This document shows positions 1-64,000 of a stretch of DNA of 64,000 nt, piece by piece (position 1 is the first letter of the stretch; every line of letters begins with the position of its first letter). This stretch comes from an uncultured Candidatus Saccharibacteria bacterium (lineage in GTDB: Bacteria > Patescibacteriota > Minisyncoccia > Phycocordibacterales > UBA918). The stretch covers positions 115,339-179,338 of the forward strand of contig CAYGKO010000001.1 of NCBI GenBank assembly GCA_964350735.1. The letters run 5' to 3'. The notes under the pieces are model-generated. The model ran no database searches. It had not been told where the DNA came from and saw nothing but the letters and a program-made list of their open reading frames with translations. Position numbers and translations under genes: made by a program.

Positions 1-70
1 CAATGGCGACACGAAGCCAATACTCTTTTACGACTGCCTTGCGAGCATCTGGTGGGATTAGATTAATCAT
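1..70 (-). CDS. pilN: Type IV pilus assembly protein PilN, N-terminal fragment (continues beyond the window start)
   Basis: Minus-strand ATG at 68-70 gives MINLIPPDARKAVVKEYWLRVAI, the canonical PilN N-terminus; it lies immediately downstream of pilM as in pilMN operons. Confidence 0.45.
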   Translation of the reverse strand, partial: MINLIPPDARKAVVKEYWLRVAI

Positions 71-72
71 AA

Positions 73-1167
73 TTAGATAAAAGAAGTGAGACCGAGACCA
101 ATAGCAGTAGCGTACCCAAATGAATGTCGTCGATCGATTGGTGGTACTTTTTCGCTAATATCAAAAGCATTCTGCCAGACCTGCGCTCGCTTTGACTCAA
201 TTCCAAGCGTCTCGGTAAAATAGCTGGGCAAACCCTTGAGGTTTGCACTCCCACCACAAAGCACAATCGACTGAACGGAACGATCATTGGAGCGATCCTG
301 AGTATTCCAATATTGGATCCGCAGCGCTACTTCATCTTTGATAGCTGACATTGTTGAAATGAGCGCATCATACGCAGCAGTGTCGCTTGCGCCCCGTACT
401 AAGCCTTGTGAGTTTTTTATTTTTGTCAGCTCTGATTCAGGTAAATCACCAAGCTGGCGACGAAGCGCAGTGGAAAGTCCCGCTCCCCCGATATCAATCG
501 TCGATGTATACATCAGTGTCCCCTGATGCATGATCCCTACCCCAGATCTTGTCTTCCCAAAATCAATAATGAGATGGGTTCCTGTATCATCTCTGGGAAG
601 CGAAGCGCGCGCAATCGCCTGTGCCTCTACTTCAAACGACATTGGGGTGAGACCAGCTGCGTGACACGCTTCGTAGTATCCCATGATTGTATCGCGGGAA
701 TACACCGTCACTGACACCAAGAGCATATCTGACTTCAGTGGACTGTCGATAATTTCATAATCAAAAAAAGCGTCCCGGGGTGAAAGTGGCACATTCTCTT
801 CTAAGCGAAATTCTAACAAGCCTCGAATCTCTTTGAAGGGAGTCCCTTTTTTAATTTCTGTTTCAAACAAATACGCGCGCTCTTCCGGTAGTGAAACTCG
901 TACGTTTGCAACCCCTGATTCTTTTTTCACTTGCTTAAGTGCATCCACGAGCTTAGGACCATCATGTACATTGCCCCGAGTAAGGGTTCCTTCTGGAATT
1001 TCAATATCACCCCACTTCGTTAAATTCAAATCATGTTTGCCGCTGTGATCACGTTCAAAAAAAACGTACTTCAGTGAAGTATCAGAAATATCTACCCCGA
1101 CACTCGGAAGTGTGAGATAGGTTGGAGGGGGGAAAAATTTACTAACCGCAGAAATAACAGACATCAC
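73..1167 (-). CDS. pilM: Type IV pilus assembly protein PilM (actin-like ATPase fold)
   Basis: 364 aa; the N-terminal (V)GVDI...LKYVFFER block, the IEIPEGT(L)xxG(N)VxD segment and GGSANLKGL fit PilM; followed by pilN. Confidence 0.6.
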   Translation of the reverse strand: MMSVISAVSKFFPPPTYLTLPSVGVDISDTSLKYVFFERDHSGKHDLNLTKWGDIEIPEGTLTRGNVHDGPKLVDALKQVKKESGVANVRVSLPEERAYLFETEIKKGTPFKEIRGLLEFRLEENVPLSPRDAFFDYEIIDSPLKSDMLLVSVTVYSRDTIMGYYEACHAAGLTPMSFEVEAQAIARASLPRDDTGTHLIIDFGKTRSGVGIMHQGTLMYTSTIDIGGAGLSTALRRQLGDLPESELTKIKNSQGLVRGASDTAAYDALISTMSAIKDEVALRIQYWNTQDRSNDRSVQSIVLCGGSANLKGLPSYFTETLGIESKRAQVWQNAFDISEKVPPIDRRHSFGYATAIGLGLTSFI

Positions 1168-1212
1168 TTTTATTATACGACACTAACGCTGATGATCTCT
1201 CCGCTACACACA

Positions 1213-1812
1213 CTAGGTCAATTGAAAAAAGATATAGGCAATTAAGATCACTAAGAAGACATACGCCATCTTAAGTAAGTGCTTGCGGAACATTGGCAAC
1301 GCGTGAGGACCAACTGCGTACGCAATATATCCAACTAATCCGAGCCTGATAATTCTGCCGAAAATAGAAGCAAAAATGAACGTCGCTAGATCTACCTGCA
1401 CCAAACCACTTGCAAGTGCTACAAGCTTATATGGGATTGGTGTAATCGCACCGATCAATACAAAAACAAATCCGTTGCTGTCTAAGCCGGCAGCAATTGA
1501 ATCAAATTGGGTGCGAAAATTAAAAAAATCTACAATCTTTTGTCCGATGACATCAAAAAATAAAGCTCCTAGAACATACGCAACAAGCCCACCAACAATG
1601 GATGTGCAAATTGCAATTACAGTGTAATGAATCCAACGTTCACGCTTGGCCAAAATCATAGCCACCAAAAATGGATCAATGAGAATAGGAGCAAAGACTG
1701 ACTCGGCAAATGCGATTCCGGCTAAAAACCAGCTCGCATATTTTGACCGAAGCCACTTAGCGCCGTGCTCACCAACTTTTTCGATATGTGCCTCTACGTG
1801 ATCTGATTGCAT
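1213..1812 (-). CDS. DedA/YqaA-family integral membrane protein
   Basis: 199 aa polytopic membrane protein with the G-rich re-entrant motifs typical of DedA/SNARE-associated (YqaA) proteins. Confidence 0.4.
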   Translation of the reverse strand: MQSDHVEAHIEKVGEHGAKWLRSKYASWFLAGIAFAESVFAPILIDPFLVAMILAKRERWIHYTVIAICTSIVGGLVAYVLGALFFDVIGQKIVDFFNFRTQFDSIAAGLDSNGFVFVLIGAITPIPYKLVALASGLVQVDLATFIFASIFGRIIRLGLVGYIAYAVGPHALPMFRKHLLKMAYVFLVILIAYIFFQLT

Positions 1813-1814
1813 AC

Positions 1815-2150
1815 TTACGATACTCGCGTCCCTGCTGGGAGCGTATTATGTGGCACTAGTAGTGCAAAGATATCTTCATGATTAGATGCCAAAATCATTC
1901 CCTGACTTTCTAGACCCCGAATCACTCTTGGTTCTAGATTCAGCACAAACGGACACTGCTTCCCCACTAAAAACTCTGGGTCTTCAAAATATTCACGAAT
2001 TCCAGATACGATCTGTCGCGGCGCTGCTTCCCCCACTTCCACAGTGAGCTTGAGGAGCTTATCAGCATCTTCCACCACTTCGACAGCAATAATATTCCCA
2101 ATCGCAATATCAAGCGCAGCAAACTGTTCGTAATTAATTTCTGGTTTCAT
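1815..2150 (-). CDS. tRNA-binding domain protein (CsaA / EMAP-like OB fold)
   Basis: LDIAIGNIIAVE...KLLKLTVEVGE...RQIVSGI matches the Myf/CsaA tRNA-binding domain; start taken at the internal MKPEINYEQF. Confidence 0.55.
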   Translation of the reverse strand: MKPEINYEQFAALDIAIGNIIAVEVVEDADKLLKLTVEVGEAAPRQIVSGIREYFEDPEFLVGKQCPFVLNLEPRVIRGLESQGMILASNHEDIFALLVPHNTLPAGTRVS

Positions 2151-2154
2151 GGAA

Positions 2155-2535
2155 TTATTTTTGACGACTGATAAAGCTATTAAGGATGATAGCAGCCGCT
2201 GCAGCATCTGTCTTCTCTGTTCGTCCCTGGAACCTAATTGCTTCTTGGGTGGTGTATTGTTCTGGCTCTAGGTGCACTGGGATACCAAGTTCGAGCGTCA
2301 GGTCAGTCACTAATTCCGTCACCGCAGCTTGGATCTCATTATGCTCACCCGCTCGATTCTTTGACTCTCCAATCACAATCACTTCTACGTTATGTTCTGA
2401 GATAATTTTTAGTAACAATTGGAAGAACTTCTCATCATTTTTATACACATCTTGTGGAAACGCCATCAGCCCCCTGTCATCAGACAGGGCAATGCCAATT
2501 CGTTTTTTTCCATAATCAATTCCGAGTAGCTTCAT
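2155..2535 (-). CDS. ruvX: Holliday junction resolvase-like YqgF/RuvX
   Basis: MKLLGIDYGKKRIGIALSD... is the classical RuvX N-terminus; 126 aa. Confidence 0.8.
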   Translation of the reverse strand: MKLLGIDYGKKRIGIALSDDRGLMAFPQDVYKNDEKFFQLLLKIISEHNVEVIVIGESKNRAGEHNEIQAAVTELVTDLTLELGIPVHLEPEQYTTQEAIRFQGRTEKTDAAAAAIILNSFISRQK

Positions 2536-2597
2536 GATTTTAGTAGCTTACCACGCGCTTCTAAAAAAACGTATTTATGGTATTATCCGGCCACATT

Positions 2598-2669
2598 GCT
2601 CTCGTAGTTTAATGGATAAAACTCCGGTTTGCGGTACCGGTACTCCAGGTTCGACTCCTGGCGAGAGCA
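2598..2669 (+). tRNA. tRNA, anticodon loop UUGCGGU -> anticodon GCG (Arg); isotype less certain
   Basis: Cloverleaf: acceptor GCTCTCG/CGAGAGC, D-stem GTTT/AAAC, anticodon stem CCGGT/ACCGG, T-arm CCAGG-TTCGACT-CCTGG; no encoded CCA. Confidence 0.7.
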
Positions 2670-2719
2670 CGAGTACAAAAAAGCGCCCCTCTTGGGGCCT
2701 TTTTTGTTCGTGCTCTCGC
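2661..2719 (+). terminator. Long imperfect palindrome / intrinsic-terminator hairpin that includes the tRNA-Arg 3' acceptor strand
   Basis: gcgagagcacga...aaaaaagcgcccc tctt ggggccttttttgttcgtgctctcgc; the arms are near-perfect reverse complements. Confidence 0.5.
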
Positions 2720-2821
2720 AGAACTGTCTGGGAGACAGTTCGTCAGGAGTCGAAAAGGTTGCCTGCGATTTTGAAGTATGAAAAATCGTGACAACCTGTA
2801 CCGTTCATGTAATGAAAGATT

Positions 2822-2874
2822 TCCTGGCGAGAGCACAAATGAAAACAGCCCTTTGGGGCTGTTTTCATTTGTGC
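2822..2874 (+). repeat. Second copy of the tRNA-Arg 3' end (15-bp direct repeat tcctggcgagagcac; first copy at 2656-2670) fused to a 19-bp-stem hairpin (gcacaaatgaaaacagccc / gggctgttttcatttgtgc)
   Basis: The exact 15-mer recurs 166 bp downstream of the tRNA; an inverted copy of the T-arm (caggagtcgaa, 2744-2754) lies between the two. Confidence 0.6.
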
Positions 2875-2877
2875 GAA

Positions 2878-3381
2878 CTAGAATCCAAATATTTCCAGTA
2901 TTTTATTAACTACCGGTTCTTCTATATGTTCTTCAGGCAATCGCAGTTCGAGTATATCTTCAATCTCTTCGACATACTCTTCTGGTAGAGGCATGATAAT
3001 AAGCGGCCCAAATAGTTTTTGTGATCGAGCGAGTAAGTGTGGACCCAACTCATGATCTTCATCAATATAAAATGCTTCCAGTGCGCTGTATGGATACAGC
3101 TGGTCGTTCACCCGCAAGCCTCGAGTTGAGACAGCATAAGGTATCACTTGAGGTTCGCGGTTTGCTACCAGAGCAATTGCCCCTGCCCCAATAATTATCA
3201 AAATCGCTAGAAGAAAGTTACCAAAGAAAAACGCCGTTGCTGCGGCTGCAAACGCTAGAATACCAAGCACCCAAAACCAATCACTGTTTTTTTCAACGTG
3301 ATGATGTTCTAACGCTTCCCAAGTAACTGCACGAGCTGCTTCTACCATTGTCGCTATTGTATCACGGGCTTTGATGTACAT
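2878..3381 (-). CDS. Hypothetical small membrane protein (one long hydrophobic segment, acidic C-terminus)
   Basis: ORF trimmed to the internal ATG at 3379-3381, because the longer ORF-track version reads through tRNA-Ser on the opposite strand; stop sits next to the hairpin at 2833-2874. Confidence 0.4.
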   Translation of the reverse strand: MYIKARDTIATMVEAARAVTWEALEHHHVEKNSDWFWVLGILAFAAAATAFFFGNFLLAILIIIGAGAIALVANREPQVIPYAVSTRGLRVNDQLYPYSALEAFYIDEDHELGPHLLARSQKLFGPLIIMPLPEEYVEEIEDILELRLPEEHIEEPVVNKILEIFGF

Positions 3382-3424
3382 TTGGGCTTGAATCTGGTAG
3401 TATCTCTGCCACAATTGAATATTT

Positions 3425-3509
3425 GGAGGGATGCCAGAGTGGTCGAATGGACTTGTCTTGAAAACAAGCGTGCGGCAACGTACCGAGGGTTCGAATCCCT
3501 CTCCCTCCG
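3425..3509 (+). tRNA. tRNA-Ser (anticodon UGA), long variable arm
   Basis: GGAGGGA acceptor, D-arm TGCCAGAGTGGTCGAATGG, anticodon stem-loop CTTGT-CTTGAAA-ACAAG, variable arm GCGTGCGGCAACGTACC, T-arm GAGGG-TTCGAAT-CCCTC; 85 nt. Confidence 0.85.
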
Positions 3510-3516
3510 CAACTGC

Positions 3517-3542
3517 AAAATAGCGCCTTTTGGCGCTATTTT
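3517..3542 (+). terminator. Intrinsic terminator after tRNA-Ser
   Basis: aaaatagcgcc-tttt-ggcgctatttt followed by a T-run. Confidence 0.6.
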
Positions 3543-3548
3543 GTTTGT

Positions 3549-3682
3549 GGAGGGAGAGTAAAGCGTGGGACGCTTTACGTAGGGATTCGAAGCTGTTGCC
3601 AGATATTTTTGGAGGCACGGCCGAACAAAAATATCGACAACGGATACTGGTTGTGTAGCAACCGAAATTCCCTCTCCCTCCG
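3549..3682 (+). ncRNA. tRNA-Ser-derived, scrambled tRNA-like element (pseudo-tRNA or structured RNA)
   Basis: Shares GGAGGGA at the 5' end and the 3' 14-mer TCCCTCTCCCTCCG with the adjacent tRNA-Ser, plus AGGGATTCGAA and TGCCAGA fragments, but there is no D-arm and an 8-bp hairpin GTAAAGCG/CGCTTTAC instead. Confidence 0.35.
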
Positions 3683-3683
3683 A

Positions 3684-3724
3684 AAAAGTAAAAGTCGCGC
3701 CCATGGGCGCGGCTTTTACTTTTG
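3684..3724 (+). terminator. Intrinsic terminator (GC-rich hairpin gtcgcgccc-atg-ggcgcggc flanked by A/T runs)
   Basis: aaaagtaaaagtcgcgcccatgggcgcggcttttacttttg. Confidence 0.6.
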
Positions 3725-3740
3725 TAGATACTCAAGAAGC

Positions 3741-3766
3741 AAAAAACTCCCAGCGGGAGTTTTTTG
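3741..3766. terminator. Terminator hairpin downstream of rpsT (bidirectional A-run/T-run)
   Basis: aaaaaactccc-agc-gggagtttttt. Confidence 0.55.
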
Positions 3767-3784
3767 TTATCTATATAACTAGAT

Positions 3785-4051
3785 CTAGTTCTTAGCTTTC
3801 ACAACAGCGGCTGCAATTCGAGACTTCTTTCGAGCAGCAGTGTTTTCTTTGATGATCCCACGCTTCGCTGCTTTGTCGATTGCTTTGTGTACGGTTGGCA
3901 TCATTTCTTCTGCCTCCTTGACGTCACCTTTAGTAATCAAATCTCGTACTTTCTTTACCACTTCGTTCATTGTTCGGTTACGTCGTACGTTAAATACACG
4001 CTTTCGTAGCGATGCTCGGTGGGCTTTTTGTGCTCCTTTAGTGATTGGCAT
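3785..4051 (-). CDS. rpsT: 30S ribosomal protein S20
   Basis: 88 aa, highly basic, KGAQKAHRASLRKRV...AARKKSRIAA pattern of S20. Confidence 0.9.
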   Translation of the reverse strand: MPITKGAQKAHRASLRKRVFNVRRNRTMNEVVKKVRDLITKGDVKEAEEMMPTVHKAIDKAAKRGIIKENTAARKKSRIAAAVVKAKN

Positions 4052-4143
4052 ATATATACTTCTATTTAAGTGCGCGTACTATACCGCACTCGCACAAAAA
4101 AGCAACTAGAGCGAGACGGACTTACTTTTGTTACAATACCCCC

Positions 4144-4734
4144 ATGATTCGACACCTCACCGGCCGCGTAATAGATGCCTCCCCTACCAGCGTAGTCTTA
4201 GACGTCGCTGGCGTTGGATACTTGGTCTACACTACTAATGCGGGGACCAACTTTGCTACCGACTGTGAGGTGCACTTATGGACATACCAGGCTGTACGTG
4301 AGACAGCGCTCGACCTGTACGGCTTTACCACGCGAGATGAACTCGAAATCTTTGAACTATTACTCACCCTGCCGAAAGTCGGACCAAAGTCAGCTGCTGG
4401 TATCCTCGCTCAAGCTGACATTGAGCTGCTGAAAAAAGCCGTCCTCGAGAATGACGCGACCTACTTATCAAAGATGTCAGGGATTGGGAAAAAGACAGCG
4501 GAGAAGATTGTATTGGAACTAAAAGATAAATTTGAAAACCTAGGCGGTGCTGACGCGAGCACGTATGGTGCCAACCAAAGCAGTGACAATGCCATCATGA
4601 GCGACACTATCGATGCGCTCGTCTCACTAGGGTACCCGCAAGCAGACGCGAGGCGCGTGGTGCAACAACTCCCACCCGAGATCGACAATGCTAATGACGC
4701 GGTTCGGGCTGCCCTCAAGGTATTGAGTAGTTAA
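4144..4734 (+). CDS. ruvA: Holliday junction branch-migration protein RuvA
   Basis: MIRHLTGRV...VVLDVAGVGY...LLTLPKVGPKSAAGIL (HhH) ...; start at the internal ATG 4144 (the ORF-track N-extension begins with TTG). Confidence 0.85.
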   Translation: MIRHLTGRVIDASPTSVVLDVAGVGYLVYTTNAGTNFATDCEVHLWTYQAVRETALDLYGFTTRDELEIFELLLTLPKVGPKSAAGILAQADIELLKKAVLENDATYLSKMSGIGKKTAEKIVLELKDKFENLGGADASTYGANQSSDNAIMSDTIDALVSLGYPQADARRVVQQLPPEIDNANDAVRAALKVLSS

Positions 4735-4799
4735 GACCTTTGTGGTGTATCGCCACAAATACTCCCCTCCCACGCGCTTTCTGCGTATACTACGTATAT

Positions 4800-6086
4800 A
4801 TGGAACACATGCTGTACTGGATCAAACGATTTCTACCGACCTCGCTTTTAAATAGTATCCGGCCGCTCTATCACTATTCTCTCGCTTGGCTGGGCGCCAC
4901 TATCTACCGCCACCCCTCAAAACACATTACCGTGCTCGCAGTAACTGGCACTAAAGGCAAGTCGACTGTTACCGAGCTGGTGACAAACATTCTTGAAGGT
5001 GACGGCAAATCAGTGGCATCGCTCTCTACGATTCAATTTAAAGTTGGCAACGACGTACGCCCAAATCTTTACAAAATGACCACCCCCGGGCGCTTCTTCG
5101 TGCAGTCATTCCTGCGTGAAGCCGTTGACGCCGGCTGTATTCACGCGGTCATCGAACTCACCTCAGAAGGTGCAAAACAGTTCCGTCACAAATTCCTGGA
5201 ACTTGATGCACTGATTTTTACCAACCTGACACCAGAACATATCGAGTCACACGGTTCGTTTGAAAACTACAAGAACGCCAAGTTACAAATCGCCAAACAG
5301 CTTGAAGCATCGGTGAAACAACCTCGCTTCATCGTCTCCAATACCGACGATGAACATGGCACGGACTTCTTAGCTGTCGACGTAGAAGAAAAAATCCCGT
5401 ACGGTTTAAAAGATCTTAAACTTTATACCCTGCACAAAGACGGGATCGGCCTCATTTTTACCGACGGCGAAGACGAACGAACTATCCGGGTTCCGCTCGT
5501 CGGACTCTTTAATGTCTACAACGCCCTAGCAGCTATCAAACTGACTCGAGCTCTCGGAGTGTCACTTAATTCTATCGAGAAGTCCTTGCGGTCATTACCC
5601 CCAGTCAAAGGTCGGGTGGAACATGTGTATAGCCCAAAGGAGGCCACCAAACAAGTGACCGCCATCGTCGACTACGCCCACACTCCCGACTCACTCGAAA
5701 AGCTCTACCAGGCCTTTAAAGACGTGCCTAAGATTGGTGTACTCGGTAACTGTGGTGGTGGCCGCGACAGCTGGAAGCGCCCGGAGATGGCTAGTATCGC
5801 CGAACGCTACTGTGACTACATCATTCTCACTAACGAAGATCCGTACGATGAAAATCCGCGGCAGATCGTCGAGCAAATGACTAAAGGAATTGAAAACAAA
5901 GAGAAATTTGAAATCATCATGGATCGGCGAGCAGCTATCGCCACCGCGATCAAGAAAGCTCCGTCCGGTGGCTACGTGCTCATTTCTGGTAAAGGAACTG
6001 ATCCGTACATCATGGGACCAAACAACACCAAAGAACCTTGGAGCGATGCTGAGGTAGCGGCTGAAGAATTAGCGAAGCTAACGTAA
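4800..6086 (+). CDS. murE: Mur ligase family protein, probably UDP-MurNAc-tripeptide synthetase MurE
   Basis: VTGTKGKST P-loop, DNPR-like C-terminal domain (NEDPYDENPRQI), GKGTDPY; 429 aa from ATG 4800. Confidence 0.65.
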   Translation: MEHMLYWIKRFLPTSLLNSIRPLYHYSLAWLGATIYRHPSKHITVLAVTGTKGKSTVTELVTNILEGDGKSVASLSTIQFKVGNDVRPNLYKMTTPGRFFVQSFLREAVDAGCIHAVIELTSEGAKQFRHKFLELDALIFTNLTPEHIESHGSFENYKNAKLQIAKQLEASVKQPRFIVSNTDDEHGTDFLAVDVEEKIPYGLKDLKLYTLHKDGIGLIFTDGEDERTIRVPLVGLFNVYNALAAIKLTRALGVSLNSIEKSLRSLPPVKGRVEHVYSPKEATKQVTAIVDYAHTPDSLEKLYQAFKDVPKIGVLGNCGGGRDSWKRPEMASIAERYCDYIILTNEDPYDENPRQIVEQMTKGIENKEKFEIIMDRRAAIATAIKKAPSGGYVLISGKGTDPYIMGPNNTKEPWSDAEVAAEELAKLT

Positions 6087-6087
6087 C

Positions 6088-6119
6088 AAAAAACCTTTCG
6101 ATATATCGAAAGGTTTTTT
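6088..6119. terminator. Bidirectional intrinsic terminator between convergent murE and the SpoU gene
   Basis: aaaaaacctttcgatat/atcgaaaggtttttt, a perfect palindrome. Confidence 0.7.
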
Positions 6120-6120
6120 G

Positions 6121-6603
6121 TTACTTTTTGAACAACACTATCCCCGCGGTCACCGAGACATTCAGTGACTCCTTCATGCCAGCCATTGGTATCTCAAGTA
6201 TTTGATCACAGACTTTGATTATTGCTTCTGGTACTCCATCCACTTCATGCCCGAGCACATAGACCACTTTTTCTGGTACAAAAAAATCGTAGTATGAAAT
6301 TGACTCTTCTCCCTGCTCGATTGCGACCACCGTCCACCCGTCAGCCTGAAGCTCATTAATTAAGGCGAGAGTCTCGTCTAACGACTCGCTCGTCGCTTCT
6401 CCCACATGCTCCCAGAGAATACTCTCACTCGCCCCGAGCGACGTCTTCTTAATCTCAGCCACCTCCCGCCCAAAGCGATCAATCGGCAATGGCGTCGTAC
6501 CGACTAAGTACAAATGCTCCACCCCCGCCCCATCACTGGTCCGGAAAATCGACCCCACATTATGGGCACTCCTGATGTTGTATAAAATCGCTCGTTTTTG
6601 CAT
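6121..6603 (-). CDS. SpoU/TrmH-family RNA 2'-O-methyltransferase (TrmL-sized)
   Basis: NVGSIFRTSDGAGV, LGHEVDGV and IPMAG...SLNVSVTAGIVLF are the SPOUT motifs; 160 aa. Confidence 0.7.
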   Translation of the reverse strand: MQKRAILYNIRSAHNVGSIFRTSDGAGVEHLYLVGTTPLPIDRFGREVAEIKKTSLGASESILWEHVGEATSESLDETLALINELQADGWTVVAIEQGEESISYYDFFVPEKVVYVLGHEVDGVPEAIIKVCDQILEIPMAGMKESLNVSVTAGIVLFKK

Positions 6604-6644
6604 ATTTTTCTTAAATTTCTATTACAGAAATAGACGAAAAATCA

Positions 6645-7565
6645 CTAATTAAATTTATATTGATCAGCTCCTGTTTCAAAAATATTAATTAATGATGTTA
6701 CCGCCATATCACTAGCTGTACGATTAGCCTCATGAGTATTGAAGGCAGTATGATCGTTAGAATTCATCCAAATTTCTTTTGGTAAGTCATTAAATTTTTC
6801 AGCTGCTGGATAATCTTGGAATCCGCGAAGTCTACCCGTGTTCACCTCTTCGTATATTGCTTCCTGATCAAGGCCTCCAATAAAACCACAATCAATGATC
6901 AGTGAACCGTCTTTCACTTTAGCGAGTTCAGTTTTACCAATAAAACCAAGTCCAGCGGTTGAAGGAGCGTGAAGTGTCACTACATCTGAAGATTCTAAGA
7001 GTGTATCCATACTCACATATTCAGCATAATCAACTTTTTTATCATTTGGCCCGGTGTATAAAACTTTTTTAACTCCAAGACCACGACACATCTGAACAAC
7101 TTCCTTTCCAATTGCACCAAGTCCAATAACCCCAACCGACAGATCTTTGAGGGATTTTGTAGTTTGAAATGTTCGTTCTCCAGTACGTGTTAGCTCAGCG
7201 AGGTTTCTGGTCATTGCCATAATATTAGAGACTGTGTATTCAGCCACCGCGTAGGCGTTTGCTCCAGGAGTGCCTGTAATCGCAATACCTTTATCAGTTG
7301 CTACCTGGTGACCAGGAATAAAACTAAATGGATCAGCTCCGGTGAACGTAATTACCTTTAAATTCTCTCCAGCCTGGATCACTGCTTCAGTTACGGTTTC
7401 AATACCACCAATAATATAGGCGTCTTTATCTTTGATGGCCGCCATGAGTTCTTCCTCGCTTGCTTTTGGATTATCTAAACGCTCTACCTCAAAACCATGC
7501 TCTTGCAACTTGGCTACATGCTCATCAAAAATGAAGAGACTATCGGTAACTAACACTTTTTTCAT
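6645..7565 (-). CDS. D-isomer-specific 2-hydroxyacid dehydrogenase (NAD-binding) family
   Basis: GVIGLGAIGKEV Rossmann motif, catalytic HAPST/His-containing C-terminal half; 306 aa. Confidence 0.75.
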   Translation of the reverse strand: MKKVLVTDSLFIFDEHVAKLQEHGFEVERLDNPKASEEELMAAIKDKDAYIIGGIETVTEAVIQAGENLKVITFTGADPFSFIPGHQVATDKGIAITGTPGANAYAVAEYTVSNIMAMTRNLAELTRTGERTFQTTKSLKDLSVGVIGLGAIGKEVVQMCRGLGVKKVLYTGPNDKKVDYAEYVSMDTLLESSDVVTLHAPSTAGLGFIGKTELAKVKDGSLIIDCGFIGGLDQEAIYEEVNTGRLRGFQDYPAAEKFNDLPKEIWMNSNDHTAFNTHEANRTASDMAVTSLINIFETGADQYKFN

Positions 7566-7568
7566 AAT

Positions 7569-8060
7569 TTATGAGCTCGGAATTACATCGTTACTATATC
7601 CCAACTTTTCAAATGGCCACACCTGCTTCAGCCAATTATCCAATTCTCGATAGAGAAGTTCATACTTTCCTTCATCATATGCCCTTTGGGTTACCCAAAA
7701 ACTAACATCCACATCTGCATCTTTTGATTTGTCGTTACGATAACCCGGTTCGTAAAGATAAAAACAACCAATGTATTCTGAACCATCACTTGCATATACA
7801 ACATAAGCGAATGAACTTCTGAATTCAAATTCTCGTTGATGCCACGCTAAATCAATCTGATCTTCTTCAAAGGTTAAAGACGAATCAGGCCAATCATATC
7901 CTCGAGTTTGGTTGATGATAGCAATGCTATTTATGACTGCTTCGTAATCATCTTTAACATCAGAAAAACAAAGTTTACGAAATAAAAAATTGTTCGTTTC
8001 ATGCCGTTCTGGCACTGTAAATGATTTTGGGATAAATTTCATAACTCCAGTATACCGCAT
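7569..8060 (-). CDS. Hypothetical protein (possible acyl/acetyltransferase-like fold, unconfirmed)
   Basis: 163 aa soluble protein with no diagnostic motif recognised. Confidence 0.3.
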   Translation of the reverse strand: MRYTGVMKFIPKSFTVPERHETNNFLFRKLCFSDVKDDYEAVINSIAIINQTRGYDWPDSSLTFEEDQIDLAWHQREFEFRSSFAYVVYASDGSEYIGCFYLYEPGYRNDKSKDADVDVSFWVTQRAYDEGKYELLYRELDNWLKQVWPFEKLGYSNDVIPSS

Positions 8061-8128
8061 CTAAATTATCGACAAGGAAATTCATTATGGTATAGTTTCG
8101 GACACATTTGGGCATCGCCCAGTGACAT

Positions 8129-8201
8129 CCGCCCTTAGCTCAGTTGGTAGAGCAGCTCCCTTTTAAGGAGATGGTCCCAGGTTCGAGCCCTGGAGGGCGG
8201 A
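8129..8201 (+). tRNA. tRNA-Lys (anticodon UUU)
   Basis: CCGCCCT/AGGGCGG acceptor (C1-G72), D-arm GCTCAGTTGGTAGAGC, anticodon loop CUUUUAA, T-arm CCAGG-TTCGAGC-CCTGG. Confidence 0.8.
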
Positions 8202-8251
8202 CAAATGAAAAGACCGGCTTAGCCGGTCTTTTCATTTGTCCGCCCTCCAGG
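8189..8251 (+). terminator. Perfect 30-bp-arm palindrome (terminator-like) whose left arm contains the last 13 nt of tRNA-Lys
   Basis: cctggagggcggacaaatgaaaagaccggc-tta-gccggtcttttcatttgtccgccctccagg. Confidence 0.7.
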
Positions 8252-8650
8252 TGCAGGATTTGTGCATACAAATCCGTTGCATGGCTCGAAAAGCTTTTGT
8301 GGTATTTTAGGAACGTAGTGAACTAAAATATCCAAAAGGTATACTGTTCATGTAATGGAAGAGTCCACATTATTTTAAATAAAAAATGAGATTGTCCCAG
8401 TGGGGCAATCTCATCGTGTTCAATTCAACGAGGACGTTGACAATTTGAACATGTCTTCTGGCCCTCGCTGTTACTGCTGAAAGTGCAGTGACTGCACCTC
8501 CAGCAACCCGAAGGTGGCGTTGGGTTTGTTTTAGGTTCGGATTTTTGACCAGATCCTGGCATAGAATTTCTTTCTTTGGAACAGGGAGAATAATATTATA
8601 ACATACAATTGCTTTTTTAGCAAGTATTACACTTATGCTACAGTACCCTC

Positions 8651-9382
8651 ATGCTCCCCCCTTCCCTAACCCACGCCATCTCAACCGCCACCGACGGCAA
8701 TATGGGCCTGCGTTTTGGTACTGAAGCAGAAGTCACTCTAAACAGAAAGACGTGGCTTACGAAGCAAAATATTGACCCCAACCAAGTCTGCTTAATGGAC
8801 GTTGCTCACGAAGCCGACATCTTCGATGTGACTAAAGAAAACTTTGAACCCAATATGCGACCCGTCTGTGACGTCCTCGTGATTCAAGAACCAAACCTTG
8901 CCCTGATGCTCCTCACTGCCGACTGCCTGCCGGTCACTATCTACGATCCGGTCACCACCACCATCGCCCTTGGTCACTTTAACCGGCACAATATTCCCTT
9001 TGAAATCGCTAAGAAGACTATCACTCATTTAGTAGAACACTACGGCAGCAACCCAGCGGACCTACTCATTCACATTGGTCCCTGCATCAGCGCAGATTCA
9101 TACCGCTTCCCCCTCCCACTTCAACAAGAACCCCCACCTGCCACAAAGCCGTACGTAAAAATTAAAGATAACCACGCTCATGTCGACGTCACCCGCGCGC
9201 ATGTCGATGCACTACTTGAAGTTGGCGTGCCAGAAAAACAAATCACCCTCCCCACCATCGACACTGCCACTCACCCCAACTACTACTCCCACTTCGCCAC
9301 CAAACAACTCGAAACCAAACCAGACGGCCGCTTTGCAACGGTCGTGCTACGAAAAATCCTACAGGATCAACACCCCATCTAA
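8651..9382 (+). CDS. YfiH/PgeF (DUF152, laccase-domain) family protein
   Basis: LTADCLPV and ALGHFNRHN blocks resemble the conserved Cys/His motifs of PgeF/YfiH; 243 aa. Confidence 0.5.
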   Translation: MLPPSLTHAISTATDGNMGLRFGTEAEVTLNRKTWLTKQNIDPNQVCLMDVAHEADIFDVTKENFEPNMRPVCDVLVIQEPNLALMLLTADCLPVTIYDPVTTTIALGHFNRHNIPFEIAKKTITHLVEHYGSNPADLLIHIGPCISADSYRFPLPLQQEPPPATKPYVKIKDNHAHVDVTRAHVDALLEVGVPEKQITLPTIDTATHPNYYSHFATKQLETKPDGRFATVVLRKILQDQHPI

Positions 9383-9987
9383 ACCTCCACACACGGTGCA
9401 ATTCTTTCGATAGTGTGAATACCAAGTCGCTCAAGTTCTGCAGCGAAGGCCTCAGAAATGAAGAAGCCTTTGGCGACTACCTGACCAATATCCAGCCAAA
9501 CATGACGCCGCCCTACTCGGCTCTTCTTAACATGGAATTCCAATTCAGGAATCTGACTGTAATTGAAACAATATCGACCGTCTTCTAGAAAACTGTGTTC
9601 CACATGATTTCCCGAACCAAAGACAATGGCATCTACGGGTCCAACTAGATTCATAAAATAATATTCATCGATCACTGGGCCGGTCTTCGATTTACGCAGT
9701 GATACTGGATGGAAGATGGTTGGTGTAGGCTCCCATTTTTCAACTAGTGTCCGGAGCTCCTTTGACACGATAGGGATGCCGTCGCAGGCCATGGTTAAAT
9801 GTGAGAGTACTTTTCGTGGCTTACGAAGATAAAGCTCATTTGGCAGACATCCTAATTCTAAGGGAACCCCAGCTCGCGCGCTGTCAGAGTATTTCACAAT
9901 TTCTGCACTCGTACGTGAATCGTCGGGCATTCGTGAAAGAGGGACAGAACCTGATCCTGAGTATGCCCCACTAACAAACCAAGCCAT
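9379..9987 (-). CDS. Hypothetical protein
   Basis: 202 aa, no recognisable motif. Confidence 0.4.
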   Translation of the reverse strand: MAWFVSGAYSGSGSVPLSRMPDDSRTSAEIVKYSDSARAGVPLELGCLPNELYLRKPRKVLSHLTMACDGIPIVSKELRTLVEKWEPTPTIFHPVSLRKSKTGPVIDEYYFMNLVGPVDAIVFGSGNHVEHSFLEDGRYCFNYSQIPELEFHVKKSRVGRRHVWLDIGQVVAKGFFISEAFAAELERLGIHTIERIAPCVEV

Positions 9988-10104
9988 GTTCCACCTGACT
10001 GATTACTACTGTTGATTGTGCTATTTTCATACTCTCAGTGTAATACAAACGTCTACATAATTTAATAAAAACTCTGTCTCGTTGTTGCAGCAATGATTAG
10101 GTGA

Positions 10105-10806
10105 TTACAATTTCAACAACCACCGCTCCAATCCTTCATTAATATCAACCACTCCCCCATGACCATCGTGATAGAGCGTAAGGAGGGAGAGTGAGAGTGA
10201 TTCTAGTTCGCCGTCTTTGAAGGTACTGAGTGCGCGTTTGGCTTTGTTGTAGGGGAAATCTTTCATACCAGCTTCACTGGCTGAACTGGTAAGTTTGGCG
10301 AGCCGGAGTGACTTGAGTTGCCACCATAGAATACCAATCAGTTCCTCAGCACTTTGCCCAGCTGCGACCGCCTCTTGGTAGATCAGCCAGAGGGATTTTT
10401 TATCTTTCTTGGCGAGTGCGTCAGCAATGGCGAAGCTGTTGAAACGCTCCCCGGCAGCTGCTTTATACTCGGTCATCTCAGCCGCGTGTTTGGCCCACTG
10501 CTTTTTAGCCGCTGCTAGTAGGGCCCCTTCGATCACCACGAACTGGGTACTCGAAGTCGCAAGCACTTCAAGGACATCTATACATTCAGTATTAAAATCA
10601 GCACTACTACTTGGAGTATCAATCAGATAGACTGTCTCTCCACCAAAGAGCGATGTCGCTCCCGCTGCATCGCGGAGCATGCCGGACTGCCAAGTGTCGC
10701 TGTCAATTAGTTCCACTGTCGCCCCCTTATCTTCGAGCGGCTCTACAAAAGTAAAAGCAGCTTGTCGAACTTTGATGGTGTCGTTGCCGTAAAAAACCTG
10801 TAACAT
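10105..10806 (-). CDS. holA: DNA polymerase III delta subunit-like (HolA)
   Basis: Size and pattern (VYLIDTPSS..., C-terminal helical GILWWQLKSLRLAK) are consistent with HolA; moderate. Confidence 0.5.
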   Translation of the reverse strand: MLQVFYGNDTIKVRQAAFTFVEPLEDKGATVELIDSDTWQSGMLRDAAGATSLFGGETVYLIDTPSSSADFNTECIDVLEVLATSSTQFVVIEGALLAAAKKQWAKHAAEMTEYKAAAGERFNSFAIADALAKKDKKSLWLIYQEAVAAGQSAEELIGILWWQLKSLRLAKLTSSASEAGMKDFPYNKAKRALSTFKDGELESLSLSLLTLYHDGHGGVVDINEGLERWLLKL

Positions 10807-10815
10807 ATCCTTATT

Positions 10816-11199
10816 ATGAACTATCTTGCCTATCTATTAAACCTACCGTGGTCACTACTTGGATTGTGTAACGCATTTTTTTCTATTCCGGTTAGGATTC
10901 AGATCAAAAAAAATGCTTTGGTTTTTCATTCTCAATGTTGTGGACTAGTCCATTTTTACGCTCCAAAAGCAAAAGGGGTTACCCTTGGAAATATAATAAT
11001 CGTAAAAAAATCTGCACCTCAAAATATTACTAATCATGAATTAATTCATATAGAACAAGCTATGCGTGAGCCTTTTTTGTTTCAAATATTATATATTGTT
11101 GAACTACTACGGAAAGGTTACTGGAAAAATAAATATGAGATTGAAGCCTATAATCGTTCAAACTCTTGGCCACCCACAAATGGCCCGCGCAACGATTAA
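10816..11199 (+). CDS. Small HExxH-motif protein (putative mini zinc-metallopeptidase)
   Basis: HELIHIEQ...(20 aa)...EIEAY fits HExxH plus a downstream Glu; AT-rich gene convergent with polA. Confidence 0.3.
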   Translation: MNYLAYLLNLPWSLLGLCNAFFSIPVRIQIKKNALVFHSQCCGLVHFYAPKAKGVTLGNIIIVKKSAPQNITNHELIHIEQAMREPFLFQILYIVELLRKGYWKNKYEIEAYNRSNSWPPTNGPRND

Positions 11200-13583
11200 A
11201 GAGACTTGAGTTCTAACCAATTATCTCCCACTGACACATCTACCTTAATCGGCACGCCGTGGGTTTCTTTTCCTTCTAGTACTTCTTCCATCAGCTGCAC
11301 AATCTCCTTGATTGTTTTATCCAAAATCTTTTCATCAATCTCAAATACTAATTCGTCGTGTACTTGTAATAAAATCTTGGCTTGACCATTGGTTTTTTGT
11401 AGCGCTTCATGCACGCGGATCATGGCGATACGCATGATGTCAGCCGCGGTCCCCTGCACCGGGGCGTTGATTGCCATTCGCTCGGCGGCAGCGCGAATAA
11501 ACGGCGCACCGGAGCTGATCCCGGGGAAATGTCGACGACGACAAAAAAGCGTTTCAGTATAGCCGTGCTCGCGCGCGAAGGCTTTAGTCTCTTCGAGATA
11601 CTCAGCCAGCCTGGTGAAGGTATTGAAGTAAGCATTAAGGAATTCTTGCGCTTCTTCGCGTGTTGTCTCATCACCGAGATTTCCCCGTAAGGCATTTACA
11701 CCCATACCATAGAGGATGCCGAAATTAATCACTTTAGCGTGACGGCGCATATTCTTCGTCACTTCAGTCGCCGGCACATTAAAGACTTGAGCGGCTACTC
11801 CCTCGTGGACATCCGTCCCGCTTTTAAAAATCTCAATCATTTTTTTATCACCCGAGAGAATCGCTGCAATCCGCAATTCAATCTGTGAATAATCAATCGC
11901 TACCAACTTACTCCCTGGCACTGCCACAAATCCCTTACGCACCGCTCGTCCTTCTTCGGTGCGGATTGGGATATTCTGTAAGTTTGGACTTTGGCTCGCC
12001 ATTCGGCCCGTCGCCGCTCCAGTTTGGATGAACGTCGTTCGCAGCCGTCCATCAGCGCTCACCATCTCTGGAATGTTGTCGACGTACGTCGAGACTAACT
12101 TTTGTAATTCTCGATAACGTAAAATATCGGCAATGATGGGGTGATCGTCTTTCATTTTCTCCAGCTCGCTCTCACGGGTTGAGCGCTGACCGCCGGCGGT
12201 CTTCTTTTGGTTTTTTGGTTTGAGCTCTAAAGTATCAAATAAAATCTCGCCCATCTGCTTGGGGGAATTGATATTGAATTCTGTCCCAGCGTGCGTATAA
12301 ATACTTTTCTCTAGCTTAGTCAGTTCTTTGTGTAGTTGTTTTGAAAAGGTTTTGAAATAGTCGACATCAAGAATCACGCCGGTGGCATTAATGTCAGTCA
12401 AAACCGAGAGGAGTGGTTCTTCAATCTCAGTAAATAGTTCAGACAAACCTTGCTCTTTTACTAAAATCTCTAGCTGTTTAGTAATCTCAGTAAAATCAGT
12501 GGTATTGAAATACGACCGGCCGTAGTCGACAATATCATCGTACGATGCATTCGTGCGTTCACTCTCAACCAGCCATAACAACACTGCTGTGCGCGCCACC
12601 GCCTTGTCACTAACGCCACTCCCCACTTGGTCGACCGATACTTCTTCGGAGATATCGAGCACGTGCTTAATCCGCGTCGCTAAGGTACGGAAGCCAAGCT
12701 CACTAAAGAGTGAGAGAGTGGCTTCGCCGTCAGCGGCTTCCTTCCAACTTTGAGTCGGTAGCTCATAGATGATCGGGGCATCAAGTCGGATGGTCGCGAG
12801 CATCTTGGAGAACATCGCGTCCTCTTCGTGTTCACGCAGTAAATTAATAATCCGAGGCTTGATACCCACCGCTGCCAACTTCTCATCGCCATTTTTCTGC
12901 GCCAGGGTTTTGTAAAGCTTCTCTAATGTCCCAAAGTTCACAATTAAATCCGTTCCACCCTTCTCCCCAATCCCCGGCACCCCTGGGATATTGTCTGACG
13001 GATCACCGCGTAGACCTTTGTAGTCAGGAATGAGGGTCGGCCCAAAGCCAAACCGCTCTTTCACGGCTGCTTCGTCGTACATGACAGTATCTTTAATCCC
13101 CTTGCGGAGCGTATAAACCTGCACTCGTTTCTTATCAACACACTGCATCGTATCCATATCACCGGAAGCAATAATGATGGTCATGTCTTTATTATCCTTC
13201 AGTTGGTGTGCGATGGTACCGAGCATGTCGTCAGCTTCAAAACCAACGTGCTCATACAAGGGAATCCCTAATACTTTAAAAATATCCCGTGAGCGATCGA
13301 TCTGCTTCACCAGTGAGTCATCCGTCTTCTGTCGACCAGCTTTGTAGTCCTTGAAGGCTTCGTGGCGGTAGGTTGGCTCAGGCAAATCAAAACAAGCGGC
13401 GATGTAATCAGGCTTCAACTCTTCCACAATCGACAAAATCATCGCCACCACTCCATACAGCGCTCCGGTTGGTTCCCCGCTTGGTGAACTGAAGTCCGGC
13501 AAGGCGTGATAGGCTCGGTGCAAAATTGCGTGGGAGTCGAGTAGTACCAAGGTCTTCTTTTGGTCGTCAGTTTTTTTAGGCAT
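11196..13583 (-). CDS. polA: DNA polymerase I
   Basis: 795 aa; N-terminal 5'-3' exonuclease (LVLLDSHAILHRAYHA), polymerase motifs (DYSQIELR, KxxNFGxxYG, QVHDELV). Confidence 0.9.
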   Translation of the reverse strand: MPKKTDDQKKTLVLLDSHAILHRAYHALPDFSSPSGEPTGALYGVVAMILSIVEELKPDYIAACFDLPEPTYRHEAFKDYKAGRQKTDDSLVKQIDRSRDIFKVLGIPLYEHVGFEADDMLGTIAHQLKDNKDMTIIIASGDMDTMQCVDKKRVQVYTLRKGIKDTVMYDEAAVKERFGFGPTLIPDYKGLRGDPSDNIPGVPGIGEKGGTDLIVNFGTLEKLYKTLAQKNGDEKLAAVGIKPRIINLLREHEEDAMFSKMLATIRLDAPIIYELPTQSWKEAADGEATLSLFSELGFRTLATRIKHVLDISEEVSVDQVGSGVSDKAVARTAVLLWLVESERTNASYDDIVDYGRSYFNTTDFTEITKQLEILVKEQGLSELFTEIEEPLLSVLTDINATGVILDVDYFKTFSKQLHKELTKLEKSIYTHAGTEFNINSPKQMGEILFDTLELKPKNQKKTAGGQRSTRESELEKMKDDHPIIADILRYRELQKLVSTYVDNIPEMVSADGRLRTTFIQTGAATGRMASQSPNLQNIPIRTEEGRAVRKGFVAVPGSKLVAIDYSQIELRIAAILSGDKKMIEIFKSGTDVHEGVAAQVFNVPATEVTKNMRRHAKVINFGILYGMGVNALRGNLGDETTREEAQEFLNAYFNTFTRLAEYLEETKAFAREHGYTETLFCRRRHFPGISSGAPFIRAAAERMAINAPVQGTAADIMRIAMIRVHEALQKTNGQAKILLQVHDELVFEIDEKILDKTIKEIVQLMEEVLEGKETHGVPIKVDVSVGDNWLELKSL

Positions 13584-14034
13584 TACGGAGCGTGATTAGA
13601 TGAGTTTCATTAGTAGTAGTCAGGTCAAGGTGAACTGTTGTTTTTGGTAGTAGAGCGTCTATTCTCTCCGCCCATTCAATTACTAGTATAGTCTCTGTTG
13701 AAGCCAGTAATTCACCAAAATGCATAACCCGCATCTCGTCAATATCTTCAATTCGATAGGCATCGATATGAATCAGCTGACTCAGTTGCTCGTCAGTCGT
13801 TTCATATCCTTTCATCACGACAAACGTTGGACTTACAACCATCTCTGTAACACCAAGTTGGCGAGCTAGTTCTTGCGTAAGTGTCGTCTTACCAGCACCA
13901 AGATCACCATGCAACGCCAAGACGGCGGCAGCGCCGCCGTCTTGGCGTTGCCGAACCAATGTTAAAATCTCACCCGCTACTTGTGGCACTTGTACGACTG
14001 AAGTCATTTCCCAACTTGTCATCTCTGTAGTCAT
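13576..14034 (-). CDS. tsaE: tRNA threonylcarbamoyladenosine biosynthesis protein TsaE (YjeE ATPase)
   Basis: LHGDLGAGKTTLTQELARQLGV...VSPTF; start at the internal ATG 14032-14034. Confidence 0.7.
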   Translation of the reverse strand: MTTEMTSWEMTSVVQVPQVAGEILTLVRQRQDGGAAAVLALHGDLGAGKTTLTQELARQLGVTEMVVSPTFVVMKGYETTDEQLSQLIHIDAYRIEDIDEMRVMHFGELLASTETILVIEWAERIDALLPKTTVHLDLTTTNETHLITLRNA

Positions 14035-15795
14035 ATGAGCATTGTACACTGGTGGTACAATAAGGACTATATGGCGCAGTTCAACGATAAATTTACTGAT
14101 GATCGGATGGATGAAATCCGACGTAAGGAAGAAGAACACCTGATTCAACAGTTAGCTACTCAATACGGCTACCAGTTTGTTGACCTGCAAGGTGTCACGA
14201 TTGATCCGCGCGCACTTAACAAAATCACTGAAACTGAAGCTATAGCGGCTAATGCGGTAGCGTTTGAACTTAAAAATAAGTTCCTTTCGGTGGCCATTCG
14301 TAACCCCAATAACGAAGCGACTAAAGCCCTCCTACAAAAACTGACCAACGACGGCTGGCAAGTGCAAGCAGTCATGACCTCTACGGCCGGACTCGAACAC
14401 GCCTGGAAGCGCTATCATGATCAGAAAAATACTACAGCGGTGAAGCGGGGTGTTCTTGATATCAACCCAGATCAAATCGGCGCCCTGATGGCCAAATTCA
14501 CCACTAAAGAAAATGTTCAAAAACACATTCTAGAAATCCGAACTTTGAACTCAGCCCGACGAGTATCGGAAACTCTCGAATCAATGTTCGCTGGTGCGCT
14601 GGCTCTTGGTGCTTCTGATATCCATATCGAACCAGAAGAAAATGGTATCCGACTGCGGTATCGTCTTGACGGTGTATTACATGATGTGATGGACTTAGAG
14701 CGTAAGATCTACGAGCGACTCATGTCTCGCTTGAAACTTCTGGCTGGAGTAAAACTTAATGTAAAAGATGAAGCCCAAGACGGACGTTTTACCTTTGAAA
14801 TTGGTGAGCGAGTAGTTGAGGTGCGCGCCTCAATCATTCCTGGTGCCGCTGGTGAATCCATGGTGATGCGACTCCTAGATCCATCAGTTGCCAGCTTCAG
14901 CATGGACACGCTTGGCCTTTCACCGATCATGCAAGAAATTATGGCAGCCGAACTGAAGCGCCCGAACGGCATGATTATTACCACTGGTCCGACTGGCTCA
15001 GGTAAAACCACTGCCCTCTACGCCTACCTGCAAGCGGCCCATACTTCCGAAGTGAAGATCATCACCATTGAAGACCCGGTGGAGTATAAACTCGACGATA
15101 TTGTGCAAACCCAGGTTGGTGAAGACTACACGTTCGCCTCCGGTCTCCGGGCCGTCCTCCGACAAGACCCTGACATCATCATGGTGGGTGAGATCCGTGA
15201 CCGTGAAGTAGCTGAGACTGCTGTGCACGCCGCGCAAACTGGTCACTTAGTATTCTCAACCCTTCATACCAACAGCGCCGTTGGTGCTTTCCCTCGCTTG
15301 ATTGACCTCGGTGTCGACTACCGTATTCTGGGGAGCGCTGTGAATATCATCCTCGGTCAACGATTAGTTCGTGTCCTCTGTGCTGATTGTAAAAAAGCTC
15401 GAGCTGCTACACCTGAAGAAATAACTGTCATCAAAGAAGTGCTTGGCGGCCACCCAGCTCCTCCAACGATCGACGAAATACCTACTATCTACGACCCCGG
15501 CGGCTGTGAAATATGTAGCCAAACTGGCTTTAAAGGTCGGGTCGCTGTGATGGAAGCTATTAAAGTAGATACTGCCGTAGAAGAAGCAGTGATCCGTGAC
15601 CCGCGCGAGCATGTTATTACTGAAGCCGCACGCGGCCAAGGTATTCCCACTATGGCCGAAGACGGAATCGAAAAAGTTATCACTGGCATCACCTCACTCT
15701 CCGAACTTGAACGAGTGGTTGATCTGTCTCACGTGCGGGGCGCTGCTCCAAAATCCGAAGTTGATGACGGTGGATTTTCAGACCACGTTATTTGA
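14035..15795 (+). CDS. pilB: Type IV pilus assembly ATPase PilB (GspE family)
   Basis: GPTGSGKTT Walker A, GEIRD, tetracysteine CxxC...CxxC zinc motif, HTNSA; 586 aa. Confidence 0.85.
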   Translation: MSIVHWWYNKDYMAQFNDKFTDDRMDEIRRKEEEHLIQQLATQYGYQFVDLQGVTIDPRALNKITETEAIAANAVAFELKNKFLSVAIRNPNNEATKALLQKLTNDGWQVQAVMTSTAGLEHAWKRYHDQKNTTAVKRGVLDINPDQIGALMAKFTTKENVQKHILEIRTLNSARRVSETLESMFAGALALGASDIHIEPEENGIRLRYRLDGVLHDVMDLERKIYERLMSRLKLLAGVKLNVKDEAQDGRFTFEIGERVVEVRASIIPGAAGESMVMRLLDPSVASFSMDTLGLSPIMQEIMAAELKRPNGMIITTGPTGSGKTTALYAYLQAAHTSEVKIITIEDPVEYKLDDIVQTQVGEDYTFASGLRAVLRQDPDIIMVGEIRDREVAETAVHAAQTGHLVFSTLHTNSAVGAFPRLIDLGVDYRILGSAVNIILGQRLVRVLCADCKKARAATPEEITVIKEVLGGHPAPPTIDEIPTIYDPGGCEICSQTGFKGRVAVMEAIKVDTAVEEAVIRDPREHVITEAARGQGIPTMAEDGIEKVITGITSLSELERVVDLSHVRGAAPKSEVDDGGFSDHVI

Positions 15796-15800
15796 AAGAC

Positions 15801-15848
15801 AAAAAACCAGCCGAATGTATAATTTGATACATCCGGCTGGTTTTTTTA
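15801..15848 (+). terminator. Intrinsic terminator after pilB
   Basis: aaaaaaccagccg...cggctggttttttt. Confidence 0.65.
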
Positions 15849-16200
15849 GTTGGGGTCAAGAGTGACTTCCAATATCTTATGTTATAGTCGGAAGGACTTC
15901 AGCCCTTTGGGAGAAAATCGAAATTTCGATCCAGCATATAATTCTCTAAGTAAGCTTTCGCATAGAAAGTGAATCTTGCACTAAGAGATACCCCAGTGCT
16001 CTCACTCAAAGGTGAGTACCACGGTACACTCGCAACAACACTCAGGTTACTTAGAGAATTATCGGCTTGATCAGACACCAAAAACGTCAGCTGGTCCCAG
16101 CTTTTAAAGCGATAATTTTATATTAAATTGTAATGAATAGGTGGGTGCTTTTCTTTGGCACCAGAACAACTTGTGTAAGATAATAGCACAGCTCAAATAT

Positions 16201-16230
16201 TTGTCAACCCTTTCACACCCTTTTTATAAT
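16201..16230 (+). promoter_or_regulatory. Sigma-70-like promoter upstream of ruvB (TTGTCA-18-TATAAT)
   Basis: ttgtca at 16201-16206, tataat at 16225-16230, ATG at 16248. Confidence 0.35.
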
Positions 16231-16247
16231 ATTGGTATACTACTCTC

Positions 16248-17234
16248 ATGACAGATACACCAAATACCTTCACCCGCGATGGCGCTGGTAACCTTGACCA
16301 AACCCTCCGACCGCAGACGTGGGAAGAATACGTCGGCCAGGCGAAGACCAAGGAAAACCTCCGCATCCTTCTCACCGCCGCCCGCGAACGAGGTCACGCA
16401 GCTGAGCACGTCTTACTCTATGGTCCCCCGGGCCTTGGGAAGACCACCCTCGCTCACCTGATCTCAAAGACCTTGGGCACTAACATGAAGACCACCTCTG
16501 GCCCCGCGATCGAGCGGGTCGGTGACTTGGCCGCTATCCTCACCAACCTCTCCCCGGGAGATGTCCTCTTTATTGACGAGATCCACCGGCTCAGCAAAAG
16601 CATCGAGGAAGTCCTCTACCCAGCCATGGAGTCGGGGGTGCTCGACATCATCATTGGAAAAGGCCCATCGGCTCGCACCGTCCAGCTTGAACTCCCCCCT
16701 TTTACTTTAGTCGCTGCTACCACACGCATCTCCCTACTCTCGGCACCGCTGCGATCTCGATTCTCTGGCGGAACTTTCCGGCTCGAGTTTTATAGCGAAG
16801 GAGAAATTGCTCAAATTTTAAAACGCTCAGCCGAACTACTAGAGATGGAAATAGTGTCTGAGGTATTACATGATATTTCTACCCGTTGCCGAGCTACCCC
16901 CCGAACCGCCAACTATCTTTTGAAGCGGTGCCGCGATATGGCGCAACTCGAAAAAGGCTCACTCAACCGTGATGTGGTGAACCGTACCTTTGCACTCCTT
17001 GAAATCGACACCTTGGGACTCGGCTCTCCAGACCGCGCCGTGCTTGAAGCCATCATTGGTAAATTTAATGGTGGTCCGGTCGGACTCAACACCATCGCCG
17101 CTGCTACCGGAGAGGAGCAGTCCACCATCGAAGACGTCATCGAACCCTACCTCATCCGCCAAGGCCTCCTCGAACGCACCCCCCGCGGCCGCGTCGCGAG
17201 TGCAGATGCCTACAGTCACATTCAATCCATATGA
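16248..17234 (+). CDS. ruvB: Holliday junction ATP-dependent DNA helicase RuvB
   Basis: [23 protein letters not shown], RuvB C-terminal winged helix; 328 aa. Confidence 0.9.
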
Positions 17235-17602
17235 ATCAAGAGACCGGGCCACAACTGAAAACTCACGAACTTTTTGTAAAACAATGGATCCTTCCACATA
17301 TCGAAAGTGGTGCAAAAAAATACGAAGTTAGAATCGACGAACTTGATGCCGGAAAAGGCCGTCACCTCATTCAAGGAATCAATGTAGGTGACTTAATCAA
17401 ATTTAGGGACGGTTCAGAAAATACCGTAACTAAAGAAGTCGCTGCTATAACTAGACACTATAGTATGGAGGACTTTTTGGAAGAAGTAGACGAAAGTGAA
17501 GTCATGCCAGAAATGTCTCATGAAGAAATTTTAGAAAAATGGAATGAAATCACAGGTGGTAGAGAAAAAAATTTAGGTATAGTAGTATTTGAACTCAAAT
17601 AA
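17231..17602 (+). CDS. ASCH (PUA-like) domain protein
   Basis: G-x-K-x-x-E-x-R motif present as SGAKKYEVR; start overlaps the ruvB stop (ATGA). Confidence 0.5.
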
Positions 17603-17608
17603 ACACAT

Positions 17609-18142
17609 ATGTCAGGACACAATAAATGGTCAAAGATCAAACACAAAAAAGCTGCCACCGATGCGGCGCGCAGTAAGGTATTTAGTAAGCATGCGGCGTA
17701 TATTGCGGTGGAGTCACGAAATGCAAATGGGGACGTGAACTCACCTGGGCTAGCGGCAGCGATCGAACGCGCGAAGAAAGACTCGATGCCGAAGGAGAAT
17801 ATTGAACGAGCGGTAGCGAAAGGTTCTGGTGCGGGTGGCGCTGCCTTGGAAGAAGTACTCTTTGAAGGCTATGGTCCTGGGGGCGTCGCGATCCTCATCT
17901 GTGCCGTGACTGACAACAACAACCGCACCGCTCCCGAAATCCGTCACATCTTCTCCAAAGCCGGCCTCGAGCTTGGTACCCCCGGCTCCGCCGCCTGGGC
18001 GTTTGAAAAGTCAGCTGACGGCTACGTCCCCACGACCCCTATGGAACTCGATGATGCAACTGGTGAAAAACTTGCCGAGTTTATCGAGAAGCTCGAAGAA
18101 AACGATGACATTACGGATGTCTACACTGCCGCGGATAATTAA
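17609..18142 (+). CDS. YebC/PmpR-family protein, short form (177 aa)
   Basis: MSGHNKWSKIKHKKAATDAARSKVFSKH... is the YebC N-terminus; shorter than the roughly 240 aa canonical form. Confidence 0.65.
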   Translation: MSGHNKWSKIKHKKAATDAARSKVFSKHAAYIAVESRNANGDVNSPGLAAAIERAKKDSMPKENIERAVAKGSGAGGAALEEVLFEGYGPGGVAILICAVTDNNNRTAPEIRHIFSKAGLELGTPGSAAWAFEKSADGYVPTTPMELDDATGEKLAEFIEKLEENDDITDVYTAADN

Positions 18143-18237
18143 GATTCCGAATAAAGATAGAAAAACGCTACCTATCAAAATCATTTTGATTGATTATTTT
18201 TGCAATAGGTGTTTTTATACCTCCAGGAGGAACAAGT

Positions 18238-18558
18238 ATGAAAAACTACCTACGTTGCGCGGTAGCCAATCGTGCAAACCTATCTGGATTCATAATCCTT
18301 ATTATGGGACTTGGGGGGATTCTTTTTCAGGAAAACATTTTCTTTTACCTAATGGCTGCTGTCGGTTTCTTACTAATGCTGCTATGTAAGTTTGGGCTAG
18401 GGACCTTAAATATTTTTCAAAGGACCCTGGAAATACTCGAACATGAAAAAGAAATAGAGTCGCACTGGAAAGAATGGAGCACATGGACATATTGTAATAG
18501 AGCTGGTTTTAAACTAGCTCTAAAAGATTGGGAGAAAAAAACGACTCATGGTAAGTGA
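18238..18558 (+). CDS. Hypothetical small membrane protein
   Basis: ATG preceded by GGAGGAACAAGT SD; two hydrophobic helices; AT-rich. Confidence 0.4.
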   Translation: MKNYLRCAVANRANLSGFIILIMGLGGILFQENIFFYLMAAVGFLLMLLCKFGLGTLNIFQRTLEILEHEKEIESHWKEWSTWTYCNRAGFKLALKDWEKKTTHGK

Positions 18559-18609
18559 AGCTTCTTGCATCATTTATGCGGGTCGTTTTACTTATGGTAC
18601 TCTCTAACT

Positions 18610-19080
18610 ATGAAAGTCTTAGCAGTAGACCCAGGATACGATCGGCTCGGAGTGGCCGTCATGGAACATGACGGCCAGAAGGAGATTTTGCATTACTCAG
18701 CTTGTATTGAAACCGACAAACAAGCTGAATTACCTGATCGCCTGCACACCCTCGGGGAAAAATTTGCCGACCTGCTTGAGACCCACAAGCCCGATTGCAT
18801 TGGGATAGAAACCCTCTTCTTTAATAAGAATGTGAAGACGGCGCTTGGTGTCGCTCACGCGCGTGGTATTTTGATCTACCTTGCTATAGCAGCTGGAGCT
18901 GAGGTGCGTGAGTTTGGTCCATCAGAAATAAAAGTCGCTGTTACTGGCTACGGCAAGAGCGACAAAAACGCGGTGATAGATATGGTGAAGCGCTTAGTAC
19001 CAAACGCCCCAGAAAAAGCCTTAGACGACGAGTACGACGCTATTGCTGTTGGCATTACCACCCTTGCGCACCACCGCTAG
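18610..19080 (+). CDS. ruvC: Crossover junction endodeoxyribonuclease RuvC
   Basis: MKVLAVDPGYDRLGVAV...IGIE...DAIAVGI catalytic acidic residues of RuvC; yebC-ruvC linkage. Confidence 0.8.
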   Translation: MKVLAVDPGYDRLGVAVMEHDGQKEILHYSACIETDKQAELPDRLHTLGEKFADLLETHKPDCIGIETLFFNKNVKTALGVAHARGILIYLAIAAGAEVREFGPSEIKVAVTGYGKSDKNAVIDMVKRLVPNAPEKALDDEYDAIAVGITTLAHHR

Positions 19081-19173
19081 ACCCTCTATAATCTCCCGGC
19101 AAGACTATAGTCTATTGCCAAACAAATCACACTTTGATACAAAGTAGCTATCTAATAATCAAGTTGTAACCGT

Positions 19174-19443
19174 ATGATCTTTTTTTCAGTATTTAAAAAT
19201 GATGACGAGGATGAAGTAGAAGAAGATGAAGATACTTCGATAGATGATTCTGCTCTAGAAGAGCTGACTGAAGACGAAGTAGATGATACTTCTGACACGG
19301 AAGGATTTGGCCAAATAGATGAAGAAGAGGTGAGTAAAAAAATCGCTAAGATTGAATCTGAAGATGAGGAAGATGAGGAGCCACTTGAAGAAGACGCGGA
19401 AGATGTTGACTTCGATACCTTCGATGATGTAGACGAGTTTTAA
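19174..19443 (+). CDS. Highly acidic small protein (Asp/Glu about 50%)
   Basis: 89 aa; function unknown. Confidence 0.35.
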   Translation: MIFFSVFKNDDEDEVEEDEDTSIDDSALEELTEDEVDDTSDTEGFGQIDEEEVSKKIAKIESEDEEDEEPLEEDAEDVDFDTFDDVDEF

Positions 19444-19448
19444 ACCAG

Positions 19449-19492
19449 AAACACAAAAGGCCGAAAGCGTACGCTTTCGGCCTTTTGTGTTT
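19449..19492. terminator. Bidirectional intrinsic terminator (convergent acidic gene and tyrS)
   Basis: aaacacaaaaggccgaaagcg-t-acgctttcggccttttgtgttt. Confidence 0.7.
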
Positions 19493-19495
19493 CGT

Positions 19496-20740
19496 CTACT
19501 CAATCGTCAGTACACACAGCTGCTTCTTCCCTCGTTTTAAGAGTGCTAAACCGTTGATGAATAACTCTGTACGCACTAGCGCTTCTACATCAGTCACCTT
19601 TTCACCGTTAATAGATACCGCCCCACTTTCAATAAATGTCCGGGCTTCTCGCTTACTCGAAGCTAATTCTGAATCAACTAGCACATCTACTAAATTACTC
19701 TCGGCTACTGTATTAAAGACAGGGGCATTCGTACGAAGCATCTCTTGTTCATCAACATCTAAATCTGCTACATCACCATTACCAAACAGTAATTCAGAAA
19801 CTTTAGCGGCTGCTGTGGCAGCTGCTGCGCCATGAACGAAAGTAGTCACTTCATCAGCTAGACGTTTTTGGGCAGCCCGAGCACCAGGGTTAGCCGCAAA
19901 ATCCTTCTCCAGAGTCTCAATTTCTTCTAATGAAACAAAAGTGAATCGTTTCAAAAAATCGATTACATTTTCATCAGCAGTGTTAAGCCAAAATTGATAG
20001 AACTGGTACGGACTAGTTTTCTCAGCATCAAGCCAAACTGCATTACCTTCACTTTTACCAAACTTTTTACCGGTTGTTTTATCAATTACTAACGCTTGCG
20101 TCAGAGCATGGACTGTTTTATGTTCTACTCGACGGATTAAATCAACTCCAGCCACAATATTCGCCCACTGATCTGAACCGCCTGTTTGCAAGTCACAACC
20201 ATACTGCCGGTGAAGCATTAGGTAGTCATACGCTTGTAAAAGGGGGTAAGCAAATTCCGTATACGAAATTCCCACCTCTGATTCCATGCGACGGGAAATA
20301 GCATCTTTTTTAACCAACTCATTGATAGTGAAATGCTTACCAATATCCCGCAAGAAATCAATCAAACCAACCTGACTCAGCCAGTCATTATTGTTTACAA
20401 ACTCAATATTCTTAGTACCAAGCAAATGTTCGGCTTGGGCTTTGAGTTTTGCTACATTAGTATCAATCACTGTAGTCGCAGTCAGTGTACGTTCTGCGTC
20501 AGGTTTTGGATCACCGATCCGGCCAGTACCGCCCCCAACAAGAAAAATTATCTTATGTCCGGCATTAGCAAGATGTCGTAATAAAATCCACTGTACAAAG
20601 TTTCCAGCATGAGCAGAATCAGCACTTGGATCTATCCCGTGGTACACCACTCGTTTCTGCTCATCTACAATTTCCTCAATGCTTTCACCAGCAATTTGAT
20701 TAATAAAACCTCTGACTTTTAATTCTTCTGATAGTTTCAT
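19496..20740 (-). CDS. tyrS: Tyrosine--tRNA ligase
   Basis: HIGH-like DPSADSAHAGN, KFGKS, C-terminal S4 domain; start at MKLSEELKVRGF (ATG 20738-20740). Confidence 0.9.
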   Translation of the reverse strand: MKLSEELKVRGFINQIAGESIEEIVDEQKRVVYHGIDPSADSAHAGNFVQWILLRHLANAGHKIIFLVGGGTGRIGDPKPDAERTLTATTVIDTNVAKLKAQAEHLLGTKNIEFVNNNDWLSQVGLIDFLRDIGKHFTINELVKKDAISRRMESEVGISYTEFAYPLLQAYDYLMLHRQYGCDLQTGGSDQWANIVAGVDLIRRVEHKTVHALTQALVIDKTTGKKFGKSEGNAVWLDAEKTSPYQFYQFWLNTADENVIDFLKRFTFVSLEEIETLEKDFAANPGARAAQKRLADEVTTFVHGAAAATAAAKVSELLFGNGDVADLDVDEQEMLRTNAPVFNTVAESNLVDVLVDSELASSKREARTFIESGAVSINGEKVTDVEALVRTELFINGLALLKRGKKQLCVLTIE

Positions 20741-20824
20741 AGTTTCATGTACTCTACCACACATCCGTAGCAATATATCTAGACAGGGCGTGCTACTATA
20801 GCTATATTGCTGAGCGAATACTCT

Positions 20825-23044
20825 ATGAAAAAGGTTAAAAAATGGCTTAAAAACAATTGGTTGGAAGTGTTGATAGACGGCACAATCGCTGTTTTTGTGA
20901 TTGGGTTACTCTCTGTGGGTGGAATTCTACTCTGGATTTCATCTTTTGATATTCCAGACCTCTCTTCATTTGAAGAACGGCGTATCCTCCAATCAACCAA
21001 GATTTATGACCGAACTGGTGAAATCCTTTTATATGACCTCCATCAAGATGTGAAACGTACTATTGTCCCCTACGATGAGATTTCGTATCACATCAAGAAT
21101 GCTACCGTCGCGATCGAAGACGATCAATTTTATGAGCATTTCGGGATCGACCTTATGGCCATTGCCCGCGCTGCTATCACCAACCTCACTCAGGGCGACC
21201 TACTGGGTGGACAAGGTGGCTCTACTATTACCCAACAAGTAATTAAAAACTCAGTTCTACAGCAAGAAAAGAAACTAACGCGAAAAATTAAAGAAGCAAT
21301 TCTTTCAATCCGCCTTGAACAAGTCCTCACGAAAGACGAAATTCTTGGTCATTACCTTAATGAATCTCCATATGGAGGAACTATTTATGGTGTCGAGGAA
21401 GCCAGCCAAGCTTTTTTTGGTAAGTCTTCTCGCGATATTACACTTCCTGAAGCAGCGTATCTATCAGCTCTTCCCCAAGCACCCACCTATCTTTCTCCTT
21501 ATGGGAACAATCGAACCGTGTTGGAGCGTCGTAAGAATTTAGTCTTAGACCGGATGCTCCTTAATGGTTTTATAAATGAGACTGAGCATGCATCTGCTAC
21601 TGAAGCAGTGATTGAATTTAAACCTCAGGCTGTCACCGGTATCCGTGCTCCGCACTTTGTGATGTATATCCGCGAACAACTTGCAGAGCAGTACGGTGAA
21701 GAAACGTTAGCCGAACGTGGCTTTAGAGTTATCACTACTCTCGACTGGGAACTACAGGAAGTAGCTGAAACTATCGTGGCAGAAAAAACAGTCATTAATG
21801 TAGAAAAATATGACGCTACCAACGCTGGATTGGTCGCAGTCGATCCCCAAACTGGTGACATTCTTACGATGGTTGGCTCACGTAATTATTTTGATAAAGA
21901 AATTGATGGAAACTTTAATGTCGCTCTCGCCCCTCGCCAGCCCGGATCTTCTATTAAACCGTATGTATACGCCTCAGCCTTTTCAAAAGGGTACACTCCA
22001 GAAACAATCCTTTATGATGTCCGCACCCAATTCGGGAGTGGATGTGAACCATGGGAAATATCTTCCAAATCACCTTGTTATTCACCAAGTAACTACAATA
22101 ATGTATTCGTCGGTCCAATCACTATGCGTAACGCTCTAGCGCAGTCTTTAAACATCCCCGCTGTTAAAACCCTGTACTTAACTGGACTTTCAGATGCTAT
22201 TAAAATAGCTGGTGACTTAGGGGTTACCACTTTAAATGACCCTGATCGACTGGGACTCACACTAGTGCTTGGTGGTGGTGAAGTTAAGTTACTTGAACAC
22301 GTTGGAGCTTATGGAACTTTTGCTAACGAGGGTGTGCTCGCTAAACGACGTTCCATTCTTCGAGTTGAAGATGCTCAAGGAAACCTTATTGATGAAAACC
22401 CTATTGTGACTGAGAGAATCCTTGACCGAGAAGTAGCCCTACAACTTACTGATGTATTATCAGATAATGTTGCTCGCTCTCCACTTTGGGGAAACTTTTC
22501 ATTAGTTAACTTTGGCGCTCGAGATGTGGCTCTAAAATCTGGTAGTACCAACAACCTTCGTGATGCTTGGCTTATGGGGTATGCACCAAATTTAGCTGTT
22601 GGGGTTTGGGTTGGAAATAATGACAACTCCCCTATGGGCGGTGGTCTATCTGGTCTTATCGCAACACCAATGTGGCGAGCATTTATGGATGAAGCCCTGG
22701 CTAAAATTCCAACCGAAAGTTTTGCCGAACCGAAAGCTCCGAGTGCTAACCTAAAACCTGTTTTACGTGGTCAAAATATTGATACAACAAAAATAATTAC
22801 TGATCTTATTTCTGAAGGTGGTGATGTGCGTGATCTAAATCTATCAACTTTAACTAATAACATTCATTCCATCTTACATTTTGTAATAAAAAAAGATCCA
22901 CAAGGAGCATACCCAACCAACCCACAACAAGACTCACAATATAAAAACTGGGAATATGCAGTTCAAAAATGGAAAGAGGAAGAATATGGTGCTTTATTGA
23001 ACTCAATTCAAAATGACGGAGAAGATAACGATGGAGAAAACTAA
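20825..23044 (+). CDS. Class A penicillin-binding protein (glycosyltransferase 51 + transpeptidase)
   Basis: EDDQFYEHFGID, GGSTITQQ, RKxxE GT51 motifs; SxxK (SSIK), SGN and KSG(S)T transpeptidase motifs. Confidence 0.85.
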   Translation: MKKVKKWLKNNWLEVLIDGTIAVFVIGLLSVGGILLWISSFDIPDLSSFEERRILQSTKIYDRTGEILLYDLHQDVKRTIVPYDEISYHIKNATVAIEDDQFYEHFGIDLMAIARAAITNLTQGDLLGGQGGSTITQQVIKNSVLQQEKKLTRKIKEAILSIRLEQVLTKDEILGHYLNESPYGGTIYGVEEASQAFFGKSSRDITLPEAAYLSALPQAPTYLSPYGNNRTVLERRKNLVLDRMLLNGFINETEHASATEAVIEFKPQAVTGIRAPHFVMYIREQLAEQYGEETLAERGFRVITTLDWELQEVAETIVAEKTVINVEKYDATNAGLVAVDPQTGDILTMVGSRNYFDKEIDGNFNVALAPRQPGSSIKPYVYASAFSKGYTPETILYDVRTQFGSGCEPWEISSKSPCYSPSNYNNVFVGPITMRNALAQSLNIPAVKTLYLTGLSDAIKIAGDLGVTTLNDPDRLGLTLVLGGGEVKLLEHVGAYGTFANEGVLAKRRSILRVEDAQGNLIDENPIVTERILDREVALQLTDVLSDNVARSPLWGNFSLVNFGARDVALKSGSTNNLRDAWLMGYAPNLAVGVWVGNNDNSPMGGGLSGLIATPMWRAFMDEALAKIPTESFAEPKAPSANLKPVLRGQNIDTTKIITDLISEGGDVRDLNLSTLTNNIHSILHFVIKKDPQGAYPTNPQQDSQYKNWEYAVQKWKEEEYGALLNSIQNDGEDNDGEN

Positions 23045-23361
23045 ATAAAGTCTTTCGGCGCCCCATCTGCACCTAGCCGTCCTTTTAAATGAGTGAGTAT
23101 CTCTTTTTTATGTAACAGAAGTTCTGATTTCAACGGCCCGCCAGATTTCAAAGTAATTATCCGAGTACTTGGTTTATATGACACATTACTCTCTTTAACT
23201 GCAATATCTAAAAGATCAGCTACAACCTCGACAAATGCTTTTCGCACACTTGCTTCTGGGGCTTTTAGAATGTTTTTATACTTAGCAAACAAATCCCCCA
23301 CCTTCACAACCTCACCACGACCAAACCTTCGCTGCTCTTTAGTTTTCTTAAAGGCAGACAT
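23041..23361 (-). CDS. Hypothetical protein downstream of dnaN (positionally DciA/DUF721-like, unverified)
   Basis: 106 aa basic protein; start overlaps the dnaN stop. Confidence 0.3.
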   Translation of the reverse strand: MSAFKKTKEQRRFGRGEVVKVGDLFAKYKNILKAPEASVRKAFVEVVADLLDIAVKESNVSYKPSTRIITLKSGGPLKSELLLHKKEILTHLKGRLGADGAPKDFI

Positions 23362-24455
23362 TACTTATTCATTGGCATCACAAGATATCGAAGTGACTTA
23401 TCATTCACTCCTTCCATCACCATTGGGCGTCCGATACCAGCCATATGTAATACGATACTATCGTCACTAATATGACTTAAAGGTTCTGATACATACCGCT
23501 GATTGAAACTTAAAGTGAGTTCATCACCTTCAGTACTTGCTCGTACGGATTCGGTAGTTGTTCCAACCTCACCACTATTAGCTGAGACTGTGATTGAGTC
23601 TTTTGTGACATGCACACCAACTTGAAAGAATTTATTTAAAAAGATATTCGTCTTCTTAAATGCGTGACTAAGATCATTTTTAACCAACGTTGAATGGGTG
23701 ACGTATTCTTTTGGAATAATCTGCTCATAATCCGGAAATGAGCCTGTGGTAAGACGTGAGGTTATGTATACCCCATCAGAAAATTCTAAAGAAAACTGAT
23801 TTTCATTAACTCGACAAACTGGGTCAGTATCTTTCATATCACAAACCCTCGATAATTCGACAGCATTCTTTTGTGGTAGTAATATTGACTCTTCAAAAAT
23901 AACTCCTTTTTGCGGCACTGTTTTCTCCATCAAACGAAACGAGTCTGTTGTAACAAAAGTAAGGCTTTGTTCTTTCTTTTGAAACACATAAATACTTCCA
24001 AGCTCTGGTTTAATTGAAGATTGTGAAGCAGCAAAGGCTGTTGTTTTTATACCTAGAGAGAATAAATTATTATTTATCACTTGTCCTTCGGTTGTAAGTC
24101 TCGGGATAGTTGGAAACTCTTCATGTGGAATACTTTTAAGCGTGGTTTCAGAACCAGTCCCTTCAACTACTAGCGAATTATCTTCAACTTTTAAGGTAAC
24201 TTCTTTTTGAGTATGAAGATTTATTATTTGAATCAAGGTACTAGCCGGAACGGCAACACAACCAGTCTCAACAATAGTTGCTTTGATTTCAGTTTCAATC
24301 CCTATTTCAAGATTTGTTGCTTTAAGTACACACGTCCCTTTATTCACTTCAAATACCACACATTGAAGAACTGGGAGTGTTACATGTTTTGTACTAACTC
24401 TTCCAACGAGATCTAATTTTTCTTTTAACTCCAAAGTATCAACCGTAATGTGCAT
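23361..24455 (-). CDS. dnaN: DNA polymerase III beta sliding clamp
   Basis: 364 aa, three-domain clamp pattern, position downstream of dnaA. Confidence 0.85.
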   Translation of the reverse strand: MHITVDTLELKEKLDLVGRVSTKHVTLPVLQCVVFEVNKGTCVLKATNLEIGIETEIKATIVETGCVAVPASTLIQIINLHTQKEVTLKVEDNSLVVEGTGSETTLKSIPHEEFPTIPRLTTEGQVINNNLFSLGIKTTAFAASQSSIKPELGSIYVFQKKEQSLTFVTTDSFRLMEKTVPQKGVIFEESILLPQKNAVELSRVCDMKDTDPVCRVNENQFSLEFSDGVYITSRLTTGSFPDYEQIIPKEYVTHSTLVKNDLSHAFKKTNIFLNKFFQVGVHVTKDSITVSANSGEVGTTTESVRASTEGDELTLSFNQRYVSEPLSHISDDSIVLHMAGIGRPMVMEGVNDKSLRYLVMPMNK

Positions 24456-24791
24456 AGCTGTGCATTAATTTTTTATTTAAAACTATTATACGCTGTATTA
24501 TTAGCCCTGTGGATCTGTGTATATCTCAAATCTATGGCCTACTACATAGCTATATTTTAAGCCTTATTTTTGGTAACTACTCGAACTACTAATCCAAAAC
24601 TGTTGATTGTCTGTGTATAAGTGAGGTGGTTTTCTGTTTCTGGGGATAAGGTAGGTAGTTTTCCTCAGGGACGCAGTAGTTGTTGTAATTGTTTTAATAA
24701 ACTTGTCCCGACTGTACGCAGTACTTACTCAAGTTTTATACCCACATAGTAGTGGATAAGAAAAATGCTGACTTGTAAGTCAGCATTTTTC
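24456..24791. promoter_or_regulatory. Candidate oriC: AT-rich dnaA-dnaN spacer with DnaA-box-like 9-mers
   Basis: TGTGGATCT (24508), TGTGTATAT (24516), TGTGTATAA (24612), TGGGGATAA (24641), AGTGGATAA (24751), against the consensus TGTGGATAA. Confidence 0.45.
24761..24790 (-). terminator. Hairpin with flanking A/T runs directly after the dnaA stop
   Basis: aaaaatgctgacttgtaagtcagcattttt. Confidence 0.55.
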
Positions 24792-26207
24792 TTATTTGAG
24801 TAGGAGTCTAATTTGCGTAATTTCTTCTTCGAGCTCGTTGTTATCTTTAAGGTCATTTTTTACCTTTTCACATGAGTGAATTACAGTTGTATGATCACGA
24901 CCCCCCATTTTTTGTCCAATGGCTGGGTATGAGACTTGGAAATCTTCACGCAAGATATACATAATGAGCTGGCGAGGCTTCACTACCTCTTTACGACGAG
25001 TTTTTTCGTAGATTGATGACGGATCAATGTCGAAGTAGCGAGCGACTTTATCTACGACATCAGAAACAGCGAGGGTTTTCCGAGGCCGGGTGCTATTTTT
25101 GATGATCTGTTTTACCTCATCAAGTGAAAGGGTCCGCCCAAGTAGTTGTGACTGACACATAATAGTGTTTAAAGCTCCTTCTAATTCTCGGATGTTCCCT
25201 TCAATGGTGTGCGCAAGATGTTCGACCACATCGTCACTAAGTGAAATACTATTTTGAGCTGCTTTAGCTTTAAGGATTGCTGCTCGCGATTCGAGATCTG
25301 GCGCTGGGATATCAACAATCATCCCTTGAGCGAAGCGCGACTGTAGTCGTTCTTCCATTCCATTAAGTAACGCTGGGTGGATGTCACTTGAAAATACAAT
25401 TTGTTTGTTTGTGTCGTGTAGAGCATTAAACAGGTGAAATAATTCCTCCTGCGTCTTCTCTTTGTTAGTTAAAAACTGGACATCATCCATGATAAGAGCA
25501 TCATATTGACGGTACTTGTCTTTGAAGCTATTGGCGGTTCCGTTTTGTAGAGAGTTGAAATAATCAACAGTAAACCGCTCACTCGTGACATAAAATACTT
25601 TTTTACCCTGTCGCTTCAGGTGATTGCCTACTGCCTGGATGAGGTGGGTTTTACCATGGCCGGTTTTACCGTAGATAAACAATGGATTATAAGTGATACC
25701 TGGTTTTTCACTCACTGTTTTTGCTGCAGTATGAGCTAAAGCATTAAAAGGTCCGATTACAAACGTGTCAAAAATATACTTCGGGTTAAGGTTGTCACTC
25801 TTATTGATGTAATACTCCTCTAGGGGTAGGGCTGCGTTTACGGTTTGTTGTTTTGTTTCTTGCCGCTTGTCATTTCGTTGTACGACAGCGTACTCAATGC
25901 TTCGCACGTGTGGAGTGAGGTCCCGCAGGGTTTTAAGGATGAGTGACTGGAATTTATCCGAAAGCCAATCTCGGACAAATACACTCGGGACACCGATAGT
26001 GATAGTTCCGTCTTCAAGCGAAACAATGTGGGTATCTTTAAACCAAGTTTTGAAATTGGCGGGAGTAATTGAAAGTTCGACAGAGACTAAAGCATCATCC
26101 CACAGCTTTTTTACATCAACTTGTTCAGTTTCAATGATGCTATTACGAGACGAAGAGTGTGTAGTGGGATTCATACCAATCAAACAGACGTTTAAGGTAA
26201 GAAGCAT
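24792..26207 (-). CDS. dnaA: Chromosomal replication initiator DnaA
   Basis: GKTGHGKTHL Walker A, AAA+ box, C-terminal HTH (HTTVIHSCEKV); alternative start at 26174. Confidence 0.9.
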   Translation of the reverse strand: MLLTLNVCLIGMNPTTHSSSRNSIIETEQVDVKKLWDDALVSVELSITPANFKTWFKDTHIVSLEDGTITIGVPSVFVRDWLSDKFQSLILKTLRDLTPHVRSIEYAVVQRNDKRQETKQQTVNAALPLEEYYINKSDNLNPKYIFDTFVIGPFNALAHTAAKTVSEKPGITYNPLFIYGKTGHGKTHLIQAVGNHLKRQGKKVFYVTSERFTVDYFNSLQNGTANSFKDKYRQYDALIMDDVQFLTNKEKTQEELFHLFNALHDTNKQIVFSSDIHPALLNGMEERLQSRFAQGMIVDIPAPDLESRAAILKAKAAQNSISLSDDVVEHLAHTIEGNIRELEGALNTIMCQSQLLGRTLSLDEVKQIIKNSTRPRKTLAVSDVVDKVARYFDIDPSSIYEKTRRKEVVKPRQLIMYILREDFQVSYPAIGQKMGGRDHTTVIHSCEKVKNDLKDNNELEEEITQIRLLLK

Positions 26208-26388
26208 TATACGCGTCTTCAGGCGGCTGTAAACTTTTCGAGTAAAAACTTTTGTTTTTCTATACGCTGCACGTCAAGTGTGTATAACTTGTGTAAAACA
26301 TATGTATAAGTTTTTCGGGTGTACTTCTTATTATTTCCTATTGAAAAAATATTTGTTTCCTGTATAGTACCCCGGTAATAAAACGTAT

Positions 26389-26538
26389 ATGCCTAAACGA
26401 ACCTATCAACCGAGCCAAAAAAAGCGCATGACTACTCATGGCTTCTTGGTTCGTTCAAAAAGTAAGAATGGCGCAGCTATTCTAAAGCGCCGCCGACAAA
26501 AGGGTCGAGCACAGCTTACAGTGAAAAAGAGTCGCTAA
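26389..26538 (+). CDS. rpmH: 50S ribosomal protein L34
   Basis: 49-aa ORF not in the ORF track: [45 protein letters not shown]; classical rpmH-rnpA-yidC order. Confidence 0.85.
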
Positions 26539-26550
26539 GCGACTCTTTTT
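26524..26550 (+). terminator. Hairpin overlapping the rpmH stop (aaaaagagtcgc-taa-gcgactcttttt)
   Basis: Perfect stem with T-run; probably an attenuating terminator before rnpA. Confidence 0.5.
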
Positions 26551-26586
26551 CGTAGTGGTATATACTACATTCAACGTCAACTACGT

Positions 26587-26925
26587 ATGTTGAAGAAAAC
26601 TGAGCGTCTCACAAAAAAAGAGTTTGATAAGTATTTTAAGTCTGGAAAGCGCATCCATGGTGATTTATTACAACTCATCTATTCCCCGGCTATAAATTTT
26701 AATGGAGCTGTTGTCGTCGGAAAGAAGGTACATAAAAAGGCTGTCGACCGAAACAAGCAGCGTCGTCGAATTTATAATGCGTTATATCAAATACATACAG
26801 ATCAAGAACTGAGAGGGGTGTATATCTGTATAGCAAAACCTAAAGCCGCTACAGCTTCATATTCTGACTTTAAAACTGAGCTTCTGAGTGCTATTGGTCG
26901 CCTCCATAAAACTAAGGTAGAATAG
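26587..26925 (+). CDS. rnpA: Ribonuclease P protein component
   Basis: 112 aa basic protein; RNR-like motif KKAVDRNKQRRR; synteny. Confidence 0.8.
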   Translation: MLKKTERLTKKEFDKYFKSGKRIHGDLLQLIYSPAINFNGAVVVGKKVHKKAVDRNKQRRRIYNALYQIHTDQELRGVYICIAKPKAATASYSDFKTELLSAIGRLHKTKVE

Positions 26926-26932
26926 CCGCATT

Positions 26933-27670
26933 ATGTTTAGTTATATTTGGCACACGTTTTTCTTCGACCCAGTGTACAACGGTCTAGTTTTCTTCATTGA
27001 TATTATTCCTGGCGGCGATATTGGTTTAGCCATCATCGCGATTACAGTAGTGGTGAAGTTGCTCTTACTCCCTCTCTCAGTGAAAGCGGCCAAGACGCAG
27101 GTGATTATGCGCGAGTTGGAGCCAAAGCTTAAAGAGATCAAAGAGAAGTTTAAAGATAAGCGTGAAGAACAAGCGCGAGCGATGATGGATCTGTATAAAG
27201 AAGCTGGACTGAATCCGTTTGCCAGTATCCTTCTAATTTTGATTCAGTTGCCAATTATTTTTGCCCTCTACTTTTCAGTTTATAGTGGTGGTGGTGTAGC
27301 GTTGCCTGAAATCAACACGGCTCTTTTATATAGTTTTATTCCCACTCCTGAGTTTGTCAGTATGATCTTCTTAGGAACGATTGATATAGCAGCTAAAAGC
27401 TGGCCCCTTGCCCTCTTAGCTGGAGTCACGCAGTTTATTCAATCACACCTAGCTATTCCTAAACCTACTCCTCGTGAACCAGGGGCTGAGCCAAGTCTTA
27501 AAGATGACTTTGCGCGTAGTATGCAGCTCCAAATGCGCTATGTAATGCCTGTGTTGATTGGTTTTGTAGCGTACTACATCTCAGCCGCCATCGCTCTATA
27601 TTTTGTAGTCAGTAATATCGTTGCTATCGCTCAAGAGCTGTACGTTCGAAAGTACAAGAGACAGAATTAA
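26933..27670 (+). CDS. yidC: Membrane protein insertase YidC (short Oxa1-like form)
   Basis: 245 aa; the conserved YidC helices and synteny after rnpA. Confidence 0.8.
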   Translation: MFSYIWHTFFFDPVYNGLVFFIDIIPGGDIGLAIIAITVVVKLLLLPLSVKAAKTQVIMRELEPKLKEIKEKFKDKREEQARAMMDLYKEAGLNPFASILLILIQLPIIFALYFSVYSGGGVALPEINTALLYSFIPTPEFVSMIFLGTIDIAAKSWPLALLAGVTQFIQSHLAIPKPTPREPGAEPSLKDDFARSMQLQMRYVMPVLIGFVAYYISAAIALYFVVSNIVAIAQELYVRKYKRQN

Positions 27671-28512
27671 GGTTTTACACAAACATATTCTGTTAGAGAA
27701 CCGACGGTCATTTCTCTTATTTCATTACCGGTTTCAGTTGCAAGTGTGGCACCTTCACATTCGTCATACCAAATATCTATAATTTCATTCTTCTCATCAA
27801 TTGATCGGCCTTCAAATTCACTAACATTAAATCTTTTAACTACTGATTTAAACTCACCAGCCTCAATTCTTTTTTGCTCTTCTTCAGCAATCACTTCACG
27901 CTCTTCTTTTGTTTTAGATAGGGTTCCAAAACTACTATCGATACACTCATATCCACTGGGAATACTGGGGTTTTTGGTATAAGTTTGATTGCAGCCACAT
28001 ACACCACCTGCTTTGGATTGGTCACAGGCTGCGTCTCGTTCTGCCCTGAATTCTATCCCCACCTCCCCCCGCGCATTAAACACACAGCCCGGCTTTGGGT
28101 TATTAGGGTCTGAAGAATCCTTCGGGCTACATATCTCTTCTAAGGCTGTAAAGTCTGTCAGCTTTGGATTAATGGTCTCTAAAATTAACACTGCTCCCAG
28201 CACAATCAGTAACCCTAACAACGCACCTTGAATTTGCTTCTTAGCCGCTCCTTTATCAGTTACCACGTCACTCAACATGTACTGAACACCAGCTAAAATG
28301 ATTCGGACTACCGCTAAGAACGCAGCGACTGAGATAGATAGAATGTAGAGTGCGTTGATGTAGCCAGCGGTAGAGAGATTGTTGGGATCGAGGCCGGGGA
28401 TGCCGACGAGTTGCACAAACCCCTCAGCCAAAACAAAATTTGGTAGGAGTAATAAAAAATTAATGAGGATTATTTTAGGAACCAATGAGATCATATTGCC
28501 AAAGTGTGCCAT
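27667..28512 (-). CDS. VirB2/TrbC-topology pilin-like protein A with Cys-rich C-terminal extension
   Basis: Signal peptide, two TM helices (ALYILSISVAAFLAVVRIILAG / ALLGLLIVLGAVLIL) separated by a short basic loop, then about 140 aa with 8 Cys; the core is 100% identical to paralogue B. Confidence 0.45.
   Translation of the reverse strand: MAHFGNMISLVPKIILINFLLLLPNFVLAEGFVQLVGIPGLDPNNLSTAGYINALYILSISVAAFLAVVRIILAGVQYMLSDVVTDKGAAKKQIQGALLGLLIVLGAVLILETINPKLTDFTALEEICSPKDSSDPNNPKPGCVFNARGEVGIEFRAERDAACDQSKAGGVCGCNQTYTKNPSIPSGYECIDSSFGTLSKTKEEREVIAEEEQKRIEAGEFKSVVKRFNVSEFEGRSIDEKNEIIDIWYDECEGATLATETGNEIREMTVGSLTEYVCVKP
28067..28411. repeat. 345-bp perfect direct repeat, copy 1 (inside pilin A)
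   Basis: Identical base for base to 30057-30401, checked line by line. Confidence 0.9.
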
Positions 28513-29641
28513 CAATTTTATTTACAAAATATAATACCCCACCCTCTTCATTCATCTGAGTAACATCAATCGGTCGATTAGAGGTGCTAAAAAGATCAAT
28601 TTTTAAGGTAGATATTCCAGTTACTAAGTTAGTTTCCCAAATAATATCTTGTGAGTTTCTATTTCCTTTATACCAATTTTCGATATAGTCCGGAGTAAGC
28701 TGTTCGGATGGTGATGCACACCATAGTGTACTGCCAATTGCGTCGCATTTTTCCGGCAGAGGTACTATCGCTAATTCAATTAAGTCAGGAAATATTTGAG
28801 CACGAGCGACTCCATATAATACTTCACCATCAGTTTCTGTAGTGATGAAATGGTCGCTGGTTGGAAACCCAACAAAACCAAAACTACTTGGAGTGACTGC
28901 TTCGAGGCTATTATTAGTTGCTTTGTATAAACTTCCTTCTAATAACTCACTCGACTTTGGATGCACAAAAACTTCTGACCCACTTTGGTAGATAATCACA
29001 TCTTGTAAACTCAGGCTCTGACTTTGGTTTTGTTCGAGCGTCTCACCATTAAAGGTAAATAACCCACTCCCCGTAGTAGTATTGGTTGAGTAACTAATCG
29101 TATTATCCCCAACAGATATATTCTCTATATTAATTGGTAGTGATCGACCAACAACAGAACCACTGCTGCCAGAGATTTCTATCCTTCCGAAAAATGTTTC
29201 ACGGATATATCCAGATTCGGATACTAAGGCCACGTATTCACCGCTGGTTGAAAAATAGGCTTCAGTGACTCGAGGAATAGTGGTGCCTGAGATTCGTCTC
29301 TCTTCCCCAGAGTCTAGGTTAATTTCGTAAATATGCCCAGTTCCATTCTCTGCGTATCGCACAAATAAAGAGGAAGTGCTTGAAACCACAGTGAAGCCTG
29401 CTACCGGCCGGAGCGTTAGTTGGCGGAGCGCTTCGCCAGAAACATCAATTAATACATCAGGATCTGGATTAACAGGATCAATCAAAATTGGATTTTCTGG
29501 TTGCTCTGTAATATCAAAACCAAAGTTTGAGAAGATACTCGTCCCAGTCTCATCAGTGTTAAAGAACATTAAGTATGCCCATAGCCCTAGTACTAGGAAT
29601 ATTACGACTATTCCAGCGATAATAAAAAGAGGTTTTTTCAC
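28475..29641 (-). CDS. N-terminally anchored beta-propeller-like protein (TolB/PD40-like repeats), T4SS-cluster member
   Basis: GTG start, TM anchor MKKPLFIIAGIVVIFLVLGLWAYL, then repeated beta-strand-rich blocks; sits between the two pilin paralogues. Confidence 0.4.
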   Translation of the reverse strand: MKKPLFIIAGIVVIFLVLGLWAYLMFFNTDETGTSIFSNFGFDITEQPENPILIDPVNPDPDVLIDVSGEALRQLTLRPVAGFTVVSSTSSLFVRYAENGTGHIYEINLDSGEERRISGTTIPRVTEAYFSTSGEYVALVSESGYIRETFFGRIEISGSSGSVVGRSLPINIENISVGDNTISYSTNTTTGSGLFTFNGETLEQNQSQSLSLQDVIIYQSGSEVFVHPKSSELLEGSLYKATNNSLEAVTPSSFGFVGFPTSDHFITTETDGEVLYGVARAQIFPDLIELAIVPLPEKCDAIGSTLWCASPSEQLTPDYIENWYKGNRNSQDIIWETNLVTGISTLKIDLFSTSNRPIDVTQMNEEGGVLYFVNKIDGTLWQYDLIGS

Positions 29642-29698
29642 GTATATAGTATACCAAGCTAGTTAACGGTAGTTTTGTATCATTCGGGATAGGTATTG

Positions 29699-30490
29699 CT
29701 ATGGTTGACTGCACTGAAATCCAGTGACGATTCCCTCTGCGTTCCTAACTTGTTTAGCACCATGACAACCGGTAGGCCTACCCGGGTTACCAGGTTGTCT
29801 GTCTTTAAATGTGCAACCACAAACTCGCTCAGCATAGTCAGCCTGCTTTTCTAGCACATTTTTTAATACCTCCCCTTGAACATCTGCTCCTTGAGAGCCG
29901 TTTAGTGCCGCCTCTTCTTCTTCAGTTAATTCAATAGTTTCAAAATCTTCATCAATCTCTATATTTTGTTCACGCAATCTCTGTGCCTCAGTTTTACTTA
30001 CAGAGCAAGCCCCATCTTCACCAGTAGCAGCACAAAATGATATAACCTCTACTCCTCCCCGCGCATTAAACACACAGCCCGGCTTTGGGTTATTAGGGTC
30101 TGAAGAATCCTTCGGGCTACATATCTCTTCTAAGGCTGTAAAGTCTGTCAGCTTTGGATTAATGGTCTCTAAAATTAACACTGCTCCCAGCACAATCAGT
30201 AACCCTAACAACGCACCTTGAATTTGCTTCTTAGCCGCTCCTTTATCAGTTACCACGTCACTCAACATGTACTGAACACCAGCTAAAATGATTCGGACTA
30301 CCGCTAAGAACGCAGCGACTGAGATAGATAGAATGTAGAGTGCGTTGATGTAGCCAGCGGTAGAGAGATTGTTGGGATCGAGGCCGGGGATGCCGACGAG
30401 TGGTTTATATGAATTGATAGTTTCTTGTCCAAATGTAGCTAGGGGTAAAAAGAATAAAATAAGTAGTAGCAGTAAACGCAAATTGAACAT
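29699..30490 (-). CDS. VirB2/TrbC-topology pilin-like protein B with divergent Cys-rich C-terminal domain
   Basis: Different signal peptide and C-terminal domain; the central 115 aa are identical to pilin A. Confidence 0.45.
   Translation of the reverse strand: MFNLRLLLLLILFFLPLATFGQETINSYKPLVGIPGLDPNNLSTAGYINALYILSISVAAFLAVVRIILAGVQYMLSDVVTDKGAAKKQIQGALLGLLIVLGAVLILETINPKLTDFTALEEICSPKDSSDPNNPKPGCVFNARGGVEVISFCAATGEDGACSVSKTEAQRLREQNIEIDEDFETIELTEEEEAALNGSQGADVQGEVLKNVLEKQADYAERVCGCTFKDRQPGNPGRPTGCHGAKQVRNAEGIVTGFQCSQP
30057..30401. repeat. 345-bp perfect direct repeat, copy 2 (inside pilin B)
   Basis: Identical to 28067-28411; offset 1990 bp. Confidence 0.9.
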
Positions 30491-30491
30491 A

Positions 30492-31448
30492 TTAAAAACG
30501 CAGTGTGAAGTTATTTTGAACCCCTTGTAGTAATTGGGTTAAGTTACGAATATGGAATTCAATTTTGAAATTGCCGTTTCCTCCACCATTTTGTAGAGTG
30601 ATAGTTTGTTGATCTTCGTTGGGGTTTTGAATCACTGATCCATTAATTGACCACTCCAGTAATGGGTTGCTTTCAAATATTGATTCATCCATGTAGTACG
30701 GCTCAGCTCGAACATCAACTTCTGGGCCAACCAAGCTGTAGACAGTGGGTACAGAAATCCGGGAGATCCCGCGCAGTGGGTTGTCGGGATAAAAATATAA
30801 TTCTGGCTGCACAGCTGGAATGACGAGGCTGTCGCTCGCAATTACTTCTCCTGTTTGAGTGAGTACATCAACTCCTAATATAGCGTCTCTACCCATCGGC
30901 ATCTGGAATTCTGCTACATGTTTACCTTTAATAGAACCTCCAAATAATACCTTGTTGTTTAAACGCCACACGTATGAGTAGTTTTTAGGGTCGGTACCGT
31001 TAATCTGCGGTAGGGCTACAGCTCGAACAGTACTGTCGGTAGAAGGTAGGGCACGACCTTTGTAGAAACTCGGTGTGAGAGTTTTTGCTTCGATAATTAT
31101 GTCTAGGCGCTGCGGTTGTAGAGTATACGTAACAGGAATAATACGGCCAACACGAGTGGTGATTTCTGCCATTATTTTATTTATTGACCCAGCCACTGGT
31201 GCCACTAGCTCAATAGTTCGATTATTAGCAGCTGGCAATAATTCTTCATCGTCAACAAACCACTTGATACTTCCACCGCTAGTATCGATAGTATAGGCAT
31301 TGAGTGACAGTTCGACAATTTCGCCTGGTTCAGGAAAACGCGGGTCAGCAATAATTGAAATATTTGTCTCGCCAGTCAATGTTTGGGCTGAACCAAAACA
31401 TGGGAATACTAATAATAACAATATAAAAATAGATCGGAATCGATACAT
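30492..31448 (-). CDS. Secreted protein of unknown function (signal peptide), T4SS-cluster member
   Basis: MYRFRSIFILLLLVFPCFGSAQT signal peptide; 318 aa. Confidence 0.4.
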   Translation of the reverse strand: MYRFRSIFILLLLVFPCFGSAQTLTGETNISIIADPRFPEPGEIVELSLNAYTIDTSGGSIKWFVDDEELLPAANNRTIELVAPVAGSINKIMAEITTRVGRIIPVTYTLQPQRLDIIIEAKTLTPSFYKGRALPSTDSTVRAVALPQINGTDPKNYSYVWRLNNKVLFGGSIKGKHVAEFQMPMGRDAILGVDVLTQTGEVIASDSLVIPAVQPELYFYPDNPLRGISRISVPTVYSLVGPEVDVRAEPYYMDESIFESNPLLEWSINGSVIQNPNEDQQTITLQNGGGNGNFKIEFHIRNLTQLLQGVQNNFTLRF

Positions 31449-31479
31449 ACTACAAGAATACCATGGGTAAATGCTGCTA

Positions 31480-32193
31480 TTACCTCGTGATGTAGGTAGC
31501 GCCAGCCCAGATAGTAGCCCACGGGAGCATTCCTCCCGAAAGAGGGGCTATAGATAGCGCTAGTAAAATTATAAAAGTGTAGGTACTCATAAAAGTTAGA
31601 AGCTTAATTTTATTCATTACGAGATAAGAAGAACACATACTAAATATCGCGATCAGAGAACTGATAAGCCATCCAACAGCGAAGAAGATATATCCAAAGG
31701 TGGCAGGATCAATAAATAAATCAAGGAAAGGAATATATTCAGTAAGAGTAGTGCCAAAAGCAGCCAGTGCCGCGCCAAATAAACTCATAACCCAAAAAGA
31801 TAAACCTAACTGCCAGCCAAGGAAAGTGATTGGTATAACAATTCGGCCTACAAATAATCTTCTCGCTACACCTCTGGCGAGACGAATCATTATATTTTGT
31901 TTTTCTGATCCCCGCGCCACTTGAGTAAACGAGTTTTGTTGATTTGGCTGTAATAGCCAGTCGTTTACATCATCATGAGATTTTTTTGCTAGTTTTTTTG
32001 TTGAGAGCGTGCGGGCTCCATATTGGACGTGATTGAATTGGCTGCTGATGTCACGCTTATCTAGATTGTCAGCCAACATTTTTGAGCGCAAGCTCATGTT
32101 TTTTCGAACAGCTGCCCGGCCTATCTTTTTAACTTTTTTAACAGCCTTGGATCCAACTACTTGTGCTGTTTCCACAATAAGAGGTGCAGCCAT
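31480..32193 (-). CDS. Membrane protein (basic N-terminal region, about 4 C-terminal TM helices), T4SS-cluster member
   Basis: 237 aa; sits directly downstream of virB4. Confidence 0.4.
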   Translation of the reverse strand: MAAPLIVETAQVVGSKAVKKVKKIGRAAVRKNMSLRSKMLADNLDKRDISSQFNHVQYGARTLSTKKLAKKSHDDVNDWLLQPNQQNSFTQVARGSEKQNIMIRLARGVARRLFVGRIVIPITFLGWQLGLSFWVMSLFGAALAAFGTTLTEYIPFLDLFIDPATFGYIFFAVGWLISSLIAIFSMCSSYLVMNKIKLLTFMSTYTFIILLALSIAPLSGGMLPWATIWAGATYITR

Positions 32194-32196
32194 ATA

Positions 32197-34008
32197 TTAT
32201 TGTTGTGCTGCTTGGAGTTCCTCGCGGGCCTTTTTGATTTGTAAAATCTGAGACGGGTCAGAAGTGATGATTTGGTCCTCGGTGTAACTGGCGATTACTT
32301 TGATAGCGACGTGTTTAAGACCAGCAAAGAAGATCCCCTCTCCGACCCCTGATTCGAGCAAGAGTAGTTTTTCTTCGTCAGTGAGATTGAAGGTATTTTG
32401 AATGTTGTCGATCGCGGTCGGCGATTGCTTCATAAGAAGTTGTAGTGATGAGTTGGTGATCATTGGGACTCCATACGGTGAGCGCAAGAAGTCATCGACA
32501 TCTTGAGTGATGGTTGAGAGACCAAGATAATATTTTCGCCCTCGCTTTGCTAACATAAATAAGAAAGAGGCTGTGTCTTCACTTTTCATCATCCACCATG
32601 CCTCGTCAATTACCAATAAGCGCTTAGTCAGACGTCGTCTGATAGCACTCCAAATATGATTAGTGATTATGTACATCGCCACTGTTTTAAGTTCGTCTTC
32701 CATGTCTCGAAGGCTGAACACTACAAACTTTTGGTTTACGTCGACATTGGTTGCTTTGTTCATGAAGCCCGACCACGTACCAGAAGTGTACTTTTGTAGT
32801 CGAGAGATTAATGAAGAGCTCCCTTCCATTCCGGCCAATACCATCTCAAAATCAGTTAACAGTGGAGGTTCAAGATCAGCAAAGTTACTGTCACCAGTGA
32901 TGTCTTTAAGGGCGTAGGTTTCTCGGAGAGCAGTATCAACAATGGTTTCTTCTTCTGGTGATAGTCCCCCGAGCATTAGGCGGAATAGACCGATGAGTTC
33001 GATGATGTGTGAGCGTAATACATCATCAGGATTTTCATCTGGTTGCGGGGCTGGCAAATCAAACGGATTGATATGATGCGAGGAAGAAAGTGAAATATTA
33101 AAGAATCGGCCACCAGTAGATTCTGCCAGGTATTCATATTCACGCTCCGGATCAATCACGATCACTTCAGTTCCAAACATCAGTGAACGAAGAATTTCAA
33201 GTTTAGTTGTGTATGACTTCCCGGCTCCAGAAGTCGCAAAAGTTACCGAGTTGTAGTTAGTGAGTTGGTAACGATCAAAAAGAACGAGACTCGAGTTGTG
33301 ACGATTAATGCCGTACAAAATACCGGTGTCTGAAGTCAGGTCAAATGAAGTGAAGGGAAAGAAACTAGAAAGCGGTGAAGAATTGAATTTGCTGTGCACC
33401 AATAGCTCGTCAGTCATAGTCGGAATGATACTCTTCATTCCTTGCTCTTGTTGGAAAAGCGCTGGCTTTAGATACACCAAGCGTGAGTCGAGCATTCCTT
33501 TTAATTCAGCTTCGGTCTTATTTAATTCAGCTTCGTCTTCACTATGAATAGCGATATAGAGACCGACATTAAATAATTTTTCCTCGGCTTGTTGGAGTTT
33601 ATCCCGCAGATCTTCCAAGTTTCGGTAGGCTGCTTCAAGTTGTGGGTCACGGACCATCCCCCGTTCGGCATTGGTATTGATCTGGCTTTGTACCTCAGCT
33701 ACTTTTTTCTGAAATTTCTTTAACGTATCAGCCGTATCAATGGGGTGAATCACGATTGAGACATCCATTTCACGTTCTAGATTAAGGATGGGTTCGAGCC
33801 AGCCATCATTCAGGTAACGAGGATATGAAATGGCAAAAAATACTCGTGAAAGCGTCCCGCTAATATTAATACTGCGGGGATTTATATTTACGGCTGAAGG
33901 GGCAATAACATCTTCAAGCGTCATTAGGGCGTTGTCACCAATATCTACGGTGTCATCAGGGTTGGTAGATGCTGGTTTCTTTGGTTGTAAAAAATCTAAG
34001 AAAGCCAT
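32197..34008 (-). CDS. virB4: VirB4/TrbE/CagE-family T4SS ATPase, ATPase (C-terminal) portion
   Basis: Walker A TSGAGKSYTT, Walker B LLVIDEAWWMM, conserved GLSTITQDVDDF motif; 603 aa. Confidence 0.8.
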   Translation of the reverse strand: MAFLDFLQPKKPASTNPDDTVDIGDNALMTLEDVIAPSAVNINPRSINISGTLSRVFFAISYPRYLNDGWLEPILNLEREMDVSIVIHPIDTADTLKKFQKKVAEVQSQINTNAERGMVRDPQLEAAYRNLEDLRDKLQQAEEKLFNVGLYIAIHSEDEAELNKTEAELKGMLDSRLVYLKPALFQQEQGMKSIIPTMTDELLVHSKFNSSPLSSFFPFTSFDLTSDTGILYGINRHNSSLVLFDRYQLTNYNSVTFATSGAGKSYTTKLEILRSLMFGTEVIVIDPEREYEYLAESTGGRFFNISLSSSHHINPFDLPAPQPDENPDDVLRSHIIELIGLFRLMLGGLSPEEETIVDTALRETYALKDITGDSNFADLEPPLLTDFEMVLAGMEGSSSLISRLQKYTSGTWSGFMNKATNVDVNQKFVVFSLRDMEDELKTVAMYIITNHIWSAIRRRLTKRLLVIDEAWWMMKSEDTASFLFMLAKRGRKYYLGLSTITQDVDDFLRSPYGVPMITNSSLQLLMKQSPTAIDNIQNTFNLTDEEKLLLLESGVGEGIFFAGLKHVAIKVIASYTEDQIITSDPSQILQIKKAREELQAAQQ

Positions 34009-34010
34009 AT

Positions 34011-34652
34011 TTATTGGTTGGGGGCGTTACCTGCAATATCGCCGGGATTGAAGATATGATAGTAGAGTTCAACTAATTCTTCGTTTTGTAAGGCGACAGT
34101 TTTAACACCAACTCGGTTGAGTCCTTGTTCGACGACAGTGACTCGTTGTTCTAGCTGAGTACGATGCTCTGCAAATGACTGATCTTCAATCACTACATTT
34201 TTCTTGGCCCCAAATAGGCTGCTAATATTGGACTTGAGATTGATATCAACTGGTGTATACGGAATTACTACAAAGAAGTTCTTGGTCATGATATCAACTT
34301 CGCTAGTGAATGTTTTCACAAACTGCATATACTCTCGGAGCTGAATCTTCATGAGGTCGTTATATTGATCATCTTCTCGGGCTGCTAACAGTCCAAGATA
34401 CGGCTTGATGTCTAGTCGTCGTGACTGCACGTAAATCTGTAATGAAAAATCAATGGTGTTTAAAAATGATTGAAACTGTCGCAAAATAGAAGCTTGTTCA
34501 TCAAGAGACTTAAGGGCAAAGTTGATAGAAGAGGCTAAGAGCACCATGTTCATCTGTCCGTTTTTTAAGACCACCACCCCATCACGAATATCTTGCACGG
34601 GGACAAACTGTTGGGTGGAAGCTTGATTTTGAGTTTTTGTTTTTGCAGGCAT
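34011..34652 (-). CDS. VirB4 N-terminal domain encoded as a separate ORF (split or frameshifted virB4)
   Basis: FVPVQDIRDGVVVLKNGQMNMVLLASSINFALKSLDEQASILRQFQSFL matches the N-terminal module of Gram-positive/CPR VirB4 homologues; TAA-AT-ATG junction with the next ORF. Confidence 0.5.
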   Translation of the reverse strand: MPAKTKTQNQASTQQFVPVQDIRDGVVVLKNGQMNMVLLASSINFALKSLDEQASILRQFQSFLNTIDFSLQIYVQSRRLDIKPYLGLLAAREDDQYNDLMKIQLREYMQFVKTFTSEVDIMTKNFFVVIPYTPVDINLKSNISSLFGAKKNVVIEDQSFAEHRTQLEQRVTVVEQGLNRVGVKTVALQNEELVELYYHIFNPGDIAGNAPNQ

Positions 34653-34653
34653 A

Positions 34654-35082
34654 TTATTTTTCTTGTTGCAGGGCTTGCAGTTCTAACTTGCGAGATAGCG
34701 AGTGGATATTACTACCTGACGTTGGTGGAACGTACGAAGCGATTGGAGTATTTCCAGTGTCTTCATTGTTGTAGAGGACGTCGGTTTTTTTTCGCCATAA
34801 GTATAAACGACTAGTACTGAAGTATTGTAAGGCGGCTTCTAAGAAGACTGAAAATGGGCGGTTATTGACTGGGTAAAACGCCAACAGAAACGCTAGGCCA
34901 GCGATTGGTAGTCCTAGTAAAACAAATACGATGAAATTAGTGGTCAAAAATAGTACTACCGCGATACCAGCCCCACCCATTAGGTAGACGAATTGCTTCC
35001 AAGTGAATGGACCAAAAATCTTATCCTCAATTTCAATAAATTGTGGTACCTCAAATCGCATAATCGTACCACTATTATACAT
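34654..35082 (-). CDS. VirB3-like small membrane protein
   Basis: Small membrane protein with a hairpin-like TM pair immediately upstream of virB4, as for VirB3/PrgI/ConD analogues; start uncertain (35112, 35082 or 35061). Confidence 0.35.
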   Translation of the reverse strand: MYNSGTIMRFEVPQFIEIEDKIFGPFTWKQFVYLMGGAGIAVVLFLTTNFIVFVLLGLPIAGLAFLLAFYPVNNRPFSVFLEAALQYFSTSRLYLWRKKTDVLYNNEDTGNTPIASYVPPTSGSNIHSLSRKLELQALQQEK

Positions 35083-35086
35083 GGCT

Positions 35087-35119
35087 AACGCGGGTGGAAG
35101 CTTTGCTTCCACCCGCGTT
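35087..35119 (-). other. Perfect 15-bp-stem hairpin inside the operon, between the acidic protein gene and the VirB3-like gene
   Basis: aacgcgggtggaagc-ttt-gcttccacccgcgtt, no T-run. Confidence 0.5.
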
Positions 35120-35124
35120 ATCCC

Positions 35125-35670
35125 CTACTCTTCTCCTTCAGTATACGACGGGGGTTTCGCCAGTCGGTCTTTTTGCAAAGCATCAGTTTGAGTACTGCTG
35201 TGCACCACCTCAGTCTCTGCTTCGTAGGCGGCATTAGCTTGTTTCAAAGCTCCATAACCGTGCACTTTTTTCATATCGTCTGACATGGTGCGGAGTGGTG
35301 TAATTCCAATTTCATCACTAGGGTTTGCAGTTCTGATAGTCGCTTTTTTATTGTTATTTTCTTCAGTTAGAAGAGGTTCAGATTCTATTCTGATCCCAGC
35401 TACATCTACTGATAGAGGAATTTTTATTAATTTTTCTAAAAATTCCTCCAGGTCATTTATTACCGATTTCTCAAGATTAATTTCATCAAAAGCAGATGAA
35501 TCACTGATACCTAAGACCCTGTCTGTGATAGTGTTTGTTATATCTATCCTAGAGTCTTGTGGTATCGCATGTTTTTCTAAAAATTCACTTATTTTATTGC
35601 TGTCAATAAAGTCTTGCACCGCTTGCGGGGCGTTTTGATAAGCCTTTGAAAATGTGTTCCAGTCTGACAT
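35125..35670 (-). CDS. Acidic soluble protein of unknown function, T4SS-cluster member
   Basis: 181 aa, no TM helix. Confidence 0.4.
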   Translation of the reverse strand: MSDWNTFSKAYQNAPQAVQDFIDSNKISEFLEKHAIPQDSRIDITNTITDRVLGISDSSAFDEINLEKSVINDLEEFLEKLIKIPLSVDVAGIRIESEPLLTEENNNKKATIRTANPSDEIGITPLRTMSDDMKKVHGYGALKQANAAYEAETEVVHSSTQTDALQKDRLAKPPSYTEGEE

Positions 35671-35680
35671 AGTTAATTAT

Positions 35681-37762
35681 TTAGGGTGAAAACCCTGCGA
35701 TAGCAAATTGACCACCATAAGAATTTCCAGTGACCCAACCACGCCAAGCACTTCGAACACTTCCTGGAGCAGTATCATAATAAGGTTGGAATTCTGCGAC
35801 TATTGATGCTAATTCAGGAGTAGATAAACCATTCTTCATTCTTTCTTGCAAGATTGCCGGTGTTAGGTATGGGTACATTGCATTTTTTGTGAATACTTCA
35901 GGGTCAATCTTACCAGCCTCTTCGTTACTCCGCGCAAACACATCACTATGTGTAATACCATGAGTCGTACTTCCAGGAGCAGCGCTAGCAACAGCAATAA
36001 ATGCATCGTTTCTCGCTTTTTTTAGACTATTTTTATCTGGGTCAGCCAGATCAAGGTCATCAATTTGTTTTGCCGATAGAGTGACAGCATTTTTTGGTTT
36101 AACCAACTCTGTAAGTGGAATAGATCCAAGCTTATCTTTACTGAGTTTACCAACATTTTTAGGCCCACTTGCTGTGCCAACAGTAGCTAGAACACCCTCT
36201 CCCCGTTTTGTCGCTAGCTGATTTCGGAATTCATCATCCAGCTGATCATTATCCATGAGAGATTTAACGTGGTCTCCTTTAAGAATGGCAGCATTTGCAA
36301 TAAGTGTTGCCCTACCATCGGCTGTTTCAGCCAGCTCTTTAATCTGGGCAGAACTTGCATTATAGAGGGCGCGTTCACGGACATCCTGATCGCTACTTCC
36401 TAAGTCTTTACGCAGGTCTCCAACAGCGATGCTTCGAGTTGCGCGCTGACGCCGTTCTGTACTTTGCTTCTCTACGTCAGCGCGCCCGAGACCACCACCA
36501 GCTTTATAGTCTCGAGCCGCGGTGAGGCCACGCCGAGTAGATTCACCACCTAATAAGGTGCGAGTTACTTTTGCTGTGGTACTACCACTTTCGGCAGCTC
36601 TATCCATACGATCCCAAAGATTGCGGACACCACCAGCAGGTAAGCCAACACCAGTTCGGTAGGCTGCCCCAGCAGCTGCTCCTCGTGCTGCATTACCAGC
36701 GCTTTTCAGGGCACCTAAGGTTGCTCCAGCGGCTGAAGAGCCCATTTTTTGGGCTATCATCATAGAAGCAATCATAAATCCAGCGGCTACAAAGAGCATA
36801 AGGAAAGCTCCAAAACTGCCATTGGCCGTATAGCCATCTTCAAAAGTAGATCCTTGTAGAGGCATTGCACGCAGAACGTTTAGTGAAATAAACATCATGA
36901 AAAGAAAAGCTGGCGCGATGAAAGCGTGTTTAAAAAATTCTGACCACCAGTATGATTGCGCTCGTTCTAATTTTGGAAAGATAAATCCAGCAAACATAAG
37001 CGGCGAAAAAATCATGAACACAATCAGCATTACAAACCGCTTCACTAAGATTAGGGCAGCGGTGGCAAAAATGAGTCCAATAATGATCATAAAAATCATC
37101 ATTAAAAATCCATACACGATTACCTTTACAGACAACCAATCAGCCTCACCACTCATCTTGCTGGCTATAGCCCCTTTATCAAATGAGCTAAACCCAAGAA
37201 CGTTCATGATTCCTCCAGAGATGCTTTTACCAGCCTCAGCTTCACCAGTTCCGATAGTTTGCCCATTGATTGTGTAACTACCAGTGATAGTAATTTGGTC
37301 GTAAATTTGGGTAGCTGCGATATTTGAAAAATCTATTATAGTTTTTGTTATTAACAAGCTGAAGTTAATAAGCAGGGCTGCAATAATAAGTTTTCCTAAT
37401 AATTTACGAGTATCTGCTTTACCTGAATCAAGAATAGTTTGAATACCAATATAGACTAACGCAAAAATAAAGAGCATATTGAGTAAATCACGCACAACTA
37501 CCCAAAGTTGATCCACTGCAACACCAACAGTAGCAGTTAAGGTGTCACCCATTTTAATAACTAGTTCAAGTATAGCGAAATCCAACAATGTCCCTCCCAA
37601 CCAAACTACAGCTCCTCCAATACCAATAAAAATAAACCAAAAAAAACTTTCAATTACTGTGCCTGCCCACGAAGTGGCGGCTGCAATTTGTGGCACAGTG
37701 GCACAAAAGAATAGAACAAGTGTGGGAAGTAGGTATTTTGTTTTTTTAGAATTTAAAAACAT
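35681..37762 (-). CDS. VirB6/TrbL-like polytopic membrane protein with long Gly/Ala-rich and hydrophilic C-terminal extension
   Basis: Signal peptide, then at least 6 TM helices in the first 350 aa, GAAxGAA tracts, roughly 300 aa hydrophilic tail; start at the internal ATG 37760-37762, which abuts the upstream gene. Confidence 0.5.
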   Translation of the reverse strand: MFLNSKKTKYLLPTLVLFFCATVPQIAAATSWAGTVIESFFWFIFIGIGGAVVWLGGTLLDFAILELVIKMGDTLTATVGVAVDQLWVVVRDLLNMLFIFALVYIGIQTILDSGKADTRKLLGKLIIAALLINFSLLITKTIIDFSNIAATQIYDQITITGSYTINGQTIGTGEAEAGKSISGGIMNVLGFSSFDKGAIASKMSGEADWLSVKVIVYGFLMMIFMIIIGLIFATAALILVKRFVMLIVFMIFSPLMFAGFIFPKLERAQSYWWSEFFKHAFIAPAFLFMMFISLNVLRAMPLQGSTFEDGYTANGSFGAFLMLFVAAGFMIASMMIAQKMGSSAAGATLGALKSAGNAARGAAAGAAYRTGVGLPAGGVRNLWDRMDRAAESGSTTAKVTRTLLGGESTRRGLTAARDYKAGGGLGRADVEKQSTERRQRATRSIAVGDLRKDLGSSDQDVRERALYNASSAQIKELAETADGRATLIANAAILKGDHVKSLMDNDQLDDEFRNQLATKRGEGVLATVGTASGPKNVGKLSKDKLGSIPLTELVKPKNAVTLSAKQIDDLDLADPDKNSLKKARNDAFIAVASAAPGSTTHGITHSDVFARSNEEAGKIDPEVFTKNAMYPYLTPAILQERMKNGLSTPELASIVAEFQPYYDTAPGSVRSAWRGWVTGNSYGGQFAIAGFSP

Positions 37763-37763
37763 A

Positions 37764-39329
37764 CTATAAACCAGAGAGGGTACATGCTGTACGTCCAACC
37801 TCGATCGCTTCTTCAAGCTCATCTTGGGCATTTTGTAATTCGTTCTCAATAAAGAGTTCGGTCACAACCAAGTCCACATCGTTTTTAATGGCCCCAGCTT
37901 GCACTAAGTCGAAGTAACGATTAAAGGCCACTTGCTGAGCCGCTGAGCTGGTGGCGGCTTCAAATTGTGACTTAATGCTATTTTCACCCCCAAGTTCATT
38001 TAAGGCCATTTCTGCAAGACTAATTTCTTGCTGGGCTTCAATACTGTGGTTAGCAAGTACCTGGAATCGATTGCGGATGGTTGGAATCTCATTGGCGAAA
38101 CAATTCAAAATACCAGTTTGCTCTTCCCCGTTTTCATCAAGGAGGGGCTCGTTAGTATTTGGATCTCTAATTACAATCGTAAATTGAGCGATAGCCTGTT
38201 CAATCTCTATGAGAGAAGACTGTACTTCTCCTCGAATTCTTTCTTGGAGTTGAATATTACGCCGTTCAACTGCAATCGATTCATCGATACTGAGTGCGTT
38301 TCCAACTACTTCGTTATTATTTATAGTTTCTTGCTCTAAAGCCGTTAAGTAATTACGTCCGCTACTTCCTGCAAATGAGGTGTCTTCGTAGCTACTCCCT
38401 CCCATGCCGAGCAGTCCGTAGGCGCCAGTCAACGCTTGTTGCGCTAGTTGCGCAAACAAAGCTCCGATGATCTCATTGATTTCATCCGCTTCGATGAGGG
38501 CTAAAGATCCCGTTTGTAATTCAAATGTCAGTTGATCAGAAATGATTTTTCCTGGGGTGGTGGTTTTACAATCCTCTTTCCCACCCGCTGCACTATCGGC
38601 GTTTTCACAAAATTCTAAGTTAAGGAAGAAATCGTTAGCAGCGAGTAGTTCCAACTTTTTCCCCTCGGCATTTTGTAAGCGAATACCCATTTCAGTACTA
38701 GCAGCTAACACTGCACCAGTTGGGTTGCTGGAAGGGTTTTGGGTTAGTTCAAACCAAGCTGGCCACCCACCTTGTGAAAAATCACCACCAAGGAAACCTT
38801 CTATATTGTCAGTAATTTCTGAGATGGTACATTGTGGTTGATAGTCGCGAGATTGTTGGTATTGGAGTGAAAGGGCAATCCGAACATCAAGCTCAAACGG
38901 GCTACATAAGAAACCAAGTTCAGTGCCATAAATGAAATCTCCGGCTACTTGATCAGCCACATCTAATAAAAATCCATCGAGGTCGGTTACAAAAGCCGGG
39001 CTACCTTGGAAGCCCGAGTTAATCCAATTAAGAATACTGGAGGTCACACCTTTAAGGACGGTTTTCATCAAACCAAAGGCAATACCATCGAGCGTAAGCT
39101 CTTTAATATTGAGGGCAGTCTGGAGACCAGTTTGGACAGTTTCAGCTGCAGCACTGATGGTTGATTCAACTGACGTTTTAATATTTGTTCCAAGGTTGGC
39201 GCTGTCTATTACTGAGAGTGCGGCGTGGGTCGTTTGCACAGATCCGTTATATGAAAATGGAGTTAAAAACAATGCAATTGTAATAAGCAGAAGAATACTT
39301 TTTTTGGTTTTTTGTATTGTTCTAAACAT
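37764..39329 (-). CDS. Secreted 521-aa protein of unknown function (signal peptide, C-terminal coiled-coil region), T4SS-cluster member
   Basis: MFRTIQKTKKSILLLITIALFLTPFSYNGS...HA signal peptide. Confidence 0.4.
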   Translation of the reverse strand: MFRTIQKTKKSILLLITIALFLTPFSYNGSVQTTHAALSVIDSANLGTNIKTSVESTISAAAETVQTGLQTALNIKELTLDGIAFGLMKTVLKGVTSSILNWINSGFQGSPAFVTDLDGFLLDVADQVAGDFIYGTELGFLCSPFELDVRIALSLQYQQSRDYQPQCTISEITDNIEGFLGGDFSQGGWPAWFELTQNPSSNPTGAVLAASTEMGIRLQNAEGKKLELLAANDFFLNLEFCENADSAAGGKEDCKTTTPGKIISDQLTFELQTGSLALIEADEINEIIGALFAQLAQQALTGAYGLLGMGGSSYEDTSFAGSSGRNYLTALEQETINNNEVVGNALSIDESIAVERRNIQLQERIRGEVQSSLIEIEQAIAQFTIVIRDPNTNEPLLDENGEEQTGILNCFANEIPTIRNRFQVLANHSIEAQQEISLAEMALNELGGENSIKSQFEAATSSAAQQVAFNRYFDLVQAGAIKNDVDLVVTELFIENELQNAQDELEEAIEVGRTACTLSGL

Positions 39330-39331
39330 AT

Positions 39332-40222
39332 TTATTCGATACTGCTAGGGAAAGATACTACCCTCTCTGTGCTGTCGGTTTGATCAAATCTTGCTCCAGC
39401 TTCATAAGCAGCATCAAAGACACCAGTAAAAGCAAAAAATAATTTTGTCGCATCATCTTGATATCGCTGCAGTCGGAGCAGCGTATACAAAGGATCTTCA
39501 AATGCTAATTTCATTGCTTCTACGTTTGTCAAAATTATTTGGTATACGTTGAGTAGATCGAGGTGTTCGTTCACTAGTTCGTTGGGAACTGGGGTACGTT
39601 TCATCTCGATCACCATTCCTTGATACGAATCAATAATGACATCTAATTCATTTAGTACTTCAGGGTTTGAACGCTGGATAGCTCTCTCCAAAATCAGCAC
39701 TTCATTTGGGGTATCTGCAGGAATTCCGTTTCTTATAGTTATATCGGCGATCTCGTTTGCGTAGGTCCGGGCTAGTTCGGGTGTTGTATTTGGCAAAATT
39801 ATTATGTCACCTCGACTAAATAATGTGTCGCTTTGCGCATCACGGACGAGGTCAGAGTTTGCTTGGGCAATTAATTCTTCTGGTGTGTCACCAAACTCAC
39901 CAAACTTTTTGTTCTGAACAATTTGCTGAAAAAAGTCCACAGCAAATTGTCCGGTGACAGTGGTTGGAGCTTCATAGGTTGAAGTCGCTATACTATCGAG
40001 TTTGATAGGCTCTTCTGTTCGAAGGGCTTCTTGCCAGTCTGGCACCCCGTTGTTATTTTTATCGTTGCTGCCAATGTAGTTGCGCAGCGGTTGATCACTT
40101 TTTGCGACCACTAACCCAGTTGGAGTACTTTCTATCTCGGCACGATTAAAATGCGTGTATGCGAATGAACCACATACTAGTAATACTCCAAAGACAACTG
40201 CTCCAAAAATGCGTGGATTCAT
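39332..40222 (-). CDS. N-terminally anchored protein of unknown function; first gene of the T4SS-like cluster
   Basis: TM anchor IFGAVVFGVLLVCGSFAY; 296 aa. Confidence 0.4.
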   Translation of the reverse strand: MNPRIFGAVVFGVLLVCGSFAYTHFNRAEIESTPTGLVVAKSDQPLRNYIGSNDKNNNGVPDWQEALRTEEPIKLDSIATSTYEAPTTVTGQFAVDFFQQIVQNKKFGEFGDTPEELIAQANSDLVRDAQSDTLFSRGDIIILPNTTPELARTYANEIADITIRNGIPADTPNEVLILERAIQRSNPEVLNELDVIIDSYQGMVIEMKRTPVPNELVNEHLDLLNVYQIILTNVEAMKLAFEDPLYTLLRLQRYQDDATKLFFAFTGVFDAAYEAGARFDQTDSTERVVSFPSSIE

Positions 40223-40292
40223 AGTTCCCAGTTACGTACCTAGTATAACAGTGGGCACTCTTCTATATATATGTATACGAATCAATCTGTGA

Positions 40293-41120
40293 TTAACTCT
40301 TTAGTTTGGGGAGTGGAGCCAAGGATTCAATGAGAGGAATCCAGGTTTCCAAGGGGATATCTTCAGCCCGAATGGTGTGATTGATCGCGTGGCTAGTGAA
40401 GATCTCTTCCAAGCTTTTTCGTTCAAATGTTCCCGCTAAATTACCTAAAAGTTGCTTACGTTTTTTACCAAATCCAAGGTGTAGTAGTTCAAAAATGATG
40501 GCGGGCTCTACCTTTTGGCAGTTTTTACGAGAGATGTTTCGCACTGCAATAATGGCTGAATCCACCTTCGGTGGGGGTGTGAAATGGCCTCTCCGAACTG
40601 TCCGAACGTACTCAGGCTGACCGAATAGTTTAATTGATAGTGATAACAACGACTCCTTCTCTCCCCTCGAGAGTTCAGAGGTTGCCCGCCTCGCCACCTC
40701 TTTTTGGACCAGAAACACTAGCTGGTTCGGCTGATGTGGGGTATCAAGGAAAGTGCGAAACAACATACCGGAGAGATAGTATGGGATGTTGGCCACGACT
40801 TTATAAGGGTGCGAAACGATCGGCAGGGTTGCCAGGTCTAAAGTGCGTACATCAGAGTGAACAACCTCTAATTGCCCGTTTGTAATTTCAGTGTGAAACG
40901 TTTCGTTTAAGACATCAATAGCTCTTTGGTCTGCTTCCAGAGCCACTACAGACACCTCTCTTTTGAGTAGTTCGCGTGTTAGTGCACCAGTACCAGGTCC
41001 AATTTCGAGTATTGATTCTCCTGGTTCTAAATTCGCTGCGTCACATAACCAACGTGGAACGACCTCACTATTGAGGAAGTGTTGACCAAGTGATTTTTTG
41101 TGGGCGAATGATTCTGACAT
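40293..41120 (-). CDS. rsmA: 16S rRNA (adenine1518/1519-N6)-dimethyltransferase
   Basis: SLGQHFL, LEIGPGTGALT, IANIPYYLS motifs of KsgA. Confidence 0.85.
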   Translation of the reverse strand: MSESFAHKKSLGQHFLNSEVVPRWLCDAANLEPGESILEIGPGTGALTRELLKREVSVVALEADQRAIDVLNETFHTEITNGQLEVVHSDVRTLDLATLPIVSHPYKVVANIPYYLSGMLFRTFLDTPHQPNQLVFLVQKEVARRATSELSRGEKESLLSLSIKLFGQPEYVRTVRRGHFTPPPKVDSAIIAVRNISRKNCQKVEPAIIFELLHLGFGKKRKQLLGNLAGTFERKSLEEIFTSHAINHTIRAEDIPLETWIPLIESLAPLPKLKS

Positions 41121-41164
41121 GTTGCTAGCCTACGTGAAGCCCTCAGAAATGCAACAGTTTCTGC

Positions 41165-43129
41165 TTAGTCTAAAAAAACAGTGGTTTCGTAACCAGAGTC
41201 AGAATTTCCACCACCTCGGTGTGCGCCTGAACTTTCTATATGTTTCGTACTAATATCATTTAAAAATGATGAGGGGACATTCACCCGTTGGCTGCCAAAG
41301 ATGGTGCGCATATGGGCATAGGAAAGAAATACTTTTTTAGCCGCTCGTGTCAGTGCTACGTAAAACAGTCGCCGTTCTTCTTCATGATCAATTCCAGAGT
41401 CATCAAGACGTTCGTGCGGGAAGAGTCCTTCTTCCATGCCACTCACAAACACATACGGGAACTCGAGGCCTTTGGCAGCGTGTACGGTCATGAGGCGAAC
41501 TGCATCTTGGTCTTCTTTGGTCTTGAGTTCATCTTGATCACTTTGTAGGGCGGCATTTTCGAGCAGTGCTTCAACTCCCTCTTCGGGATCCATTTCATCA
41601 TAGCGTACAGCAAGACTCACGAGTTCTTGCAAGTTCTCAAGACGTGTCAGAGCATCTTCAGTGCCGTCTTTTTTAAACTCAGTTTCAAGACCACTTCGTT
41701 TAATAATGAAACGTAGGGTTTTTGAAATAGGTTCAGTGCGAGCTTGGTCTGCGATGTCTATCATCATCTGATCAAACCGAGTGACCTTCTCAAGAGTGGC
41801 GCCTTTAATTTCTTCTCGCCTTCCCTCAATCATTTTAAGCATGGTTACTTTTCCAATCCCACGTGTTGGAACATTTACAATGCGCGACAGGTCAGCAGTG
41901 CTGGTGGGGTTAAGGGCAAGGCGTAGGAATGACAGCACATCTTTTACTTCTTTTCGTTCAAAGAATTTAGTTCCCAAGAGTTGGTATGGAATGCCAAAAT
42001 TTAAGTAAGCCTCTTCGAGCACTCTGGATTGGAAGTTAGTTCGATACAGTACAGCGATGTCTGAAGCGCTGACACCGTCGTTAATCAGACTCTTAGCTTT
42101 CATGGCGATATACTCAGCTTCTTCAAAACCGTTCATAGCAGCATAGAGATCAATCTTCTCTCCTTCTTGGTTGTTAGTGAATACACTTTTATCAACTCGA
42201 TTGCTGTTCTTGGCGATAATCTCATTGGAGGCTGCGATAATAGTCTTCGTTGAACGATAGTTTTCTTCTAAGAGAATTGTCTTGGCACCAGGGAAATGAC
42301 GTTCAAATAGCAAAACATTTTTGATATCGGCTCCACGCCAACTGTAAATATTTTGATCGATGTCCCCCACTACACAAATGTTATGTTTTTCTCCGGCTAA
42401 GATACGAGCAATTTCGTACTGTACTTTGTTAGTATCTTGGTATTCATCAACGTGAAGATATTGATAGCGTGCTTGCATTACTTCACGCACAACCGGATTG
42501 TTTTCGAGTAGTCGCAATGTTTTAACTAGTAGGTCATCAAAATCAAGTGCGTGTTCGGCGCGCATCGTGGCTTCATAATATTCCCACACCTCAGCCGCCA
42601 CTCGCTCGGGGTAGCTTGAGGCTTCATTTAAAAAATCGGCTCGGCTCTGGGCGTCACCTTTAGCCCGTGAGATCATTGAAAGAATTTTCCGTGGTTCAAA
42701 TTGCTTTGGACTATAGCCGGCCTTTTCAATACCGGCCTTGATAGCCCGGACACTATCACTCCGATCATAGATAACAAAGTGCCGGCGAAGATCAAGCAGT
42801 TCATGATGCTCTCGCAGTATACGCACACCAAACGCATGAAAGGTGGTGACCATCGGCAAAGAATCAAAAGCCGACCGTTCACTTCCAGGGAATTGCTTGA
42901 TTAGCTTCTCTACTCGTTCGCGCATTTCTTTGGCGGCTTTGTTGGTGAAGGTAACCGCGAGGATGTTGTGGGGAGCTACTCCTTGGTGGATGAGGTGCAC
43001 GATGCGGTGGGTGATCACTCGGGTCTTTCCCGACCCGGCTCCAGCAAGGACTAAGAGCGGCCCACTAGTAGTTTGCACCGCTGCTTGTTGTTTTTCGTTC
43101 AGTCCTTCGAGGTATGGAAGTGCGTTCAT
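41165..43129 (-). CDS. pcrA: ATP-dependent DNA helicase PcrA/UvrD family
   Basis: GAGSGKTRV Walker A, DEYQDTN, TFHAFG, VHAAKGLEF helicase motifs; 654 aa. Confidence 0.85.
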   Translation of the reverse strand: MNALPYLEGLNEKQQAAVQTTSGPLLVLAGAGSGKTRVITHRIVHLIHQGVAPHNILAVTFTNKAAKEMRERVEKLIKQFPGSERSAFDSLPMVTTFHAFGVRILREHHELLDLRRHFVIYDRSDSVRAIKAGIEKAGYSPKQFEPRKILSMISRAKGDAQSRADFLNEASSYPERVAAEVWEYYEATMRAEHALDFDDLLVKTLRLLENNPVVREVMQARYQYLHVDEYQDTNKVQYEIARILAGEKHNICVVGDIDQNIYSWRGADIKNVLLFERHFPGAKTILLEENYRSTKTIIAASNEIIAKNSNRVDKSVFTNNQEGEKIDLYAAMNGFEEAEYIAMKAKSLINDGVSASDIAVLYRTNFQSRVLEEAYLNFGIPYQLLGTKFFERKEVKDVLSFLRLALNPTSTADLSRIVNVPTRGIGKVTMLKMIEGRREEIKGATLEKVTRFDQMMIDIADQARTEPISKTLRFIIKRSGLETEFKKDGTEDALTRLENLQELVSLAVRYDEMDPEEGVEALLENAALQSDQDELKTKEDQDAVRLMTVHAAKGLEFPYVFVSGMEEGLFPHERLDDSGIDHEEERRLFYVALTRAAKKVFLSYAHMRTIFGSQRVNVPSSFLNDISTKHIESSGAHRGGGNSDSGYETTVFLD

Positions 43130-43188
43130 TGGCCGACACTATACACTATATAGAAGGTATAGAAAAATCCGGCACTCGACCTAGTGTG

Positions 43189-43217
43189 TTGACGAAAAAA
43201 AGTAATCCAGGTACTAT
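43189..43217 (+). promoter_or_regulatory. Near-consensus sigma-70 promoter (TTGACG-17-TACTAT) with no long ORF downstream
   Basis: ttgacg at 43189-43194, 17-nt spacer, tactat at 43212-43217. Confidence 0.4.
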
Positions 43218-43230
43218 CAAATATGAAATT

Positions 43231-43305
43231 ATGAATACATTTTATTATCACATGCCAAAGCGTTGGAAAAGCCCCGAGAAGGTGTGTGTTAATAATCGTG
43301 TGTAA
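43231..43305 (+). other. Candidate 24-aa micro-ORF (MNTFYYHMPKRWKSPEKVCVNNRV) or small RNA between the promoter and the terminator
   Basis: Bracketed by the promoter at 43189 and the terminator at 43321; no SD seen. Confidence 0.2.
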
Positions 43306-43320
43306 TTTATAAAAACTCGA

Positions 43321-43364
43321 AATAAAACCGCCCTTCTCATTCGTGAGAAGGGCGGTTTTATTTT
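43321..43364. terminator. Strong bidirectional intrinsic terminator in the pcrA / 43458-gene divergent spacer
   Basis: aataaaaccgcccttctc-attc-gtgagaagggcggttttatttt. Confidence 0.7.
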
Positions 43365-43457
43365 GAAAACTCGTTGTCGATACGCTGGTGGGGTCTAGAA
43401 ACCGCCAGCGTGGCGCCAACGGGGCGTCACGTACATTTACAACGAGGAGGCAGTCAC

Positions 43458-44486
43458 ATGCCACTACAAATAGAAAACAACTACGACCAGGTTTCGTTAA
43501 ATGATCTGGTGCGCTTGCGGGAGCAGGGTTATTCGGTGTTGAAATCACCACACGTTGGTAATCAACATCGGAGTAACTTAGCGTGCGCTAAGCTCGGTAT
43601 CCCGCTCGAGATGGTTTCCTTCACTCAAGGCGAACGGGATACCAACTTTCATCCTCAGGTACGGATTGAAGATGGGGTGCAAACTTCTCTCTACGACGCT
43701 CGGGTCTGGACGCAGTTTGCATCAGTGCCCGATGGCCGGAGTGCGACTGAATATCACCAGTCAGCTGTGCAAGAGGTGTTCCCTCAGACAGAAATCCTGA
43801 CCGACGTGGAGCGGATGCGGCAATATCCAGCGCTCGCTGCCACGGTACTGCGGGCGACAAACATAAAGCGGTCGCAGTCAGTTTGGTATCGTCGAGTATC
43901 TGAAGCTGGTCACGTGACCAATCGGAGTACCGGGTTGCTGACTGACACTCAACTTGAAACTGAAGTGTTTCAATTCAGCAATGATCACTCGGGTTGGGTG
44001 ATTCCCAACAAGGTCCACATCATTTTTGATTTGGCATACCAAGCGCTGGCTTCTGGTCGATCAACGGTATATCACCTGTCAGGTCCTCAGATGGTGCACT
44101 ACGTTGACAGTATTGCGAGTGAGTTGGAACTACTTTACGACGCAGTTCGTTTGGTAATGCCTGACTTACCACTGGTTCTTAAGGTGCGTATTGTACCGGT
44201 AGCAGCTGCTCAGTTTGTGACAACGTCCAATCGAAAAATTGGACTTGATGCGTTTGCAGAAGTGCGGACAGACCTGCAGTACGCTGCAGTGGCGGCTGAG
44301 TTTGTAACTCTCTACCCAGAGTTCACTACGCCGATCGAAAGTGGTACAACCTTGTCGCAGTATGATCTGACTACCGCTGATGACTTACTCCTCGATCCTT
44401 GGATGCTTGAAGCTTCTCTTGCTGAAGTCACTCGTATCTACAATCTGCTTATCCAAACAAATCAATCACGGATAGCAGCTGAATAA
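43458..44486 (+). CDS. Hypothetical 342-aa protein (no motif recognised)
   Basis: Start at the ATG preceded by a strong SD, GAGGAGG; the upstream leader is GC-rich with a hairpin cgctggtgg...ccgccagcg. Confidence 0.45.
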   Translation: MPLQIENNYDQVSLNDLVRLREQGYSVLKSPHVGNQHRSNLACAKLGIPLEMVSFTQGERDTNFHPQVRIEDGVQTSLYDARVWTQFASVPDGRSATEYHQSAVQEVFPQTEILTDVERMRQYPALAATVLRATNIKRSQSVWYRRVSEAGHVTNRSTGLLTDTQLETEVFQFSNDHSGWVIPNKVHIIFDLAYQALASGRSTVYHLSGPQMVHYVDSIASELELLYDAVRLVMPDLPLVLKVRIVPVAAAQFVTTSNRKIGLDAFAEVRTDLQYAAVAAEFVTLYPEFTTPIESGTTLSQYDLTTADDLLLDPWMLEASLAEVTRIYNLLIQTNQSRIAAE

Positions 44487-44490
44487 TTTG

Positions 44491-45486
44491 ATGGGCGACA
44501 TAGTCGCCCATCTATCCATATTAAAATTAATCATACTACTTTTACACATGAAAAAAATATACGACCTACATCAAGACCTCATGACACATATCAGGTTTCG
44601 TGACGTGCTAGGGCAGTCACACCAAACCTCCTTTGAGGATATTCTCAGTAGTGAGGTTGATTTAGTAATTGCTACTGCCTTCCCTTTTCCACCGCATGAT
44701 GATCAGTACCATACTGCTGTACCAGAATTAATTACCGAAGAATTGGGCTTATACCATGAGTACATTACACAGCATCCAGACTGGAAACTAGTGCAGTCTG
44801 CTAAAGATTTGGCTTGTGATGCCCAAAAAATAATTCTGCACCTGGAAGGACTTAATGTGTTTGATGGTTCTGATCAAGCTTGGGATCAACTTGATGTGTG
44901 GGTCAAAATGGGAGTGCGTTCGATCGGTACTCACTGGAATGTTGCTAACCAACTGGGTGGTGGTACGTTGCAGCCAGATGTCTCGCTGACAGATTTAGGC
45001 AGAGAGCTGATCACGTACCTTGAAAAGCAGCAGCTTATTTTTGACTTAGCCCACATGGGTCGAAAAAGTTTTGCCGACGCAGCAGCAATTTCAAAGCGAC
45101 CTTTATATGTGAGTCATGGTAATACTGATGCGGTGTGTAGTAATGTGCGTAATTACACTGACGAACAACTTTACCAGATTGCTGCATCAGACGGGGTGAT
45201 TGGGGTATTTTTTGCCAACACATTTGTGGTTGGAAAAGGTGCTGTCAGTAATGTTGAACACGTTGTTGCACATATTGAATATACCAAGCATTTGATTGGT
45301 GTTCGCCATATTGCAATCGGCAGTGATCTGGGAGGAGTCATTACTGGAGGTGTGTTGGGACTGGAGGAGGTGACTAACATTAAAAATCTGATCGCCGCTC
45401 TCGCAGAGCATGGATATACTGAAACTGAAATTGAAGCCATTGCTTGGAAGAATGCTGATCGGGTTTTACGAGCACATCTACAATAA
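44491..45486 (+). CDS. Peptidase M19 family (membrane/renal dipeptidase-like) metallohydrolase
   Basis: DLHQDL (like the DGHNDL motif), EG...GVRSIGTHWNVAN, FDLAH...PLYVSHGNTDAVC, IAIGSDLGGV and NADRVL align block by block with DPEP1-type dipeptidases; alternative start 44551. Confidence 0.75.
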   Translation: MGDIVAHLSILKLIILLLHMKKIYDLHQDLMTHIRFRDVLGQSHQTSFEDILSSEVDLVIATAFPFPPHDDQYHTAVPELITEELGLYHEYITQHPDWKLVQSAKDLACDAQKIILHLEGLNVFDGSDQAWDQLDVWVKMGVRSIGTHWNVANQLGGGTLQPDVSLTDLGRELITYLEKQQLIFDLAHMGRKSFADAAAISKRPLYVSHGNTDAVCSNVRNYTDEQLYQIAASDGVIGVFFANTFVVGKGAVSNVEHVVAHIEYTKHLIGVRHIAIGSDLGGVITGGVLGLEEVTNIKNLIAALAEHGYTETEIEAIAWKNADRVLRAHLQ

Positions 45487-45529
45487 TAAAAAACGCACGC
45501 GACTGTTGTCGCGTGCGTGAGTTGCAGAA

Positions 45530-47305
45530 CTACAATTGAAACCCTTGAGCGTCAGCCATCTCTCTAAAGAGTGCTTCAGACTCGTAAGCTTTATGTAGTG
45601 AGGTGTATACCGTGACTTGTTCAGCGTCAGCTCCACATGCGCCGATGGGACGAACAAAAATGATTTTGTCGCACCCACGCAAAGTAGAAAGACGATGTGC
45701 AATCATCATCACGATCACGTCTTTTGGCAGTGAGCCATAGATATGACTCATCACAGTCACTTCTGAAATCGAGTCAAGGGCAGACGTCATTTCGTCCCCA
45801 ATGATCAACTTCGGTCGTTTGGCGAGTGCGATCGCAATCGCCAAACGTTGTCGCTGTCCACCGGATAACTTCAAACCCTGGTACCCGACGTTAGTGTTGA
45901 GTCCGTTAGTAAGAACAGAGAAATCAAGACCAGCTCGATTGAGTACGTCCCAGATCTCTTCATCACTCACTACAAGCCCGCTGCCGATACCCGAGAGTAC
46001 GTTGTCTCTGATTGTACCTTCGAAGATCTCGATATCTTGTGGGATGTATCCCACATGAGCTAAGTAGTCTTCGAGCCTGATGTCCGAGAAGGACTGATTG
46101 TTGACAGTCACTTCACCTGATACACCGGCATATGCTCGAAGGAACAACTCAATGAGTTTGGTTTTACCGGCTCCACTGGGGCCAATAATACCAACTCGTT
46201 CACCGGGATTGAGCGTCAGAGACACGTTACGCAAGATGGGTGTTTGCACACCTTCTTTTTTAAGTGACAGTGACACAGCACGGAGATCGATCGTAAGCTT
46301 CTCAGCTTCGAAAGGTTCTCCTTCGGTGGCCAGAAAGGGTGCTGGTTCTTGTAGCGGTACACGATAGCCTTGTACTCGAGGCCGATCACGAGCGATCATC
46401 CGTTCGGCATCCGCAATGTCGCGAAGTCGAATAGTGATTTCTCGTAGCACCAAGAGTAGCCACACCATCTTGTCAGTTCCGAGAGTATCCTCGTTGTTTG
46501 AACTGCCCAGCCAAAGACTGATACCGACGATAAGCGCAGTAGCACTTAGGCGACGCAGCGTGATGCTTTTGGCAAAGCGCACTCGATACACGTAGTCATC
46601 GAGTGCAAGTGCTGGTTGCACGCGCTCGTGCAGTTCACGCAAAATACGTGACACGGTGCCATAGGCTTTCATGACGACTGCCGCATCCGCCCGTTCACGC
46701 ATCCAGCGTATCCAACGACGGAATTCTGTATCGATGGGTAGACAGGCTTCGGTCATGTAGGCGTTGAAGCGACTGTTCCAGATTAGTTGGATCAGAATGA
46801 AGCCGCAGGCGGCCATACCGATCCAGGAATCAATCGCAAAACACACGACGACCCCAAAACTGATGCTGCAGTAGTTTGGAACGATATTGAACAAGTACTG
46901 ATCGTGCATGTTCATCACCTTGTCCCGTAGGCTTTCGACGCCACCACCATCGATCTGGTGTTCGTTGTCGATAAGCCAACCGATGGGCTTTTCGAGGTAC
47001 TGGTCGAGAATGTTATACGGAATACTCCAGAAGCATTGCTGGAAGAACCGTTCACGAACTCGGAACAGTCCCCAGTGTGCGGCATGAGTAGCGATGTCAA
47101 CCACGATGAAGTAGGTAACACCAAACAGCACCAGGTCAAAATCATTGCTGCCGAGTCCGGCAGCAATCTGACCGAGTCCATACGGCACACAGATCGCAAT
47201 TGCTTCGACGAGCATGACGAGCAGTAATACGTAGATACCAAGCTGCTTCCCTCTTGGGGTAAGCAGATTCCACGTGTAATGGAGATTATCGTCGAGAAGT
47301 TTCAT
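45530..47305 (-). CDS. ABC transporter, fused permease/ATPase (exporter type)
   Basis: N-terminal 6-TM domain; GPSGAGKT Walker A, LSGGQRQR signature, LIIGDEMTSALD Walker B. Confidence 0.8.
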   Translation of the reverse strand: MKLLDDNLHYTWNLLTPRGKQLGIYVLLLVMLVEAIAICVPYGLGQIAAGLGSNDFDLVLFGVTYFIVVDIATHAAHWGLFRVRERFFQQCFWSIPYNILDQYLEKPIGWLIDNEHQIDGGGVESLRDKVMNMHDQYLFNIVPNYCSISFGVVVCFAIDSWIGMAACGFILIQLIWNSRFNAYMTEACLPIDTEFRRWIRWMRERADAAVVMKAYGTVSRILRELHERVQPALALDDYVYRVRFAKSITLRRLSATALIVGISLWLGSSNNEDTLGTDKMVWLLLVLREITIRLRDIADAERMIARDRPRVQGYRVPLQEPAPFLATEGEPFEAEKLTIDLRAVSLSLKKEGVQTPILRNVSLTLNPGERVGIIGPSGAGKTKLIELFLRAYAGVSGEVTVNNQSFSDIRLEDYLAHVGYIPQDIEIFEGTIRDNVLSGIGSGLVVSDEEIWDVLNRAGLDFSVLTNGLNTNVGYQGLKLSGGQRQRLAIAIALAKRPKLIIGDEMTSALDSISEVTVMSHIYGSLPKDVIVMMIAHRLSTLRGCDKIIFVRPIGACGADAEQVTVYTSLHKAYESEALFREMADAQGFQL

Positions 47306-47970
47306 AAGTCCCTCGTAGGTTGTGAAAGAGCGTGGTCAGGATCGACCAAAAGAACGAAAAGCGCCTTAACCCGCAGGCAAGACGCTGTAATCACACAAGA
47401 AAATAAGGAGAAAACTTACATAGTCTGAGCATATTGCCTACACATTTTTGAAATTTGGTTAGATACCACACGAAGCCCCACGGTAAATGGGTTCGTTGTC
47501 ACATGGGCACGAGTGTATGTGATAGCTCGTCCACGCATGAGATATGTGGTTGTGTATGCAATAGTACGCATCTAAAAATAATAACATTAAAAACTTATAT
47601 GTCAATACATAAAAAACGCCCTATGTTAGCCCCAGCACAGACTAATTGGGCTTTACGGAGAGAAGTGCATTACGTCAATTGCGCCCTCGGTTTGCTTTAG
47701 TAGAATTACCGGCATACTAGAAATAGTGACTGAGAGCGAATGCGCTCTTTTTGTTTGAAAGCAAATTTCCGTAACTGATTGAACCGGCGGTGAGACCTAA
47801 CTACCTGACGTATAAAACCGAAACCACAAGACTCTGAAGACAGCTCTGATAGTTTTATATCAAGCACTCAGACGACACAGAAGCACACATCATGGGTAAC
47901 TTCTCGAGTTGCTTTTGAAGTACTGCCGCTACTTATTATTGTAGCGGTCCCCTTCTCGGTACACGCTGGA

Positions 47971-48903
47971 ATGCTTACATCACTCTTAGGCATGATGAGT
48001 CAGACTGAAACTGATACCGAAGTCGTAAGTGAGGCAGCCAACGATGTGCGACTCCTGCGCGCTGACAACACCATTGATCCATTGGCCGCCCGTGGAGGGG
48101 GCGATCTTATAGTAGAAGAAGGAGCGCTCGTCTCGGGTGGATTATTTGGTGAAGATATTATTGATAGCGCCGCGTACGAATCAGGTGAAATTAGCGTGTA
48201 TGTCGTCCGTGAAGGTGATACGCTCTCACAGATCGCTGAGATGTTTGAGGTGACAAGCAATACCATTTTGTGGGCTAATGACCTATCGAGTGCTGTGGCC
48301 ATTCAGCCAGGTGACTCACTAGTGATCCTGCCGATTGTTGGAGTTCGACACGTCGTGAAAGACGGTGACACTATCTCAACTATTGCCAAAAAGTACGATG
48401 GCGACACCGATGAGATTCTTTCATACAACCAACTCGCTTCAGCTGATGAGTTAGCAGCTGGCGACACGTTGGTAATTCCAGGTGGAAACATGGATCGACC
48501 GACTAAGGCTCGCACCGGCAAAGTGGCGTCGCCAACCAAAGTGACCGGAGCGGCTGCCTCAACCGCCTTTACGCACCCATCTCCTGGTGCACTACGTACC
48601 CAAGGTATTCACGGCTACAATGCGGTTGACCTAGCAGCTGGATACGGCACCCCAATCCGCGCTGCTGCTACCGGGGAAGTAATCATCTCTAAAGGTTCTG
48701 GCTGGAATGGAGGCTATGGAAACTACATCGTGGTGCGACATAGTAATGGTACGCAGACACTGTACGCACACTTGAGTAGTAACGCAGTTGGAGTCGGTGC
48801 ATTTGTAGGCGCCGGAGAAGTGATCGGGTACATGGGTAGTACGGGACGGTCTACTGGGTCGCATCTCCACTTTGAAGTCCGCGGCGCTCGCAATCCTTTC
48901 TAA
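47971..48903 (+). CDS. LysM-domain M23 (lysostaphin-type) peptidoglycan endopeptidase
   Basis: Two LysM repeats (GDTLSQIA / GDTISTIAKKY) and M23 motifs (HxxxD region, HLHFEVR). Confidence 0.75.
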   Translation: MLTSLLGMMSQTETDTEVVSEAANDVRLLRADNTIDPLAARGGGDLIVEEGALVSGGLFGEDIIDSAAYESGEISVYVVREGDTLSQIAEMFEVTSNTILWANDLSSAVAIQPGDSLVILPIVGVRHVVKDGDTISTIAKKYDGDTDEILSYNQLASADELAAGDTLVIPGGNMDRPTKARTGKVASPTKVTGAAASTAFTHPSPGALRTQGIHGYNAVDLAAGYGTPIRAAATGEVIISKGSGWNGGYGNYIVVRHSNGTQTLYAHLSSNAVGVGAFVGAGEVIGYMGSTGRSTGSHLHFEVRGARNPF

Positions 48904-49040
48904 GCGATCTACTTCGTTACATTCGTGAAAAAATTATTCACCTTACGACCAGTAAGGCTCATAATTTTTTCACTCTGTGCCTCGTATCTCATCTTAGAAA
49001 TGATTGCGAGCTATCAGGGTAAGAAATATAAATATTTAAA

Positions 49041-49075
49041 AACAAAAACCACCGACTAGTCGGTGGTTTTTGTTT
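49041..49075. terminator. Bidirectional terminator hairpin
   Basis: aacaaaaaccaccgac-tagt-cggtggtttttgtt. Confidence 0.65.
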
Positions 49076-49089
49076 GGTATCTAGATTTA

Positions 49090-49320
49090 TTAATTTTTTC
49101 TAGCAATTAAATAAATTAGATCTGTAAGTTTTCTGTCGCCAGTATAGGCGTCGATGTGCATTGGATCGGATTGTCGTAGAGAAAGAATTTCAAAATCTCG
49201 TAGCTCTTCGCCGAGTTCGTCTGTAGTTGTTGTACTTCTTTGCGGTTGACCCTCTACAGTCTCATCTGCTTCTCCGAAAAAAGTTGCTAGGAATATTCCT
49301 CCTGGTTTTAATCCAGAGTA
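49090..49320 (-). pseudogene. 3' remnant of a SAM-dependent methyltransferase gene (TehB-like C-terminus), no start codon
   Basis: Minus-strand frame encodes ...LKPGGIFLATFFGEADE...ELRDFEILSLRQ...LIYLIARKN*; an upstream in-frame stop is present and the N-terminal motifs are missing. Confidence 0.35.
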
Positions 49321-49377
49321 AATGCGTCCCAGGCTGCCGCCTTATTTTCTTCTGGTGATTCATTCATATTAATGTAT

Positions 49378-49743
49378 TCAATTTCGGCACACGGCTTCGA
49401 TATTATTTCCAGCAGGATCCAGTACAAATGCAGCGTAATAAGTTGGGCTGTAATCGGCACGGACGCCAGGGGTGCCGTGGTCAGTACCACCATTCGTCAG
49501 AGCAGCTGCATAGAATGCGTCGACCACTTCTCTACTTTCTACATCAAAACAGAGATGCAGATTACTTAGTCCGTTTGCCCGATTGTGAATATAGAGTCGG
49601 GTGCTACCGTTCTCTCCATAGCGCACATTGTTTTCTTCACCTCGACTGATTACTTCTAAATTAAGTAATGGAGTAATTGCATCATAAAACTCTTTACTGG
49701 TTGGTACGTCTTGTACCGGAATTCCAATGTGTCCTAGTTTCAT
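49378..49743 (-). CDS. Glyoxalase/bleomycin-resistance (VOC) family protein
   Basis: MKLGHIGIPVQDV...H...E pattern of VOC fold; 121 aa. Confidence 0.6.
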   Translation of the reverse strand: MKLGHIGIPVQDVPTSKEFYDAITPLLNLEVISRGEENNVRYGENGSTRLYIHNRANGLSNLHLCFDVESREVVDAFYAAALTNGGTDHGTPGVRADYSPTYYAAFVLDPAGNNIEAVCRN

Positions 49744-49779
49744 GATCTCAGCATACCGTATCTAGATAAATTTTCTAGA

Positions 49780-51297
49780 CTAGAGCTTCACTCGATATTG
49801 GAGGGCTTCAAAGACATGAGCTGCTTCGATTGTTTCCTTGTCGTCGAGGTCGGCGATGGTGCGGGCGACTTTGATGAGGCGGTGGTAACTGCGGGGGGAG
49901 AGGTTTAGTTTTTGACTGGAGGTTTTGAGGAGTTCTTGCACTTCGGGGGTGAGGGTGATGGTGGCTTCGAGTTCTCGAGCCGAAAGTTGGGCGTTGGTAG
50001 TGCTTGTGTGTGCTTGCAGACGATGAGCTTGGTGCTCGCGAGCGGCGAGGATTTGGTCGCGTGCTTTCTTAGTTTCTCCTTCGGTCGTGGTGGTGTTGGT
50101 AAGGGTTTCATAGTCAACGTGAGGTACCTCAAGCCACAGATCAATCCGGTCAAGGATTGGTCCAGAGACTTTTTGTTTGTAAGTATCTGCCATAGCGGCC
50201 GCGTAGTCGGTGGTACCGTCTTCACTGCCGCGATACGGGTTCATGGCTGCAACCAAAATAAAGTCGGCGGGAAATAGCGCACTTCCCTGTACTCGAGAGA
50301 TAGCGATTACGCGATCTTCCAGTGGTTGGCGCAGGGCATCGATGGAGCGACGTTCAAATTCAGGAAACTCATCCATAAATAACACTCCTTGGTGTGCGAG
50401 TGTAATCTCTCCGGGCCTGGGGTGTGCTCCGCCACCGACTAAGCTGGTATGACTGGCTGTGTGATGAGGCGCCCGAAACGGTGGACAAGAGCTGATACTG
50501 CCGCCGAGTTCCCCAGCGTATGAATGTATGCCGAGCACCTCAAGGGCTTCCTCGTGTGAAAGTGGCGGTAATATTCCCTGGAAGGCCCGGGCCAGCATGG
50601 TCTTGCCGGTCCCGGGTGGTCCCACCATAATGACGTTATGACGCCCAGCAGCAGCGATGACAAGTCCACGCTTCGCACTCTCCTGTCCTTTGATATCCTC
50701 GAGACTGATATGTGTGTCGATCCAACTATCAGGAATGATGGTATCAGTTTGAGCAGTAATTAATGCATGACTTTCTCGCTTGGTATCAAGGTGGTCGATC
50801 ACCGTTAGGAGTGAACTAGCTGGAGTAATGGTGATGCCAGTTACGAGGGCGGCTTCTTCAGCATTTTCATTTGGGACTACTACTTCGTTGAGGCCTGCAG
50901 CGCGGGCGGCTTGTACCGCTGGGAGCACTCCACGCACCGGTCGCAAGGTGCCGTCGAGTGCCAACTCACCTAAAAACGCTACATTTTTATCAGTGATGGT
51001 GATTTCTTCCGCTGCTTCGAGGTAGGCGAGCGCGATTGGTAGATCAAATAGGGGTCCTTCTTTTTTGATGTCGGCTGGTGCCAGAGAAATAACTATTTTG
51101 TGGTTGGTACTTTTAGGGGACTTGAAGCCGGAGTTTTTGATGGCTGCGCTCACTCGGTCTTTGGCCTCTTCAACGGCTTTACCAGCGAGTCCAACGATCG
51201 AAAACGAATGCAGACCTCGCGAGAGGTCTGCTTCAATCGTCACGACAGTGCCGGTTAGTACGCCAGGTTGTGCTGTAAGTACTCGCGCGACAGCCAT
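49780..51297 (-). CDS. comM: Mg-chelatase-like AAA+ ATPase YifB/ComM
   Basis: N-terminal Lon-like domain, GPPGTGKTMLA, LFMDEFPEF; 505 aa. Confidence 0.85.
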   Translation of the reverse strand: MAVARVLTAQPGVLTGTVVTIEADLSRGLHSFSIVGLAGKAVEEAKDRVSAAIKNSGFKSPKSTNHKIVISLAPADIKKEGPLFDLPIALAYLEAAEEITITDKNVAFLGELALDGTLRPVRGVLPAVQAARAAGLNEVVVPNENAEEAALVTGITITPASSLLTVIDHLDTKRESHALITAQTDTIIPDSWIDTHISLEDIKGQESAKRGLVIAAAGRHNVIMVGPPGTGKTMLARAFQGILPPLSHEEALEVLGIHSYAGELGGSISSCPPFRAPHHTASHTSLVGGGAHPRPGEITLAHQGVLFMDEFPEFERRSIDALRQPLEDRVIAISRVQGSALFPADFILVAAMNPYRGSEDGTTDYAAAMADTYKQKVSGPILDRIDLWLEVPHVDYETLTNTTTTEGETKKARDQILAAREHQAHRLQAHTSTTNAQLSARELEATITLTPEVQELLKTSSQKLNLSPRSYHRLIKVARTIADLDDKETIEAAHVFEALQYRVKL

Positions 51298-51305
51298 GAT
51301 TATAT

Positions 51306-51680
51306 TTATGCTGGGAGATCAGCTTCGTCGTTAATGTGTGCTTTACAGGTTCGTGCGGCAGGGTTGGCTGTCAGTCGATCTTCTTCAATGGCGTCGCCAG
51401 CAATTTCACAAATACCGTAGCTGCCATCGTCGAGCTTATTGAGCGCTCGCTTGATGTTGTTGAAGCGAGTTTCAAGTGCTGACAGGGTGGCTCGTTTTTC
51501 GGCCCAGTCTTCATTGCGGTCAGCGCCAACATTAGGATCAGCTTCGCTGGTGTCTACACCACTGGGAGTTGCTACCCAGTCACCAGTTTCTGGCTCGTGT
51601 ATACCAAGGGTGGCGAGTTCAGCGGTTATCTCAGCTTTCATTTCTTCTAAGCGAACTTTCATTGCGTTAGTATCAGTCAT
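51306..51680 (-). CDS. TraR/DksA-family protein (YteA-like, incomplete Cys4 finger)
   Basis: N-terminal coiled coil plus C-terminal ...GICEIAGDAIEEDRLTANPAARTCKAH; only 2 Cys. Confidence 0.45.
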   Translation of the reverse strand: MTDTNAMKVRLEEMKAEITAELATLGIHEPETGDWVATPSGVDTSEADPNVGADRNEDWAEKRATLSALETRFNNIKRALNKLDDGSYGICEIAGDAIEEDRLTANPAARTCKAHINDEADLPA

Positions 51681-51725
51681 ATTTCTTTGGCTTATAGCTA
51701 TACATACAAGTGTAGCATGAGTAAT

Positions 51726-53576
51726 TTAGCGCAATCGATCAGATAGTGTGATGAACGACTCGCGGGAGGTGGTGATCAACACGGTATTTCGATCAAGAAG
51801 TGAATACATGATTCGCTCATTCTTATTTTCATCGACTAACAGGCGTACATCTTTATTGTTGATGAGTGTATCAACAAAGAATGCTGGCCGCACCTGACTA
51901 GCTCCACGACTGGTTGGGTCAAATGATTCTCGAACAACTGGGCCAAAGAATGGACTAAGATCAGTACTCATAGTGGTTTCCCACCCAATCATGCCACTCA
52001 AGGTGGCGTCAAAAGAGTTGGTTTTAAGAATGATAAAACTATCAGTGACCAATGATCCAAATGTAATTTCCTCGATCGAACGACTGAAAGTGCCTGATAC
52101 TCCCGCTTCCATCGCTGCCAGAATCACTGGTGCAGTCGCTGGAATGTCACCGTCTTCACCGGGCACAACTGGGTAGAGCTGAATTAAACTAGCGGTAGAT
52201 TCTTGGGCAGCAACGGTAAGGGCGTTTATGAATTCAGATGAAAGAACAATAGGGATTTGTTGCTCCACTGGGATTGGTGATGGGATGGTAACGATTGCAA
52301 CGGTATCTGGAGTTCTTTGTCCAAATAATACAAAAGCTACGATAATACCAAGGATAATTGCAGCAATACCAATGATTATAATCAGCAACGTATTGTTTGA
52401 CTGGAGCGGTGCCGGAGTTGGTGCGTATTGCCGAGTTGGTAGAGGGGTTTCTGGCTCCGGGATGTGAGTCACTGGTTCCGGTTTGCGTATAGGTTGTGGA
52501 GGGGGTACGCTCTCTGCCGGAGTTGGGGCCGGAGTTGGGGCCGGAGTTGGGGCCGGAGTTGGGGCCGGAGTTGGGGCCGGAACAACTTCTGGAGTTAATT
52601 CAGGTTCTTGATCAGGTATGGTAATAACGGGTATTTCTGTAGAGGCGGCTGTCTGATCTGTGCTTGTTTCAGCATCAATTGAATGGCTCCAACTTGGGGT
52701 TGCTAGGGCTTCGGGTTTTTTGATAGTAAATCCACTCGAAGGAGTAGAGCGTTCCACTTGACGTAATCGGTCGGCCACTGATGCATGATCATCTTTTGGA
52801 GCGAGGTTTCCATTTTGGGCAGCAGCAGCGATAGTTTCTTTTCGAGTGTCTGATTTCGTAATAGTGCGCACCGGTGCTTTTGGAGTACGCAGCGCCGCAG
52901 TTTTATCAGTAAACCATTCAGCTAACGCGATTCCAATTGAACGAATGATCCCCGGCCGACTATACTTTTGGTCAGTAATGATACTTCCTTCTCGAGTTCC
53001 GGTATTTGCTTGATGAATATCAAAAATATCATCTTTAGTTGTTAAGATTGAATCTTTGTCAGCATCAGAGTGTAGGTCAGATTTTAGTACGGCTGCCGAA
53101 AGTGAAGCTGCATTATTATGTAGCGTCGGAGTTGGTGCGGACTTAGTTTTTATTACAGTAGGTACTATGGGAGACTTTTTTATACCAAAGACTCCAACAG
53201 ATGAGGTTTTTTGGCTATCTCTTGTATCTGAATTGAGAGTGGTTTCGCCTGGAGCACTATCTTGCAAGAAATGGAATGGCGGATTTTCTACTGCTGCTTC
53301 GTGAGTTGATTTTTTGGGCTCTACTGGAGCTATTAAAGCTGGGGGTTTGTTCGGTAGAATTTTAACAGGCGCTTTGATGGCTATATTTTCAGGCAGTGTT
53401 TCCAAAGCTTTGGCCGGAGGGACTGACTGTTGTTGTTTCGGTTGCAGTTTTTCGTGGACACGTTCAAAATCATCCGCATAAGTACGGAGTTTTACAATGT
53501 CTGTCGGCAACTTTTTATCGTCCATCTTGCTATTAGTATCGCATGTTTTTATTGTTTGCTTGAGTGATTCATACAC
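51726..53576 (-). CDS. Single-pass membrane protein with Pro/Thr/Ala-rich linker, unknown function
   Basis: 616 aa; (PAPT)n tract; TM segment LLIIIIGIAAIILGIIVAFVLF. Confidence 0.45.
   Translation of the reverse strand: MYESLKQTIKTCDTNSKMDDKKLPTDIVKLRTYADDFERVHEKLQPKQQQSVPPAKALETLPENIAIKAPVKILPNKPPALIAPVEPKKSTHEAAVENPPFHFLQDSAPGETTLNSDTRDSQKTSSVGVFGIKKSPIVPTVIKTKSAPTPTLHNNAASLSAAVLKSDLHSDADKDSILTTKDDIFDIHQANTGTREGSIITDQKYSRPGIIRSIGIALAEWFTDKTAALRTPKAPVRTITKSDTRKETIAAAAQNGNLAPKDDHASVADRLRQVERSTPSSGFTIKKPEALATPSWSHSIDAETSTDQTAASTEIPVITIPDQEPELTPEVVPAPTPAPTPAPTPAPTPAPTPAESVPPPQPIRKPEPVTHIPEPETPLPTRQYAPTPAPLQSNNTLLIIIIGIAAIILGIIVAFVLFGQRTPDTVAIVTIPSPIPVEQQIPIVLSSEFINALTVAAQESTASLIQLYPVVPGEDGDIPATAPVILAAMEAGVSGTFSRSIEEITFGSLVTDSFIILKTNSFDATLSGMIGWETTMSTDLSPFFGPVVRESFDPTSRGASQVRPAFFVDTLINNKDVRLLVDENKNERIMYSLLDRNTVLITTSRESFITLSDRLR
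52516..52575. repeat. Tandem repeat, 12-nt unit gccggagttggg x5 (encodes the PAPT repeats on the minus strand)
   Basis: Five exact consecutive copies. Confidence 0.9.
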
Positions 53577-53607
53577 AAAAGGCCCGACGGTTTGTGTCGG
53601 GCCTTTT
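53577..53607 (-). terminator. Intrinsic terminator downstream of pnp
   Basis: aaaaggcccgac-ggtttgt-gtcgggcctttt. Confidence 0.65.
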
Positions 53608-53622
53608 GGACTATTTTTCTCG

Positions 53623-55752
53623 TTACTCTTTCATTTCGGGGGCTTTGAAACCATTTTTTTCGGCCCAGGTTTCATCAACTTGCTTGATCGATAGACCAAC
53701 TTTCCCGTCTTCTACTTTAGACACTACAATTGGTACCACATCGCCTTCTGTAAGGACTCCGTCCAGTGACTCAACTCTAAATGGTGCAATTTCTGATATA
53801 TGGATTAACCCTTCATGTTGTTCATCCAGTCGAGCAAAGGCGCCAAAGTTTGTCACTTTGGTAATAACCACGTCCATCTTTTCACCGACGGTATACGTCT
53901 TGGTAAGTAGAGTAATTTTATCTGCCGCTAATTGAGAACTGCCGCCTTTTCCAGTAATGAAGATAGTCCCATCTTCTTCGATTGAAATTTCTTCCACCCC
54001 GGTATCATCTTTGATGCCATTAATAGTCTTGCCGCCGCCTCCGATCACGAGCCCAATTTGATCAGGATCAATTTTCATACTAATGATTTGTGGAGCCCGG
54101 TCTGAGATTTTGGCCCGAGGTTCGGAAATTGTCGCTTCGATTGTTTTCAAAATATGTAGTCGAGCAGTTTTCGCTTTTTCCAGTGCTTCTCCCAAGATGT
54201 GTACTGGTACACCATCCACTTTTACATCCATTTGAATGGCGGTAATTCCGACGGCAGTACCAGCCACTTTGAAGTCCATATCACCATGCTCATCTTCTGG
54301 CCCTTGGATATCAGTGAGTAAGGTGTATTTGTCGCCCTGCATCATCAATCCCGAAGCAATCCCAGCGACCGGTCTTGTGATCGGCACACCACCATCCATA
54401 AGAGCTAAGGTTGAGCCGCAGACAGAGCCCATTGAGCTCGATCCATTGCTCGACATGGTTTCTGAGACTAACCGGATAGTGTAGGGGAAGGTGTCTTTGT
54501 CTGGGATTACCGGTGCGATCGCTTTTTCTGCGAGGGCACCGTGTCCGATCATGCGACGATTAAAGCCCCCCACCCGTCCGGTCTCCCCAACTGAGAATGG
54601 TGGGAAGTTGTAGTGGTGGATGAAGCGTTTTTTAGTCTCACGTTCTTCCATAGTGTCGAGTAATTGAGCCGCTTCTGGTCCACCGAGCGTAAGGGCGGTA
54701 AAGATGTGCGTGCCCCCTCGATAGAAAATCCCGGAGCCATGTAGTACGGGAGACACATCACCAGCTTGAGCGTAGAGCTCTCGGACTTCATCCATACCGC
54801 GGCCATCAGCCCGAGCATTATCTTCCAGCGCCCCGCGGTGTAATTCTTCGTCTACTTTATCTTCAAAGAAAGCTCCGGCGTGGGTGCCGTCTGCCTCTTC
54901 AAGGGTAGCGACCGCTGCCAGGAACTCGTCTTTGAGGGCATGGATATGATCCTTCCCGGCTCGACTGGAGAAGACGGTTTCGGTTAGTTTAGCGGCGAAT
55001 TGTTCAGTAAAAAGTGTCGCAACTTCAGTTGGTACGTGTGGTGTTTCATACATCATTTTTGTTTTACCGATCTCAGCTATGATAGCTTTTTGCCACGCTT
55101 CAAGCTTTTGGTGTACGGTAACTGAGGCTTCTAAGATTGCGACCACGTCATCTTCACTTACTTCATGAGCGGCGGTTTCTACCATATTAATATTGCCATC
55201 TTTTCCGCAGGCCAAGACCTCAAATGAAAGGTTTCCTTCTTCACGGTCTAGGTATGATGGGTTGACGATGATGGCCCCATTATCTTTCTTTTGGCCAATC
55301 CGCACGGCACCGACTGGTCCCGCCCAAGGAATGTCAGAGACGGCCAGAGCGAGACTAGCTCCGATGACACCCAGTACATCAGGGTCATCTTCTCCCATAG
55401 CGAGCACGGTTGCGACGACTTGGATATCTTTGCGCATCGTTTGGTCAAACAGGGGTCGAATCGTACGATCGACGATCCGGGCTGAGAGTACTGCCTCATC
55501 GCTTGGTCGACCTTCCCGGCGCTGGAAGCGACTGCCGAGAATCTGTCCAGCAGCGTAGAACTTTTCTTCAAATTCTACTGACAAAGGAAAGTACGGTAGA
55601 TTATTTGGCCGACTACTCATGACCGCCGTAATAAGTACGGCCGTCTCTCCCATACGGAGTAAGACGGAGCCGTTGGCTTGACCGGTGAGGTCAGTAAAGT
55701 CGGCGGTAATAGTTTTGCCGGCAATATCAATTGAATATGATTTTTTCTGCAT
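53623..55752 (-). CDS. pnp: Polyribonucleotide nucleotidyltransferase (PNPase)
   Basis: Two RNase PH domains, KH (GGGGKTINGI) and S1 domains; 709 aa. Confidence 0.9.
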   Translation of the reverse strand: MQKKSYSIDIAGKTITADFTDLTGQANGSVLLRMGETAVLITAVMSSRPNNLPYFPLSVEFEEKFYAAGQILGSRFQRREGRPSDEAVLSARIVDRTIRPLFDQTMRKDIQVVATVLAMGEDDPDVLGVIGASLALAVSDIPWAGPVGAVRIGQKKDNGAIIVNPSYLDREEGNLSFEVLACGKDGNINMVETAAHEVSEDDVVAILEASVTVHQKLEAWQKAIIAEIGKTKMMYETPHVPTEVATLFTEQFAAKLTETVFSSRAGKDHIHALKDEFLAAVATLEEADGTHAGAFFEDKVDEELHRGALEDNARADGRGMDEVRELYAQAGDVSPVLHGSGIFYRGGTHIFTALTLGGPEAAQLLDTMEERETKKRFIHHYNFPPFSVGETGRVGGFNRRMIGHGALAEKAIAPVIPDKDTFPYTIRLVSETMSSNGSSSMGSVCGSTLALMDGGVPITRPVAGIASGLMMQGDKYTLLTDIQGPEDEHGDMDFKVAGTAVGITAIQMDVKVDGVPVHILGEALEKAKTARLHILKTIEATISEPRAKISDRAPQIISMKIDPDQIGLVIGGGGKTINGIKDDTGVEEISIEEDGTIFITGKGGSSQLAADKITLLTKTYTVGEKMDVVITKVTNFGAFARLDEQHEGLIHISEIAPFRVESLDGVLTEGDVVPIVVSKVEDGKVGLSIKQVDETWAEKNGFKAPEMKE

Positions 55753-55990
55753 GTGATTCTGATTTAACCAGCCCGAGACATGGCAGATTGCAACACTCGT
55801 ATATACGAGTTGTAACCTGGGAATGTCTCGAGCTAGATCTCTAATAACGTCTCACTTGAGGATACAGAACGGGCGGCCAAATCACAAGTGATGTAACTGC
55901 TGGTTCTCCACACACCTCACTATATTTGCATTTTTACTAAAATATGGTATAATATAAACAAGTAGTAACATACCTTAATGGAGGGGTGTA

Positions 55991-56242
55991 ATGGGTAAAC
56001 GTGAAAATCAATTCTTGCAGGCGCTAAAAGAAATGGCACCTGAAGAAATGGCCAGAGTTATCGAGGGTATTGTCGCTAACTTTATCCCGATTCTTTTTCT
56101 GGTAGGAGGCCTGGCCTACCTGGTCATTCAGTTTTGGGATTTCAGCATCTCAGCTTGGATGACTGACACAGTTCTTCAGGAGCTGAAAAGTCGCCAGGTT
56201 CCAGAGAGGGATTTGGGAAATATATTTGGTCAGACCGACTAA
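55991..56242 (+). CDS. Small hypothetical membrane protein
   Basis: 83 aa, one TM helix; terminator at 56266-56300. Confidence 0.3.
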   Translation: MGKRENQFLQALKEMAPEEMARVIEGIVANFIPILFLVGGLAYLVIQFWDFSISAWMTDTVLQELKSRQVPERDLGNIFGQTD

Positions 56243-56265
56243 GGTCTACCATCGTTCGCTAATGT

Positions 56266-56300
56266 GAGCGCTTTGACATCCGGTCTCAGCGCTCTTTTTT
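56266..56300 (+). terminator. Intrinsic terminator (gagcgct...agcgctc + T6)
   Basis: Stem followed by tttttt. Confidence 0.55.
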
Positions 56301-56370
56301 GCGTACTTATATATGAAATATAAAAGAAAACGGCGGGCCAAAAGGTCCGCCGCTCGTACCGTACGGATGT

Positions 56371-56601
56371 TTAACCGTACTTGCATTTAGACCGTTCTCG
56401 CAGGTGAGCGCGAGACGCTGCAAGAGCAGCGCGCTCTTCGTCTACGCTTATAAAGCGTCCTCCCCATAACCCTAAGTCTAGAATGTTCTTTAGACAATAG
56501 ATAATGCCTATAAGGCAGAGCGCGAAAAGCCCGATTTCAAGTAGGTTGATGAGGAAACTGATAAGCAGCGCCACATAGATTTTTTTCATTGATACCTCCA
56601 C
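56371..56601 (-). CDS. Small hypothetical membrane protein
   Basis: 76 aa, hydrophobic N-terminal half. Confidence 0.3.
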   Translation of the reverse strand: MEVSMKKIYVALLISFLINLLEIGLFALCLIGIIYCLKNILDLGLWGGRFISVDEERAALAASRAHLRERSKCKYG

Positions 56602-56639
56602 TGTTTCTTCACTAATGTATCAAACTGTACCCCTACCGT

Positions 56640-57278
56640 CTACAAGTCATCTGTATCCGTCCCAACCACCTTACTAATCTGTTGCTTTAGTCTAGCTTTG
56701 GTAGAGGTTGTTTTTTGACTACTGTCAATTTTGTTCGTTCGCTTTCCAGGGCTCTTACGAGCTCCCCCACCGCGGTAGCCAATTAAGTATTCGTTAGGGT
56801 CTTCATCAAGATCAATAAAGTCATCAACCGCAGCGCGCAGCGCCGAAGAGGCGCTGCGGCCGAAGGTGATCGCTTCTACTTGGCAGCCCATACTTTGGAT
56901 ATACTCCACACCAGGAATGAAGTCGCCATCACCAGTGGCGAAGACAATCGCGTCGACTTTATGAGCTAGTTTGATTGCGTCGACGACCATTCCCACGTCC
57001 CAGTCGGCTTTTTTTGCTCCCCCGTAGAATATCTGCAGGTCTTTAGTTTTAATCTCGATGCCGACTTTCTCAAGAGCTTCAAAAAAGGCGCTTTCGTCAC
57101 CACCTTCGGTGTTTACTACGTATGACATCGCGCGGATAAGCTTGCGGTCTTGCACCGCTTTAGCTACCACGTTGGCGAAGTTTACTTTTGATTTGTATAA
57201 GTTTTTAGCTGAGTGATACAGGTTTTGCGTATCAATGATCACCGCCACGCGTTGATCAGGGTGTCGAATTACTGACAT
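56640..57278 (-). CDS. NYN-domain (LabA/YacP-like) putative RNase
   Basis: VAVIIDTQNLYHSAKN...FATGDGDFIP conserved acidic residues of the NYN/PIN-like fold; placed between rpsO and pnp. Confidence 0.6.
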   Translation of the reverse strand: MSVIRHPDQRVAVIIDTQNLYHSAKNLYKSKVNFANVVAKAVQDRKLIRAMSYVVNTEGGDESAFFEALEKVGIEIKTKDLQIFYGGAKKADWDVGMVVDAIKLAHKVDAIVFATGDGDFIPGVEYIQSMGCQVEAITFGRSASSALRAAVDDFIDLDEDPNEYLIGYRGGGARKSPGKRTNKIDSSQKTTSTKARLKQQISKVVGTDTDDL

Positions 57279-57402
57279 ATGAATTTAAATATAAAAATTA
57301 GTTTGTTTTATTAAAAAAGTACCTTCTAGGGTAAGCATACCGCAAAACAGTAGAAAAGGAACAGTTAAAACAAAACCCGCAAACGCGGGAGTTGCTTATA
57401 AC

Positions 57403-57669
57403 TTAGCGCTTAAGGCCGAGTTTCTTGATGAGGCCTTGGTAGGCTTTAGCATCCTTTCGCTCGAGATACTTCAAGTGCTTACGTCGGTCCGCCACCATTT
57501 GGAGGAGTCCGCGACGTGAGTGGAAGTCTTTCGCGTTCTTTTTGAGGTGTGTTGATAGTTCGTTGATCTTCTTAGTTAGAAGGGCAACTTGTGATTCTGG
57601 CGAACCAGTATCACTATCGTGACGCTGAACGTCTTTCACCGCATTAGTTTTTTGTCGTTTGCTTAACAT
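57403..57669 (-). CDS. rpsO: 30S ribosomal protein S15
   Basis: 88 aa; DTGSPESQVALLTKKINELSTHLK...HSRRGLL signature. Confidence 0.9.
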   Translation of the reverse strand: MLSKRQKTNAVKDVQRHDSDTGSPESQVALLTKKINELSTHLKKNAKDFHSRRGLLQMVADRRKHLKYLERKDAKAYQGLIKKLGLKR

Positions 57670-57908
57670 TTTGTATTTGAAATGTGCGCTTATAAGTCTA
57701 GATACAACGTCTGGTTTGAAACCAAACGCGGCACTTACAAGGCACGTTAACCCGCGAAGGTAGATAAACTATAGCACATCTATAAAATATTTCAAGTTAT
57801 GTCGCAGGATGAGGGCTTTGTCAAAAGAAAAGGCGACCCCAGCGAGCAAAGCTCGACTGACAGGGTCGCCAGATGATTATTGAGTCGGTGTCCTCAATGT
57901 TGTGCATT

Positions 57909-58256
57909 TTATACACCGACTTGGCTGGATGTGTCACCAGCTACACCATGTACTGGCCATTCAAAATCCCGGTCGGGACCTTGTGCCGGGTCGTAGCAAA
58001 GTACAGCGCACTCAACTACCGTCCGACGAGTGGTCTTAAGCCGAGCCAAGAGCCCCCAGTGCATCGGATACAGGTACTGCAGCAGTGCCTTCTCCTCAGG
58101 ACTTAAAGGAACAAACGTGACAGACCGCAGCAGCTCCCGCTTTGGTGTCCATTCTGGCACTGCCAGGTGCCAATCACCAACGGTGCCATTTACCTGTGGC
58201 CAGACAACTCGTCTGCCCCAATGGCACAGTGGTAAACCGTTCTTGTTGGTAAACAT
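57909..58256 (-). CDS. Hypothetical Trp-rich 115-aa protein
   Basis: Strong SD (AAGGAGGTG 6 nt upstream of the ATG); GC-richer than its surroundings; structured upstream leader. Confidence 0.4.
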   Translation of the reverse strand: MFTNKNGLPLCHWGRRVVWPQVNGTVGDWHLAVPEWTPKRELLRSVTFVPLSPEEKALLQYLYPMHWGLLARLKTTRRTVVECAVLCYDPAQGPDRDFEWPVHGVAGDTSSQVGV

Positions 58257-58316
58257 CGTACACCTCCTTTCGTGGTGTTATTTGATAAAGTACTCTACGC
58301 TTCACTACTCAAAACA

Positions 58317-58345
58317 AAAGGACTCCCGCTTACGGGAGTCCTTTT
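58317..58345. terminator. Hairpin with flanking A/T runs in the leader region of the 57909-58256 gene
   Basis: aaaaggactcccgc-tta-cgggagtcctttt. Confidence 0.5.
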
Positions 58346-58643
58346 GCATCGAGGTGTGTCGTCTGACACTAACTACTCACAAAACCCTCCCGCTTGAAGC
58401 GAGTTAGTACGATGAGTACCGGGTTGTTGTGACTAAATGTCATTCCTCTGAGTATTACCCAGACTGCAAAATATGTAAAGTAAAAAGTGCAAAAATTGTC
58501 ATCAGTAAATAACATTTTATCTACGTCAATAGCGGCTTAGATACGATCGTATGTATGTTTTAGACTCATATTGTTAATAAAAACAAACGATTTTACTAGA
58601 TTTTTTTAGTTTGATAATGTTATACTATTCTTAGTAATTTGCC

Positions 58644-59399
58644 ATGAATACTCCCCTCCTAGAAAAACTCCAAGAATTTGGCCTGACCGACAAAGAAGCC
58701 CGGGTATATTTAGCGTCACTCGAGCTAGGCAGCACTACCGCTGACAAAATTTCCAAACAAGCAGACGTAAATCGTTCAACTACGTACGTGCAGATTGAAC
58801 AATTGATGGAGATGGGTTTGATGAGTACTCATGAAGAAGGTAAAAAGACGCTTTATACAGCAGAGTCACCTGATAATCTCAAACGTCTCTTTGAGAGAAA
58901 GCAAGAAGAGTTAAAGCAGAAGTCTAAAGCTTTGGAGAATTTTGTACCGGAATTGAGCCGTATATATGATAGTGCAGGTGAACGTCCAGTAGTTCGGTTC
59001 TTTCAAGGTAAATCAGGTGTTGCCACTATGAGAAATGAGATTTTAAAAGCAAAAGATAAAAGAGTCCTGGTAGCAACGTCTTTTGATGACCTTTGGAATA
59101 CATTCAGCGAAGAAGAGCTTATGAAATACAGTACCGCAAGAGCCAAGAAAAAGATTACCTCTTATGTTTTATATACAAAATCAGGAGAGGATGTCGCCCC
59201 TGTACCACCTTCAGAATTGCGGAGGGTATCGGAAAAAGAATTTCCGTTTGAGTGTGATGTGTATATATTTGATAATAAAGTGGCCATGGCGTCACTGAAA
59301 GAGCCTTTACATGCAGTTATTATTGAAAGTGCTCCACTGTCAAAAAGTATGCACTCAATTTTTAGATTAGCTTGGCGTAGTTCTGAGGTAAAAAAATAG
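58644..59399 (+). CDS. TrmB-family transcriptional regulator (N-terminal wHTH)
   Basis: LLEKLQEFGLTDKEARVYLASLELGSTTADKISKQADVNRSTTYVQIEQLMEMGLM is the TrmB HTH. Confidence 0.65.
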   Translation: MNTPLLEKLQEFGLTDKEARVYLASLELGSTTADKISKQADVNRSTTYVQIEQLMEMGLMSTHEEGKKTLYTAESPDNLKRLFERKQEELKQKSKALENFVPELSRIYDSAGERPVVRFFQGKSGVATMRNEILKAKDKRVLVATSFDDLWNTFSEEELMKYSTARAKKKITSYVLYTKSGEDVAPVPPSELRRVSEKEFPFECDVYIFDNKVAMASLKEPLHAVIIESAPLSKSMHSIFRLAWRSSEVKK

Positions 59400-59942
59400 C
59401 GGACACCTGATCAGTGAAGAAAAGATATCCGCCCCCTATGATGTCAGGGTACCCTCAATTGGGTTGATGCGTCGGTGAGCAGCCGACTTCTTGGAGGTTT
59501 GTTAATCCTCCAGACAGCCCAGGTTGTCAGCCCGAGCTGCGCTCTGGGTCGATACAGGCGGGTGAACTCATTTGAGCTCAAAGATCCCCGTCTGCAGTGC
59601 GGGGGTCTTACTGACCCATGCTGCACGACCCTTTCGCCGCCAGGGTCATCATCGACCCCTTAAGCCATAATGATGTGATCATTTCACATCTCCTATTTGG
59701 CTACCCAGCGTGAACTGCACGTGGGTGCGCTTCCTCTTTACCAAGGTTGGTCTGATTTAAACTACGCATTTAAGTCAGGAGGCACTACCTAATGTACTCT
59801 TTTTAAATAAACTGTCAATCATTTTTGACTAAATATCCACAGGTGTAGTAGATTATTTTCAATAAAACATAACAATATTTTTTGTCAAAAGTTGTTATAT
59901 AATAAGCCATTTTTAATACAAAAACGGGGTTTGGGGATAACT

Positions 59943-59962
59943 TTGTCAAAAAGTTTTGACAA
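59943..59962. promoter_or_regulatory. Perfect palindrome TTGTCAAAA-AG-TTTTGACAA, the central copy of at least 5 TTGAC(A/T)A half-sites (59824-60020)
   Basis: Additional copies: tttgactaaa 59824, ttgtcaaaag 59883, tagtcaat/gtgacaaat 60000-60020. Confidence 0.35.
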
Positions 59963-60050
59963 AAAATGACTTTCTCCTATACTTACCAACATCACTTTTA
60001 GTCAATAAAAAGTGACAAATAAATTTTAACTCAACTATTCACCTCTAACC

Positions 60051-60359
60051 ATGAAGCAACTACATTCACAGACGAACGTTGTGGCCCACGCCATCAACGC
60101 AGCGATACAACTAAGAAAAGTTAAGTTGTACCCCAGCGTTCGGGCAGTGACCGTAGTTGCCTACTACAAGGATCGAGATCGGCAGGCAGGAGATTATATC
60201 GGCAGAGCTTACTGCTTCGATTGGAAAAGCTTACGAGCCTACACCACTATGGTTATCCACAACAATCACACGCACGCCCCACCAACTGACGAGGAAGACC
60301 AGGAAGATGAGATCGAGTTGGCTCCCCCCGGAGAGCGACTACCAGCCATTGGCTACTAA
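60051..60359 (+). CDS. Hypothetical 102-aa protein
   Basis: No motif; downstream of the operator-like repeats. Confidence 0.3.
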   Translation: MKQLHSQTNVVAHAINAAIQLRKVKLYPSVRAVTVVAYYKDRDRQAGDYIGRAYCFDWKSLRAYTTMVIHNNHTHAPPTDEEDQEDEIELAPPGERLPAIGY

Positions 60360-60675
60360 GTAATTAACCAACCATGCATTCATACATTAAATCAGGCGTG
60401 CCACTAGGAGCCCACGCCCCACCAAGTCAGGAGTAGCAAAGCATTATCATCCATTAACTAAGGCAATCATGACACAAGCTACCACTATAAGCGCCAAACC
60501 TCCGTAACTGGAGTAATTAAAAAAGTCCACTAAACAAATTTCAATACGTAACATTATGAAAAACAAATACCACAACTTGCCTCCTCCACTAATCCCGGCC
60601 GCAGGGCCGAACTAAAGAAATGTAATCACCAATTTCAGCACCAGCGGGTGCTGTTTTTGGTGATGATGTATGGGC

Positions 60676-60705
60676 GTCGCAAATTACGGAGTAATTTTGC
60701 GACGC
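60676..60705. promoter_or_regulatory. 30-bp palindrome directly upstream of the recombinase gene (candidate recombination core site or operator)
   Basis: cgtcgcaaatt-acggag-taattttgcgacg: roughly 11-bp inverted arms around a 6-8 bp centre. Confidence 0.3.
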
Positions 60706-60726
60706 TTCCCTGCTACAATACTGGTA

Positions 60727-61644
60727 ATGAAATTAAGTGAGCTACAGCGTCAATTCTTGGAGTACTTAGAGATTGAACGGGGTCGGAGTGTGAAGACGGT
60801 TGAGAACTATGATCGCTATCTCAAGCGTTTCCTGGCATTCGCGAAGACTGATGACCCTAAGAAATTAACCGAAGAACAGGTGCGGGAATTTCGTCTCTGG
60901 CTTAATCGCCAAGATGGCACTAAGACCGGTGGCCGGATGGAGCCGATGAAGCGGCGTACCCAAAATTACTACTTGATTGCGCTCCGAGCCTTTTTGAAGT
61001 ATCTCCGCAAGCGTGACGTCGAATCACTCAACCCTGAACGGATTGAGTTAGCGAAAGTACCAGAGCGGTCGCTTGATCTAATTTCCCCTACGGAGCTAGC
61101 GCGGCTGATGAAAGCACCAGATACCACTACTCTGCCGGGGCTGCGAGATAAAGCGATTTTAGAACTCTTCTTCTCGACTGGCCTGCGTATTTCTGAACTC
61201 TGTGGACTATCAATAGATGATGTTGATCTCACTCGGGATGAATTCTCAGTGCGCGGTAAGGGTGACAAGGTGCGGGTAGTGTTTCTGTCTGATACCGCTA
61301 AAGACGCTATCAGGAAGTATCTTAAAGAACGGAAAGATATGAGCGATGCGCTCTTCATTCAGTATGGGAAAAACGCGAAGGGGGCGAAAGACTTACGTCT
61401 GTCGCCCCGCACCGTGCAACGCATGCTGAAGCAAGTAGCCGCCAAGGCCGGTATCACCCGCAAAGTCACCCCCCACGTCTTACGTCACAGTTTCGCCACC
61501 GACCTACTCAGTAACGGCGCCGACCTACGTTCCGTCCAAGCCCTTCTCGGCCACGCCAACATTGCCACCACCCAGGTCTACACCCACGTCACCGACAAAC
61601 ACCTGCGTGATGTCCATAAGAAGTTCCATGGAAAGGGTGGGTAA
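60727..61644 (+). CDS. Tyrosine recombinase, XerC/XerD family
   Basis: N-terminal SAM-like domain (LQRQFLEYLEIERGRSVKTVENY), catalytic R...K...HxxR...Y with C-terminus RHSFATDLLSNGADLRSVQALLGHANIATTQVYTHV, nearly XerD consensus. Confidence 0.8.
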   Translation: MKLSELQRQFLEYLEIERGRSVKTVENYDRYLKRFLAFAKTDDPKKLTEEQVREFRLWLNRQDGTKTGGRMEPMKRRTQNYYLIALRAFLKYLRKRDVESLNPERIELAKVPERSLDLISPTELARLMKAPDTTTLPGLRDKAILELFFSTGLRISELCGLSIDDVDLTRDEFSVRGKGDKVRVVFLSDTAKDAIRKYLKERKDMSDALFIQYGKNAKGAKDLRLSPRTVQRMLKQVAAKAGITRKVTPHVLRHSFATDLLSNGADLRSVQALLGHANIATTQVYTHVTDKHLRDVHKKFHGKGG

Positions 61645-61698
61645 AGAAAATAGGTGCATCAGGGATTGATGCACCTATTAAGAACAATTAGAAGCAGC

Positions 61699-61932
61699 TT
61701 ACTTATTTTTAAACACGATGACGATGTAAATAAGTGATGCGTTGACAATTAGATATATTCCACCCACCACCATAATCCAACCGGTGCGGTGGCCTGTCAT
61801 TATCCCGAGGCCGGTGCGACACGTCCATTCTCCTTCGAGATAGAAACCACCAAAAAATACTAATATAGGTCCGAGCACCGCGCCGGCAGCTAGGCTGCAG
61901 ACGGATAGTATACGCTGAGCTTTTGTCATCAT
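61699..61932 (-). CDS. Small hypothetical membrane protein
   Basis: 77 aa, two TM helices. Confidence 0.3.
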   Translation of the reverse strand: MMTKAQRILSVCSLAAGAVLGPILVFFGGFYLEGEWTCRTGLGIMTGHRTGWIMVVGGIYLIVNASLIYIVIVFKNK

Positions 61933-61948
61933 TTTCTTCCTTTAGTTT

Positions 61949-62470
61949 CTAGGTTTTAGTTTGTACAAAGAGCGGAGGAATGATCTCAAGGGCGTACCAC
62001 AGAGCGGGTAATGTTCCGGATTCTTTTTCCAGGCGTCCCCAGGCCATAAGTGTCATTTGTGGTATACCGAAACGATAGAAGATTGTGTGTTTAGGGTTTC
62101 CAAAGCACACAAAATATTCAAACGCTTCAGGAGGAATAAGCCGCAAGTAATCCAATGTTTGTACTTTACTGGCTGGATAGTTCAGTTCACCATTTTGATT
62201 TACTACTCGTGCTTGATTCCATCCCAACGTTTTAACCTCATTTTCTTTGGGAAGTAGTAACCAGCGAAAACCTTCTATTAGCAATCCATTGGGTTTTTCA
62301 GAAGGGTCGTACCCGTGTTTCTTCCAGTATTTTTCTTGCTCAGTAATAGATGGAATTGGCCTCCGCCTCGCTGACCGTACTTCTGGTGAAGCAACAAAGA
62401 CTGGAAGAAAAATTAATGCCAAAACAAGCAGAGTAAGGCAGAATCCGATCAAGATGCGCCAGGTTTCCAT
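61949..62470 (-). CDS. Hypothetical N-terminally anchored protein
   Basis: 173 aa, TM anchor ILIGFCLTLLVLALIFLPVFV. Confidence 0.35.
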   Translation of the reverse strand: METWRILIGFCLTLLVLALIFLPVFVASPEVRSARRRPIPSITEQEKYWKKHGYDPSEKPNGLLIEGFRWLLLPKENEVKTLGWNQARVVNQNGELNYPASKVQTLDYLRLIPPEAFEYFVCFGNPKHTIFYRFGIPQMTLMAWGRLEKESGTLPALWYALEIIPPLFVQTKT

Positions 62471-62642
62471 GGGGGTGTCCTTTCGAAGTTTGTTACATCT
62501 GCTCTTAATCTATTTCTTATTCTAAATAAATCAAATATAAATTATTTCTTTAAAAAATAAGCCTTATAGTAAAGCTTTTATACGGCAATAGTTTTGTCAT
62601 TAATTTTGGACGAAAAGATTTATTTATGCTAGTTTTGGAGTA

Positions 62643-63368
62643 ATGACACCAAAAATAAATAGTGTGCTATCTGAGTTTGGCTTAACTCAAAATGAAGCAG
62701 CTGCCTATGTGGCGCTGCTACAAATGGGTAAAGGTTCGGCTGATTCGGTGGCTTCGCGCGCTGAGATTAAACGATCGACAGCCTATTTGGCCCTAGAGTC
62801 GCTGTTGCGCCAGGGCTTTATTGGAAAAGTACCCCGGGCCCGAAAGATGCTTTTTATTGCTAAAGATCCGGAAGAGCTACGCGAACGTGAGCTGCATCGG
62901 ATGAAAGAGGTTGATCGCCTCGTTCCCCTTTTGCGCTCAATGGCCGCAGAGGCTAATCATTTCGGGACGCGTTTGTTTGAAGGGGTAGAAGGAATTAAGA
63001 GTGCCTACAACTTTAGACGAGAAGAATTACAGAATATTGAATACGTTGGCTTTTTTGGTTTTACCCCTGACCTGGATCCGGAACTGGAGTCGTTTATTGA
63101 AGACTGGAACGTTATTAACGCTGAACGAAATATTAGTTCCCGGGCCATCGTGCCGGAGCATAGTTCGCTCCAACATTTTCGGGCCTTGGATAGTGTACAT
63201 AAGCGTCAGGTAAAGGTGATTGCAAAAGAAGACTACCCTTCAAATATATCAATTGAAGTGTATGAAGATTTTATTCGGATTGTCTTATTTGCCGAGAAAG
63301 CGGCTTTAGTGATTGAAAGTAAGTCGCTGGCGACAGCAATGCGAGCAGTGTTTGAGATGGTGTGGTAA
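62643..63368 (+). CDS. TrmB-family transcriptional regulator, divergent paralogue of 58644-59399
   Basis: LSEFGLTQNEAAAYVALLQMGKGSADSVASRAEIKRSTAYLALESLLRQGFI HTH. Confidence 0.65.
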   Translation: MTPKINSVLSEFGLTQNEAAAYVALLQMGKGSADSVASRAEIKRSTAYLALESLLRQGFIGKVPRARKMLFIAKDPEELRERELHRMKEVDRLVPLLRSMAAEANHFGTRLFEGVEGIKSAYNFRREELQNIEYVGFFGFTPDLDPELESFIEDWNVINAERNISSRAIVPEHSSLQHFRALDSVHKRQVKVIAKEDYPSNISIEVYEDFIRIVLFAEKAALVIESKSLATAMRAVFEMVW

Positions 63369-63419
63369 ATAAAAACAGCGGCACCGATCGGTGCCGCTGT
63401 TTTTTCTTTGCCTCCCCTG

Positions 63420-63839
63420 TTACTCTAAGTTAACTTCAATCACGGCGTTCATACGCAGCATATCAATCAGGTTTTGTACGGCTTCTTGTTGGGTGTTGGC
63501 TTGGATTTGCTGTTCGATTTGTGGTGCTAGTTCTTCTAGTGACGGGACATTCTCGCCTGCTGGAATACTGTCGTAGAAGGCTTGGATTTCTTCTGCGGTT
63601 ACTTCCAGTTCGTTCAGTCCAGCTTCTGTGGTGATGTATTCGTCTACAATTAGTTGCTCTTCGATGTCAGCGTTGAGGTCAGCTGGAGTCATGTTTTGAC
63701 GCTCCAGTTCAGCTGCTAAAGCAGCTTCTCCACCAAATTGTTCTTGGATGAGAATGTATTGCTCAGCTACTGCTTCTGGAGTGGTGGTGATACCAGCTTC
63801 ACGAGCAGCTTCTAGAAATAAGGTGGTGTTTACCAGCAC
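63420..63839 (-). CDS. C-terminal part of a SurA/PrsA-like (PpiC-type chaperone N-domain-like) protein; gene may continue past the window end
   Basis: Acidic helical region resembling SurA N-terminal/trigger-factor-like chaperone domains; weak. Confidence 0.3.
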   Translation of the reverse strand: MLVNTTLFLEAAREAGITTTPEAVAEQYILIQEQFGGEAALAAELERQNMTPADLNADIEEQLIVDEYITTEAGLNELEVTAEEIQAFYDSIPAGENVPSLEELAPQIEQQIQANTQQEAVQNLIDMLRMNAVIEVNLE

Positions 63840-64000
63840 ATCGATGGCTTGCTCCTCAATTTGCGCTCGTACAGTAGGGTCAGTTGGTAGGGCACCTTGA
63901 GCTACGGCTAGTTCAGTCGTCCGAGCGACACTTTGTTCAAAGGTATCTGCTGAGATCTCAGTCCCATTTACGACAGCAACTACATCAGGATAGGCTGAGG

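Follow-up and report, generated by a model that had tools for sequence, protein, structure and literature searches.

The closest described systems to the structures reported here are the integrative elements that target tRNA genes, which include tyrosine-integrase elements with their att sites, cis-mobilisable remnants and tycheposon-type arrays. These elements leave the tRNA gene regenerated intact, their inserts are bounded by repeats of the tRNA 3′ end (T-loop to end), successive insertions stack in tandem and cargo islands are found at the same site. Integrase-less elements that exploit Xer recombinases carry no recombinase of their own. The CTX phage occurs in tandem arrays. Its attP(+) site contains two inverted attachment copies, about 75–90 nt apart, that can fold into a hairpin of about 125–150 nt (PMC3089051). 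In integron attC arrays, an imperfect palindrome with structure conserved over sequence ends each unit, and the cargo of the cassettes is optional and variable. Among RNAs, the tRNA-like ncRNAs (the tRNA-like domain of tmRNA, bacterial Y-like RNAs and mascRNA) place an acceptor-like stem on a T-like stem and have a non-tRNA domain instead of part of the cloverleaf. REP/MITE-type palindromic repeats are short, non-coding, palindrome-rich and multi-copy, and bidirectional intrinsic terminators are canonical hairpins.

Each of these features has a counterpart in the DNA studied here. In the window (the whole 64,000-nucleotide stretch of DNA that was analysed), all three tRNA genes, Arg, Ser and Lys (58.9–66.4 bits against Rfam tRNA), are followed by a folded unit of ~165 bases that consists partly of tRNA 3′-end sequence. 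The order of parts is a terminator hairpin, a split inverted copy of the tRNA 3′ end (X′, ~23 nt), a three-helix core and a direct copy (X), and the size in the family is about 110–175 nt. Unlike the integrative elements, the units are this small, hold an inverted att copy, a covarying three-helix core and their own terminator, and are accompanied by no integrase. Unlike CTX, they target a tRNA 3′ end and not dif, the att sequence varies with the tRNA, the spacer is a conserved structure and the unit is about 50 times smaller; a single-stranded stage, a replication protein and Xer dependence would be hypothetical for them. IntI, attI and a cassette promoter, the components of integrons, are absent, and the inverted copies can flank cargo rather than follow it. 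There is no family-wide core-site sequence, either dif-like or GTTRRRY, and X is the 3′ end of the adjacent tRNA (Arg, Ser, Lys or Val). In contrast to the tRNA-like ncRNAs, the unit stems are copied from whichever tRNA adjoins, the T-loop is replaced and there is no promoter of their own. In contrast to REP/MITE repeats, the copies keep to tRNA 3′ ends instead of being dispersed, and their ‘terminal inverted repeats’ are tRNA-specific.

The tRNA-Arg(GCG) gene lies at 2598–2670 on the forward strand (ARAGORN; Rfam tRNA, 62.6 bits). Its last 15 nt, TCCTGGCGAGAGCAC (2656–2670), recur exactly at 2822–2836, as the original prediction had stated. The 15-mer occurs twice in the window, where no third copy was found with up to two mismatches (0.05 matches expected), and such a repeat is expected by chance only about 1e-4 times (128,000/4^15; a shuffle test was also run). 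The Arg unit is the 166-bp segment 2671–2836. It opens with the terminator hairpin hp1 (2671–2709, forward strand; inner stem 2685–2698), with an A-run and a T-run on both sides. Together with its flanks, hp1 makes up a long palindrome (2661–2719, arms 2661–2680 and 2700–2719) that takes in the acceptor 3′ strand. Hairpins like hp1 (GAGTAYAAAAA-type) are located downstream of tRNA-Arg in genome L002 and also of other tRNAs. The last 21 nt of tRNA-Arg, from the T-loop to the 3′ end (2650–2670), constitute X. The first part of its inverted copy, X′a (2710–2719, forward), is the exact reverse complement of the last 10 nt of the tRNA (acceptor 3′ strand, discriminator and C). A 9-bp hairpin with a GGG loop, h (2721–2741, forward), splits this copy from the second part, X′b (2743–2754, forward; TCAGGAGTCGAA), the reverse complement of the T-stem 3′ strand and the T-loop; the X′b region is 93% complementary to 2650–2664. 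The palindrome, the second hairpin and the inverted T-arm copy that had been proposed between the two 15-mers are thus all present.

The type-A core of the Arg unit (2750–2820, forward) starts from TCGAA and shares 2750–2754 with X′b. It is built of helices P1 (GGTTG/CAACC) and P2 (GATTTT/AAAATC), the junction GTACCG and the P3 hairpin (TTCAT-GTA-ATGAA), and scores 64.1 bits (E 1e-15) against the covariance model R1. The distal X (2822–2836, forward) is the exact direct copy of the last 15 nt of tRNA-Arg. It is followed by hpN (2833–2874, no strand assigned), a hairpin with perfect 19-nt arms, which is the native tRNA-Arg terminator of the clade and also the terminator for a convergent gene (2878–3348, reverse strand). 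The GTGC directly 3′ of hpN is a 4-nt stub of another X′a. In the source sample, short-read contigs break off within the Arg unit, at palindromes or repeats; these ends were not used as evidence of population heterogeneity because inverted repeats alone can break assemblies.

The same architecture, overlooked in the original prediction, was found at tRNA-Ser(TGA) (3425–3510, forward; ARAGORN and Rfam). A palindrome at 3499–3558 (forward) unites the acceptor 3′ strand, terminator hp1 and X′a (3547–3558); the h hairpin (3558–3578, GGG loop) and X′b (3580–3591, TAGGGATTCGAA, the complement of the tRNA-Ser T-loop and T-stem 3′ strand) occupy 3558–3591 on the forward strand. The type-A core (3587–3666, forward; R1 71.6 bits) contains P1 (GTTGCC/GACAAC), P2 (GATATTTTT/AAAAATATC) and P3 (GGTTG-TGTAG-CAACC). 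The distal X, TCCCTCTCCCTCCG (3669–3682, forward), is an exact 14-nt copy of the tRNA-Ser 3′ end, and the unit is closed by the terminator hairpin hp2 (3684–3723, no strand assigned).

The tRNA-Lys(TTT) gene (8129–8202, forward; ARAGORN and Rfam) runs into the perfect palindrome that had been described there (8189–8251, no strand assigned). Its arms are 31 nt long, 100% complementary (8189–8219 and 8221–8251) and include the last 13–14 nt of the tRNA; they comprise, in order, the T-stem 3′ and acceptor 3′ strands, the caaatgaaaa… hairpin and X′ (8238–8251). The h hairpin (8252–8281) and X′b (8282–8290, TGGCTCGAA) follow on the forward strand (8252–8290), and then the type-A core (8286–8367, forward; P3 motif at 8346–8361), with 83.5 bits the best match to R1. 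The distal X of the Lys unit is a short remnant only (GAGTCCA), with no acceptor copy.

Both motifs that the Arg and Lys loci were said to share are present: CAAATGAAAA in the Arg hairpin (2836/2862) and the Lys hairpin (8202/8229), and GTTCATGTAATGRAAG at 2803–2818 and 8346–8361, the coordinates of the 16-mer being shifted by 2 nt. The 16-mer corresponds to a single core hairpin, P3. The repeated element family suggested from these motifs is borne out by units at many tRNAs, but the caaatgaaaa hairpin at tRNA-Arg is the native terminator and lies outside the inserted unit.

Terminators bracket the units, and no promoter is predicted within them. The intrinsic-terminator scan lists the hp1 inner stem of the Arg unit (2685–2698) and the hp2 inner stem of the Ser unit (3696–3711, minus strand only); hpN, with its T run within the descending arm, is unlisted. 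Since hp1, hp2 and hpN are shaped as canonical intrinsic terminators, and hpN is kept at orthologous tRNA-Arg loci, the region might be viewed as ordinary conserved terminators with a chance repeat or a decayed integrase scar. We regard this as very improbable. The terminator identity accounts for the hairpins at the unit edges only, whereas the conserved, covarying part is the core between them, and the low chance expectation of the 15-mer repeat also argues against it. Further, about 40 strong R1 matches were obtained from 1.36 Mb of related genomes, and nearly all of them lie 60–300 nt downstream of tRNAs, which contradicts a scenario in which the motifs occur at two places only.

In the related genomes, an inverted copy of the tRNA tail of at least 8 nt was detected within 170 nt downstream of 23 of 168 tRNAs (control 0.12%), and a direct copy of at least 10 nt downstream of 18 of 168 (control 0.06%), so that both kinds of copy are each more than 100 times commoner than in controls. 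The direct repeats in relatives are 15–24 nt long and include CCA where it is gene-encoded. At least a fifth of the tRNA genes surveyed are accompanied by a structured unit. They recur 3′ of tRNA genes in many Paceibacteria genomes as single units, in tandem or flanking cargo genes.

The segment 2671–2836 is polymorphic. The Arg unit is absent from an 88%-identical relative (L082), where the native terminator hpN is kept; hpN stands directly 3′ of tRNA-Arg in L097/L114 and L115, and it closes both the 166-bp unit of the window and an unrelated 1.8-kb insert in L082. No near-identical strain with a strictly empty site was found, nor any circular junction. At tRNA-Ser, the core is of type B in L082 and of type A in the window; L114 and L115 differ at both tRNAs, and L006 and L007 differ at tRNA-Val. 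The units sit between an intact tRNA and the previous downstream sequence, here the native terminator. The comparison supports the view that 2671–2836 was inserted as one member of a family of repeated elements found at the 3′ ends of tRNA genes. The original prediction of a remnant or a miniature element is partly supported: the unit is not a decaying scar, its core being a conserved structure with compensatory changes.

Arrays and cargo were also observed. One genome (L039) carries four identical 153-nt units and a fifth, different one, and heterogeneous arrays are present in L006, L010 and L025. In L062, a 3.2-kb island lies between two unit copies differing at only 3 positions; it encodes a weakly MerR/HTH_17-like helix-turn-helix protein, and on the right it ends in a degenerate copy of the tRNA 3′ end that shares only GGGGCAC. 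Comparable cargo cases were found in L034 and L082. The Lys unit has an orthologue in L082 that evolves under structural constraint, with compensatory changes in the unit and unalignable flanks; the palindrome there is still perfect owing to a flipped base pair of the T-stem, and X′ tracks the flip.

These data bear on the idea that the units are functionless by-products of DNA metabolism. Template switching at a quasi-palindrome could extend a terminator into the tRNA and create X′, local duplication or unequal crossing-over could create the direct repeat, and gene conversion could maintain the similarity. Perfect palindromes, and an X′ that follows the T-stem flip, are what recurrent palindrome correction would produce; at some tRNAs (L054, L081) the inverted copy occurs alone with no core, and the identical tandem copies of L039 could have arisen by unequal crossing-over. 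Such an origin nevertheless seems improbable to us, as it leaves unexplained a homologous covarying core at different tRNAs in dozens of genomes, the differing core types at orthologous sites and the units flanking cargo islands.

The core consists of P1–P2 and P3, with conserved junction nucleotides (TCGAA, GTACYG and the GTA loop); the GTA of the P3 loop is invariant. Compensatory changes affect all 17 of the 17 core pairs, 93% of cells pair compared with 60% in shuffles, and the covariation score is 0.755 against 0.184 after shuffling. The core is under structural selection. In the stems, G–U pairs outnumber A–C mismatches 27:9 in the tRNA-sense strand, which favours one folded strand, possibly RNA. 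In the Arg and Ser units, X′ and X are 67–77 nt apart and the predicted folds close on their pairing, fitting two inverted core sites in an imperfect hairpin of 60–150 nt. The predicted folds of both (z-scores −4.75 for Arg and −6.2 for Ser) show an acceptor-like stem of 7–8 bp, then a hairpin, then a T-like stem that leads into a three-way junction.

Several candidates for the folded structure were rejected. A duplicated tRNA gene interrupted within its T-loop does not apply, since the 5′ half is complementary to the tRNA 3′ end and not a sense copy: it complements the discriminator, the next base and T-loop 59–60 (AG in Arg, AT in Ser, GC in Lys). By-eye comparison of the junctions with known ribozymes (hammerhead, hairpin, twister, pistol, hatchet) found the required motifs, e.g., CUGANGA...GAA, to be absent. 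Mini-hairpins of the GCGNAGC type at the P2 tip, a possible mark of single-stranded DNA, were present in 9 of 42 loops against 9% expected and were dropped as too weak. Neither ARAGORN nor Rfam reported a tRNA or tRNA-like family at the units. With Rfam 15 at gathering and permissive thresholds, applied to the window units and one type-B unit, only the tRNAs reached threshold, and the sub-threshold matches at units were driven by terminators or tRNA.

The unit may instead be a structured ncRNA produced by read-through from the tRNA promoter, the main alternative, which we nevertheless consider rather unlikely. The tRNA-like closing stems would either mimic a minihelix for RNase P, 3′ processing or the CCA-adding enzyme, or pair with the tRNA's own 3′ end and alter its maturation or stability, and function would reside in the three-helix core, through its binding of a protein or a ligand. 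This would agree with the tRNA-like predicted folds and their z-scores, the strong covariation with conserved junction nucleotides, the excess of G–U pairs in the tRNA-sense strand and the compensatory conservation of the orthologous Lys unit between flanks that are not conserved. The terminator-less units (L013, L017, L039, L049) must, moreover, be co-transcribed with the tRNA. However, in about two thirds of cases tRNA and unit are kept apart by a canonical terminator, and no internal promoter is predicted. In L039, where co-transcription is certain, the acceptor-like stem has two mismatches. X′a has 2–4 mismatches in terminator-less units and 0–1 in terminator-containing ones, counts taken partly from our own reading, and this difference points to perfect pairing as a feature of the DNA, in favour of the cassettes discussed below. 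A 31-bp pairing without mismatches to the tRNA 3′ strand would also compete with tRNA folding. Fast gain and loss, replacement of type, tandem amplification and the flanking of islands are unusual for a housekeeping RNA, and no Rfam family matched.

Taken as a whole, 2671–2836 and the Ser and Lys units are best read as one family of small structured cassettes of Paceibacteria (Patescibacteria/CPR). Tentatively, and with confidence a little short of even, we favour miniature integrase-less cassettes that integrate at tRNA 3′ ends, perhaps as folded single strands. This is consistent with the exact direct repeats of the tRNA 3′ end (15 nt in Arg, 14 nt in Ser) that bound the insert next to an intact tRNA, the enrichment of both copy types over controls, insert content that is polymorphic between relatives beside the conserved native flank hpN, turnover, arrays, cargo, structural selection on the core and insulation. 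In the mechanism that we infer, units would be added by recombination within X, like integrative elements at tRNA genes. As each unit supplies its own terminator, the tRNA gene would remain intact and insulated. Pairing of X′ with X, whose copies are about 75–90 nt apart, might fold one strand so that the attachment sequence becomes double-stranded. Such a folded strand could be similar to the attP(+) hairpin of the CTX phage or to the attC sites of integrons, and the conserved core might be the recognition site for recombination or replication machinery.

The searches for a recombinase speak against the cassettes. The units contain no ORFs. With Pfam and PHROGs, neither the units nor the cargo islands yielded an integrase, transposase or reverse transcriptase, and the cargo ORFs of L062, L034 and L082 gave no recombinase. 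Because no recombinase is carried, the units would have to be mobilised in trans or be cargo-less derivatives, and, with no integrase associated with them, site-specific integration is something that we infer. Among the 48 window ORFs searched with Pfam, the sole recombinase is an Xer-like tyrosine recombinase gene (60670–61644), of the kind exploited by the integrase-less elements; it is probably a housekeeping gene and lies 52 kb from the nearest unit (at tRNA-Lys). Also against the cassettes are the failure to find an empty site or a circular junction, the retargeting to different tRNAs with X and X′ both changed, which they leave unexplained, and the 27:9 ratio with its preference for one folded strand, possibly RNA. 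The Lys unit, which has no acceptor copy yet is conserved in L082, is more easily read as a structure useful to the host than as an immobile relic. Scans of IMG/VR with two degenerate core patterns gave 0 and 4 matches, none of them a true core; a viral origin was rejected, the four matches being due to chance on contigs with no tRNA gene.

The units could also be domesticated mimics of att sites that serve the host at the level of DNA, which we think has a small probability. As decoys, occupied sites would keep integrative elements from disrupting tRNA genes, which in genomes this tiny are each probably single-copy; as landing pads, they would keep insertions outside the tRNA and its terminator. 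Islands and further units are indeed placed at the distal X, with the tRNA and first terminator untouched (L062 and the arrays), the Lys unit is under constraint, and the presumed single-copy state of the tRNA genes would make such protection useful. The need for a three-helix core with conserved loops is not explained by this, and from the patchy distribution the host would seem to gain no strong benefit.

Full-text literature searches turned up no account of such units, and the family has apparently not been described before. TIGR-Tas arrays of CPR bacteria and their phages surfaced in these searches; they reportedly encode 36-nt guide RNAs and would be unrelated to the units. A more far-reaching proposal, which we hold to be possible with low confidence, is that the units represent either an integron-like capture system at tRNA 3′ ends with an integrase acting in trans or a new class of tRNA-mimicking RNA, undescribed and widespread in a major uncultured bacterial lineage in either case. 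In the capture version, each cassette would end in a folded tRNA-mimicking hairpin X′–core–X that recombines as a single strand, and the 110–175-nt units would be minimal cassettes with the terminator as their only cargo.

The ultra-small CPR/Patescibacteria have tiny genomes, few recognised mobile elements and little-known ncRNA, and a covarying unit of ~150 nt that stacks in arrays and brackets cargo with no recognisable recombinase is notable among them. If the units are mobile DNA, they would be a new minimal site-specific form, with a bearing on gene acquisition and on tRNA-mimicking recombination substrates; if they act as RNA, they would constitute a new tRNA-linked RNA class.

All three tRNA genes of the window, tRNA-Arg-GCG (2598–2670), tRNA-Ser-TGA (3425–3510) and tRNA-Lys-TTT (8129–8202), lie on the plus strand and are followed by structured cassettes of the same build, here called units. 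The original prediction described this architecture at tRNA-Arg and tRNA-Lys, which was borne out, and overlooked tRNA-Ser. At tRNA-Arg, the 15-nt 3′ end TCCTGGCGAGAGCAC recurs exactly as claimed, at 2656 and 2822, with no third site in the window even at two mismatches. The elements expected between the copies were all found: a palindrome with the acceptor 3′ strand (2661–2719, canonical terminator stem 2685–2698), a second hairpin of 9 bp (2721–2741) and an inverted T-arm complementing the T-stem and T-loop (2743–2754). A hairpin with perfect 19-bp arms (hpN, 2833–2874) follows the second copy. The palindrome reported behind tRNA-Lys is indeed perfect, with 31-nt arms (8189–8251), and the motifs CAAATGAAAA and GTTCATGTAATGRAAG are present where predicted to within 2 nt; the 16-mer motif is reinterpreted as one hairpin (P3) of a conserved core.

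Comparison of the three loci gives the order tRNA (ending in X), hp (terminator), X′a, h (short hairpin), X′b, core, X and hp. X runs from the T-loop through the T-stem and acceptor 3′ strands to the discriminator and the base after it; X′a is complementary to the acceptor 3′ strand plus discriminator, and X′b to the T-stem 3′ strand plus T-loop. The Lys unit contains X′a, h, X′b and the core, with X present only as a short remnant. The inverted copy truly complements the tRNA 3′ end and is no sense copy of the 5′ half: its complementarity extends to the discriminator and the base behind it, and to T-loop positions 59–60, which differ between tRNAs. Beyond the Lys unit, a hairpin (8388–8412, gagattgtccc agtg gggcaatctc) follows an A-rich run and would end minus-strand transcripts only, with no minus-strand gene upstream; it could be the closing hairpin of this unit or part of an unannotated small RNA. 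A near-perfect palindrome at 6080–6127 (24-nt arms, 96% complementary, no spacer), located between the convergent Mur-ligase and SpoU-methylase genes, is a bidirectional terminator in the same A-run/T-run style as the hairpins behind the tRNAs.

The core was aligned for 25 copies from the window and related genomes. Its consensus consists of helices P1, P2 and P3 with compensatory double changes at 17 of 17 pairs, and the invariant nucleotides fall within TCGAA, GTACYG and the GTA loop of P3, itself invariant. Of all cells, 93.1% pair, compared with 59.6% after shuffling. Covariation scores 0.755; shuffled data give 0.184, with 0 of 500 shuffles as high, and sliding the partner columns as a control gives 0.09–0.17. 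The isolated Arg and Ser units are predicted to fold into an acceptor-like stem, hairpin h and a T-like stem leading into the P1–P2/P3 junction, with z-scores of −4.75 and −6.2, respectively. G-U exceeds A-C in paired columns (27 vs. 9), a mild indication that it is the tRNA-sense strand that folds. An Rfam search of the units gave no family match. Other core types were found, including a longer type B (GACGGAG...GAGTCGGGGTCG...CGTGACC) behind many tRNA-Lys genes; these other types were recognised by eye.

The survey of tRNA tails covered 168 tRNAs in 80 related loci and the window. An inverted tail copy of at least 8 nt lies no more than 170 nt downstream of 23/168 tRNAs (control 0.12%), and 18/168 have a direct copy of 10 nt or more, mostly 15–24 nt, downstream (control 0.06%). 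Searching 1.36 Mb with a covariance model of the core gives about 40 strong copies; nearly all of these lie 60–300 nt behind a tRNA on the same strand (Arg, Ser, Lys or Val), and a few are orphans. An interpretation as plain terminators plus a scar is contradicted by the survey, by this census and by the core covariation. Upstream of tRNA-Ser in the relative L082 (8799–8870, minus strand), a core variant, GGTGAGAAA-hairpin-TTCGCAAGA..., lies between a copied 5′ acceptor strand (GGAGGG) and a copied D-arm (GGCTGAGTGGTTG) of tRNA-Ser, so that some members of the family are associated with duplicated 5′ parts of tRNAs. Type-B units of L016 and L022 contain this variant nested within them. Locus L045 (4140–4580) carries several partial tRNA-Lys copies around an assembly gap (run of N), with a type-A core behind the T-stem 5′ strand of one of them, and is either rearranged or mis-assembled through repeats. 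Two short-read Logan contigs of the source sample (L001, L083) have ends 5 nt past tRNA-Arg and within the Arg-unit core; palindromes and repeats probably break assemblies there.

In L082, the protein next to the loci is 88% identical to that of the window. Its tRNA-Arg is followed by neither the 166-bp unit nor the unit's terminator hairpin hp1, and about 1.8 kb of different, ORF-bearing DNA takes their place; this insert is closed by hpN as in the window (GCAC|aaatgaaaacagccc...gggctgttttcatttGTGC), beside the same gene end. Three 28-nt repeats (GTTCGGCCTGTATCCCGCTCATGGGCAC, tRNA orientation) and two 39-nt repeats split it (9491–11151) into two cassette-like units with unknown ORFs; these repeats resemble the tRNA 3′ end and its complement in degenerate form. 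In metagenome loci L097/L114 and L115, hpN stands directly behind tRNA-Arg, followed by X′a, h, X′b and a core of type B (L114) or type A (L115). Hence hpN is taken to be the terminator native to tRNA-Arg in this clade, and the window has one additional unit between tRNA-Arg and hpN. The tRNA-Ser unit of L082 has a different terminator and a type-B core. The Lys unit is orthologous in both genomes, and identity drops to random directly past it; compensatory or wobble-to-Watson–Crick changes occur in the hp inner stem, h, P2 and P3. A T-stem base pair of tRNA-Lys is flipped in L082 and X′ is altered alongside, so that the palindrome is still perfect. Palindrome extension through template switching can explain X′ and its tracking of tRNA changes, but fails to account for the shared core. 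Unit arrays also occur: L039 has four identical 153-nt units in tandem and a fifth of different type, and L006, L010 and L025 have heterogeneous arrays.

Units can also bracket or adjoin cargo. A 3.2-kb island in L062, encoding a weak HTH_17/MerR-like protein and two unknown proteins, lies between two copies of one unit differing at only 3 positions; on the right it ends in a degenerate copy of the tRNA 3′ end, with only the last 7 nt (GGGGCAC) in common with the tRNA. In L034, 1.7 kb of cargo separates the tRNA from its unit. This locus has a 90-nt tRNA-Ser with the unusual anticodon ACT (5626–5715, ARAGORN), whose 3′ end recurs 1.8 kb downstream beside a type-A unit. A palindromic motif, CGTGCTAG(C/T)ACGA, stands behind the tRNA or distal X in three genomes (L032, L034, L062); cargo DNA starts at it in two of the three (L034, L062), and the motif is a candidate left end for a type of element that carries cargo. 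Units acting as a co-transcribed structured RNA, whether a tRNA-like minihelix or a 3′ extension modulating tRNA maturation, would account for the covarying core, the excess of G-U and the constraint on the Lys orthologue; this main rival reading fits poorly with terminators between tRNA and unit and with unit turnover, arrays and cargo.

The window comes from the chromosome of a Patescibacteria (CPR) bacterium, Paceibacteria/Kaiserbacteria type. Its ORFs are housekeeping genes (pilM, ruvX, rpsT, ruvA, Mur ligase, polA, dnaA/dnaN, tyrS, PNPase); the closest relatives of the Mur ligase are from Paceibacteria MAGs (≤76% amino-acid identity), and the protein encoded between the Arg and Ser loci has an exact copy on a 408-kb NCBI contig and a Logan contig of ERR3534985. 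Since dnaN (23361–24455) adjoins dnaA (24792–26207) and cumulative GC skew turns at about 30 kb, the replication origin probably lies within the window; the tRNA genes, at 2.6–8.2 kb on the plus strand, would then be head-on to replication. A minus-strand block of large ORFs (27667–40222), most without a Pfam match, includes a VirB4/TraG-like ATPase (32197–34008, minus strand) and a PrgI-like protein (34654–35112, minus strand) and looks like a type IV secretion/conjugation-like cluster. An Imm11-family immunity protein (9379–9987, minus strand) and an NYN-domain nuclease-like protein (56640–57278, minus strand) are possible conflict-system genes in the otherwise housekeeping region. The sole recombinase found in the window is a Xer-like tyrosine recombinase of 324 aa (60670–61644, plus strand) with a SAM_1-type N-terminal domain, encoded between two TrmB-family regulators (58644–59399 and 62643–63368).

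The units are located between an intact tRNA and its former downstream neighbour, vary among relatives, are stacked and bracket cargo. They would be gained by recombination within X, in the manner of integrative elements at tRNA genes, and are presumably non-autonomous, as neither the units nor the cargo islands yielded a recombinase. The units are bracketed by terminators, and no internal promoters were predicted in them; the terminator brought by a unit would keep the tRNA gene complete and insulated. X′a has 0–1 mismatches where a terminator intervenes and 2–4 in five terminator-less units, which must be co-transcribed with the tRNA. This is a hint that the perfect palindrome may be useful in DNA and harmful in RNA. 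X′ and X are about 75–90 nt apart, and, speculatively, their pairing could fold one strand into a hairpin of about 125–150 nt with the attachment sequence as duplex, in which the conserved core might serve as a recognition or priming structure. DNA-type GNA mini-hairpins (PMC13037366) at the P2 tip (9/42 vs. 9% expected) showed no convincing enrichment. Alternatively, the units could be a host-domesticated att mimic serving as a decoy or landing pad.

The proposed folding of the X′/X strand has the hairpin geometry of the CTX-phage attP(+) site (PMC3089051), likewise a folded single-strand hairpin with a duplex attachment sequence, and integron attC sites share this geometry. Among known kinds, the units come closest to integrative elements that target tRNA genes and to the remnants of such elements, to Xer-exploiting elements of the CTX sort, and to integron cassettes; from each of these they differ in defined ways. 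Full-text literature searches and Rfam revealed no description of such units, and there is a substantial chance that they are more unusual than their closest known kinds.

Follow-up and report, generated by a model that had tools for sequence, protein, structure and literature searches.

Directly downstream of an intact tRNA-Ser(UGA) gene, the window (the whole 64-kb stretch of DNA that was analysed) carries a 134-nt element at positions 3549-3682 that is made in part of the sequence of the adjacent tRNA gene. The locus raises the question whether such an element is a damaged or rearranged tRNA gene, an RNA derived from one, or a unit of another kind. The preliminary description pointed to a 5' heptamer and an exact 3' 14-mer in common with tRNA-Ser, and both are seen directly: the element starts with GGAGGGAGAG, of which the first bases are GGAGGGA, and ends with TCCCTCTCCCTCCG. 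This 14-mer occurs exactly twice in the 64 kb, once as the tRNA-Ser 3' end (3496-3509) and once at 3669-3682, and shuffled sequences give 0.2 matches even when 2 mismatches are permitted. The element is predicted to fold with -59.9 kcal/mol (z = -6.1 compared to shuffles), and it is, as described previously, a discrete structured unit, built partly from tRNA-Ser sequence and equipped with its own terminator. In the reading that we consider the best, and to which we give an even chance, it is an accessory, non-coding hairpin cassette, acting at the level of DNA, that has entered the 3' end of the tRNA-Ser gene by recombination. On this best reading, it belongs to a family that has settled at the ends of tRNA genes in some Paceibacteria/Kaiserbacteria-like CPR bacteria.

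The gene order at the locus is tRNA-Ser(UGA), a terminator-type hairpin (T1), the 134-nt element, a second terminator-type hairpin (T2), rpsT (3785-4051, opposite strand) and ruvA. All parts of the cassette are on the plus strand. The anchor gene is the tRNA (3425-3509; called by ARAGORN, 58.9 bits with the Rfam tRNA model), and its last 14-20 bases are the template of both cassette arms. T1 (3517-3542, with a T-rich tail to 3548) consists of AAAATAGCGCC/GGCGCTATTTT, has a predicted energy of -20.8 kcal/mol, and has homologues at two loci of relatives (L039 and L013). It is followed by the first part of an inverted arm, GGAGGGAGAG (3549-3558), which is the reverse complement of CTCTCCCTCC at the tRNA-Ser 3' end and forms the 5' strand of stem P1. 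The 3' end of tRNA-Ser, whose reverse complement is CGGAGGGAGAGGGATTCGAA, makes up a long quasi-palindrome together with T1 and the inverted arm. The arm is interrupted by H1 (3559-3577), the 8-bp hairpin noted before, with strands TAAAGCGT/ACGCTTTA and a GGG loop, which leaves the arm near the acceptor/T-stem boundary in the predicted fold; many other copies have an H1 with a GGG loop and different stems. The second part of the inverted arm, AGGGATTCGAA (3581-3591), is the 5' strand of P2. This piece had been called T-arm-like, and it is present, but as the reverse complement of the T-loop and T-stem 3' strand (TTCGAATCCCT) and not as a direct copy, and it stops exactly at the complement of T54.

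The middle of the element is occupied by two hairpins. P3 (3593-3643) has a lower stem of 6-8 bp, an upper stem of 10 bp and an apical mini stem-loop flanked by GGAG and CGAAC; both sides change in 17 of its 18 pairs across copies. The heptamer TGCCAGA, to which a likeness with the D-arm had been attributed, is found at 3597-3603 but belongs to the P3 stem, and the likeness is coincidental, because the same stem reads GGTTGCC beside the Arg and Lys tRNAs, whose D-arms differ. P4 (3649-3663), seen both in the fold and with a covariance model, is a short hairpin with the conserved loop TGTAG/TGTAA (a GTA triloop). It precedes the direct arm, GAAATTCCCTCTCCCTCCG (3664-3682), which provides the 3' strands of P2 and P1 and comprises a T-loop remnant, the T-stem 3' strand, the acceptor 3' strand and the discriminator G of tRNA-Ser, including the exact 14-mer repeat. 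The element thus runs from GGAGGGAGAG through H1 (8 bp, GGG loop) and AGGGATTCGAA to the direct copy GAAATTCCCTCTCCCTCCG, and tRNA-derived sequence is confined to its two arms, which copy tRNA positions 54-73 once in inverted and once in direct orientation. In the predicted fold, these copies pair with each other as P1 (9-10 bp) and P2 (7 bp), with G3682 as an unpaired discriminator. The cassette ends with T2 (3687-3723, -28.0 kcal/mol), a strong hairpin followed by a T-run, in agreement with the strong terminator reported earlier; T2 also gives a terminator-like prediction on the minus strand.

A 285-aa ORF (2878-3735, minus strand) crosses both tRNA-Ser and the element. The real gene underneath is 156 aa long (2878-3348, minus strand) and has an ortholog in L059, and the 285-aa ORF, already called spurious in the preliminary description, is an extension of it.

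Three homologous cassettes are present in the window, one directly 3' of each tRNA gene (Arg, Ser and Lys). A covariance model (R1), built on the core P2-P3-P4, matches at 2745-2825, 3582-3671 (85.5 bits, the core of the tRNA-Ser cassette) and 8281-8368, and finds no copies away from the three tRNAs in the 64 kb. The cassette behind tRNA-Arg (2598-2670) extends over 2676-2872 on the plus strand (76.1 bits), with T1 at 2676-2706, the inverted arm GTGCTCTCGC at 2710-2719, H1 at 2720-2741, the inverted T-arm at 2742-2754, the core at 2745-2825, the direct arm TCCTGGCGAGAGCAC at 2822-2836 and T2 at 2837-2872; its arms read GTGCTCTCGC, H1 and GTCAGGAGTCGAA, then TCCTGGCGAGAGCAC. Behind tRNA-Lys (8129-8202), the cassette spans 8188-8414, also on the plus strand (86.2 bits), and starts with a perfect 64-nt palindrome of tRNA 3' end, T1 and inverted arm (8188-8251), followed by H1 (8252-8281), an inverted T-loop (8283-8290), the core (8281-8368) and a terminal hairpin (8381-8414). 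The arms of this copy read GTCCGCCCTCCAGG, H1 and GGCTCGAA, and its direct arm is decayed.

In each case the arms follow the neighbouring tRNA. Exact matches to the 3' end of the neighbour amount to 13-22 nt for direct and 10-16 nt for inverted arms, compared to a mean of 6 nt for non-neighbour tRNAs, and the T-loop variants of the tRNAs (GGAGTCGAA, GGCTCGAA and GGGATTCGAA) are mirrored in the arms. Without exception, the inverted arm stops at the complement of T54. The palindrome formed by tRNA end, T1 and inverted arm is perfect not only in the 64-nt Lys block of the window, but also over 27 bp in L024. The tRNA-Lys genes of the window and L059 differ by a compensatory change in the T-stem that has been copied into the inverted arm, and the ~30-bp Lys palindrome, perfect in the window, contains one T-G wobble in L059. 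As the palindrome takes in the genomic spacer between tRNA and T1, and not CCA, the arms must have been copied from DNA or the primary transcript and not from mature tRNA. The direct repeat likewise extends beyond the tRNA end into the spacer, by 18 nt in L033 and by 4 nt in L019. We list an apparent duplication of the arms at the DNA level as support for the cassette reading. Elsewhere in the window, at 10181-10194 (minus strand) and ~2 kb from tRNA-Lys, a GGAGGGAGAG/TCACTCTCCCTCCT-like sequence has 2 mismatches to the tRNA-Ser end, which may be due to chance.

The comparison used 56 RuvA-anchored loci from relatives, and L059 and L068 were scanned additionally. The RuvA relatives of the window are all MAGs of the Paceibacteria/Kaiserbacteria type within the Patescibacteria (CPR). 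Searching the 56 loci with the element (nhmmer) identified homologues beside Arg, Lys and Ser tRNAs, and R1 yielded 26 matches at E < 1e-3 in the window and these first 56 loci, with further copies in L059 and L068. The association with tRNA genes is strict: for 24 of 30 core matches an intact tRNA is found no more than 300 nt away, on the same strand in nearly all cases, against a chance expectation of ~6% (P about 1e-24), and several of the remaining core matches adjoin tRNA fragments. Within element-bearing loci, 16 of the 20 tRNAs have a copy beside them, and tandem arrays occur in L024, L008, L025 and L033. The general layout is tRNA, T1, an inverted arm interrupted by H1, a variable core, a direct arm and T2. 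Copies of a second type ('type B'), without the T-arm part and P2, are located upstream of tRNAs in duplicated tRNA 5' fragments (L059, L033 and L021). The distribution among relatives is patchy; R1 has no match in L001-L003, the loci with the most similar RuvA among the 56 (65-67% identity), and L001 shows the palindrome and inverted-arm frame behind tRNA-Lys. A scan of viral contigs with the core pattern gave one match, by chance, and blastn against phage and plasmid collections gave no cassette match.

The core is under structural constraint. In an alignment fitted to the model, which somewhat inflates the figures but leaves the compensation plain by eye, 90% of cells are paired compared to 34-54% (about 45%) in slid-partner controls, both sides change in 26 of 29 pairs, and no shuffle attains any of the covariation measures. 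The orthologous Lys copies in the window and in L059 (RuvA 90% identical) likewise differ by compensatory changes, in the form of two double changes. Conserved features of the core include the junctions TCGAA(R) and RTACWG, the P4 loop TGTAA/G, the H1 loop GGG, and a P3 apex with a mini-hairpin between GGAG and CGAAC, often GCGAAGC. A covarying fold in related genomes, suggested as a check at the outset, was thus found with the covariance model at RuvA-anchored loci, and the presence of homologous covarying cores behind several tRNA types indicates that the middle of the element is not derived from tRNA-Ser.

Several observations bear on the insertion and exchange of such cassettes. Empty sites, with a terminator only, are present at tRNA-Ser in L068 and at tRNA-Arg in L003, and the L003 terminator is homologous to T1 of the window. 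In L059, tRNA-Arg is followed by DNA unrelated to that of the window and then by a terminator, at the T2 position, that aligns with T2 of the window. Other cores are found in the same frame of arms in L007, L038 and L039. In L059, the closest relative, tRNA-Ser is followed by the start of such an alternative core and then by an AT-rich 233-aa ORF (L059:8840-9541, plus strand), which holds the place of P3-P4 of the window and has no Pfam or PADLOC match; it is flanked on the left by GGAGGGAGAG, H1 and AGGGATTCGAAAG, and on the right by a decayed arm. Cores do not group by tRNA type, as identity reaches 81-82% among the Arg core of the window, the Ser core of L004 and the Lys core of L008, and the three cores within the window are much less alike. 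The T1/H1 modules as well as the tRNA-Ser bodies are spread over the genomes in a pattern that conflicts with RuvA relatedness.

The 177 nt between tRNA-Arg and the shared T2-type terminator of L059 (L059:5989-6165) are GC-richer and apparently self-complementary, without a match in Rfam. The tRNA-Ser(UGA) genes of the window (3425-3509) and L059 (8512-8599) differ in D-arm, anticodon stem and variable arm despite the 90% RuvA identity; the body of the former resembles that of L004, and the latter that of L039. This suggests that the tRNA-Ser gene itself may have been replaced by recombination, and the shuffling of tRNA-Ser bodies and terminators among close relatives suggests that tRNA loci could be recombination hot spots in this lineage.

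How might such a cassette move and keep its arms? On a single strand, the inverted and direct copies pair into a stem that restores the tRNA gene's acceptor/T-stem duplex and bears the core at its end. The joint for recombination would be the repeated segment from the tRNA 3' end, comparable to the attL/attR of elements that integrate in tRNA genes, and recombination at this joint, either site-specific or homologous after DNA uptake, would insert, swap and delete cassettes. The folded stem itself may be the recognised site, as for integron attC or CTX-phage attP, and intrastrand template switching across the palindromes could keep the arms in register with the strongly selected tRNA. It is tempting to go further and see a new kind of recombination cassette in CPR, in which a single-strand-fold attachment site rebuilds the adjoining tRNA 3' end, the arms are re-templated, and cores or genes are carried as cargo; we offer this extension, a tRNA-targeted analogue of integron attC or CTX attP, as a speculation that is more probably wrong than right. 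No recombinase, transposase or reverse transcriptase was found beside any copy, and the 40 window ORFs that were scanned include no reverse transcriptase, transposase or integron integrase; the lone Xer-like tyrosine recombinase among them (60670-61641) is 57 kb from the element. We saw no within-species insertion polymorphism or excised form, and L070, identified via the neighbouring 156-aa gene, has the same arrangement; an exact-protein look-up with S20 gave no record.

The properties of the hairpins are relevant to the choice between DNA and RNA. Stems are almost entirely Watson-Crick, and G-T outnumbers A-C (32 vs 19) without significant asymmetry, the mild excess pointing to the tRNA-sense strand. 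Triloops are the conserved type of loop, with GTA and, inside GCGAAGC, GAA. The sequence GCGAAGC is a classic hyper-stable DNA mini-hairpin. For tRNA-Lys with T1 and the inverted arm, the predicted fold unzips the acceptor and T stems of the tRNA (-78.8 vs -31.7 kcal/mol), and at the Ser locus an interleaved fold (-159.2 kcal/mol) is predicted to be more stable than the sum of the modules (-142.0 kcal/mol). With near-pure Watson-Crick stems, triloops and a tRNA that is predicted to be unzipped on transcription, the hairpins look like DNA hairpins. Nevertheless, there is no established mechanism that supplies target-derived arms in both orientations, and the covariation, conserved loops and junctions, co-orientation and terminator per unit are also expected of a functional RNA.

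A tRNA-derived regulatory RNA, one of the possibilities raised in the preliminary description, survives as a rival, but only the two arms derive from the tRNA. In this alternative, the main one, which we regard as possible though somewhat unlikely, a small RNA co-transcribed with the tRNA is carried on a tRNA-like minihelix, and the core P3-P4 is the functional part. P1 and P2 would mimic the acceptor/T-stem with a discriminator, H1 would stand in for tRNA nucleotides 8-48, and processing by RNase P, RNase Z and the CCA-adding enzyme would be predicted. Consistent with this, the predicted fold has stacked acceptor and T-stem with a discriminator, H1 branches off at a distance of 0-5 nt to the acceptor/T-stem boundary, the point at which nucleotides 8-48 emerge in a real tRNA, and the apex of P3 has a tandem-GA-like internal loop. 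Covariation is strong and loop and junction sequences are conserved across genomes in which RuvA is only 50-60% identical, and the two compensatory double changes between window and L059 orthologs, the nearly constant orientation along the tRNA strand, the terminator behind each unit and the excess of G-U over A-C (32 vs 19) fit an RNA equally. Moreover, L019, the Lys copy of L008 and L033 lack T1, so that there the element must be within the tRNA transcript. In the window, however, each tRNA is separated from its cassette by a terminator, with no promoter-like site in the interval, and the predicted folds indicate that the tRNA would be misfolded on read-through. An RNA mimic would not require arms that are exactly identical to the neighbouring tRNA, spacer bases included, and no minihelix can form in the many copies in which one arm is missing (the Lys copies of window and L059, the Arg copy of L021) or in 'type B' copies, which have no P2. 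In addition, the inverted T-loop does not form a T-loop motif, because its first base varies, the cargo is variable and includes an ORF, and the stems are nearly all Watson-Crick. Viral 3' tRNA-like structures, mascRNA-type RNase P substrates and engineered 'tRNA scaffolds' are the group for comparison: they likewise display a cargo structure on a terminal stem of acceptor and T-stem with the right discriminator, but the cassette has no intact T-loop, D-loop or anticodon arm, many members of the family lack one arm, and both its processing and its expression are predictions.

The arrangement could also be a functionless by-product of template switching during replication at terminator hairpins (snap-back or tandem-inversion-duplication), followed by decay, which we consider improbable. 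Such quasi-palindrome rearrangements occur in bacteria, as known from Salmonella and E. coli. This process could leave behind what is seen here: tRNA 3' segments in direct-inverted-direct order whose junctions are centred on hairpins, palindromes that run perfectly through T1, and partial and decayed arms at many loci. It does not explain, however, why a homologous covarying core and an H1 with GGG loop are found at different tRNAs and in different genomes, nor why the Lys cassette is conserved between window and L059 amid diverging flanks.

Weakest are the other options raised in the preliminary description, in which a tandem copy of tRNA-Ser has decayed (pseudo-tRNA), or a tRNA is permuted or split by an intron: despite the common 5' heptamer and 3' 14-mer they are highly improbable and effectively refuted, because the middle 75 nt are homologous to cores beside Arg, Lys and Gly tRNAs and unlike tRNA-Ser, with compensatory pair changes, found in many genomes behind tRNAs for Arg, Lys, Gly and Ser, that speak against decay, because the 5' arm goes on as the T-stem complement (GAG) and not as tRNA nucleotides 8-10, and because the absence of a cloverleaf and of an Rfam match excludes a permuted or intron-split tRNA. 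Searches in relaxed mode, as had been advised, and in intron mode were run with ARAGORN and the Rfam models and gave no cloverleaf in 3549-3682. There was no ARAGORN call and no Rfam tRNA match, either at the gathering score or at E up to 10, and the sole call of either at the Ser locus is 3425-3509. Allowing introns of 0-3000 nt, or of 0-150 nt with the threshold lowered to 80%, gave only junk Pro calls at other positions than the element, one of which partly overlaps its 5' end, and there is no anticodon arm. The tmRNA search (ARAGORN -m, relaxed threshold) and the mitochondrial mode were likewise empty.

Among 4227 Rfam models, none matched the element at the gathering score, and the weak chance matches were driven by tRNA or palindromes. 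A self-cleaving ribozyme or a C/D or H/ACA guide was rejected in view of the absence of Rfam matches and of conserved box motifs, and a retron, bridge RNA or omega-RNA in view of the absence of an adjoining RT, IS110 or TnpB/IscB gene. A reverse-transcribed copy of mature tRNA, with an arm like a primer-binding site, does not apply either, as the inverted arm runs into the complement of the genomic trailer and not CCA, and no reverse transcriptase is encoded among the 40 scanned ORFs.

The cassette reading finds its nearest terms of comparison among mobile elements. As in integrative elements of tRNA genes, the insert is flanked at both junctions by directly repeated tRNA 3' sequence, which starts in the T-loop and stops at the tRNA end or shortly after it, with 14 nt exact here and 13-22 nt at other loci, some reaching into the spacer; the tRNA remains intact, the cargo is variable, and occupied and empty sites coexist among relatives. 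In contrast to these elements, the cassette is only ~130-190 bp long, no integrase is located in or beside the insert, which is without an ORF, an inverted tRNA copy and a conserved structured core are added, and one core family is found at several different tRNAs. With integron attC and CTX-phage attP(+), the cassette shares an imperfect palindrome whose halves pair on one strand into a duplex site, a structure that is kept while the sequence varies, a variable tip, an asymmetric extra-helical feature (H1) and the occurrence in arrays. Yet the R''/L''...L'/R' boxes (RYYYAAC...GTTRRRY) are absent, no IntI is present among the scanned ORFs, the stem consists of adjoining tRNA sequence, and recombination of the cassette is putative; identity with attC was rejected.

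REP/BIME sequences and bacterial MITEs are, like the cassettes, short, non-coding, hairpin-forming, multi-copy and intergenic, often beside terminators and sometimes in tandem. A GTA(G/A) motif, as in REP/BIME, is present, but in the P4 loop and not at the foot of a hairpin, and no RAYT transposase was seen among the scanned ORFs of the window. The MITE explanation fails as the inverted termini are not constant, but change from one tRNA to the next and are identical to the tRNA sequence, the three window copies are only partly alike and divergent with compensatory changes instead of near-identical, the association with tRNAs is strict, and no transposase partner was found among the 40 scanned ORFs. 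In minimal mobile elements of naturally transformable bacteria, as here, different cassettes occupy one site between conserved sequences without a dedicated recombinase, and in our case the flanking tRNA body has apparently been exchanged too; the differences are that one flank of the cassette is only a tRNA-end repeat of 14-22 nt, and that the fold is elaborate and conserved. Limited searching of full-text literature yielded no paper describing the cassette family, nor is there a curated Rfam family, and folded non-coding cassettes behind CPR tRNA genes are apparently undescribed.

CPR genomes are tiny, and little is known of their mobile DNA and non-coding RNA. If the cassette reading is true, tRNA genes would be used in a new way as safe havens, by an element that copies the neighbouring tRNA in both orientations; alternatively, the elements would be a new class of tRNA-linked RNA, and natural 'tRNA-scaffold' small RNAs matured by tRNA-processing enzymes would be equally novel. 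The cassettes also matter for annotation, as gene callers run ORFs through them (the 285-aa ORF, and the 233-aa call in L059 as a candidate), and the tRNA ends that they duplicate can pass for pseudo-tRNAs or for att sites of prophages.

Additional modules were observed at the relatives' loci. A nested insertion of ~70-75 nt, with an apparent TA(A) duplication, is located in the TA of the P4 loop (TGTAAG|...|TAA) at L024:8340-8420, L021:7650-7720 (minus strand), L021:3510-3570 and L025:7250-7380. Its inverted repeats are CTTGAAC/GTTCAAG or CTAAAAC/GTTTTAG, and it looks like a putative IS630/mariner-type miniature element inside the cassettes. Another module that recurs behind tRNAs consists of T1, a hairpin with a CTGC, CAGT or CTGT loop, and 9-12 nt of inverted tRNA end plus the first spacer bases, which closes a three-way junction; further conserved hairpins follow. 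It was seen at L008:3139-3300, L039:1078-860 (minus strand), L021:3205-3400 and, in L023, downstream of tRNA-Lys.

Some other features of the window deserve mention. The dnaN and dnaA genes lie within 23364-26207, beside the minimum of the cumulative GC skew, and this is likely the origin region. A block of ORFs without Pfam matches (27670-37831) surrounds a TraG-like P-loop ATPase (32200-34008) and may be a conjugation or type-IV-secretion-like island. Finally, the window encodes an Imm11-family immunity protein (9382-9987, minus strand) and an NYN-domain nuclease (56643-57278, minus strand).

Follow-up and report, generated by a model that had tools for sequence, protein, structure and literature searches.

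The window, that is, the whole 64-kb stretch of DNA analysed here, carries twelve co-directional open reading frames (g1–g12) on the minus strand at positions 27667–40222; an ORF check found all of them at the coordinates given in the preliminary description. All gene coordinates below refer to this strand unless marked otherwise. The genes are closely spaced, with 1–3 nt between g3/g4, g5/g6, g6/g7, g7/g8, and g11/g12; 10–12 nt between g8/g9 and g9/g10; 31 nt between g4/g5; and 57 nt between g2/g3. The apparent overlaps of g1/g2 (41 nt) and g10/g11 (86 nt) arise because the ORFs are over-long and TTG-started, and this part of the initial layout is corrected here. On an identical Logan contig, genes called independently place the start of g10 2 nt after g11 (693 aa) and give g8 a length of 142 aa.

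Profile searches of the window identified ksgA, pcrA, yidC, rnpA, dnaA, and dnaN, while rpmH lies at 26389–26538 on the plus strand. The cluster is bounded by pcrA-ksgA on one side and by yidC-rnpA-rpmH-dnaA-dnaN on the other; hence, the six flanking core genes named initially were all recovered, with dnaN in addition.

Motor and Membrane Platform

The motor of the system is g6 (32197–34008, 603 aa), the body of a VirB4-family ATPase. It scores 361 bits against the NCBIfam profile NF045971, "VirB4-like conjugal transfer ATPase, CD1110 family" (curated cut-off 325), and further matches P-loop_TraG (4e-26), AAA_10, and DUF87 from Pfam; the Walker A (SGAGKS), Walker B (LLVIDEAW), and GLSTITQD motifs, on which it had originally been called VirB4, are legible in the translation. 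More than 8000 homologs were found. The best 120 of them share 83–91% identity with g6 and all come from Patescibacteria where the source is named, the closest among the matches listed being proteins of Kaiserbacteria/Paceibacteria MAGs with 84–91% identity. The nearest plasmid-borne VirB4s carry a CD1110-family annotation, come from Firmicutes and Actinobacteria, and are 30–35% identical.

The proposed split of VirB4 is borne out by g7 (34011–34652), a TrsD-like protein that corresponds to the N-terminal domain in detached form: g7 and g6 align to consecutive stretches of the full-length profile NF045975 (VirB4_plasma), covering positions 94–278 (E 8e-11) and 285–893, respectively. In addition, g7 matches positions 2–105 of conju_CD1110 (NCBIfam), positions 9–200 of 201 of TrsD (NF041427, E 6e-6), and, on the identical contig, Pfam PF26593 (TraC-like). 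It is an ORF of its own in 79 of the 80 related loci.

The small membrane protein in the VirB3 position, g8 (34654–35112), has a single strong transmembrane (TM) segment and belongs to the PrgI (VirB3-like) family (PF12666, E 5.4e-10, 40 bits, cut-off 27); it is present in 77–78 of 80 loci. An extended VirB6/TrbL-like polytopic protein is encoded by g10 (35681–37849; likely true start 37762, 693 aa), with about eight hydrophobic segments and a hydrophilic tail roughly 300 aa long. This assignment, made earlier from topology, is reached here through orthologs: g10 itself has no direct Pfam match, while PF04610 (TrbL/VirB6) is matched by 10 of 54 positional orthologs (best E 2e-8), and the family profile has its top PDB match in TrwI, the VirB6 protein of the R388 plasmid (E 0.036). 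The VirB6-like, VirB3-like, and VirB4 genes occur in this order. At the sequence level, PrgI, TrsD, and the CD1110-family VirB4 match components of the monoderm MPF-FATA type.

Pilins and Accessory Proteins

Two genes encode VirB2-like pilins. g3 (29699–30490, 263 aa) consists of a pilin core, comprising a signal peptide and two TM helices, and a C-terminal domain of about 150 aa that is rich in Cys (eight residues); g1 (27667–28515, 282 aa) has the same core, and its signal peptide and Cys-rich C-terminal domain are different. Their own matches to PF18895 (T4SS_pilin) are under the cut-off (E 1.9e-3 for g3, 2.2e-3 for g1), and g1 also resembles the NCBIfam Mbov_0395 pilin-like family (E 0.017). 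For g1 and g3, as for g10, family membership is assigned via orthologs only, own scores being below curated cut-offs: in the pilin ortholog family, PF18895 is found in 54 of 58 members and PF04956 (TrbC/VirB2) in 9 of 58, in agreement with the VirB2/TrbC topology first noticed.

The tails of these proteins have a median length of about 150 aa and an even Cys count in all 58 cases, with no detectable between-species similarity among the 58 tails compared. The C-terminal domains are hypervariable, extracytoplasmic, and disulfide-rich. The tail domain of g1 has six matches among 1.84 billion representative proteins; setting aside the self match and a 1693-aa match (P0287), the four sequences read are three pilin-like proteins and one 86-aa fragment that represents the head alone.

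The amino acid identity of g1 and g3 (89%) is confined to the core, which contains a 345-bp block at 28067–28411 (in g1) and 30057–30401 (in g3). The two copies are 100% identical in DNA, with sharp edges and flanks at random-level identity. Near-identical blocks occur in the pilin cores of three other genomes as well (390/391, 430/431, and 328/338 in L004, L006, and L058, respectively), whereas at most 54% identity is reported within the pilin arrays of PMC12102498.

The preliminary description listed five further secreted or anchored proteins of no recognisable family; this did not hold for two of them. g2 (28475–29641, 388 aa), with a single N-terminal TM segment, is a membrane-anchored TolB-like beta-propeller: positions 129–305 of its ortholog profile match 12 TolB structures (E 2e-7 to 1e-3). 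It has a conserved C-terminal Cys pair (invariant C299 and C308) and is found in 72–73 of 80 loci. g4 (30492–31448, 318 aa) is a secreted protein with a signal-like N-terminus and Ig-like repeats, its ortholog profile matching the Ig-like domains of T4 Hoc (E 6.5e-7) and, more weakly, a YSIRK/LPXTG surface protein (E 0.009). Found in 76–77 of 80 loci straight after VirB4 or g5, it is a candidate surface or adhesion component.

The set of lineage-specific envelope proteins also includes g5, g9, g11, and g12. g12 (39332–40222, 296 aa) has no Pfam or NCBIfam match; its AF2 model (mean pLDDT 81) shows a TM helix at 3–25 and then a helical bundle, for which Foldseek gives weak matches to Tar-type four-helix bundles (E about 0.14), consistent with an accessory protein with an N-terminal membrane anchor and an extracytoplasmic four-helix bundle. 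A VirB8-like identity of g12 was ruled out, as Foldseek shows no NTF2 fold. Orthologs occupy the same position in 41 of 80 loci, detection being limited by locus ends and divergence. g11 (37764–39329, 521 aa), a helical protein, secreted or anchored, in which six cysteines are conserved, belongs to an orphan family found in these loci alone; no specific structural match was obtained, and the VirB5-like lead is weak. g5 (31480–32193, 237 aa), with a basic N-terminal region and 3–4 TM segments, has no family match in Pfam or NCBIfam and no tblastn match in the 80 loci; its slot holds an ORF with 3–5 TM segments in closer relatives and is empty in about 20 loci, and g5 is a lineage-specific accessory membrane protein. 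Between the VirB6-like and VirB3-like genes lies g9 (35125–35670, 181 aa), an acidic soluble protein with no family match in Pfam and NCBIfam profile searches; a weak profile match to IHF-alpha (E 0.0037) was set aside. The same slot in nearly all related loci holds an ORF of 140–260 aa without TM segments, sharing short motifs only. Pfam, NCBIfam, and, for g12, Foldseek searches of the cluster revealed neither a VirB8-like nor a VirB1-like component.

Conservation and Missing Conjugation Functions

The synteny set comprised some 80 Paceibacteria genomes at species level. Essentially all 80 species-representative loci preserve the order pcrA-ksgA-g12...g1-yidC-rnpA-dnaA-dnaN, and no GC anomaly is seen across the cluster. 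In every locus, VirB4 has a higher identity than dnaN, yidC, ksgA, pcrA, and rnpA; it also surpasses dnaA in 42 of 61. This comparison is biased because the loci were chosen by VirB4 similarity. Given the same gene order in about 80 species and the high conservation of VirB4, we consider this a fixed core locus and not a mobile element.

The window ORFs of 230 aa and above include neither a coupling protein (T4CP) nor a relaxase nor an ATPase of VirB11 size, as had been claimed for VirD4, VirB11, and relaxase; the sole T2SSE-family ATPase of the window (14035–15795, 586 aa) has the size of PilB. The statement about VirD4 is limited to the 64-kb window, because in most Patescibacteria genomes VirD4-like genes are reported far from virB4 (PMC12102498).

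Discussion

We estimate a probability of about 0.8 that the locus is a chromosomal relaxase-less T4SS of Patescibacteria (CPR) beside the replication origin, with a non-conjugative role at the host interface; this joint figure covers the identity of the system and its role, not the direction of transfer. The window is an instance of the Paceibacteria-type locus (PMC12102498), from which it differs in no basic respect and with which it shares a CPR-clade VirB4, adjoining TrsD-like, PrgI/VirB3-like, VirB6-like, and VirB2-like genes, the lack of a nearby relaxase or T4CP, and the dnaA/dnaN/rnpA/rpmH/ksgA neighbourhood. It also resembles SEML1_0006-0019 of the Saccharibacterium Candidatus Southlakia epibionticum ML1 (PMC10633639), of the class Saccharimonadia. 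Common to both are VirB4 (DUF87), a hypothetical gene in the TrsD position, PrgI, a VirB6-like protein, PF18895 pilins, the monoderm type, and the absence of a recognisable relaxase or coupling protein. However, SEML1_0006-0019 has six short pilins (about 125–140 aa), an NTF2-like (VirB8-like) protein, and lysozyme and peptidase genes, whereas the window, from the class Paceibacteria, has two long pilins with C-terminal domains and TolB-like, Ig-like, helical, and four-helix-bundle accessories, with no VirB8- or VirB1-like gene detected. The earlier comparison with an apparatus of reduced-genome CPR bacteria agrees with these papers and with the patescibacterial origin of the closest VirB4s.

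Judging from its component families, the system derives from monoderm MPF-FATA conjugation machinery, without adjacent DNA-processing functions. With Firmicutes systems of this type (PrgH-PrgI-PrgJ of pCF10; TrsC/TrsD/TrsE of pGO1; the C. difficile CD1110-family ICE ATPases) it shares the order of the VirB6-like, VirB3-like, and VirB4 genes, the TrsD-type detached VirB4 N-domain, and a score above the CD1110 family cut-off. It differs in lacking a coupling protein (PcfC/VirD4), relaxase, oriT, a PrgK/TrsG-type cell-wall hydrolase, and a PrgB-type adhesin, and in being a fixed, vertically inherited part of the chromosome and not mobile. It also possesses VirB2-like pilins; to our knowledge, monoderm conjugation systems have none.

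As for direction, we tentatively prefer uptake of macromolecules from the host, be they nucleic acids or other building blocks, which seems slightly likelier than export of effectors, because the locus has no linked coupling protein, because, as far as we know, the phylum cannot make nucleotides, and because in S. epibionticum the system is essential but ComEC is not. The latter result (PMC10633639, PMC12857230) comes, like all functional data, from one Saccharibacterium with a locus of different composition, and would extend to Paceibacteria by analogy. Nucleotide uptake was suggested in PMC11665869, where the role of the T4SS is called "completely unknown". Helicobacter pylori ComB and archaeal Ced serve as analogies for uptake because their import is VirB4-driven without a relaxase or coupling protein; they move nucleic acid inward, and the analogy is functional only (PMC11665869). 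ComB is a diderm system of VirB2-4 and VirB6-10, unlike the window locus. Membership of Ced was rejected, as matches to CedB and CedD are far below cut-off, the one to CedB being weak and partial (4e-9, 36 bits, cut-off 700).

Export of protein effectors or toxins into or onto a bacterial or archaeal host, for nutrients, by analogy with Bordetella Ptl and Brucella VirB, which lack a coupling protein, is only a little less likely than uptake. Translocators of effectors without a T4CP exist (PMC12857230); the authors of the Saccharibacteria study favour protein export or "an alternative capacity" (PMC10633639); the operon encodes secreted proteins without assigned function, g4 and g11; and export via a distant T4CP would be compatible with VirD4-like genes elsewhere in most genomes (PMC12102498). 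However, Pfam and NCBIfam reveal no protein in the cluster that a toxin or enzyme domain would mark as a candidate effector, g4 and g11 are conserved structural-type proteins of nearly every locus, unlike variable cargo, and the sequence gives no sign of direction. Pure adhesion we regard as unlikely.

It is very improbable that the locus still exports DNA to other cells, either as the degraded or integrated remnant of a conjugative element (ICE) or as conjugation machinery with a distant relaxase and T4CP. Here, g6 does pass the cut-off of a conjugal-transfer family, its closest non-CPR relatives are on plasmids, mostly predicted conjugative, T4CP homologs lie away from virB4 in most Patescibacteria genomes, with 109 relaxases in 103 of 3,035 genomes (PMC12102498), and the window encodes a XerC/D-type recombinase (60670–61644). 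However, the constant ksgA-to-yidC/dnaA position is unlike that of a mobile element, VirB4 is conserved above the flanking housekeeping genes with the bias noted above, composition is not anomalous, and no relaxase, T4CP, or integrase is adjacent; the recombinase is 20 kb off and resembles chromosomal XerC/D, and in S. epibionticum the T4CP is non-essential while T4SS genes are essential. The original doubt that this is a classical conjugative element is therefore well placed. An envelope machine other than a T4SS (Tad or type IV pilus, type II secretion, or sporulation/cell-division apparatus), to which PilM (73–1167) and the PilB-type ATPase of the window and the likeness of g2 to TolB of the Tol-Pal division system might point, is effectively refuted: the cluster lacks T2SSE/PilB, PilC, prepilin, and prepilin-peptidase genes, its ATPase, VirB3-like, VirB6-like, and pilin-like proteins specifically match T4SS families, the T4P genes are 13–27 kb off and unlinked, and the TolB likeness is limited to the beta-propeller, with TolA, TolQ, TolR, and Pal absent.

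The system itself, the absence of a relaxase, and the origin-side position are already known (PMC10633639, PMC12102498). Wang et al. (2023; PMC10633639) showed that the T4SS is essential for epibiotic growth of S. epibionticum; Quinonero-Coronel et al. (2025; PMC12102498) described the components, MPF-FATA affinity, and TrsD, PrgI, VirB6, and VirB2 content, the missing relaxase, and the location beside dnaA, dnaN, rnpA, ksgA, and rpmH. Our identification of the system is therefore right and not novel. We did not find in the text of PMC12102498 the pilin tails of about 150 aa with even Cys, the identical pilin cores, or the TolB-like g2 and Ig-like g4; the details added here are the folds of g2, g4, and g12, the hypervariable pilin tails, and the identical pilin cores.

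For a relaxase-less T4SS at the host interface, we propose the following scheme. VirB4, on a VirB3/VirB6 platform, would pull pilin out of the membrane and polymerise it into a short pilus or tube, whose outer surface would display the variable C-terminal heads; domains this bulky (about 150 aa) may not fit the helical packing of the VirB2 type. Tubular structures that may be T4SS pili have been described at a parasite–host interface (bioRxiv 10.64898/2026.06.21.733656). The pilin heads may engage the envelope of the host cell jointly with the Ig-like protein and the propeller protein, and the apparatus would then be a contact-dependent conduit between episymbiont and host rather than a conjugation machine.

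Gene Layout and Chromosomal Context

Twelve minus-strand ORFs, g1 to g12, fill positions 27667–40222 of the window with intergenic gaps of 1–57 nt, in line with the array of twelve tightly packed, co-directional genes reported in the preliminary description; two seeming overlaps between cluster ORFs are due to over-long TTG starts. On a metagenomic contig of identical sequence (Logan ERR3534985, 10 kb, retrieved with g11), gene calls give 693 aa for the VirB6-like g10, which starts 2 nt past its upstream neighbor, and 142 aa for the PrgI gene g8. The GC content of the cluster (0.41–0.44) is the same as that of the flanks. The latter consist of core genes, as had been noticed from the sequence: pcrA/UvrD (41165–43129) and ksgA (40293–41120) on the upstream side; yidC (26933–27670), rnpA (26587–26925), rpmH (26389–26538), dnaA (24792–26207), and, additionally, dnaN (23361–24455) on the downstream side. 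The site beside dnaA, dnaN, rnpA, rpmH, and ksgA is the published location of the Paceibacteria type IV secretion system, T4SS (PMC12102498).

Consensus scans of the 26–44 kb region yield 32 promoter matches (33.7 expected from shuffles) and 13 terminator matches (15.6 expected), with no enrichment of either, and hence operon boundaries are not drawn from them. Rfam and tRNA scans reveal no RNA element within the cluster. The spacer that separates pcrA from a divergent 370-aa ORF (43374–44486) contains a hairpin (43320–43363) whose perfect 20-bp stem has 8 GC pairs and precedes a T-run; the 141-aa ORF within which the hairpin falls is probably spurious.

A search for the DnaA box (TTATCCACA, at most one mismatch) gives 18 matches versus 15.5, that is, no overall enrichment; locally, matches cluster in the dnaN–dnaA spacer, which has three imperfect boxes at 24612–24759, and near 59.8–60.3 kb. 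No convincing ORF is present in the ~1.2 kb at 59400–60670, between a TrmB-like regulator (58644–59399) and a XerC/D-type recombinase (60670–61644); this stretch has three DnaA-box-like 9-mers, including the sole perfect TTATCCACA of the window (60253). Elsewhere in the window, a 616-aa ORF (51726–53576, minus strand) with a long Pro/Thr/Ala-rich low-complexity region (TPAP repeats), one transmembrane (TM) segment, and no Pfam match adjoins a DksA-sized ORF and PNPase (53623–55752), while a 285-aa ORF (2878–3735, minus strand) overlapping tRNA-Ser (3425–3510, plus strand) has no family match and is probably not a gene.

Motor and Membrane Core

The 603-aa product of g6 scores 361 bits with the NCBIfam model NF045971, "VirB4-like conjugal transfer ATPase, CD1110 family", passing its curated cut-off of 325, and also matches Pfam families P-loop_TraG (PF19044, 4e-26), AAA_10 (PF12846), and DUF87 (PF01935). 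Walker A and Walker B motifs are readable in its translation, as in VirB4-family ATPases, and its identification as a clear VirB4 ATPase is confirmed. The adjacent g7 (213 aa) covers positions 94–278, and g6 positions 285–893, of the single full-length VirB4 model NF045975, so that the description of a split VirB4 is correct. In NCBIfam, g7 aligns to positions 94–278 of VirB4_plasma and 2–105 of conju_CD1110, and to TrsD (NF041427) with E 6e-6, under the curated cut-off; in Pfam, it matches TraC-like PF26593. A TrsD-like gene beside virB4 is characteristic of the Patescibacteria clade (PMC12102498), and the split VirB4 of the window corresponds to the TrsD arrangement of pGO1-type monoderm systems.

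The gene that immediately precedes the TrsD-like one and virB4, g8, codes for a member of the PrgI family (PF12666, 40 bits with a cut-off of 27, E 5e-10), which agrees with the small membrane protein previously placed in the VirB3 position. For g10, neither Pfam nor NCBIfam provides a direct match. Among its positional orthologs, 10 of 54 match TrbL/VirB6 (PF04610, best 2e-8), and the best PDB match of the family profile is TrwI, the VirB6 protein of R388 (E 0.036). The protein combines about 8 hydrophobic segments with a ~300-aa hydrophilic tail. Judged by sequence, it is an "extended VirB6", the VirB6/TrbL membership being assigned via the ortholog family and not via the window protein alone; the polytopic VirB6/TrbL-like protein with a ~300-aa tail was thus recognized correctly.

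Pilins with Identical Cores and Variable Heads

Both g1 and g3 have a signal peptide and two TM helices, and match T4SS_pilin (PF18895) weakly, with E 2e-3, under the cut-off of 26.6. Pilin orthologs, taken from 80 related loci, mostly match PF18895 (54 of 58, best 2.4e-10), and 9 of the 58 match TrbC/VirB2 (PF04956), which upholds the assignment of the two proteins to the VirB2/TrbC type made from topology. Via the orthologs, the locus has VirB2-like PF18895 pilins near virB4, as is typical of the Patescibacteria clade (PMC12102498). Nothing was found when the pilin family profile was compared with PDB.

The two genes have in common a 345-bp block with 100% DNA identity (345/345; 28067–28411 and 30057–30401). 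Its edges are sharp, and the signal peptides and the ~130-aa C-terminal domains of g1 and g3 are unrelated. Two pilin copies are present in 4 of the 69 related loci with a pilin, the cores being near-identical in three of the four: 390/391 in L004 (12432–12822 and 14534–14924), 430/431 in L006 (14799–15230 and 15889–16319), and 328/338 in L058 (13896–14239 and 14816–15162). Here, too, the signal peptides and C-terminal domains of the paralogs are unrelated despite the shared core. The copies of the fourth locus, L007, are diverged (151/219 identical). Identical cores might in principle stem from misassembly of a single contig; however, the pattern is repeated in three independent assemblies, making an artefact unlikely, and the near-identical cores in three further loci favor recurrent gene conversion. 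The pilin core would thus evolve in concert, through repeated gene conversion. In published pilin arrays, the reported identity does not exceed 54% (PMC12102498).

Past the second TM helix, Paceibacteria pilins have a tail with a median of ~150 aa (range 13–274, n = 58 orthologs); in contrast to these long proteins, the pilins of S. epibionticum have only ~125–140 aa. The number of cysteines in the tails is even in 58 of 58 proteins (alignment A8 of the pilin orthologs), and no similarity between tails is detectable across species. In the window, the tails are encoded at 27670–28065 (g1) and 29699–30055 (g3). Only 6 of 1.84 billion representative proteins match the g1 tail; the four of them that were inspected, which do not include the 1693-aa match P0287, comprise three pilin-like proteins and one 86-aa head fragment. 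A 3D domain occurs in one ortholog tail, and an SLT_3 lysozyme-like domain in another. In F- and T-pilus structures, the C-terminus of VirB2 is directed outward; hence, these pilin tails would decorate the filament or the cell surface.

Accessory Proteins

Direct Pfam and NCBIfam scans retrieve nothing for g2, g4, g5, g9, g10, g11, and g12, and for the accessory proteins we used ortholog profiles from the 80 related loci. The g2 profile matches twelve TolB structures (E 2e-7 to 1e-3), identifying the protein as a membrane-anchored TolB-type beta-propeller, and that of g4, a secreted protein with Ig-like repeats, matches T4 Hoc (6.5e-7). The earlier statement that five secreted or anchored proteins belong to no recognizable family therefore fails for g2 and g4. 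For g11 and g12, PDB profile searches yield nothing, and Foldseek searches with the structural models yield no match at E ≤ 0.001.

The model of g12 (AF2 pLDDT 81) consists of an anchor and a four-helix bundle, with weak, Tar-like matches only; g12 as a VirB8 candidate is rejected on its fold, which is not the NTF2/VirB8 one. For g11, a weak lead points to VirB5-type pilus tip proteins, which have a three-helix bundle with a globular appendage, cf. TraC of pKM101 (1r8i). The g9 slot (35125–35670), between the VirB6-like and PrgI-like genes, is kept in position and codes for a soluble protein of ~140–260 aa with short common motifs only. An IHF/HU-like factor inside a T4SS operon would, if true, be noteworthy; the best PDB profile match of the g9 family, to IHF-alpha, has E 0.0037 (others 0.4–1.7; alignment A9 of the g9-slot orthologs), and we reject this assignment because the match is too weak and g9 is acidic. 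Finally, g5 has 3–4 TM segments, is kept in close relatives, and is missing from about 20 loci.

T4SS Components Absent from the Window

As in the preliminary description, no relaxase (MOB family), VirD4/TcpA-type coupling protein, or VirB11 is found among window ORFs of at least 230 aa. The sole T2SSE-family ATPase in the window is a 586-aa protein of PilB type and size (14035–15795, plus strand), unlinked to the cluster; its gene stands alone, upstream of ruvB. Together with PilM (73–1167, minus strand), it represents a separate type IV pilus system with scattered genes. Components VirB7, VirB9, and VirB10 of the outer-membrane core of diderm VirB/D4-type systems have no matches. Neither does a VirB8-like (NTF2-fold) bitopic protein of the PrgL/TraM type among the cluster proteins, with models considered for g11 and g12 only; VirB8 is rare outside class ABY1 (PMC12102498). 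No SLT, CHAP, NlpC, or M23 domain, as expected of a VirB1-like cell-wall hydrolase (PrgK, TrsG, CD419), is seen in g1–g12. The nearest candidate cell-wall remodeling enzyme is a LysM-LysM-peptidase M23 protein ~8 kb off (47971–48903, plus strand).

Conservation of the Locus

Database relatives of the VirB4 protein g6 number more than 8000, and the best 120 of them show 83–91% identity; those named among the best 120 come from Kaiserbacteria, Paceibacterota, and Pacebacteria, or are labeled "TraC" or "VirB4". The nearest plasmid-borne VirB4s, from Firmicutes and Actinobacteria (monoderms), are only 30–35% identical. All 80 genome loci are from species-representative Patescibacteria MAGs, and the synteny comparison shows the order pcrA-ksgA-g12-g11-g10-(g9)-g8-g7-g6-(g5)-g4-{pilin, g2}-yidC-rnpA-dnaA-dnaN to be kept almost throughout.

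The median identity of VirB4 to the window protein across loci is 70.5%, compared to 59% for dnaA, 58% for pcrA, 50% for yidC, 47% for ksgA, and 39% for dnaN, a comparison somewhat biased by the loci having been picked by VirB4 similarity. VirB4 is more conserved than dnaN, yidC, ksgA, pcrA, and rnpA in all loci, and than dnaA in 42 of 61. Between species, identity is as low as 26–31% for the outer components g2, g4, g10, and g12. Taken together, the kept gene order, the conservation of VirB4, and the distance to plasmid VirB4s indicate a core locus that is inherited vertically and descends from a monoderm T4SS, and not a mobile element. That the cluster is unlikely to be a classical conjugative element, as initially proposed, is supported by its fixed order in 80 genomes and by the lack of a relaxase and coupling protein in the window.

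Discussion

The cluster is an ordinary representative of the T4SS already published for Patescibacteria; the T4SS-like apparatus of the CPR kind suspected initially is the system of Quinonero-Coronel et al. (2025; PMC12102498). In that study, 2,417 of the 3,035 genomes of Patescibacteria examined have a VirB4, these proteins grouping as one clade inside MPF-FATA, and TrsD, PrgI/VirB3, VirB6, and VirB2-like pilins are encoded close to virB4; relaxases are almost absent, and T4CP homologs are common but far from virB4. S. epibionticum cannot grow epibiotically without the homologous locus, in which the coupling protein and relaxase are missing (Wang et al., 2023; PMC10633639). A 2025 review (PMC12857230) and a 2024 perspective (PMC11665869) describe the role of the system as unknown, effector delivery or nucleotide/DNA uptake having been proposed; tubular structures, possibly T4SS pili, have been seen at a parasite–host interface (2026 preprint, bioRxiv 10.64898/2026.06.21.733656). 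What is added here is modest and testable: the pilin heads and the identical pilin cores, and also the TolB-like g2 and Ig-like g4.

In the mechanism we propose, the split VirB4 would dock on PrgI/VirB3 and VirB6 and pull pilin out of the membrane, so that a short pilus or tube is assembled; the host envelope would be contacted through the variable heads together with the Ig-like protein and the anchored propeller, and the apparatus would act as a contact-dependent conduit. We consider import of host macromolecules slightly more probable than effector export or pure adhesion, because the locus has no linked coupling protein, the phylum is, to our knowledge, unable to synthesize nucleotides, and in a cultivated relative the system is essential and ComEC dispensable.

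More specifically, the Paceibacteria system may build a VirB2-type filament in which a hypervariable disulfide-bonded head on each subunit sets the host range; gene conversion of the DNA-identical core would keep the paralogs assembly-compatible, yielding one filament with several heads; and the ultra-conserved VirB4, lacking a coupling protein, would drive a feeding tube importing host nucleic acids or other macromolecules. To this combined reading we give a probability of about 15%. If true, such a use of a T4SS, and such a way of diversifying pilins, would be so far undescribed.

Patescibacteria are host-dependent and comprise a large part of bacterial diversity, and we know of no other T4SS that is essential to the growth of its owner. 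The system is near-universal in the phylum (about 80% of genomes). The window provides a clean Paceibacteria example of it and not a new system. Its conserved motor, fast-evolving outer parts, variable disulfide-rich heads, and concerted core suggest that the evolving interface is that of host recognition.
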